Shown: positions 1 to 43,424 of the stretch, one piece after another
Layout of the letters: each line of letters begins with the position of its first letter
How positions within the stretch are numbered: position 1 is the stretch's first letter
Origin: Folioceros fuciformis
Taxonomy: Eukaryota
Assembly: GCA_049999805.1 (NCBI GenBank)
Contig: JBNGIO010006327.1
Location: 91,673 to 135,096 of the forward strand
Length of the DNA stretch: 43,424 nucleotides
Direction of reading: 5' to 3'
Translations under genes and position numbers: made by a program
The notes under the pieces: model-generated
The model's input: only the letters and a program-made list of their open reading frames with translations
Databases searched by the model: none
Told to the model about the DNA's origin: nothing

Positions 1-430
1 TTTTCATGTTGTCTCAGTTCTCTCACGAAACACACCATTTTCATGTTGTCTGGGTTTTCTCAAGAAACAGAAGAGATGCACAACATCGAAACTTCATCAA
101 ATGGAAACTGAACACATACACAACAGATACACAACATTCACCAAATCAAATTGAATCACAACATTCAAGAAACAAACCGTTTTCATGTTGTCTCACTTCA
201 CTCAAGAAACAGACTCTTTCCATGTTGTCTCACTTCACTCAAGAAACAAACCGTTTTCATGTTGTCTCACTTCACTCAAGAAATAGACTGTTTCCATGTT
301 GTCTCACTTCACTCAAGAAACAAACCGTTTTCATGTTGTCTTACTTCACTCAAGAAACAAACCGTTTTCATGTTGTCTCACTTCACTCAAGAAACAGACC
401 GTTTTCATGTTGTCTCACTTCACTTCAGAA
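1..430. repeat. 37-bp tandem repeat array (TTCACTCAAGAAACAAACCGTTTTCATGTTGTCTCAC)
   Basis: CAAGAAA recurs at 166, 203, 240, 277, 314, 351 and 388 (period 37), with a degenerate copy at 1-70. ORFs 6..554 and 151..513 are repeat-derived. Confidence 0.95.
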
Positions 431-479
431 ACAAAATGAAAACACGACATTCAATTTCTCAAATGGAATCAAAACATTC

Positions 480-770
480 GAGGAACATACCGTTTTCATA
501 TTGTCCCACTTAACTCAAGAAACTGAACAGATACACAACATTCAAGATACGTAACATTTTCATATTATCCCACTTAACTCAAGAAACAAAACAAATACAC
601 AACATTCAAGATATGTAACGTTTTCATGCTATCCCACTTAACTCAAGAAACAGAACAGATACACAAGATTCAAGAAACAAATTTTTTCATACTTTTCCAC
701 TTTACTCAAGAAATGGAATAGAAACATAACATTCAAGAGATAGAAAGTTTTCATACTGTCCCACTTTAAC
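480..770. repeat. ~64-bp tandem repeat related to the 37-bp unit
   Basis: TCCCACTTAACTCAAGAAAC recurs at 504, 568, 632 and ~696. The unit is the 37-mer core plus a CAGATACACAACATTCAAG segment. Confidence 0.85.
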
Positions 771-944
771 ATCTTTCACAAGTTGTAACTAGAGCTTTTA
801 GATGCAATTGTCTTGAACACTTGTAACATCTTCCACAAATCCAACTAGAGCCCTGTGATGCAATTGTCCAAACCACTTACAACGTCTTCCGCAAAGCCAA
901 TTGGAACCAGGTGCAATTATCTCGACCACTTTTGGAACATCTTT

Positions 945-1270
945 TGGAGATCCAACACCATTATAGTAACATTTTCTGCAAATCCAACACCACTACAATA
1001 ACAACTACTATAGATCCAACACCACTACGGTAACATCTTCTGTAGATCCAACACCACTACTGTAGATCCAACACCCCTACTATAGATCCAACACCACTAC
1101 GGTAACATCTTCTGTAGATCCAACACCACTACTATAGATCCAACACCACTACAATAACATCTTCAGTAGATCCAACACCACTACTGTAGATCCAACACCT
1201 CTACTGTAGATCCAACACCACTACAGTAACATCTTATGTAGATCCAACACCATTACAATAACATCTTCTA
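945..1270. repeat. Interspersed 20-bp and 32-bp tandem units (TAGATCCAACACCACTAC core)
   Basis: TAACATCTT markers at 1031, 1103, 1155, 1227 and 1259 are spaced 72/52/72/32, i.e. 32+20n. Confidence 0.9.
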
Positions 1271-1715
1271 CAGATCCAATAAGAGCCTTTGAATGCAATT
1301 GTCCAAAACACTCATAACATCTTCAACAGATCCAACAAGAGCCTTTGAACGCAATTGTCCAAAACACTCATAACATCTCCATTGTCCAAAACACTCATAG
1401 CATCTCCAACAGATCCAACACGAGCCTTTGAATGCAATTGTCCAAAATACTTGTAACATCTCCACCAAATCCAACTTGAGCCTTTGAGTGCAATTGTCCA
1501 AAACACTCATAACATCTCCAACAGATCCAACAAGAGCCTTTGAATGCAATTGTCCGAAACACTTGTAACATCTCCAATACATCCAACTAGAACCTTTGAA
1601 TGCAATTGTCCAAAACACTCATAACATCTACAACAGATCCAACAAGAGCCTTTGAATGCAATTGTCCAAAACACTCATAACATCTCCAACAAATCCAACA
1701 AGAGGCTTTGAATGT
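1260..1715. repeat. 56-bp tandem repeat array (AACATCTCCAACAGATCCAACAAGAGCCTTTGAATGCAATTGTCCAAAACACTCAT)
   Basis: AACATCT at 1511, 1567, 1623 and 1679 (period 56). Diverged copies lie at ~770-945 and a truncated unit near 1372-1400. Confidence 0.95.
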
Positions 1716-1767
1716 GGATGTCGAAATCAATATATAGATTCAAATCAACTTACATCTTAGCTAGCTA

Positions 1768-2165
1768 TGAGCACTCCCTGAGAAAGGTAAAAAGGGAAGT
1801 GCTCTTGGTATTTTCAACTGGCCGATATGAAGCACATCCTGAGAAAGGCAAAAAGGGAAGTGCTCTTGGTATTTTCACCTTGCCAATATGAAGCACTTCC
1901 CGAGAAAGGCAAGAAAGGAAAGTGCTCCTCGTATTTGCATCTTGTTGATACAAAGCACCTCATGAGAAAGGCAAAAAGGAAAGTGCTTCTTGTATTTTCA
2001 TCTTGCCGATAAGAAGCACCTCCTGAGAAAGGCAGGCAAAAAGGAAAGTGCTTCTTGTATTTTCATCTTGCCGATAAGAAGCACCTCCTGAGAAAGGCAA
2101 AAAGGAAAGTGCAAGGCAAAAAGGAAAGTGCTCCTGATATTTTTAGCTTGCCGGTAATAAGTGTG
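1768..2165. repeat. ~61-bp tandem repeat array with an internal inverted repeat in each unit
   Basis: GAGAAAGG at 1780, 1841, 1902, 1964, 2025 and 2090. Each unit carries AAGTGCT...AGCAC arms. Confidence 0.9.
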
Positions 2166-2285
2166 TCCATAAAATATGAATCCACATGTCCTGTTAATAA
2201 TGAGCTTGAAGACAGTTGAAGATTCTTTCGACATTTGATTGCTTGATGTCGAGTGTACTTACACAATCATAGAGAACAAAGATAT

Positions 2286-2385
2286 NNNNNNNNNNNNNNN
2301 NNNNNNNNNNNNNNNNNNNNNNNNNNNNNNNNNNNNNNNNNNNNNNNNNNNNNNNNNNNNNNNNNNNNNNNNNNNNNNNNNNNNN
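2286..2385. other. Assembly gap (100 N) with duplicated flanks
   Basis: TGATGTCGAGTGTACTTACACAATCATAGAGAACAAAGATAT occurs immediately before and after the gap, which suggests overlapping contig ends. Confidence 0.95.
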
Positions 2386-2527
2386 TGATGTCGAGTGTAC
2401 TTACACAATCATAGAGAACAAAGATATAGAAACTCAACTGATGTCCTATGCTTCACTTCAAGGATACAGTCTCTCGCTTTCTGCAAATGACACCCCTTTC
2501 ATGGTTCAGGATTCAAGGTTGGAATCA

Positions 2528-2702
2528 AAGTTAGAACAAACAATAAGTTCAAAGTTAGAACAAACAATAAGTTAATAGGTACTGAGCGAGTACCTACTAG
2601 AAAGAGCAAAGCATGTTTCTTCGTCGGATACATACCTCGGAAAGAGCAAAGCATTTTGGTTTATCTGATACATACCTAGAAAGAGCAAAGCATTTTCATT
2701 TA
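2528..2702. repeat. Short tandem duplications (2x24 bp; 3x~39 bp)
   Basis: AAAGTTAGAACAAACAATAAGTT occurs twice (2528-2573). GAAAGAGCAAAGCAT occurs three times (~2600, 2640, 2679). Confidence 0.85.
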
Positions 2703-2830
2703 TCGCGCCTTCCTGGGAGGACACTCCTTGGAAACTCCTTGACCAGGAAGACCCAGGGTTAATGAGACGTTCAGAAAATCGCATGATTCGTGCATAAGAA
2801 TCCCTGCATGTTGGCAGCACCCTGTTATTG

Positions 2831-5800
2831 TCATGTTACTAGGGTCCGTGTCATGGTAATCAAGATTGCAAGTGCAGGCCTCTCACTCTTACCGGTTCGA
2901 GGGGAATCAACCGCTACTGCCGGTGGACATAGTGATGGACCAACTGCAAGTTGTGGGCTCCGTGGCCCAAGAAGATCAATACCGAAGCTAGCTGGTGGCC
3001 CAAGAAGATCAATACCAATGCTAGCTGGAGGAGGCAATGACGGAATCTCCCGCTTCCTAGCCTTGGGTGCCAGTGGTCTGAATGCACCCACTACCGAAGA
3101 GCTGGGGTAACTCTGGATCCCATGGTGTTGGGGGATATTTTCGCCTAGCCGTGTGGCCCTTTTCCTCAAGGGTCGTACGGGAGTATTTGCGACGGGTACA
3201 GGCCCGGCCGCAATATTTGTTGCTCTCACTACCGGGACCATAGCCGATCCACCTACTATGGGAATTTGATGCGTGGATCCTGTTCTAGAAGTAGGAGGGA
3301 TGTTGACACCCACCGAATAGCTTCCAGGTCCTCGTCCAGCCATTGCTCCAGCTTGAAACACTGTACCTTCGAGAATGCCTACCTCCCCATTTGTCACAGT
3401 CGGAATTGTAACCGGATTCGAAAGTAAGCACTGTGCTTCTGATGGAGCAGGAGTGACATGCAGGCCTGGCATCTGAACCGCTGGACTGAAGATCATACTC
3501 TGCTGGGGAACAGCAAACGATTTGTTCCACAGCGAGGCGTCATCAACGCTGTTTGCCTGCGCAGAACCATATGCCATACATACATGTGTATCAGATGGCG
3601 TGATTCACTCGTGTTAGAATGCACCTGGCCATGGTTATAACCTAGTCTGCCGAGATATGACTATAACTCACTTTCTGGAGGAAGAGAACTCCTTGAAATA
3701 ACTCGCCGTTGATGTCTGTGGACACCAGATAGCCATGGTCAAATACTCCTACTACGCGTGCTTGTACCGTAACGCCACCCTGCGGAGGAAGACAGTGCAT
3801 CTCGTCACACAAGAGCCAGGCCATCACCAACCCCGGGACATCCGCAATCTCCCACATCTGTTCAGGAACGTACTGATTGAATTACCGTGACAGGCCGAAT
3901 TTGCAGATGATCGCCCTGGAAATGATCCACGTTAGACTGGAAAGCGTGGTTGGTATGTACGCCGTTCGTAGTTGATTGATCCTGTCCATCTGTGGCCGTT
4001 GGCAGAGTAATCCCACCCAGGGCTGGAAGTGGTGCTACAATTGTTTGAACCTGTTGGTTCGGATGACCGTTGAGTGGAAGTGACGGATGGCTACTCAGTG
4101 TACACCCGTCTTGAATGTAGGTGGCTGAGTCCCGTATCATCGATCCCCTTTGGATTGTTCCTGATGCCTCTTGAACTCTTCCCTCCAAAGCCTGCAATGA
4201 CTGAGCGGCACTGTTTGCCTCTGGGAAAAAGATGTTCCGAGGCTGGTGGATGGAGGAATCCACAGAGCAGGGTCTCCAGATTCCTGTTTTCATGTCTACT
4301 TCCGTATGCGCTTTCTCACTTTCCGACATGACTTCTGCGGCAAGTCTGGACTTGGTCACATCAAGAGCACGCCTAGCCTTTGCCATGATGTTGCTGGTGC
4401 TCCTGCGTTCATTGGTAAATTGATAATCTGAGGACAATTGAAGACGTTCAAGTTAGACTTGCATTCCACTCATTCTGTGGAGAAATCTCTACTGGGCTCG
4501 CAATTACTGATCCATCTAGACAGTAACAAAGGTCGGGCAAATCTCCATCCCCACGTTCTTATCTCCTCCGTGGCCTTACCTTCTTGAAGGCCGAATATCC
4601 CTGGTGTGATGTTACTCTCTTCAGATAGGCTTCGTTTTCTGCTGCCAACTGAGGGGACGCCCAAGGGCTGGAAACCTATTGACGCTTGGGATACTTGGAT
4701 TTCAATTGCCGCTTGCAGGGCTGCGACTTCTTGAGATGTTCGCACAATGGTAACATCGGTACCATGAAGAGCTTCATGCGGCTGCGTATTCCGGCAGTTC
4801 ACGAGGAGAATCTCAGCAGAAGGGTGAGAATTCAGGCATTGTAGGGGATTTCCTGAATTGAAAGGCAGACTCTTGTAGACGTGGTCATTTTCTTTTAAGA
4901 ACAACTTCGGATGAGCACTTACAGTTGGCACAGTCTGTGAGGATGAAGCCGGCGAATGGTGAGCTCCCGCAGCATTTTCCTCCAGTTCCGAAGGACGGCA
5001 TCCAGGACATTCGCAGCTGTAAAAGTTTCCTGAGGACAAACTGGCGGCCGCTTGAAGTGTCTCCCCTGACCCAAGGGTGTCCAGAATGAGAACCTCGCCC
5101 AGTGTGGTGTTGGAACATCTGTTTCACACAGGCTATGAGCACAGGTCTGTCTCACGCAGAGCCCTGAACAATGCCCCACAGGTGGAGGCAGGTTTTGCAA
5201 CTGCATACAAATTGAGTAAAAGTGGATTCGAGGACGCAGTTGTCGATGTCAGTGCTCCCCAACTAGTTGGAGAAAAAGCCTAGGGGGAGCATACTTACCC
5301 TCCATAGAAGAGGACGGGGCCATGCTCTTCCACGAACGTTGTCGAGTGTAAGAACCTTCCTCGTGGAACTGCGCCAGTCGCGTCAATTTGCACCCACACC
5401 GCAAACCGTGTGTGCAAAACCCATAAATCGTTAAAGCGGGTGCCTCCTCGCCCGATACCTCCAAATATGTAGATCTGATTTTCAGGGCCGTATCAAATTC
5501 TGTGCACCTGAGAAGAAAAATCAAAATTCTTGGTGTATTGTCAAAAACTTCACCTTGTCATCCTTGGTGAAGCAGGAGTGACCAGCTCGGGGTGGAGGAT
5601 GCGTATCTCCCACAATGCTGAACTGTGAGAAGAAACGAGTGCCCAGAATGTGGTCAGACTGTTTATATACGTGATGCTGGTGTTGCCCATCATCGTGAAA
5701 GCACAAGCTTGTGAAATGTTGAGACGGAATACCTTAGACCACTCGTACGTGTTGACGTTCAACACATTCACTTCAGTCACAAACTGATTATCCCCAGCGT

Positions 5801-6737
5801 CTCCCCCAACAATGAAGAGACGGTCTCCCACCATCACTGCTGAATGTGCCCTCCGTGGCTTTGGCAATGGCCCGGACACGGCTGGGCAGGACCATTTCCA
5901 TGACTTGAGATTGAGAACATACAAATCCTGCAAACAAGGCTGCGCGAGCCCGCCTCTTCCCCCAAAAACAAGCAGAAGGGAATTGTGCTTATCCAACGTT
6001 CCACTATGACAATCTCTCGCGAGCGGAAAGTCCCCTGGATTGGAGACGAATGTCATCAGCTTGAGAGCGAGAACTCAGTCCCTTTTTTCTGACACCATAG
6101 ACAAAGTAATTGAGCTCCAAGACAAGGAAACTGCATTGTGTTGCACAGCAAACCTAATCCTCGGACGGACCCACAGCAAGTACCTGAAAGTCGTGGTTTG
6201 GTCCATACGAGTGTCTTGAGGTCGAGGTACAGGAGGTCATTCGTCTTCTCCAGGGACCCATTGGTCTTGACCACGGTCCCTCCAAATATGAACACGGTAC
6301 TCTCAATCAGGAAAGCTGAGTGACCTTCGCGCTGCCCTGGCTCCTCCCCCGTCGTCACAAGAACCGTAGACCTTTTTGTCTCCAGGTTGATACACAGCAC
6401 ATCACCCAGCTTGTTACCACCGGAACAACCCTGTCGCACACAAATCGTCTCAATAGCCAGACAATGCCAGGATGCGCAAATGTAAGAGAAGATGAGCTCA
6501 CAAACTGGGAACTGAGGCAAGCAAAATCGGGAAACACGATAACCACAAATGCTTGCGCACCCCGTGAACGTAGAGGCAGTTGTTCTCATACACAGCTACG
6601 TGCCCCATCCGCGTGGATGGGACCACCAGCTCTGGGTCGATCCATGTGAAGCGCTCAGCCTCCAGAATATGCTTCCTCAGGCTCTTTTCTCTCCTCTCGT
6701 TCCAAGCAGTTGGCCGCCAAGTCGGTAGAGTGGCCAT
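2831..6737 (-). CDS. Multi-exon kelch-repeat (galactose oxidase/kelch beta-propeller) protein with a long low-complexity C-terminal region
   Basis: Spliced kelch blades: PSTRMGHVAV..LYVHGG, PGQREGHSA..VFIFGG, PLARDCHS..LLVFGG, PKPRRAHSAV..LFIVGG, PPPRAGHSC..IYIFGG, PRGRFLHST..LFYGG|CSNTTLGEVLILD. The motif VVGVFDHGYLVSTDINGELFQGVLF (~3680-3760) resembles the C-terminal module of plant At1g74150/At1g18610-type kelch proteins. GT-AG introns fit in phase. The start (ATG 6737), the 3' exons and the stop are less certain. Confidence 0.85.
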
Positions 6738-9283
6738 CACAGGCGCAAGGGATCACTGAGCCAAACGCGGAGCCGCCCAAGCCCAGAGAGCCAGAGTGCC
6801 AGGGTGCGGCGGGATTTGCGTACTCCAGCCTGCATCCAAATGCCCTCCACGAGAGGAGCGTCAACACCAAAAGCACAGCAGGGAGGAAGAGGCGCAGGAC
6901 TCAAAGCGTCGACAAGCTTCCCCGTGCGATTGCACGTTGTTTGGGATCGTCAGCCCCGAGCCCGAGCGCGAGCCCAAGCGGAAGCGCGTACGAACCAGGA
7001 AGAGAGGCGCGCGTCCGAATTTCGCAAGCTTGCGACGCGCGCACAGCACAGTCAGGGGGGTACCTCGGCAGAGAGCGCTGCAGCGGCCGGAATGGAATTC
7101 GCGTCCGGGCAGCTCCACCACGCACTGGGCCCGATTTCTGAGCAGGCGGGTGGGGGAGCGGGGGGGAGTAGGTGAGGGCGCGCAGGCGGGCGAGGTGGAC
7201 AGGTCTGAGTAATCTGCGGCGGCAGGACGACACGATTCGGACTCCGAAGCGGATCGCGAAGAGCGATCGCGTAAACGGGATCGTGCCAATATCTGCAGCC
7301 ACATTGGCGCCCACAATTAGAGGGCCAGGCAGGAGTATATTTTGCATGCTGCCCTGCCGCGCAGCTCTCCAACAGCTGCAGCTGCGCGCACTGAGCCACA
7401 GTTCCAAAGGTGATAGCGACGGCCGCGGGAAGTGAGCGTGACGGCGACGCCAGCAACACGGACAGCGATGTCATCAGCAGACCGGCTCACAAATGGTTTC
7501 CTGCCCCTCGCTCGTCCTTCAACTCCGGGTTAACAGCCTGGTCACATTCGCGGGCTCTTTGTCCTTGCCGAGCCAGCCATCCGCCATTATCACAATAGCG
7601 ACATCCTTGAGGGTCGCCTGCTGCGATTGCAGGCTCCATGCATACATCGCCTTCGCAGGCCTGTAATCTCATCAAAGCTGTTTGGTAAAAGTTGTTTTCT
7701 GGCGTCAAATCAGGTCTGCTACGGCCCTCTACAAGGATGCATTACATATCTGGTCTGAAGCTTCGGAAGCAAGTGTGTTTGTACCTACGGGAGCTGAGTC
7801 ACACATATGCACTGAGAGCCGTCTCCATAGCTCCCCGCCTTGTCCTTGTCTCATGCCATGTCACCGGAGCGTGTGCATCGGAAACAACGGAGAGATGAGC
7901 AGGAGGCGTGTCAAACATGGGAAGCTAGGGCTCCAGGAACTCGCCGTCCCACGTTGTCGTGACATAGAAGATGTCCATGCTGGGGTTGGTGAACCAACGT
8001 CCATGAGCCTCAGAGTGTGGCAGTCCACAGCGACAGCGGTGTTTGCAGGATGTGGCGCTGCCAGGACGAGAACTACAAGCCCTACCTAGCCTGCCCTAAC
8101 CTGGCCGAGCCGAGGGAGTACGTCCTTCGTCCTCGAAGCTCCACCTCGTGCCGCGTGAGCTGTTCGTGTCAAGATCCACAGGATGCTGCGGATGCAAAGC
8201 TACGCGTATGCGTATCGCAAATGCAAAGGCTAATGTGTCTCCCCTCATGCGCTGGCTGTCATCCAGGCAGGCAAAGATAGGCAGGACAGTCAGAGCAGAG
8301 GCTTGTGTATTGAGGTTTCTTGTGAGCAACCACCACCATGACAAACGCACGAATTGCAGACCGGTGCGTTTTGACTCGGACAGCAGCAAGCCTTCCGTGT
8401 CAGACGTATGTGTGTAGCTAGCTAGCAAGCAAGCTATGTACACACAGCTCTCAAGGTCAATTGTAACCTCCTCCTCCCCTCATCCCCTAACCAATTTTGT
8501 TCCTGATGAGGAACCTCGCAAAGTGGCTGCAAGTCTGATGTAGCCTGGCCACCTACCAGTGTGAAAAGGTGTGACTTGGGCTTGCCTTGGATGTATTCAG
8601 AGGGTCATGAGAGCGTTTCCGTCTGGCAAAGGCAGGCGTTGTGAGCTCACGGGCGAGGCTATGCTACCTGTGTTGAGCTCCCGTCACATTCGCCTTTTCA
8701 GCTCACAATTGTGCTACTCCTCTGGACAGCTGTCGCTGTTGTAGCCTGGTGCGACTCTAACGGTACGCTGCAGCCTGTCTGAAGGAGATGGGGGGAAATC
8801 AGGACTGATGTGCCACACAACAGGGGTTGCAAGACTCGCTGGCATCATGCTGCTGAAAGCGCAACAACAGTGACATCCCGAGGCAGACGCTCGAGACAAC
8901 AGCAGGCGCTCCATCACACAGCCACAGGCCGCAGTGCCTCGACACCCCACCCCATACATACTCCCTTACCTGAGACGGCAGCTTTCTGTAGCCTGAAAAA
9001 CGTCGTCATCCTCATTCGTGCTATTCCTTCGTATCCTATCACCTGATCACACTACTAATCCAAGCCCAACTTTTGCTAAACTTTAAAAATCTTATAAATT
9101 TAAAAGTCCATTTCACTTCACTTTAGCGTTCTCATAGGATATAAACAAAGTAACTACAAAGTTCTACATGTTTGCTCATCAAAGTCTATGGAAGAAGAAG
9201 ACATGCATGCACACATACATTCATAATCCTTACAAGTTCACAATCACATTCATGGGTATTTTACTGAGTGCATGTGTAATCCA

Positions 9284-9736
9284 TTATTCTTCATTCCAAG
9301 GACTCAAGGTTTCTTGGGGCAATGGGGAGTCAGAGTACCGGATGAAGCAATCTTTGGCATAGAGTTCAGCAGTCTTCTTCAAAGGGCAGAATGTTTGATC
9401 AATCCATATACTAAGTGTAAGAATACAAACTGCACAATCTTCTCTACTTGTCATAGTGAGTGATGGTTGAGAACATGAACCGCGGTAATGAATCTCTCCA
9501 TAGGACTCCTCCCGTGGTAAATTACGTGCCGTTCCCAATACAGGGAATCCTTGAGGGATCATATCTTGCAATCTTTGTTTCATTAGTTTATGCACTTGTT
9601 CATATACACTATTTGGTGCAAAGTTACTTTCCCCGCATTTCCAATATGTAATAGTTGTATCAGAAGTAATTGGTTGCGTCATGCATTTAGTTATAAGTAA
9701 GCACATACTGAAACCAAAGAAGAATTTAAAAGACAT
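9284..9736 (-). CDS. Secreted single-domain DUF26 / ginkbilobin-2-like cysteine-rich protein (150 aa, intronless)
   Basis: Hydrophobic N-terminal signal-like segment. Six mature cysteines follow the Gnk2 pattern (WKC, GSC-x12-C-x2-C, FCP, CFIRYS). Confidence 0.85.
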   Translation of the reverse strand: MSFKFFFGFSMCLLITKCMTQPITSDTTITYWKCGESNFAPNSVYEQVHKLMKQRLQDMIPQGFPVLGTARNLPREESYGEIHYRGSCSQPSLTMTSREDCAVCILTLSIWIDQTFCPLKKTAELYAKDCFIRYSDSPLPQETLSPWNEE

Positions 9737-10031
9737 GATGTATAGAAATATGAAGTGAAATACTATCTTATCCTTCTTAAAGTCGTTGATAATGTTCTAT
9801 ATGCTGCCTCCTTGGTGAAGATTTTATAAAATGCGGGGTTGCTCAACTAACTCGTAGGATGTGTAAACTGACACAAGAATCGGATAGTTTAGAATTTTAA
9901 ATACAAAACAGGTGAAAGGTTTTTTGTTTGGATGGTGCTGGTCCTTCGACGAGTCTTCCAATAGGAAGATTGCCAATGGCTTCTTGAGGTGGCTGTTGCC
10001 ATCCACGTGAAAGATGGAAGGCCTGAGTCCC

Positions 10032-13000
10032 CTAAAGCGCCGGCACTTCTTGCACGCGAACAACCTCTTCCTCTGAGGTCGAAGGTCGTCGTGTTCTCAG
10101 TTTGCACCACAAACCGGTCTTTGTGTGCAGAGTGGCGCCAGTCACCAGCTCTACGTCCTCGGGTGAGCCTCTCAGCTGGACGTCATACTTTTGCAACAGC
10201 ATTGCCAATCCCACCGTAGATTCCATCAGGGCAAACTGGTCCCCGACGCACTTGCGAGGTCCCCCTCCGAACGGCAGAAACGCAAAGTCTGACATTATCT
10301 GCACCCACAGTGGGTTATCAAGACCCGTGCTGGCATTCATCACGCCGAAACCTTTTGTGTTAGGAGCTTAGCTCCTTGAGTTACCTCGTTTGGGTACAAC
10401 GAGCCTGCAGCTCTGGTCGGATCAAAGCCATCCCACCCAGAAATCCCTTCGCCCGTCCTTGTCTCTTCAAATCTCTCGGGTTCAAACTTTTCTGGATTAT
10501 TCCAGAAAAATGGAGACCGGTGCAAATTGTATACCTGCCGTAGGAACAGATGGTTTCAGAGTGGGGTCAGAATGATCCTGGATGGGTGCCCCGTAGAGGA
10601 GTTTAGGAAACTCACCGAAATGAAGATGTCAACTCCTCGAGGAATGACATAACCACTTGGATCCCCTCGATGCCCACCTGTGGAGGATGGTGAGTAGTTA
10701 GTTGAGACAGTCTCTGAGGGCGCATGGCGTCGTTCTGAACGGCGCGGAACTACCAGGTAGCTTGTCGGGCTGCAGAGACCGTCGGATGAGAAGTGGTGGT
10801 TGCGGATACAGCCGAAGTGATTCAGCAACAATGAGTCGGATGTACCTGCCCAGCATCCACACATCCACGACATTCGATAAGCAAATTTCAACCTGACACC
10901 AGGAATGGCAATCCTGAGCATGGAGCAAACACCTCAGAAGTCTGCTATCCAAGCTCTGTGCACAGACCAAACTGGAATAGATTCTTTGATCAGGTTTGGA
11001 AATACATATCAGTTGATGCCATACGGCCAACCCCTACTAGAGACAAGTGGTCATTGTACACATCTATATGGCCGAAGGAATCAGTTCCTGGAGGACATTC
11101 GAGAACGGCTTCCAAGGTTCGGTGATGGATCCCTTCCGAGTCAATGGCATACCCACCCCTATGAGCATGACCTGCTAAACATGCTACAACACACTTATAT
11201 TTATGGATTACCACCATAACCTCGTCGTAGTTCCAGAGCAATGAAACTGGGGAAGCAGATGCAGGGTTCAAGGGCAGGTGGCATAGGATAATGACCTTCT
11301 GGCTCAGGGAAGTGGATTCCTGCAACACGGTATCTAGCCACTTCAGTTGATTAGCGCTCACACCCCCATTGAACTTCACAAACCGTCGCTCATTTCCACT
11401 AAGCCCTTCTGGACTGTTTTTCTCCTCATTTGGGTTCCTACTGCTAAGCACGGAATTGGCCAGTTCTGTATGTGGATGATCTTCTGGCCAACCAAGGGCG
11501 CTGATGTCATAACCATCCAAAACAACAAGCCGGAACGAGCTTGTAGGACAAAACTCATAGTAAGAGCGCCCATCCTCGAACACTGGAATGCTGAGGATAC
11601 TGTTAAGCTCAGCTCTCGGCAAGTTGTAGAAACAATGATTTCCCAAGATATGATAAACCCGGCCTTTGAACCTGTCAAACGCAGCCACTACCCTGGAAAC
11701 AGCTCCATGGGCATCTTCCTTGGGACAAAAGCCATCCACAATATCCCCAAAGTGAACAACAAAACCAAGATTTCCTTTCTGATTCCATTGCACCACAGCC
11801 CTTTCCAAGGCTTCAAGACTGTGGCGGTAATAGCGAGGGACCCCAGCAAAAGAGAAGCCATCCGGAATGTCAGCATACTGAACATCTGTTATCACCGCAA
11901 ACGAGAAAACCGGTAGATCGTTGTTACGGGCAACCATTTCTTCGTGGGTGGGTGAAGCGATTCCAAAGCCATCCATCACCCTCCGTTTGTGGGTTCTCTC
12001 CTTCATCTTTCTTAGTAAGGTATAAATAAAATTAGGCTTGGGTGAGGCATGATTCCTCTGGCCGGGATCTGATGGATGACTTCTACAACATACCTGGGGG
12101 ACATCACATGCTGCTGACCAGCAATACTGAACATGCGGGTCAATATGAGTACTTGTTAGGACCTTCGCGTATCTGGAAATCATTTCTCCAAAATACAACA
12201 AAGATTCTTGTAGGGTGTGTGCGATTCTGAAGAGCTGCAATCTCTCTCCAAGTAAGGACTGGTTATCATCCATCTCAACCTGACACCTGAGACCCAGAAT
12301 CTCACAACCCTAACATCAGAACCTAATATCGACTTTCCTTGCGTGAACAATCAAGCAAAGCACGCATACGCCTTTCAAACTGACAATTGCAGCTTATGAA
12401 TGTGCTGCCAATGGGCATCGTGATGGTCAAAAAGTCGAGCACACTGTCCTAGTCTTGGGTATCCAGATGCTTTGAGGCCATGCCTTGCCACTAGGTAGTA
12501 CACACAAAATATACCATAGATCCAGCGTATCAGGCAAGAGGTAGGAAGGATAACTTACTGCAACTTCTTAAGATCTTGAAGAGTCGGCCTCCTCCCACCG
12601 AGAACTGAATCAATCTCCTTTTGCGCTTTGGCTACCTTGTCAGGATTCTGCAAAGTGACAGAAAAGTCAGCAGTCACTCAGAATAACATGGAAATTAAGA
12701 GCGACATCAAGAGAGACAGACAGAGAGAGAGCGCCAACGAGGAAGGGAGAGACTCACCTGAGCTAACATGTATGTAGCCCAAGTGAGCATAGCCGCAGTT
12801 GTTTCGTGGCCCGCAATGAGCATTGTCATAAGATCATCTCGCAGCTGCAATGCACCCAGCATCTCTTCTCTAATTGGACAACGACCATTGCCAACAACAG
12901 TCTACGGGCCGATTCATCTGACATGCTACCAGCACCTTATAAGATACTCCAGGACAAAAGCATCACCCTAAAATCCTCGTCTCCAGATATCTAGGAGATA

Positions 13001-14841
13001 ACCAACCTGTTTGTCATCTGCATCTTCCCCCCTCATATCGACCAAGAATCGCAACAAGCTAGCATCCTTGGGAATACCGTTACAAAAAATTAGACCACGT
13101 GAAAACACTAATCTCAAGAACATGATCAGGTCGAAGTAGTGAGATACATACTTTGACCTTGGAATAATCCCGTTGCTGTAACCCTTCAATGTCTAGCTCC
13201 TGTACGCAGATCCAGTTATAAGCTCAAGCATGGGAGACCATGTCTAGACGCTGGAGAACTTACCAAACGTTAGCTGAACTTTGAGGGAGAAGGCCAGGAA
13301 TTGGTAGTAACGAGCCTGTCTGCTGTCTCTTGCTCTCTGAATTAAGCTGTCGAGACAATCATTGATAACTTTTAAGTCATCGTGAAACTTCCGTTGGCGA
13401 GGTACAATCCATCGTGATAATGGAAACTTCCAGTATGGGATGTAAAACGTTGATCTGTGTTCCGCCTCCGACAGGGTCCCATACACAGCCTGGTCACCAC
13501 AATCAACAGCTCCATCAAACTATAGAATCGACATGCTTCACTTGGAAAATTAGAGAAGTGTGCGCCAGCCATTCTGATGTAACTGCAGGGCAGAAATAGG
13601 CAGAGGAACAGCTTATGATCAGTACCGCAATAACAGGAGATTCTTGAGTAACGGATCCAAAGTCGTAGTTGAAGACGCTTAGTCCAATGATGTCCAGTGC
13701 GAGGCTTGAAAACTCTGACTCCATCTCTACTTCGACATAGTCTTTATCGTTGCTCTTAGCCTCAGTTAACAGTTTCTCAAGCTTTTGTACTGTCCTCTCT
13801 GCACAGTCATTAAAGACTTGCACCATTGCCTCCAAGTATGCAGTATGGAATCCTGGCACGATAGCTGGTCACATGAACAGACACAATTGAGTACTGTGAA
13901 AGTGAACCAGAAAAGACTAAACGAACAGGGGAAGACTTGACGATAGTTGGGCGGGCTCCGACACGAAAGGGAGCATGCAGGTACCTCTTCTGCGTACTTT
14001 CCATGTCTCTAGATCAGCAGGGATAAGCCCTTTTCCCATGATAGGTTCGAGAATGTCAGCAAGGACTCCCTGAGAAGCAAAGACTACAGTATCATGAAGG
14101 AGCCGTGATGTGCCTTGCCCGGAACTCACCCGGTGATTGTGTGAAACACACCATGGACAGTAAAAGTGATGTGCACCTTGTCATAACCAAATGCATTTTC
14201 ACGCAGAATATGCCGAGCGACAATAGGATCTGACACAACCACGAATGCCTTGGGTCCGAAAGCTAGCTTGTATACTGGACCGTGCTGCAGACATTCTAAA
14301 GTCAGGTCTGGACAACTGAGAATCCTGAAACTCCATAACGAACCCCGCACCTCTCAGCCAAGGCTTACTTGGATGAACCAGTCATAAAGGGCATAAAACA
14401 GAGGCCTGTCGAACAAGTCGGACACCGCCCCCTCAGCAATGGGCATCCCTCCCACGCTTCCCCCGCTCAGTAGATTTGTCAGCAAATTGCTTGCATTGTC
14501 AAAAAAAGATCTTTCCGCCTTAGGAGTTTTGGGTTCCTCAGTCCTGACACTGCAACACGCATGGTCGTCATGAATGAATTAAAACTGGCCGTAAACATTT
14601 CAGCAGCCAAACCTCAAAGCAATTTCGGTTACCAGAAAATCTTCCCAGGTCGCCGAGGCCCATGCTTCACTGTCCCACAAAACAGTCCACCGGTCCCAGC
14701 TCCTGAGTTCCCTGCAAAGACAGATGCACCGCACTCTTTCCTCCATCCCACGTACTCAGACAGCCCGATCCTCTGAGTCGAGCAATATCGAAACGATGAA
14801 ACAGACGGAGACGACACCCGGGGAGTAACCAAGAGATTCAT
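10032..14841 (-). CDS. CYP97B: Cytochrome P450 CYP97B (carotenoid hydroxylase family, plastid-targeted), 14 exons
   Basis: Exons (minus strand): 14841-14633, 14549-14369, 14284-14177, 14069-13985, 13864-13626, 13489-13316, 13199-13152, 13066-13007, 12844-12758, 12647-12559, 10845-10754, 10677-10616, 10534-10385, 10298-10032. Motifs: [22 protein letters not shown] (I-helix), ESLR (ExxR), PERF and [14 protein letters not shown] (heme Cys). Closely resembles Arabidopsis CYP97B3. Confidence 0.96.
10990..12006 (-). CDS. ADPRM: Manganese-dependent ADP-ribose/CDP-alcohol diphosphatase (calcineurin-like metallophosphoesterase), nested in CYP97B intron 10
   Basis: Uninterrupted ORF with all metal-binding motifs: DVQYAD, RYY, GDIVDG, GNHC, FNGG, CHLP, GHAH and LEC. 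Strong resemblance to plant ADPRM (At4g24730-type). The start is uncertain: in-frame ATGs at 12273, 12006 and 11976. Confidence 0.93.
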
Positions 14842-15570
14842 CTCAACAGTTCGGCCTCCAAAGTTCCACAACCGGGGAAACGTGACGGGGTAGCTGTCAA
14901 GGGCCCGCTCGACACGCTACTCGACGATTTCGGATAAGGCTAGGAAGATATCCTAACTGTTACTATATCACGGGGTGTATTTCCTGTTACGGGTTATCTG
15001 ATCCCCATTCATCCGTCCCGTCCAGGTTCCCTCCACGATTCAACTCAGAAGAACACAGATAGGAACTCTATATGCACAGACTGCTTTTGTTGCAAACTGG
15101 CAATCCAAACCTGCCACCCAGTGTTCAGCGTACTAGGTATGAAATTTCCTATCACCAGTGAAAAGTATATGCAATAGGATCCCTCGCCTTGCCAGTCAGG
15201 AAACCAAAGTTTTTGTTCCGAGAGATCTGGGTCAGCTGAATCTCTGTACCTGTCAAACTACGTATGTTTAAACTCACAATCCTTCCTTAGCTATGGCCTT
15301 GGCGGACAACTATAGATTTCTTCTCCTGCTCCAGAAGGAGAAGAGACTTTGATTGAAGTGCACTCTGATGACGAATAGCTGAATCTCAGTGCCATTCACA
15401 CTACTGTACATATGTTGCTGTTTCCAGGAGGAGAAGAGACTCTGAGTGCACTCTGAGGACGAATACGGAAATTTGTGCTCTGTAATGAACCTACCTACCT
15501 GTGTGCGTACACACAGACTCTGCTAATGAGGGCGAGCATAAACAAACTGCATTTGCATCGTGATCAGGTT

Positions 15571-15578
15571 TTAGGGTT
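15571..15578 (-). promoter_or_regulatory. Telo-box-like element (AACCCTAA) in the divergent CYP97B/NUP214 intergenic region
   Basis: TTAGGGTT lies ~290 bp upstream of the NUP214 ATG. Telo-boxes are known plant proximal promoter elements, but the motif is short. Confidence 0.4.
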
Positions 15579-15865
15579 GATTTCGGGGACTTCCCGCCAT
15601 CGCCTTGTCTGAATTAGACCGTCCCGGAGCTCTCGTCAAGCGGGTAGGCGAGCACAGCTACGTTGAGCGGTGTAGGTAGCGGTGAATTGCGGAGCTGTGT
15701 GCCTGTTGAACTTCATTTCAGCTGGGAATTCGCTGGGGTGAAATGCACTCCTCTTTGTTGGCGTTTGTTTGATGGATTTGTGCTTTTTGTGTTGGCACAT
15801 TCCTGTCCCGACTGAAGGTCAACTGTGGTGGCAGCTCCGCGCGCATGAAGTGATACTTTTTTGGT

Positions 15866-18800
15866 ATGGAGCTGAAAGAGGCTCCGTTTTTGCGAGAAGA
15901 CGTGTTTTTCCGCAGGATCGGAGTGGATGTGAGGATTGCCAAGTCAAAAGGAGGACTGTTTTGGGAGAAAGTGCCCTCTCATGGGCTGGCGGTGTCCAAG
16001 ATTTATGGTTACACATTTTTTGCGCATCCTGGTGGTGAGTGTTGGAGATGTGTAATGTTTGGGAACGAAGATGCACTAGACGGTTCTTGGAATTCTCACC
16101 TCTGAACATGGAGTGTTTCAATCACTCAGGTTTCGGCGTGGTCAAAACCGCCGAACTGTGTCAGCTTGCTCTGGCTTTGAAGGAGAACACCAAAACTGCT
16201 TCTACTGTGCTGGACAAGTCTCTGGTCAATGTGGTGCTCTCTGGAGTCCGTTCTTTAGTACTGTCTTCAAATGAGCTTGAACTTGCTGTCAGTGTTCGGA
16301 ACAGCGTACATCTGTACGACGTCCCTACTCTTGTGCTCAAGGTGGCCTCCTTTCCAACGACTACCTACTCTGTCAATGGTGGCAAGTACTTGCTTTGGGT
16401 TGAATGTCTTCACGTATTCCTGTATTTTCGTGTAACAGGGGAACGCAAACTCTTCCAAGACTGTGTTTGTTGCATCGGAGACTGGCTTTGTGAAGGATTT
16501 CAGCTGGAGCCCTTCCAAGCAACAAGCTTATGTTGCCCTCTCAGACCAAGGGAAACTTGTGGCCGGACAGCTTGGAAATGCCAGAACTGTCATAGAGGAC
16601 GGAGCTCTTGCAGGTCTAAAGAAACATCGTGACTTTCTCTGTGGGTTCAAAAGAGTGGGATAAGATCAGCGTCTCTAAAGTTTGCATAATCCTGCTATGT
16701 TTTCAGTGTCTTGGAGTCCAGATGGGGACCATATAGCCTACGCGACTCGTGATGGTTACTTAAACATCACGGATCGGGATATATCACGGACGTTCAAGTT
16801 TTCGTTGCCAGATTTGTCTGTTCATGACGAGGATGTAAGTGCACAAGGTATAAGTGGACCTAGCATTGAATTGGACATCTGTGGTTTTGCTTCTGGGGGC
16901 ATGGACTGCTAAGAGAATCGAATGGCCTCTTTACATTATTTTTTTAAAATCAATTCCGTTGTAACTTCTGCTTCAAAGTAGAGTATACCTCTCACTAGTC
17001 AAGATTGTTTAAGCTCTGATGGTTTCTGGCAGTTGATACAATACACTGGGTGCGTCCTGACAGCATCATGGTTAGCTATGTACGGACTTCTGAAGATTGT
17101 GAGTCTGAGTGCCCCTTGCTGATGGTGCACTGTACTCAGGGAACCCTGGCCCAGGTGAAGCCAACGTGTCAGCCGTTTCATTATCTCTGTCATGTCGGTG
17201 CCCTATTTTCAATAGTGCTTGTTTTGAGGGGTTTGATCCTCCTACGTTAGCATCGTGATGGTGCTACTCCTGCAGCCTCTAGACTTTGCGGGCTGTCTCA
17301 GAGAAATGATCTGTCACTAGCTGTCTCTAATATGTTGTTAATGAGGAAGATGTAATGATCTATCCCAATTTGTTGGTGTATATAGGAGGGAGTAGAGAGG
17401 ATGCCAATCATCTTCGATACACTCTTTGCATCCATTGATGCCACTGTTGTCCCTCCTGGAAGTGGACCCTACATGCTTGTGGAGTATCTTCCTCTATGGT
17501 ATAGAAAGTTCATGGTTGCTGGACCGAGAATTTCGGCATGGAACTTGCTCCAGTTATGAAGCATTCAATTGTTTGTTCATGGTTTCCTCTGCAGGGATAT
17601 GGCACTAGCAATCAACAAACGGAGTGTGGACGATCACATTGTTCTTCTGGGTTGGCAATCAGATGAGGGACCTGTCTCCATTGATATTAGCAATGATGCA
17701 TGGGTCCCAAGAATTGAGCTTCCAGGTTGGTTGCATGTTGGCTGCTGTCAGCTGTACGGGAATCATATCTATGCTTTTGACAATCAACTGAATCATGGCC
17801 ATCATCTATGACTTTTGTGTTGTAGAAGAAGAGGGCGAAAATGCTGTTGTTGGACTGGGAGTAGATTTGACAGCTGAACAGATAAAGTTTGCTGATCCAC
17901 GTGATGAAACGGGGGTGGCTATGCTCCCCGCCTGTCCAGTGCTGCTGTGTATGACTTTGGAAGGGAAGATTAGTCTCTTCTCGTTTGCCAGGTTGTTGAC
18001 TGGCCCTCCTTACTATGGTGCTATCTTTGGTTTGGTTCATGATGATAATCGCCACTGACAAACTGTTTCTGACTGAATTGGGAAAGGTGGGGATTTCCGG
18101 AACTGGTGAGAACACCTCAGGAGGTTCCATCAAGCTCCAATACTGAGGCTTCTAAAGATGACACATCTAAAGATGCTGAGGATGAATTACAAGCAGTGTC
18201 AGGAGTCATCCGCAGGAAAGCAGATACAATGAGCACAGAGAGTGAAGAAAGCACAAGCTTGTCTGATACTGAGGAACCTATTGAGCTGGAAGTTGGAAGC
18301 GATGCTTCTGAAGAAACTCTGGGGCAATCGTGGAATGGTTCCGTGTTGCCATCTGAAACGCCTCGTAGCAAGACCCGGAAAGAGCTGACTGGTATGATCT
18401 GCTGGAAGTAGAGCTGATTTGTCAATGTCTACTGTCCTCTCCCTGATGCAGAGGTTTGTTTGACTGATGCAGCCTCAGTGCAGTCACCGTGGAAAGCAGA
18501 CACTTCCGAGGACATGAGGAAGCAGGCTGGAACTATTTCTGAAAGGCTTAAGCCTGCAACCGAACCTCTCGGCCCACAATCCAAATCAATCTTTGAGCGT
18601 TTTACCCTGGATGCCCCTCAGCCAAGTGACAAGGGTTACTCGCAAAAAAGCAGTTCGCAGGCCAATGTGGAGCTCTACTCTGCTGAGCACATTGAAGAGG
18701 GGGACCCGGCTAGCTGGGGAAGTAGAAGTCAGCCATCTAAAGTGGAAAGAGTCGTGAAGCAAGGATTTGCGAAGAGTCTGGAGGGCCTGTACAGACCGTA

Positions 18801-21800
18801 CAGCAGTAGTACCTCTGTGAGCCTGTTGGCTCAGGAGAGTCAGACATTGCAGGTTCCCCCGCCAGCAAAAGAGGGTTTTACCTCTCCGTTTCCTCTGTTC
18901 GGCCATGCTGGTCCACGTCTTCAGGGACCGAGCACTGTCAAGCCACCTTCATCTTCAGTGTCAACTTTGTCTTCTAGAAGCCAACCAGAACAAACCCCTG
19001 CCACCTTGAGTGCACTGAACTCGGGCAAGAATGTGGACGTAGTTTTAAGGCCTTCAGCATTTCAGAGGAGTTCCAAGAAGCACCAGATCGAGCCTCAGAT
19101 ACCTGGTGTCTCAGAAATGGAAATAGAATTCATCAAAGAGCTTGAGAAGGCAAGCCAGTTACTCTCTCTGGCCAATTTGCAGAAGGAAAATTGTTGATAT
19201 GCCTGTGAAAGATGGTTTCTGCTGCTGTTAGGAAAGCTCCAGTCACTGTTTCTTACGCATGCTCTTTTGACTCCATCCAGGTCAGGCAAATGGCAGATCA
19301 AACAGATGCTTTGATGTCGTATCTGCAAAGTAACCTTGTGAGCGGGAAGGGTGTTCCTCCTGCAGCTTATGCAGAGATATCACTAGAAGAGTTGGAGAAA
19401 GGGATTTCCAATCTCTCAGAGAACTCCAAGCGGCTAAAGGTGACTGTAGAAACGCATCTAGTTTACGTGTGTGGTCATGTGGTTCCTCTCTCTTCCCCGT
19501 TTTGTCTACACCAAAAATGCAGTAAATGCATTTTTGCTTAGTGAGGTTATATAACGTACTGCTGTCCTTGTTTGATGTGCATTTAAGCAACCTCTGATCT
19601 ATTGTTGCACGCAGAAAATCATTGATGAACAGCAACTAGAAGTCGAAGAACTTGCTGATGATACCATGAAAGGTGTGCAACCTAAACCGTTGATATCCAG
19701 CTGATCTTTGCAGATTGACAGAAGAGCAGGTGCTTGTCTACGACTTGAATTCTCGTTGATGATGACGAGCTGACTGTTAATGTCGTGCGGGCTCTACAGT
19801 GGATACTTGGAGAATTCATGCCCAAAGTTTAGCTGAGCAGGCAGCCGACACTTGGCATTGGGACTTCTGGATGCATCAAAATCTGCACCCTGAGCTAGAA
19901 ACAAGACGTAATGCTGTAGTTGAAGCAGATCAGGTTGTTGCCATGGTTGGTTGCTGAGTTTTTTGGCTACAATATTGGATATGGGGCTAGAAGCTGAAAC
20001 CAGTAGTTATTTCTTTTGCAGGCACTGAAGCAACAAATTGATGATCTGGAAAGACACCTACAGAGCTTGGAATTCAACCATACGCAGCATTCTAGGGGCT
20101 CTTTTAGGAAGCAATTCACAGTAAACAAGCAAAGTCCAACGTAAGTATTTATTCTGTCGGTTCTGTTGTTGTACCTGATTTACCCGGATTGCCGTTTTCT
20201 TACCCTTGTGATGGTCTCCTGTTGGGGAAACAGGCAGTTGCAAGCTGTCCAGAATCTTTATAGCACAGTGAATGCTCAAATGACTGTTGCTGAGCAACTC
20301 GTCCAGTGTCTAAGCCAACAAATGAGAGTGCTGAACATATCTTCCACTCCATCAAGAATCATACCTGTCCAGCCGGCTGCAGCCGGAATTCTAAAGTCGT
20401 TAGGTGTGTCAGTTGAGGAAGACGACGCTCTTCAAAGCCCTAGTTCGAAGCCGAGGTCAAACTTTTCTCAGGACTCTGGTGAATCTGCACTTGCAACTCC
20501 TCGGCAGCATCTGCCAATTGAATCTGATCCTGCACAGCAAGAGAGCACAAGGAGGAGACGGGACTCAATGGATATGGTAGGTCAGTTTGTAAGTTTTACA
20601 GAGTTGTGGTTTTAACACAGGGAGATATGACATTATCTGAGATTGTGACACTGGCAAGTACAGGCCTGGGTCGGAGCAGGAGCAGCCAAAACCACTATTA
20701 AGAGAAGTTCCAGAGTTGAACGAAAAACTTTGCCAGGAGTGCACCAGGAATCTCTACGATACGTGCGGGGGATGAAGGCAAGTGTGGACGGTTCACCACC
20801 TGCAACCACTGGTAATCAGCCCAAGCAAAACAAGGCTGTGCCAGGTTCTAGAGTCTCTTCATTGTCAGTGTCACCCCAGCCCGTTGGAGGAGAGCTTCGG
20901 AAGCCTTCCGGTATTTCTAATTAACAGTTGCCGGCCCGTTTCGTCTCTTCTTGTGGTTTTTTTTTTCTATCCATGTGGTAGTTTGCGTAGACCTGTCCAT
21001 GTCCTTCGTCCTTGGCAGACATGATGCTGATGAGAGGTTTTTGGCAGCCGCTGTTGACAGCACCGCAAACTTCATTCGTCCACCAGCCTCTGGTAAACCG
21101 GGATCAAATGATCAGTCTAAAGCGAGTGTGTTCCAATGGGCAAGTGCAGTTTCATCTCAATTTCCAAGCTCAACTCTTGCAGGTCCTTCATTGTCCTTTA
21201 CATCATCTTCATCTGCCACGGCTCATCGATCATCTGAAACTGGAACAGCTTCCAGTAATGAAAGTGGAACCACAGGACTCTTTGGGACGACGAGCAGATT
21301 TTCTATGTCAACGAAGTCTGAGCAGACAGACGCGTCACCAGCTATAGCACCATTTGATATTCACAGGTCTGTCTCAGGCCCCATGGTGGCTGGGACTTCA
21401 ACCTCAACTAGTGTGACTGCTGATTCTGAGAGAAGAAAAACTGGGTATCGACTAAGTTTTTCAGTCTCTAGTCCCAACGATGGCATTACAGCTGCACCAC
21501 CTCAGAGAGAATGGTCGGTACCTACTTTCTCCACAACGGCAAGCTCTCTCCCAAGTAAAGATCCAGTGAATACTACTGGGGGCAGTACATCTATCTCTAG
21601 AGAACAACTGCCTGGAATGTCTCCATTTTCCCCTGTGCCCATCATTTCTTTGCCAGGTAATCGTGCAAGCTCTGGTTCTGCTCATCAATCTGCTGGTCTC
21701 GGGGTTATGGCTGCAAATTCTGAGGCATCAGTTTCGCCCACTCCCTCCCCAGCTGTAGAGGAGCTCTCACTTCCACCAGCACCTGAAAAGGCAACACCAA

Positions 21801-23330
21801 TGGAGCCCAAGGTGCCTCCATCATTGGTCAGGGAAGTTGCTTGGGTGCCACCGGCACCCAAGGACCCCCCTCGTCCGTCATCTCCTGCAGTCGTGGCAGC
21901 TGTCTCACGGACTCCGAGTTTTGGCTCCCTTCCAGCCTCTGTTGGTGGTGCACCGTCTACTACTTCAGCATCTACAGCGATTGCTGCCGTCTCACTGACT
22001 CCGAGCTTGGGTTCCCTTCCAGCCTCTGTTGCTGGTGCATCGACAACTACTTCAGCATCTACAGCGACAGCTGCTGCTTCACTGACTCCAAGCTTCGGTT
22101 CCCTTCCAGCCTCTATTGCTGGTGCATCGTCAACTACTTCAACATCTACAGCTGTTGCTGCTGCTTCACTGACTCCAACCTTTGGCTCTCTTTCGCCATC
22201 TGTTACTAATCCAATGTCAACTTCTGTAGTATCTTCAGGATTTGCCCCGTCTTTTACATCTCGAACAGCCTCTAGCTCAACGCCTCCTGCATTGTTTGGA
22301 CAACCAGCTAGCACACAAGTTGCAGCTGCACCACAGTTTGGTTTTTCCAGTCCCAGTCCAGCTGCCAATCCCTCAATTTTGTCCTTTCCGAGTTTGCCTC
22401 AGGCTCTGGCTGCTGATAGTGATGGGGAGGTCATGGAAGAGGAAGTGTTGTCCACCCCATCAGCTGGATTTGGAGCGTTTGGTGGATTTGGTGGACTTGC
22501 TCTGGGAACCCCAGCACCACCAGCGGAAAAAGTGAATCCTTTTGGTGTTGAATCAAGCCCTGGATTTGGAATGAGTGTACCCAGTGGTGGAATGAGTGTC
22601 CCAGGTGGGCAACTATTCCGTCCTGCTTCGTTCAGTCTTCCTCCTGCTCAGTCTTCTCCTCAAAGCAGTGCAAGTCCTTTTGGAAGTGGATTCCAACCTG
22701 CTTCTGGTACTGCATTTGGGCAAGCGTCTTCAAGCGCTGGGAGTGGAGGTGGGGGCTTTGGCTCTGCTACTGCGTTTGGCCAACCAGCTCAAGTTGGCCA
22801 GGGGCAGCATGCTCTTGGGAGTGCCCTTGGGACCTTTGGACAAACTAGGCAATTGGGTTCTGGTTTTGGAGGATCTGGGTTTGGTTCTGTTGGGGCTCCT
22901 GGCTTTGCAGGTGCAGCTTCTGGTAGTGGCTTCGCATCAAGCCCTGGCGTAGGCTTTGCTGGTGCAGCTTCTGGAGGAGGATTTGCTGCGGCAGCATCTG
23001 GAGGAGGGTTTGCTGCTGCAGCTGCTGGCGGTGGCTTCTCTGGTGCTGCAGCAGGCAGTGGATTTGCCAGTGCGCTTTCAGGTTTAAATACCTTCAGATA
23101 CTGAGTAGAAGTACTAGATGCCATGCTTCAACAAATTGACGACCTTCTATAACATTCCCTAATTCTCCAGTGGGTTCTTGGTAGTCTGATACAGTGTTTC
23201 CTGTTTTACAGGGGGCGGTGGCTTCGGTGCTTCGGGGTCAGGAGGTTTCACTGGGTTTGGAGGTTTTGGAGGTTCTCCTGGGTTTGGTGCTGCTGCTCAG
23301 ACACCCCTTTTCACTCAAATGAGGAAATAG
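15866..23330 (+). CDS. NUP214: Nuclear pore complex protein NUP214 (N-terminal beta-propeller, coiled coil, Ser/Pro-rich region, FG repeats)
   Basis: N-terminal FFRRIG...PSHGLAVS...FFAHPG; NKRSVDDHIVLLGW; PVLLCMTLEGK; LYSTVNAQMTVAEQL; RRRRDSMD; GQLFRPASF; ALGSALGTFGQTRQLG; GGGFAAAA repeats; C-terminal LFTQMRK* at 23330. These are characteristic of plant NUP214. Many GT-AG introns. Confidence 0.93.
21905..22205 (+). repeat. 87-bp (29-aa) coding tandem repeat, ~3.5 copies, within NUP214
   Basis: Units start at 21905, 21992, 22079 and 22166 and encode S[RL]TP[ST][FL]GSLPASVxGAxxTTSxSTAxAAx. Confidence 0.92.
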
Positions 23331-23917
23331 GATCTATCGATGAGACCTTGGAGCTAAATGCTAGGGGTTCACGATTTACAGCTTTTCGGTTGTTTAGGTG
23401 AGGGCTAAATGTGATTATCGTTAAGGTCTAGAGCCTGAACACGGATCATCTCTTCAAGCGTGGACGCCCAGTAAATTGTGTTACAAAGATTCTTGTGCAT
23501 ACGCACAGTATAGTAATTTATGTTACAGATGAATGAATTACTGAAGACGTCCGCAGCCAGTTTCAAGGCTTTGGAGCAGCGTATCTATCATTCACGTACG
23601 GGACAACGGGGAGACTTACTACGGTAAACTGAACATTAGACTTCAAATAGAGCACGATATCTCAGACCAATTGACGCCAGCCATTATCAACAATCAAAGA
23701 ACAGGCAACTCCAGCAGACCCAATTTGGCATTCCCAAACGAACATATTTCCACCAAACATGAAAACAACCACCGGATGCCCATGCATGCTACAACTCTGC
23801 AGGATCTCAGCATTTGCCGATCTTGGTTATACGCACATACACTATTGATCAAGCAGGATTGCCCGCAGAGCGCAGCGGCTCGTCAAATGAAATGAAATGT
23901 CAATCCCGTGTGAAGAA

Positions 23918-26126
23918 CTAAATAGTGATGCGACTCGCTTCTTCCATCACCACCTTGTTGTACGCTCGTACCTGCAGGTAGATAGCAGTGCATTTAGACG
24001 ACGCACGCTTATCAAACGGCGCTCACGGAGGACGACAGTTAGAAAGAACAGCTTCGTATTGCCTTGTTTTGAAGTCTCGCGATCTCCGCTGCTCCTTCTG
24101 ACAGAACAGATTCCTTTTTGACGTGCGCTTGGGCAAGCTTCTGAGCCAACTGATGATTCTGGGACATGTTACAACAGCTATCGATCTCACCAAGGGGCAT
24201 GCTCGTGGGGCATCCCATACAGTCAAGAAACGTAGTATGACGAAGGAAACGAGGAACATAGTGGACTGGGACATACCTGAGCGTCAGATAGTTTTGACAT
24301 GTGATCAATCCTTGCTGATAGGTTCGCCAGCAGAGGGGTGTTTTGTGCTAAGCAGGTTTGCAATTCCCCCTGTGCTTCTGAAAGCTTCAGTGCTGCCTGC
24401 TGTCCAGACTTCTCCGCCTGCTCCATTAAATGCTGACCTGCGTCACAAGAGACCCAAAGGACCTCAGATAGCCTACCCTTTCAGCAGATCATAATAGGCC
24501 TATCGACGGTTACCTTCCAGCCTAGACTGTGCCAATCTTGTCTCGAGGCCCCGCCTTTCTTTCTCACATTCCTTCACCTTGGCTTTGAGCGCCTTCACTT
24601 CTTTAGATACCTGCTTTTGCTCTGTCGTCTGCAGGTCAAGCAATTGCGGTTAAACAAAATGCCACGGTGCTCGGTCAGCTCGTAATGGTGAACAATTGGC
24701 TACCTGTTTCTCGTACTCATTCAACATAGCCACACATTTCTTGACTTTCTCTTCCGCCTGCACAGCCGGAGTGCATGCGATTCATCATTACACACGAGAG
24801 GAAGCGCTCTTAAGAAGGAGATCTTGGTCGGTTTTTTTAAACCTTTCCATAAGCTTCTTGCTTCTTCTTCAATGATCGTACAGATAACCTCCTCTCCTCG
24901 ACGTACTTCTTGGCATTCTCCAGACTCTGTTGTTTTTCCTCCACCAGTTTCTGCAACAAGACGGCAACCATTAGGAAGAATTGCCACCCCAACTGTTGAG
25001 ATGGGCTTCACGACAAAACTAGCAAAAACACCTGCAGCTTTTCAGGAGACTGAACGATCTGTCCTTTCAGATCTGCATTCAATTGTTTGGCTTGAGAGAT
25101 TAAGAACTTCTCGTGAGATATCTGTGCAACGGGAGACATCAGTTTAACACCGAAGCCAGTACAATTGAAGGAAGTTAGATGAGGTTGTTGGCAGCGGTAG
25201 TAAAATGAGCTGGCAATACTTGGAAAGCTGTTTCAGTATGCGTACCTGATCTGAGATATTGGTATACTCCTCTTTCAGGCTGCGCTGTTCTGTACGCAAG
25301 GCAGCATGCTGCTTGTTGTATCCGACAATCTGTTGTTTCATCTGTTTGATTTCATCCTGAAGTGCTTGCACAGCAGGCTGCTCGGCTAGCCTGGCTGTTT
25401 GGAGTGCTTGCACCTGGGCCTTCACCTAGAGAACAGCACAAGCATTAGCCCAGAGGCACTCAACGAAACCCGGGAATCCAAAACCTCACTTGGTGGACTG
25501 GGTACCCGTGCTGCATTTATCTGAGCTTGTTCCCTCAGGTCTAGCAGCTTCTCCTTCCGATTTGTAAGCTCGGACAACTTGCGATCTCTTTCTTCTCTGG
25601 TGCCAGATAACACCTAGCCATGTTAGAATGAGCGTTCAATAGATGAACCAAGCCAAATGGAGGCGGCCAACAGAGACATACTTGAACTTGGCAAAGTTGA
25701 TGATGGCACTGAGGTTGTGGATAGTTCTGTCGGGGTCCGGCTTGATGATGTCATTCATAGAGAAATTGGGAACATTGCAAGTCTGCATCAGCTGTGCCAT
25801 ATTGCGGAAAGAAGCCAGGCAGCCCACTGAATCTTCGTGAAGCTCTGCAAATTCCAGATGCTCCAAGGCACTGAAAACAGGTTGCTGAAGCTCTTCCCTG
25901 CACCAAACCGTACACTGCAGCACCTCGTCATGCATGGCTCTCCATGTCCCAACACGAAACCGAGCACCACAACAGATTTCACCTCGAAATGCCCATGAGA
26001 TACTGCATCAGGTACTCGTACAGCGGCCACATGGCATCCCGGGTAGGCTTCAACAGATCCTGCTCTCCAATTGCATAGCCCCCTTCGACAAGGAACTCCA
26101 CAATATTCTTAGTCGACAAAGTGGGA
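23918..26126 (-). CDS. NUF2: Kinetochore protein NUF2 (NDC80 complex); start codon falls in the assembly gap
   Basis: PTLSTKNIVEFL...QDLLKP...LYEYLM; ELHEDSV...FSMNDIIKPDPDRTIHNLSAIINFAKF (CH domain); IVQSPEKLQ; coiled-coil exons; last exon VRAYNKVVMEEASRITI* ends at 23918. Confidence 0.92.
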
Positions 26127-26226
26127 NNNNNNNNNNNNNNNNNNNNNNNNNNNNNNNNNNNNNNNNNNNNNNNNNNNNNNNNNNNNNNNNNNNNNNNNNN
26201 NNNNNNNNNNNNNNNNNNNNNNNNNN
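26127..26226. other. Assembly gap (100 N) covering the NUF2 start
   Basis: Run of N. Confidence 0.99.
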
Positions 26227-26363
26227 CCAGCTCCAGCAGATCCCTCTACAACACAGCTTTGTGTCCGCAGAACCGATCAATACGTCGGAACTCTCAAACC
26301 GGCAAGGAAGACAGAAATGGCGGGAACTGGTTTTGCCAATTTCGCCGCCTACGATGTGAGATA

Positions 26364-26371
26364 AAACCCTA
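26364..26371 (+). promoter_or_regulatory. Telo-box (AAACCCTA) in the divergent NUF2/Lunapark promoter region
   Basis: Exact motif between two head-to-head genes. Confidence 0.45.
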
Positions 26372-27016
26372 GGTAGCACCCACACCAGAAAGAAATTCTC
26401 TTGAAGTTACCAAGGACGGTTTTTTGTTTTTCGAGAATGGTAGCTGAGGACGGATTTTCCCACCTAGGAGTTTTCAACGCTTTAAATTGCTGGTAGCCCA
26501 CCGTATGTACGTGGCACAATTGGGAAGCTTGCCATCCAGTCGGGTTCTATCAATCCCTCTTCACACTAACGCACTAAGCCCAGGGCGAGGGAGAGCTGTC
26601 ACGCCTTGATCCCCTTGTCTCGTCTCGTCGTATAACCGGACCCCGATTGGGACCGGTTAGAATTGGGCGTCTCAGGCTTTGGGATTCGGAGGCGGGAATA
26701 TCTGCGGGTCGTAGTTGCTGGTCCCGAGGACACGGACATTGCTGTTGAGGCGAGGCTAGTTGAGTGTAGCCAGGCAGGGCTTCGGGCTTCGGGGTGTCTG
26801 ATCAGGTGCCGGCCCGGAGCTTGCACGGTAGGCAGACCGACGACCGCACGTGCTGGCCGAATCTTGCCTGCAGTGAGCAGCTGATCTGATCCGGTCGCTT
26901 GTTCCAAGGTACTCCTTGGGGCTTTGCCGATTCATTTCGGGTCTCTATCGTATATGTAGCTCAAGGCACTGAAGATCGCATTCGGAATTCTCGCAGTTTA
27001 GAGGAGAGGAGGCGAC

Positions 27017-28655
27017 ATGGGGGACAAAGGGAGCTCTCAGGGGCCGACGCCATCTGAACAGAAATCGCCAGCTGCTCAGCCCCGGAGAAGAGTTTTGAGC
27101 CGATTCTTTGGTCTCTTTTCGAGGCGTAGCAACAGTGATTTTGAGAAGAAGTTACAGCATTTGTCTCAGGAGGAAAGGGCAGTTCACGAACGTCTCAAGA
27201 GGCGGGCCCGGACATGGGCAAAGTTGGCCAGGGGTCTTCTGGTCTATTCCATCGTCATTGAGGTGGGTATAGGTGATTCCGTTTCCGCAGGAGGAACGTC
27301 AATTTCTCTACAATGGCAAAGGCTAACATGAAATGGCAGATATTGCTTCTAGGTTTTGCAATATGGACAACACGGTCTCCGGACCTGCCGTGGAAACGTC
27401 GGGGAATGAGGGTGTTACCTAGTTTTGCACTACCGGTCCTTGTTTCCCTGGTTTATTCTGGGTTGGCAAGATATTACAGAATGCGTAAGTCTCACTTCCT
27501 CTGAAATTTTGGACAATCTATGATCCAGATACTGCCTGCATCTGGGTTTCATTTCTGAATCTGTTTTTGTCTCTGCAGGTGAGCGCAAGGATCAGAATAC
27601 GTTGGAGCGACTGAAAGCTGAGCGGCAAGCAAAGATTGATGAGTTGAAAGAAAAGACAAACTATTACGCTTTACAACAACTCATACAGGTGTGCTTATCG
27701 AATGACTTGTCAATTTCTGCTCTTTCCACACTGAAAATTGCTAGTCTGGCACTGGGGAAGCTATGTTTGCTTATCTCAACCGATCCCTTGCTTTGGTTGT
27801 CAGCAATATGATTCCGATCCAGCAGCCAAGGCAGCAGCAGCAACTATTTTAGCTGCCAAGATTGGGGTAGAATCCGGTTTGAAGCTTGCGTTTCAACCTC
27901 ATGAGGTAGAAGCTCAACGAAATGGGAACCAATCTCCCAGAGTAGGCAAGAGCCATGAGGCGGGAAGTGCAGATCCTTCTGGCTTGAGGAGGAGAAGGGG
28001 TCCGAGACTTGACCAAGCGGAGCCAGCCAGTCAATTGGCGCTGCCGGATAGGTATGCAGGAAGTTATCCACATGAAGCAAGCTATGATGAAGGCTCCTCG
28101 AATTCGTTTCTGGATGATGGAGAGATGCAGCTGAACAAAGAACGTGGAAGCGGAGGAGGTTGGATGGCTCGTTTTGCAGCAATGCTTGTCGGGGAAGATC
28201 CCAGTCAGTGCTACGCTCTGATTTGCAAGAACTGCTTTATGCACAATGGTAATGGACTTGACTATAAGGCAACCCAATGCCTGTGTCTTTCCTGTTACAT
28301 GCAATTTAATTGTACGGATTTATTCCCGATTCTTTATTCAGGCTCATGTTGGGGGCATGTTTGCTGTCTCTCAGGTCTTGCAAAGAAGGAAGATTTCCCG
28401 TACATTACTTACTACTGCCCTCACTGTCATGCCTTGAACGGACGTCGGCCAACAAAAGACGTTACTCCAGAAGCGGGTGGCATGGGGGACGGACCAAGTG
28501 TATCTCCACGCGAAACATCTCTTAGGCCTACCCAAAGCCTTCAGAGTGCAACTCCGACTTCACCAAGTGCACTATCCCGGGCATTGAAGGAAGCTGCCAG
28601 CACTTTGGATTCACAGGCTGGCAGTCTCGCTGAAGACGAAGATGACCAGGACTGA
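27017..28655 (+). CDS. LNP: Lunapark-family ER junction protein (two TM helices plus zinc finger)
   Basis: DFEKKLQHLSQEE; two hydrophobic segments; LERLKAERQAKIDELKEKTNYY..QQLIQ.YD.D; GGWMARFAAMLVGEDPSQCYALICKNCFMHNG|LAKKEDFPYITYYCPHCHALN. GT-AG introns are in phase. Confidence 0.95.
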
Positions 28656-28925
28656 GGTGTTGCTTGTCAACGCAAGGGCTGGTTGGTGCAAGCCACGAAT
28701 TCATACTGGTCCCTTCGCAGACATGCGACCTTCGTGTAGAGGGCCGAGAGTAGCTGAGTGTACAGTAGTAGCCTCGAGCTAGCTTAAGCAGGAGGCTTCA
28801 GCGTGAGACTGACACGGTCTGTCATCAATGGCACCAAGATGCATGTATTGCACGGTCTCCGTCGTTGACCTCAATTCGAATGTAGAAGCCATCAAAAGAG
28901 ACGGTGCAACTTGAAATGCTCCGGC

Positions 28926-28936
28926 TATAAACCCTA
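28926..28936 (+). promoter_or_regulatory. Overlapping TATA-like and telo-box motif upstream of the DEAH helicase
   Basis: TATAAACCCTA lies ~75 bp before the ATG at 29005. Confidence 0.4.
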
Positions 28937-29004
28937 CGTTCACCTAAAATTCATTGTTAGTAGATCATTTTGCAAGGGCTAAAGTAAGACTGTTGCTGCC
29001 GGTT

Positions 29005-32000
29005 ATGGCGTCCGATAAATCGCAAGCAAAGGAGGAGCCCCAGCTCCTTCCCATCTTGAGACATGAGACGCAGATTCTTGATGCTGTGGCAAGCAATGAT
29101 GCGGTTGTGGTGATAGGAGAGACGGGGTCAGGGAAAACCACCCAGCTGTCCCAAATTCTGCACAGAGCTGGTTACACCAAGTCAGGGATGGTTGGGATTA
29201 CCCAGCCTCGACGTGTTGCCGCTGTATCTGTGGCCCGGTACTGATCTCTTCTCCGCCAAAAACGCCATTCTCCGGCAATCATTTTGTTTCAGACTGACTG
29301 TTCCTGCTCATCTGCGTTTTGCTCTCTCAGTGATGGGACTCCTCTTGTTCCTGTGGAGCTCCAGGAGGGTGGCTTTTGAGATGGGGGTCCAGGTCGGGGA
29401 GGAGGTCGGATACTCCATCAGATTTGAAGATCGAACTTCAAGCAAGACTTGCATAAAGTTAGGACTCCGAGAGTAATTACCTGGTCTGGGAGTTCTGAGT
29501 GGGGCAATATGTTCTAACATCCGGCACTTGCACATGCATTCTCATAGGTATCTAACTGACGGCTGCCTACTTCGAGAATGTCTGGATGACTCGGAGTTCA
29601 GTGCTTATTCCGTCATTATATTGGATGAGGCACACGAGAGAAGCCTTAATACGTCAGTGTCTCTCACGCGTTTCTGCACCTTTTCCATGTTGATGCATTT
29701 CAGAAGAGAAGGCGAGGCAACGTATCTTGACTGCTGCCTGTCTTGACCGGTGCACGTCGACAGCGATATCCTGCTTGGGGTGCTGAAGCATCTTGTTGGC
29801 AAGAAAACTCCAGGATTTAAGGTGGTTGTAACATCCGCAACTCTAGACGGTGACAAGATCTCAAAGTTTTTCTTCAACTGCCCCGTCATTACGGTTCCTG
29901 GAAAGCTTTTTCCTGTAGAAATCCTGTACAGCACCGTCAGGCCAACAAATTACGTGGAGTCCGCAATCGAGGCAGCCATGGGTATCGGATTACTGCCGGA
30001 TCTTTGCTTCAATTGTCCGAGACTAGAGAAGGCTGCAAAGCTGGCATGTCTGTGTTCATCTCGTGGTTTCCTTTATCAACGTCTTGTTTGGATACAGACA
30101 TTCATGTTCATCAGCCTCCTGGCGACATTTTGATGTTCATGACGGGACAGGTGACTGGCACTTCATCCCTTTGTGATTATGCGGCTCCAGTGTCACACTT
30201 CTGCCTGTTGCTTTTTTCAATCCCCAGCTGTAGTCTCGGGCAAGTAGCCATCTGCAGTTGTTACCTAACAGAGCATGTACTAGCCATACGTTTGCCACTA
30301 AACACGAGGATCCTAATTCTGGATGTGAAGGAAGAAATCAAGAAAGCATTAAAGAACCTTGAGGAAAGAGTACGAAGGCTGGAAGAGGATTCCTGTTTGG
30401 ATCTGATGATTTTCCCATTGTATGCGTCTCTCCCTCCAGAAATGCAGGTCAGTAACGTCAGAGCTGAGTGGCAGAATCTTACATTCCCTGGCTGGGGAAC
30501 TACATTCTGGAGAACTGATTGATGTGTGATTGTTTCCAGGCCATCCGTGCAGGTTGGCATCCGATATGCTGCAGTTCCATCAGTTGATTTTGCTCACGTC
30601 ATGATATGTGGTGTGATGTATCATAGGCTCGGGTATTTGCTCCTCCTCAACAAGGTTGTCGAAGAATCATTGTGGCTACAAATATTGCAGAAACGTCGCT
30701 GACCGTGGATGGTGTTGTGTGAGCAGAGCTTCCCATTTCTGTAATTTTCGCATATTTGCTTGGTGGCAATTGTTTGCTTATCAGTTGCTAGCACTTGCTG
30801 TGGTCTGGTTATTTGTCTTGATCTTTTCACACGTATGCAGTCACGAGGTCACAGCAGCGCTGCTAAGTTCTGGCTGTCTTGCCTCTTCTGTGGCAGTTAC
30901 GTCATTGATCCAGGATATGTAAAACAGCGTCAATACAACCCTTCTACTGGCATGGACTCCTTAACAGTGCTCCCGATAAGCAGGTTGGTGGATGACGACT
31001 CAAGCAATGCACACCCAGTGAGTCTTGTGCTGCCCCTAACGTTCTGATTGCTCTCCCAGAGTTCAGGCTGCACAGCGGGCGGGAAGGGCTGGCCGAACTC
31101 GTCCTGGAAAGTGCTATAGGCTTTACCCAGAGTCCACCTACAACCTTGAAATGCTTCCAGTCACAGTACCTGAGATTCAGCGCTCGTCACTAGGTGGTGC
31201 AGTATTACATCTTAAGTCTCTGGAGCTCCCAAATCTTGACATTCTGAGATTCGATTTTCTTGACCAACCATCTGGTGCGAACCAAAACATTGCTTCGAAT
31301 GCTTGTGGTTGAAGTGCATACATTGCGTGAACTCTGAACTGCTGCCTTCCGTCGCAGTGGAGTCGTTGGAAAATGCTCTCCGTCAGTTATATGCAGTGGA
31401 TGCAATTGACGAAGATGGGAGAATCACTGGTGTGGGTAGGCGGATGGCTGGTAAGGTTGACTTGTTGCGAGCAGTATCAGATGTGTCCGTGTTCTTGCGA
31501 ACTTGCACGGCCGACACTGTTTTTGTGTTTTGCCTCAGAGCTCCCTTTGGAACCATCACTTGCAAGGGCACTAATTGAAGCAGAGTGCTTGGGATGCTTG
31601 GACCAGGCTATAACGGTTGCAGCAATGCTGTCATGTGACTCACTCTTCTTGGAGCATTCCAGGTTTGTTTCTCTAGGCACCAAGTTCTGAGCGTTTAGTG
31701 AAAGCCCTCAGTAGGTCACACGTTCACGTGGTTTTTTCCGGTGGCCAGGAAGGACGGCAGTCAGAAAAGAGACCGCGAATTTCTTCCTTTACCTGATGGA
31801 AAAGGATTGGGCGATCACGTGCAGTTGCTTCAGATTTTTGAATCCTGGGAGTCCACGGACTATGATTCGGAATGGTGCAGCACGCATGGTTTGCAGGTAC
31901 GTGCAGGCAAAGGGGAGGCTCCAACTACTGCAACTCCTGGCTCATGAATCTTATCTGACATCTTCTCCCTGCAGCTGAAGGCCATGAAATTTGCCTCGAA

Positions 32001-32818
32001 TGTTCGACAACAACTGGCAGGAATTATGCAGAAGGGTGATGGTATGTTAGTACTTACGGCGTATGACCTTAGTTTTCAAATCGCCAAGGCAATGCACCAT
32101 TCTGACCCACGTACTGCCGTTGATATCAGGTAGGAACACAAAAGACAGGTCTAGACAAAGAGCTGGAAGTAGTGTAAGAACGCTGCGGAAAGCCTTGTGT
32201 AAAGGATACGCCAATCAACTGGCCAGTCGAATGCCTCATCACAACGGCTATAGGACAATTGGGCACAAGTCGCAACTGGTCCAGGTTAGCTCCATTGTCG
32301 AGGCTACATCAAGACTGGCCACAGATCGGACGGACTACTCACTAAGATCGTCTATGGTTCGGGTATCCAGATCCACCCATCTACATCCTCTCTCAAGGTA
32401 GACGACGATGGACTCCTCCCAGAATGGCTTCTCTACCAAGAACTGGTGGCAACACCCCGCGCCTACATCCGGCATGTATGCGTTGTTGAAGGATCTTGGG
32501 TGAAGCCAGCCCTGACAAAGCTCGAGAGCACCGATGTCCAACGTCTCAGGTCTCTTCTCCGTACCCACAGCAAAATCAACTACTTTCACACTGTGTGGTT
32601 CTGAGTTAGGATTTCTCGTGTGTTCCAGTGGTCGACTGGGCGGCAGCGAGGATCTCCAAGGTTCACGCGCAGAGGGAGTGCTCACGGACAAGAAACCGGA
32701 GGCGGAGCAATCCACTAAAGCTGATACTTCCGTTTCGGCCGCCCGGGAGCGATACTTAGCACGGAAAATTTCCAGGCTGCGTAAAGAGCAGACATCGCAT
32801 TCCCATGGACGTAGGTGA
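29005..32818 (+). CDS. DEAH-box ATP-dependent RNA helicase (DEAH4/DHX40-like), multi-exon
   Basis: Motifs [46 protein letters not shown] and [10 protein letters not shown]2 and OB-fold segments; very short N-terminus; C-terminal [10 protein letters not shown]. Confidence 0.93.
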
Positions 32819-33755
32819 GGCTGTACATATCTACCATACACAAATCCGCTGGGCCAGGAGCATATTCGCTCTCTTGTCTGTCATGTTCGAGTTGACCTCT
32901 CGAATCAATAAGAATACCGTACAATTGCCTGTTCGCAAATAAGAGCGTGATGAGCATGTAAACCAATCAAAGGAGGAGTCGTTGCCATTGTACATTCAGA
33001 GAAAGTAGCAACCTCGAGCTCCAGTGTTGACTGGCCAGGCTATAGTTGGGCAAGGTGGTAGTCTAACTAGCATCAGCAACTGCCAGATGCTGACACGCAA
33101 TCGGACACCTGCGCCCTAGAGATCACCGTAGCAGGGTGTTGTTCTTCGTACACTGTGCTACGGATCTGTGTCAGAACATTCCTGTGCAGGCTACTTCGTT
33201 AGTGACAATACTCCGAGCAGGTCTGATGCATGCTAACAAGAGATACCTCACACTGTGCAAGGGCGTCTACAGCTCTTTGGCTTGTTACTCCATTTCGGGC
33301 AGATGCCAGCTCCACTGAACATGCAGTCTTTCGAAAGGAACAGTGAATCTTCCCCCTTTCAAGGATGGGTTTGATGAATTCGGTGTGCGAGCTGAAATCC
33401 CAGGTGGGTGTCTCCACCTCGAAGCTGAATGCCGTGATTTCGGTTCGTCGTAGTAGAATCTGGCTTCAATCTGAGCCTGTTGGCGGTGGCTCTGGATCAG
33501 CTGTCGAATCGGGTGCCCACCGGCTCGGCATGAACAGGCAGGACTGGCGCAGTGTGGACACCGTCAGCACGGACGGTCGTGGTGTATGTTCTTCGGAGTA
33601 GCATCTTGACATGATTTCACCTGTTGGGCCTAAGTCTGGAAACGTGGCGAGGTGTCTGGAGCAGCATTGTGGTTGCAGAAGCTAGTGGTGGGAGGAACAC
33701 CTGAGGTGGTGCGAACAAGAGGACATTTTTCTCCCGCTCTGACATATTGTGGGCA

Positions 33756-36700
33756 ATGGTGGACGGAGGGTTGTCGAGGATGAGTAGGAGGTCGGAGGGT
33801 AGAAATAGATCCGTCAGTGGCATTGCTGACATGAAGACTGCGGAGAAGGACAAGAAAAAGATGTTTGCTGTCGGAGCCATGCGTGCCGCTGTTTTTGCCA
33901 CAAGGATCAAGCGCCTGGGGAGGAAGAAAAAGTCGAAGGCTAGTGACAAGTCTTTGTCAATTGAGGATCGGAGAGAAGAAACTGATCACCAAGCTGTGGA
34001 AAACTTCCGTCAAGTTCTTCTGTCCAGCCACCTGCTTCCGGAGGCTCATGATGATTATCATTCCCTTCTCCGGTCTGTCTCGTGTTTTGATCGTTCTCCT
34101 AAGAACAGCATGCTTCGGGTTGCTTTCAACATTGCAATGAATGAAGTAGAATGACTCTAGTCTACGGATGTTTTTTGCCTGAGGGATATGAAATGTGATG
34201 ATTTTGTTCCTCCTGTTATGTACAACTCACCTCAGCACCTTGTTGTCAGCTTTCTTCGGGCTCGAAAATACAACGTCGAAAAAGCAAAGGAGATGTGGCA
34301 GAACATGCTTGCCTGGAGAGCTGAAGACTCGGTTGACACATTAGAGGAAGTAAGGACTGTGTCTCGCTCTAGTGGATTTTAACTGGCCCTTCCATTGTAA
34401 CGTGATTTGTATAATTACATGCAGGATTTCGACTATCAAGAGCTTAACGAGGTGAAAAAATATTATCCCCAAGGGCATCATGGTGTGGATATGGACGGTA
34501 GGCCTGTGTACATAGAGAGAATTGGGAAAGCCCAACCGAGCAAACTGTTGCAGATAACAACAATGGATAGATATATCAAGTACCACATTTTAGAGTTTGA
34601 AAGGACACTGAAGAAGAAGTTCCCAGCCTGCTCAATAGCATGCAAGAAGCATATAGATTCGACAACAACCATTCTGGATGTTGGTGGTGTGGTAAGTTTC
34701 TTATTGTTGTTTTGGAAGATAGTAGCAGGAACCTAAACCTGGATGGCACCCAGAATTTCATACGGTTTTGCAGTTACCACTCCTGTAGGAATAGAATTTT
34801 TCTGCAGGGGCACAGCACAGCATGTATCCTTGGCATGCAATCTGATCTGGATAGTTGTCTGGGTTTTACTGTACATCGCGCGTCCAACTTTTACCCTTTT
34901 GTGTACAGGGCTTCAAAAATTTCAGCAAGGATGCTCGAGAACTACTGATGAGGATACAGAAAGTGGATGGCAGCAATTATCCGGAGGTTTGCGACGGAAT
35001 GCATCTCGTTATGACGCCTATTAGGAATTCCTTCTAGTATTCCAGCATAGCAAAATAGTTCTGTGACATTGCTGCAAATCTTGAGACCATCACTGAATGG
35101 CTGGCTGAACATCTGGTTTGCAGACTTTGTGCAGGCTGTTTGTCATCAACGCTGGACCTGGTTTTAAAATGGTTTGGAACACCGTCAAAGGTTTTATAGA
35201 CCCTGACACCGTCAAAAAGGTTCAGGTAGACAGTTTATTTGGTTGGGCGTCTCTGCATTTCTTGTTACCCTGTTCTGGTAACGGATTGGAGTTCAGGAAT
35301 GTTTCTGCTGCTGCCAGGTTCTTGGTTCTAAATATCAGAGCACGCTCCTCGAAATCATTGAAGCCAGGTGTCTATCCTTTCTTTCCCTTACTAGCTTTTA
35401 CTACTGAATAGGATAGCTGTAAGGTGCATCCAGAGTACTCAATCTTGTTCTTGTTTCCAGTGAGTTGCCTGAATTTTTTGGTGGCACATGCTCCTGCCCG
35501 AATGAAGGTGGCTGCCTATATTCTGACAAAGGTCCATGGAACGACCCGGATATCATGAAGGTGGATAACAGAACCTAGATTTATCCTTTCTGACTAGAAT
35601 GTTCCTTCTGACATCACATGTCATTCCAGCACTGCGCACTTGTGCATCTTCAATAATTAAATGAACAAGACAAGAGACTGGAAGTAATGGCTTCAGCTCG
35701 TTGAATCATTTGAATTACCGTAAGATCTCTAAGTCAGTAGATATGTGTCCAGTCACAGCTGATACTTGCGTATCACAAGGGTGTATTGCTCTCGGCGTCT
35801 CTCTTGTTGAGCCGCCTTTTGTGATAGCTTGTGGTAGATAGGTGCTGATCCTGTTTTTCCTTGTTGTCAGGCGGTTAACGAAGGGAAAGCTCGGAGTGCC
35901 ACGCATGTCGTTCTCACGTCAAATGGGGACGTGCTAGAAGATGTAAGTTGTTTGTGTGAGTGATTTGGTGTTGTACGTCAGCCTGTTTGGATGTCACCAT
36001 ACTCAAATTGCACATTGATTTTGTCAAACAGTGTCGTCCCCGTGCTTGGGGACTGCATATGCATAAGGCATTATTCTCACATAAGTAACGAAAGTGCGTT
36101 GTTGTTCCAGAGCGTAGCCTCAACTCGATCCGTAGACAGCACAGAAGATTCAGTTAACGGTGGTGGGGGGACCAGCAGACCAGCCGAACAGGTCTTTTTC
36201 TCCAAAGCTCTGACGAAGATAACAGAACACCTGGTTTTCGGTGTTACAGCACAGAAGCGAGTATGAGAGCGGGCGTAGTAGGCATTTCTATTTGACTTGA
36301 TTTTGTTTGGCAGGACGTTCCCTCACAATCAAGCCAAATGGATTTTGTGGACAAGAAAGTCGATGGAGGCCAGGGTGACGCTGATGTTAAGTTGTCCCAG
36401 ACAGTTGGTAATGGCAGTCCGATCATCCAGCACAGTTGTCTTGTTGCATTCCGCTCGGACCATTTTCTGGTGTTTGGACTTTATTGTTGGACTGTTTTCA
36501 GGAAGCCTGGTTACCAAATGACCGCCCTTTCCCATCTTTGAAGATGACAGGTCGGATTCTGGGAGCAAGAGCTATGCTTTCCTAAGCGTTGGGACTCGCG
36601 TTCATTTGCTAATAAGCAGTCTCCTCTTTCTATTATTCCTACCGATGCGTTTATTCCAGTCCTTCCCTGTATGTACTTTGAAGAAACCCAAGGAATCTGA

Positions 36701-37128
36701 GCTGGAACCAGTTTCTACTGTGACAAGACTACGAGTTGTGGAAGGGGAATTGAGTCGAATGAGGAGTATGAATGAGGAACTGTCTGTGAAGTTGAAGGAC
36801 CTGGAATCATCTACACATCACATAGCTTCATTGAAAGCTGAGCTTGTCGAAACGAAGGAGGTAAGCTCTGCTCCAAGATGAGTGCTGATGAGGTTCGGGA
36901 CTGCGTTCTCAATTCATTGTGCTGTCCACGCACAGAGTCTACAATCGGCGCTAGTGAAGCAGGAGCAACTGGATGCAAGTTTGGAGGCCATCAAGGTTCA
37001 GCGTGTTGTGGTACGTTGCACTGAGCTGGTCCAGGAACAGCCAGCCAGTTTGACCCTCACATTGTTTGCAACTTACACATGGTCCGCGCATGCTATTCGT
37101 GCAGAGGAAGATGAATTGCTGGGCTTGA
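33756..37128 (+). CDS. SEC14-like phosphatidylinositol/phosphatidylcholine transfer protein (SFH, SEC14-nodulin type)
   Basis: [93 protein letters not shown]...GGCL.SDKGPW; C-terminal coiled coil ending RKMNCWA*. The true start may be an upstream exon at 33530 (MNRQDWRS...). Confidence 0.92.
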
Positions 37129-37430
37129 GATCATGGGACAATGGTCACATAATCCCGGAAGTTGTGGACGCAGCATAAGACGTTTGTATGGGTATATCAA
37201 TAAACAATCCTCGCCCCGTTTGCTCGTCTTTGTGTTCGCCGTGTGTAACCGGTGAGCAAACCAGTGAAGAGGATCTTGTTTTGTAAAGTGTAATAACCGT
37301 CGTGACGGAGTTTGTGGGGAACAGAAGCTCCTTTACCACCAGCTGTGTGGGTCCAGTCCATGCGTGGATGGTGGATCTCTTACCCCCTTTCGCCAGCAGC
37401 GCAGCTTTTCCTTTTTCCTGCATTTCCTCC

Positions 37431-37512
37431 GTGCGTAAGGCAAAGGCAGAAAGGCAGAGGGGAAGGGATGCGTGCGTAAGGCAAAGGTAGAGAGGCGAAG
37501 GGAAAGGGATGC
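37431..37512. repeat. 41-bp tandem duplication enclosed by a 19-bp inverted repeat
   Basis: GTGCGTAAGGCAAAGG..AGGGATGC occurs twice. The flanking arms are 37403-37421 and 37535-37553. Confidence 0.85.
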
Positions 37513-38863
37513 ACTTGGGCTGAGTCATTGCATGGCATGAAAAAGGAAAAGCTTCCCCTCCAATGAGAGACAGAGAGTGTGGCAAGGTGCTCTCCCCAAC
37601 CAGCAATGCTTGGCGCATTGTGTGTGATACATGGAGCAAAGTGCCAGCTGTATTGGAACATCCAGTGAAACGGGACCTGGAAAGCTGGCGTTTTCGTGGA
37701 CATGGATCTCATACAGTAATCTAGATGCGACTCTGGCAAGCTGGATCCAGGTCGCATGGGACCAAGTCAGAGTGGAATACAGAGATCACCCGGCGCGCGC
37801 CCACCAAGTGAAGCATGGTGGCAACGGGGCCCATTCGCTGCCGAGGACAGGACACGACACGACACTAGAGTACACTGCAGGGTCTCACCCCTCAAGTGTT
37901 TCAGCCTAACCTTCTCACCGTCGCAACAGGCCAATCCACGATGTCCCTTGAGGAAAGAACAGTGATGACCGGGTCTCCCAAAATGGAAACCGACGCTGGA
38001 CGGGAGTAAAAGCTGGAATTGAGATGTGTAATTGTGCATAGTGTTGTACATGTATCTTGCCAGGCTGACTCCTGGCCATGGTGAAGACTTGTGGCTACAA
38101 GGACTGACACCCGAGTATGGACTGCCACGTTTCTTTCGTAAGGCTGACATAGCAGATCCTTGATTTGTCATATCGGTGGGGTCAGCCTAGCCTACATCCT
38201 ACTCGCCTCCATCCTCCTTACCTCCTTCCTCCTCACCTCCATCCTACTTGTGGAGTCATATTCATCCCGGTCATACATTATTGCTAGTGGGTCACAGAAT
38301 TCCGATTACTACAACGCTCACTGTGAATGCTCGCCACTGCCCACGCCAAGAACAGATGCGCTTCCAGATAAAGCATGGCGGACTCGGTCACGGCGCAGGT
38401 TTCCTATTCGGCACCCAATACGCATCCATCCAAGCTGGGTCTCTGTGTGGGTCAAGTCAAGCCCCACGAGGCAGCCGCGTCCTCCTCTAACAGCTTTGCT
38501 TAAGCAGGCGGCCTAACAAGCCTGTTAATCAACAACACACCTCCACACGCTAACAAGTTGCCGCCTGGTTTGACCCAACTCTCCAGACGGAGCGTGTGCT
38601 TTGATTGCCATACTCGGTGTCAGCTTGGCCAACCCGGGCCTCAAGTTCTCACCCCTTTCCTCGTCCTGGATCGCTATCTGAGTTTCTTTTCTTTTTTTTC
38701 TTTTTTTTCTTTTTTTTAATTTCTTTATAAAAGTCACACAAGCCGTGAACACGGAATGCAGGAGAAAGTTCCCTGGTGACCGTGTGTGGCTATCATGGAT
38801 CCTTGCAGGCCTGCTTCACTCTGACAAGACGGAATCCAACTGCCTCACTTGGCGGCTTCGGCC

Positions 38864-41745
38864 ATGGCATTGTCCGCTCTCAAAGCCCGTGGCGCTGTCA
38901 CTACCATTCGCTACTTTCATGCCACTTCTGCAAATGCAAGAGGAGGAGTTATTCTGCAGCGCCCTGTGCCTCCTCCTCCCGGATGGGTTGGACGCCAAAA
39001 ACCACCGTTTCACAGAAGACGATCCTCCTGGCTTCTGGCCGTGGCAGCTAGGTGCACTATCCATGTCTTCCACCCTCCTCATGCATGAATGTTGATGAGA
39101 TAAGCAAGCAAAGACGAGTACTCTTTGCCTCAATTACCGCACCCAGGTCGGTAAAAGTCTAGATCGTGAAAAGCTGTCTCTTGACAGGTTACCTACGCAC
39201 TAGAGCGAAATTTGGCTTCTTCTAAAGGACACTGGACATACAGCAAGGGAACAAAGTTCCACGTTGTCTGATTTTCACAAGAAACCGACGCTTGGTTTTT
39301 CTTGGCAGTGGGTTAATTGGCGGATATCTTGGGCTGGCAGATGGGGCTCCTACAGAGCATCGTGATCAACTTGTCAAGAACCCTGCAGATAGAAAGAAAG
39401 TTATACTTTTAGGCACAGGATGGGGTGGCATCAGTTTCCTTAAGGAACTTGATACGACTCTATATGACGTCTATATCATCTCCCCTCGCAATTACTTTGT
39501 TTTCACTCCTCTACTTCCTAGCGTGACTGCTGGGACAGTGGAGTCTCGAAGCATCGTTGAACCAATCCGAAGGCTCCTCCAAAATGTTGGTTCATTTCAT
39601 TTCCAAGTGTTGATGTTGATGAGTGAACAGGAAGCAAGCAACAAAACATATTAAGTCTCCACAATTCCACTCTGATCCTTGTTCATGGTGCTTTGACAGA
39701 CAGATAAACAAGCTACATTTATTGAAGCTAGGTGTTTCAAGATAGATGCAGCAAATAAAAAAGTTCATTGTAGGGATGTATCAGCTATCAAAATTGAAGG
39801 AAAGGAAGAATTCTCCATGAGCTATGATTATCTTGTTATTGCTGTAGGAGCTGAGCCCAACACTTTTGGTACTCCAGGCGTGGTTGAATATTGTCATTTC
39901 CTCAAGGTACCATTTAAGAACACTACTCTTCCAAATTATGGGCTTCAAACTTGTACACCATATGGTGATTAGTTAACAATACATCAACATCAATTTTTGC
40001 GGTGTAGGAAGTAGAGCATGCTAAGAGGATACGAGAGACCATTCTAGATTGCTTTGAGAGTGCTAGTTTGCCACATTTGTCCAAGGAAGAGAAAGCAAAA
40101 TTACTACATTTTGTCATAGTAGGAGGTGGTCCAACTGGAGTAGAGTTTGGTGCAGAGTTGCATGATTTGATTCAAGATGATTTGTTGGTACTTTATCCTC
40201 ACTTACTAAACTATGTAAAGATTACTGTGCTACAATCAGCTGATCATATCCTTAACACGTGAGTATTCATTGGGTTTTTTCCTCATTTTTGCATGTGCCA
40301 CATCCATCACATGGGTAATCACCATTTCTTACATTTTGCAGATTTGATGAACGAATTAGCCAATTTGCTGAAAGGAAGTTTAGAAGGGATGGTGTTGATG
40401 TGCGCTTAGGTTGTAGGGTGCTTGCTATTGGTGATAAAGAAATAAGCTTAATCGAAAAGGCAACCAAAACTAGTGTAAAACTCCCATATGGAATGGTGGT
40501 TTGGTCTACAGGGATCGGAACACGACCCATGGTTGCTGACTTTATGGCGCAAATTGGTCAAGTATGTTGCTTCAACTTACCTTCACCATGTAATTCTCAT
40601 TCTTAAAATAAAGCATTACATCAATTCACTCTGAACACAATGCAGACAGATAGACGAGCTCTTGCAACTGATGAATGGCTTCGAGTGAAAGGATGTAATG
40701 AAGCATTTGCAATTGGGGATTGTGCATCCATTGAGCAAAGGAGAATCACGGTACAATAGAATTAAAGAAATGACAACCCAAGTGAAGCTTGAATTTCAAA
40801 CTAAGATGATTTGAACTACTTCTTTGAATGTGCAGGAAGACATATCATATCTCTTCAAGCTGGCAGACAAAGATAAATCTGGAACTCTTAGTTTGCAAGA
40901 ATTCACCGATGTTGTAGATGACATTAGAGGAAGATATCCACAAATTGATATTTATCTCAAACGCAGTCATTTGCAAGACATTACCAAGCTTTTAGACCCT
41001 TCTCTTGCAAAAGATAGTGGAGTTCAACTTAATATTGAACAGTTCAAGAAAGCAATAAGCCATGTGGATTCACAGATGAAAACTCTACCCGCCACAGCTC
41101 AGGTTGGTTTTGTATCAGTCCAAAAATGATTTGCTAATGATATCTTTTACTCATAAACCTTATTTTCATGGTCTTTTCAACGTCAGGTAGCTTCTCAACA
41201 AGGAGCATATCTTGCAAGTTGTTTCAACCATATGGCTATTGTGGGTGAGGCTCCCGTAGGTCCTATGAGGATTCGAGGATCTGGGAGACATCGATTTCAG
41301 CCCTTTCAGTACAGTGACTTATTTGAGATACTTTTTGTAATTTTGAGTGAAGGTGGAATAGATTTGTGTAATTTTTTTATAATTATATGTATGCTTATGT
41401 AAGTACCCATCTTTTGTTTCCTCTTCATTTCATATTAGATATCAGCATTTTGGACAATTCGCTCCTCTAGGAGGAGAGCAAGCAGCTGCTGAACTTCCAG
41501 GAGATTGGGTGTCTATTGGGCATAGCACCCAATGGTTATGGTATTCAGTATATGCAAGGTGAAAAAATCATTGTTAATAATAAACTTAATTTTTGCTTTC
41601 TCCAACATGTGAAAAAAAGCCTTGTGAATGGTACGATACATAAATTGGATTGTTCAGCAAACAAGTAAGTTGGCGTACTAGAGCACTTGTGGTGTTTGAT
41701 TGGACCAAAAAGCTCATTTTCGGAAGAGATTCAAGTCGCATGTAA
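38864..41745 (+). CDS. NDB: Mitochondrial external type II NAD(P)H dehydrogenase, NDB family (EF-hand), NDB1-like
   Basis: Arg/Ala-rich presequence-like exon 1; LGTGWGG; SPRNYFVFTPLLPS; VGGGPTGVEF; EF-hand DKDKSGTLSLQE; LPATAQVASQQG; WYSVYASKQVSWRTR; FGRDSSRM* at 41745. Ten exons with GT-AG introns. Confidence 0.96.
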
Positions 41746-42487
41746 GAAAGAATCCATGATCTTTGCTTTTCACTAAATTCTTATAGATAATACAAATCTT
41801 TGACTTTGGTCAATTAATGAAGATTCATTAAGAATTCAAAAGTCTTTCTTTAGTAAATTAATGAGTACTGTGACGACGGAGTTAATGAAAGTTGTTTGCA
41901 TCATGCTTCTGAAAAAGTCATGGAGCGCAAGCCAAAGAAGATGCCATGGTTCTACCTGGTGGTGGTAAGGGAGGAGGTGCCAATACATCAAGTAAATAAT
42001 ATTAAAAAAATGAAAAGATCTCAAAGAAGCTGTTATTGGACAAGAAAGTGGCGGGCCCATATAATGTACATGGTGGTTAGTTGTACCGCCTGCCTTGTGC
42101 TGAGAAGCTAGAATAAGGCTGGGCTGACAAAGTGAGGAATATGGGAGCTCATATTGTTCACCATGAGATTTCGTCGTCCAATTTCTGAGTTGATAGAAAG
42201 ATTCTATGGCCCCGACTTTCGTTTTTTTTGTGTCCCACAATCTTTTGCGTGAAGGAGCAGGAGGCGGCCCACCGGTCTGAATCGAGATTTTGAGGAGAAA
42301 AGGGGGTTGAAATAGTCGAGCTCGAACCAGAGACGAGGCATGTGCTCCCCCCATTGAAGGCTAGTGACAGCCGGTACTCGTGAGGCACATGGGGAGGACG
42401 GAGCACAGACAGGTGTCGGTGGCCCAGCTCCGAATATTTATTAATTACAAAATGTGGAAATGTTGTGGCACCGGGAATATGACAGGG

Positions 42488-42587
42488 NNNNNNNNNNNNN
42501 NNNNNNNNNNNNNNNNNNNNNNNNNNNNNNNNNNNNNNNNNNNNNNNNNNNNNNNNNNNNNNNNNNNNNNNNNNNNNNNNNNNNNNN
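42488..42587. other. Assembly gap (100 N)
   Basis: Run of N. Confidence 0.99.
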
Positions 42588-43424
42588 GGTCATAAACAGG
42601 GTAGGTGAGCCGAGCACGGGGAGACGAGGCGAGGGAGGGACAGAACTCCTGGCTCTCTGGGCCTCTCCTCTTTCCTTGCTGCTGCGCATTATGCCGGCCG
42701 GCCCTTTGTCGGTGGGCAGGGCTGTGGGACGGGACTCAGTCTTCTTCTTCCCTTCCGTTATATGTATGTATTGTATAACTGGTCTTTCCCTTCTCCCTCG
42801 TCGAGGGCCCCCTGCCATCTCGAGACAGGGGATGATCATTTGTTCGTGCACGCCTCTCCAACTATCGTGCTACAACCTTATTACAGTTAAGGTGGCGTGG
42901 TGTGGGCGAGGTGAGTGAGGCAAGGGGAGTCTATAACGGAAAGGGATGCTAGTGAACCGTACCTGTCAAGGTCAGTCAGTCGTGAGGGTCAAACGTCACG
43001 CGTAGCGTGTAGGTGTGCAGCAGCAGAAGAGGGCTCACCTAAGGGCGTTGTCTTTCGTGGGATTCGAACCGTGGACGCCTTTGGTTCGAAGGCTGGCATC
43101 CCGACCATCCCGGTAAGCACCGTGAAGCATGCTAAATGTGGTAGCCAATTACGCGATGAGTAAATGTTTGAAGAGGGCCATAATGGGCGGGGGACCGGGG
43201 CGATTGAATGGCGAATTGAATTGGCGGGTTGGCGCGGGACACCGGGCCGAGTCCTCATCATTGCACCATCGCCTGGTTGCGCCAGTTGCGCTGGTTGCGC
43301 CGGGGGAGGCCGGCCCCCACGGCGATATTAACACCGCGCTTGCCCTTGCCTCGGGTCAAAGGGGGGTGGGAGTGCCAAAGGGTGAGGTAAATGGCAGTTT
43401 TTAGAATTACTGTGCTCGTTGAGT

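Follow-up and report, generated by a model that had tools for sequence, protein, structure and literature searches.

How can a cell make two proteins from the same strand of the same DNA if the coding sequence of one lies entirely within an intron of the other? Same-strand intronic protein genes force two transcription units onto shared DNA, and such an arrangement is present in the window, by which we mean the whole 43,424-nt stretch of Folioceros fuciformis DNA that was analysed. An earlier note on this DNA, made from the letters alone, had reported that a gene for ADPRM (an ADP-ribose/CDP-alcohol hydrolase) lies intact inside an intron of CYP97B, a carotenoid P450, and had suggested that the choice between splicing and intronic polyadenylation could switch between the two genes. 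We asked whether the nested gene is real, whether it is transcribed, and whether a switch is the best account of it.

The coding span of CYP97B (10032..14841, minus strand) runs from an ATG at 14841 to a stop codon that ends at 10032, and has 14 exons that encode 616 amino acids. Eleven of the 13 introns were placed by spliced joints in contigs from a sequencing run that we call X3 (described below), with the splice-site letters read from the sequence; introns 1 and 2 were set by the gaps between pieces of X3 contigs together with a reading of the sequence. The spliced model is 80% identical to CYP97B from Marchantia paleacea and from Riccia over 535-539 residues. Its last exon contains the heme-binding cysteine motif ([10 protein letters not shown]) and matches proteins named cytochrome P450 97B2 or 97B3, chloroplastic, which carry PF00067, and this places the gene in CYP97B.

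One intron of this gene stands apart. Exon 10 (12559..12647, minus strand) ends in ...LKKLQ with a split codon (CA, then G), and exon 11 (10754..10845, minus strand) begins [11 protein letters not shown]. Between them lies intron 10 (10846..12558, minus strand), which is 1713 nt long and of the GT..AG type (GTAAGT..GGGCAG), versus 76-162 nt for the remaining 12 introns. The donor at 12558, the acceptor at 10846 and the length of 1713 nt are those that the earlier note had given, and an X3 contig is spliced across the intron; the claim that the other introns are short also agrees with our measurements.

Most of intron 10 is taken up by an uninterrupted open reading frame with the same orientation as CYP97B (10990..12006 including the stop codon, minus strand). 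It encodes 338 amino acids from the Met at 12006, or 328 if a second Met at 11976 is used. The end of its stop codon (10990) is 144 nt from the host acceptor (10846), where about 145 nt had been claimed. A Pfam search identified the protein as Metallophos (PF00149; 4.1e-11, 44.1 bits versus a cut-off of 21.5, residues 35-283), and residues 31-331 match chain A of PDB 2nxf (2nxf_A), a "putative dimetal phosphatase" (1.6e-65). At the D-x-Q, GD-x-x-D, GNH, H, and GH-x-H positions, the protein is identical to 2nxf_A, and these residues are among the invariant columns discussed below; we take them to be the metal-binding motifs of the ADPRM / calcineurin-like metallophosphoesterase family. The earlier description of an intact same-strand ADPRM frame with metallophosphoesterase motifs is thus borne out.

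Among 2445 candidates, 531 are homologues of the nested protein. Those with names are plant manganese-dependent ADP-ribose/CDP-alcohol diphosphatases with 58-68% identity, and the closest relative is P0002 (335 residues, 75% identity). From this homology, the nested frame encodes a putative Mn-dependent ADP-ribose/CDP-alcohol diphosphatase, and we refer to it as ADPRM. The entire ADPRM coding sequence lies within one CYP97B intron, and that intron is spliced out (see below), so ADPRM inside CYP97B intron 10 is a real nested gene pair.

We also note some other features of the window. The neighbouring genes include Kelch-repeat exons at 5553-6595 on the minus strand (PF24681 at 6.3e-26 and 1e-16) as well as, at 27735-28652 on the plus strand, a zinc ribbon of the lunapark type (PF10058 at 1.2e-15). 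A 727-codon open frame on the plus strand (20921-23101) has no Pfam match. S, T, A and G are abundant in it, it has many FG and GFG repeats near its end, and it resembles an FG-repeat protein of the nucleoporin type. Three parts of the window are AT-rich (1-3000, 9001-10000, and 40001-42000; GC of 0.36-0.40 versus about 0.48-0.55 elsewhere in the window), and the second of these is directly beyond the 3' end of CYP97B. Within 9500-15500, Rfam gave no match at E ≤ 0.1.

To see what is transcribed, we relied on X3. This run has the same species label as the best-matching DNA runs but comes from another sample and another study, and its 7 contigs all reach a likeness of at least 99%. Its label of "RNA?" is a guess, and we treated it as cDNA on the ground of its spliced joints. 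All 11 of the X3 joints listed are CYP97B introns, including the 1713-nt intron 10. Ten of these 11 joints read CT..AC on the plus strand, and the other one, for intron 6, fits GC..AG if the cut is moved by 1. (Intron 6, at 13200-13315 on the minus strand, has a GC..AG boundary instead of GT..AG.) Since the joints are all at host introns, X3 behaves as cDNA and intron 10 is truly removed. The spliced joint for intron 10 is 10842 to 12556 (cut +3), with a depth of 55.7.

X3 also contains a contig of 1770 nt (10816-12585, depth 31.6) that has no differences from the window; it holds all of intron 10 and extends 30 and 27 nt into the exons on either side. This is the shape that is expected from a 31-mer graph when spliced and unspliced forms coexist. 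Carry-over of genomic DNA does not account for this coverage, as X3 has a depth of zero at the sampled positions in six other CYP97B introns (2, 5, 7, 8, 9, and 13; the sampled rows left out introns 1, 3, 4, 11, and 12). The only other host intron that was found unspliced in X3 is intron 6, in a contig that covers 13174-13344 (depth 34.9 versus 57.8 for the spliced form). Because intron 6 is also retained, the coverage of intron 10 may be due partly or wholly to intron retention. X3 depths are whole-contig means, and we did not rank the two genes by them; the contigs carry neither RNA ends nor strand. We also set aside the sum of the depths at the branch between exons 10 and 11 (71.3, 55.7, 67.7, and 31.6), as depths along CYP97B are not additive.

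The ADPRM sequence is transcribed, then, and some of the RNA spans both borders of intron 10. Because an X3 contig continues from intron 10 into exon 11, at least some of this RNA does not end before the acceptor.

We consider it likely that CYP97B intron 10 received a functional single-exon ADPRM by insertion before at least four related species diverged, that purifying selection has kept it there, and that both genes are co-expressed. The host still excises the enlarged intron normally, giving a full CYP97B mRNA. Most of the intron 10 RNA would be ADPRM transcript that begins within the intron itself, somewhere in the stretch of about 550 nt that precedes the frame. RNA that crosses both borders of the intron could stem from host pre-mRNA, from retention of the intron, or from ADPRM transcription that continues into exon 11, and the 3' end of ADPRM may lie between its stop and the acceptor, within those 144 nt, or farther downstream. 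The transcription units of CYP97B and ADPRM would thus overlap, with both genes co-expressed. If the two are coupled at all, transcriptional interference rather than a proven switch would be the route.

The earlier note had argued that every CYP97B pre-mRNA contains the ADPRM coding sequence and also its poly(A) signal. The first part stands, given the geometry of the locus, but the second part is not supported, as a signal of this kind did not turn up. AATAAA is absent from the minus strand within 9500-12000, which is a weak guide and uninformative here, as the host 3' end is without AATAAA as well. In the switch that was suggested, host transcripts would either splice intron 10 and yield CYP97B or end at an ADPRM poly(A) site, and each product would be made at the expense of the other, as for the mouse genes H13 and Mcts2. 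We think that this is unlikely. The two genes do share a strand, the ADPRM stop is close to the acceptor, and the host frame meets a TAA stop immediately at the donor if it is read past exon 10 into intron 10. RNA in X3 is continuous from exon 10 into intron 10, and H13/Mcts2 offers a precedent, as described in the accessible part of that report (PMC13309782). However, no poly(A) site is seen in intron 10, and the X3 contig that passes the acceptor into exon 11 implies that some RNA is not ended within the intron. Spliced and intron-covering forms are also found in one library. Furthermore, in a truncated host transcript, ADPRM would be about 550 nt behind a long upstream open reading frame and would probably be poorly placed for translation.

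Another way to express ADPRM is suggested by the sequence just upstream of it. The ADPRM frame stays open for 101 codons 5' of the Met (12007..12309, minus strand), and a Met within this extension (12271-12273) would give a protein of 427 amino acids. This stretch was open in only 12 of 5000 shuffles, and it is weakly coding-like, with a codon log-odds of -0.003 in frame versus -0.21 and -0.24 out of frame. The ADPRMs of moss, Marchantia, and Chara have an N-terminal extension of 70-130 residues, which the ADPRM in the window lacks unless the upstream open stretch is coding; we found no likeness between the 12007-12309 stretch and the extensions of the moss, liverwort (Marchantia), and Chara proteins. 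ADPRM might have no promoter of its own and might be made from host transcripts, either because intron 10 is retained or because an acceptor near 12287 links exon 10 in frame to this open stretch and so fuses ADPRM to the N-terminus of CYP97B. Splicing of exon 10 to an AG at 12288-12287 would be in frame (which would happen by chance one time in three), and RNA bridges the border between exon 10 and intron 10. We nevertheless find this account quite doubtful. The X3 contig across 10816-12585 is unbroken, so there is no abundant junction inside intron 10, and a joint from exon 10 to about 12287 is not among the X3 joints listed. None of 11 longer ADPRM-containing proteins in the database has a P450 domain, which is weak evidence against CYP97B-ADPRM fusions. 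The closest relative, P0002, has 335 amino acids and no such extension.

A wider form of these ideas, drawn by analogy, is that the locus could be a conserved plant counterpart of H13/Mcts2, in which ADPRM transcription or 3'-end formation governs whether CYP97B transcripts reach the heme-binding exons, or else that ADPRM could depend wholly on intron 10 retention. We give this a small but appreciable chance. If it is true, then regulation as a single unit would tie a plastid carotenoid hydroxylase to a nucleotide-sugar/CDP-alcohol hydrolase in several species.

Is ADPRM under constraint? Across 14 other streptophyte ADPRMs, 103 columns are invariant, and ADPRM has the shared residue at 101 of them. 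If each of the other rows is left out in turn and scored in the same way, that row loses 0-6 residues. In a quick maximum-likelihood tree, the end branch of ADPRM is 0.21, versus a median of 0.26. In the same tree, ADPRM pairs with P0002 (support of 99), and the pair belongs neither to the moss clade nor to the clade with the lycophyte and the seed plants; the tree gives no firm placement of the pair relative to Marchantia, fern, and Chara. Together with the similarity matches, this suggests that the DNA is from a non-seed land plant of a lineage that is missing from the named proteins. Given the invariant residues, the ordinary branch, and the open frame, ADPRM is without any sign of decay. 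As part of the same overall reading and with the same confidence, we think that ADPRM is probably maintained under purifying selection.

Three other organisms have the same arrangement. In organisms B, C, and D, single DNA contigs (3242, 14676, and 8085 nt) are colinear with the window at about 90% identity. The colinear region takes in exons 11-14, the ADPRM segment, the rest of intron 10, and upstream exons (10085-12432 and onward). Relative to the window, there are 237 substitutions in 2348 nt in B, 259 in 2401 nt in C, and 144 in 1769 nt in D, or 8-11% in the long pieces; the total for the window (organism A) against its relatives is 714 substitutions and 119 indels, of which 40 and 12, respectively, were listed singly. 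The least conserved part of intron 10 is a 67-nt segment (12433-12499), which is replaced by 68 unrelated letters in C and D and is an alignment gap in B. Organism D also has a separate contig of 333 nt (X12 record 2, depth 27) that contains only 68 nt of ADPRM (11528-11595), with 10 differences and unlike flanks. This may be a second ADPRM-like fragment or a paralogue.

These comparisons bear on the two remaining alternatives. The nested ADPRM might be a decaying passenger, with the RNA over it being merely a retained intron. Another CYP97B intron is retained at a similar depth, as mentioned above, and the short second ADPRM-like fragment in organism D (11528-11595) would also fit. But we consider a passenger to be very improbable, as the frame is intact, the protein has 101 of the 103 invariant residues and an ordinary branch length, and three relatives, about 10% diverged at the DNA level, keep the locus colinear. 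Finally, an assembly artefact that fused two unlinked loci, which the earlier note had named as a possible refutation, has nothing in its favour and would now need one error common to all four data sets; it can be dismissed as extremely improbable: an independent run from the same species has one contig over both borders of intron 10, and the DNA contigs from B, C, and D keep the identical gene order. Given these colinear contigs, the nesting is not a misassembly and is older than the split of the four organisms.

How widespread is the nesting? We scanned metagenome contigs with the ADPRM alignment and obtained 79 loci, which were moss-like, legume-like (one was identical to a Vigna protein), Brassicaceae-like, or of other kinds. 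At least 700 nt of flanking sequence was available on at least one side in 75 of the 79 loci and on both sides in 50 of them. CYP97B was not found beside ADPRM in any of the 79 loci (with 6 CYP97B queries at E ≤ 1e-3, only the window matched), and therefore the nesting is specific to the window's lineage. In three of the legume-like loci (L006, L013, and L015), there are two copies of ADPRM on one strand, 6-7 kb apart, which looks like tandem duplication.

The same loci indicate what an ordinary plant ADPRM gene looks like. Of the 79 loci, 58 have ADPRM as a single unbroken match that is 280 residues or longer. Thirty of these 58 are in loci of at least 10 kb, including the Vigna-identical, Brassicaceae-like, and moss-like contigs. 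Judging from these matches, a single-exon ADPRM coding sequence is the norm in plant loci.

How might ADPRM have entered the intron? It is bounded by two copies of a 16-nt direct repeat that are identical at 15 of 16 positions (family D3) and that are a candidate target-site duplication. The upstream copy is at 12272..12287 and the downstream copy, at 10885..10900, follows the ADPRM stop and precedes the host acceptor. A match of 15 of 16 was reached in none of 300 shuffles of the two flanks. The repeat looks like an insertion footprint or target-site duplication around a 1371-nt insert, and removing the repeat-bounded segment would leave an ancestral intron 10 of about 326 nt. Among the differences listed, organisms C and D share a 3-nt deletion at 10897 within the downstream copy. 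The upstream copy is abutted by the Met at 12271-12273.

A length of 16 nt is usual for the flanking repeats that arise in target-primed insertion. There is no remnant of a poly(A) tail, in that no A-run is found ahead of the downstream copy. We considered the intron-free state of ADPRM as proof of retroposition and rejected it, as 58 of the 79 plant loci are uninterrupted; with the intron-free state being the plant norm, a loss of introns relative to an intron-bearing parent is not indicated for ADPRM. Inverted repeats near the ADPRM frame are weak (75-86% over 14-22 nt), and there is no sign of a transposon with terminal inverted repeats. The insertion could have been either via RNA or via DNA.

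The earlier note knew of no description of this arrangement, and our search of open-access text agrees: among the matches listed, there was no paper on a nested arrangement of ADPRM or CYP97B. For nested genes in hornworts, only unrelated papers matched in open-access text, and no survey of plant nested genes was found there. No enzyme study of a plant ADPRM was found among the open-access matches listed, and those for Arabidopsis appear, from the portions of text available, to be omics or QTL studies.

The CYP97B/ADPRM pair is a well-supported structural curiosity and not a new mechanism. It has several assets: the genome is compact, with introns of about 100 nt, both genes are ancient as well as conserved, and the arrangement is present in at least four organisms. 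This makes it a clean natural case for the study of splicing across an embedded gene in plants and of transcriptional interference. It is also a warning for annotation, as gene finders may merge CYP97B and ADPRM or lose one of them.

Finally, we compare the pair to known systems. Like stand-alone plant ADPRM genes, the ADPRM in the window has full-length homology (58-75% identity), the common invariant residues, and an uninterrupted coding sequence, but unlike them, it sits inside a CYP97B intron. It resembles LINE-mediated retrogenes in having a single exon and in being bounded by a 16-nt direct repeat; it differs from them in that it has no poly(A) remnant and its lack of introns is not diagnostic.

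Animals provide well-described cases of nested genes and of their interference with the processing of host RNA. The case closest to CYP97B/ADPRM is that of the mouse nested gene Mcts2: its transcription promotes intronic polyadenylation of its host H13, and this case rests on 3'RACE and genetic ablation, according to the accessible part of the report (PMC13309782). As there, CYP97B/ADPRM has a small gene in an intron of its host that could affect host RNA processing. The mouse locus, as far as that part of the report goes, differs in having imprinting and CpG-island methylation, whereas CYP97B/ADPRM is known here from contigs without RNA ends. More generally, nested genes typically arise when short young duplicates insert into long introns, as stated in the accessible part of a second report (PMC5174743). 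In line with the nested genes of Drosophila and mammals, ADPRM is a short gene in an unusually long intron; in contrast to them, intron 10 is long only through the insert (about 326 nt without the repeat-bounded segment). And unlike the animal nested genes, the CYP97B/ADPRM pair belongs to a land plant whose introns are very short, and it is conserved across species.
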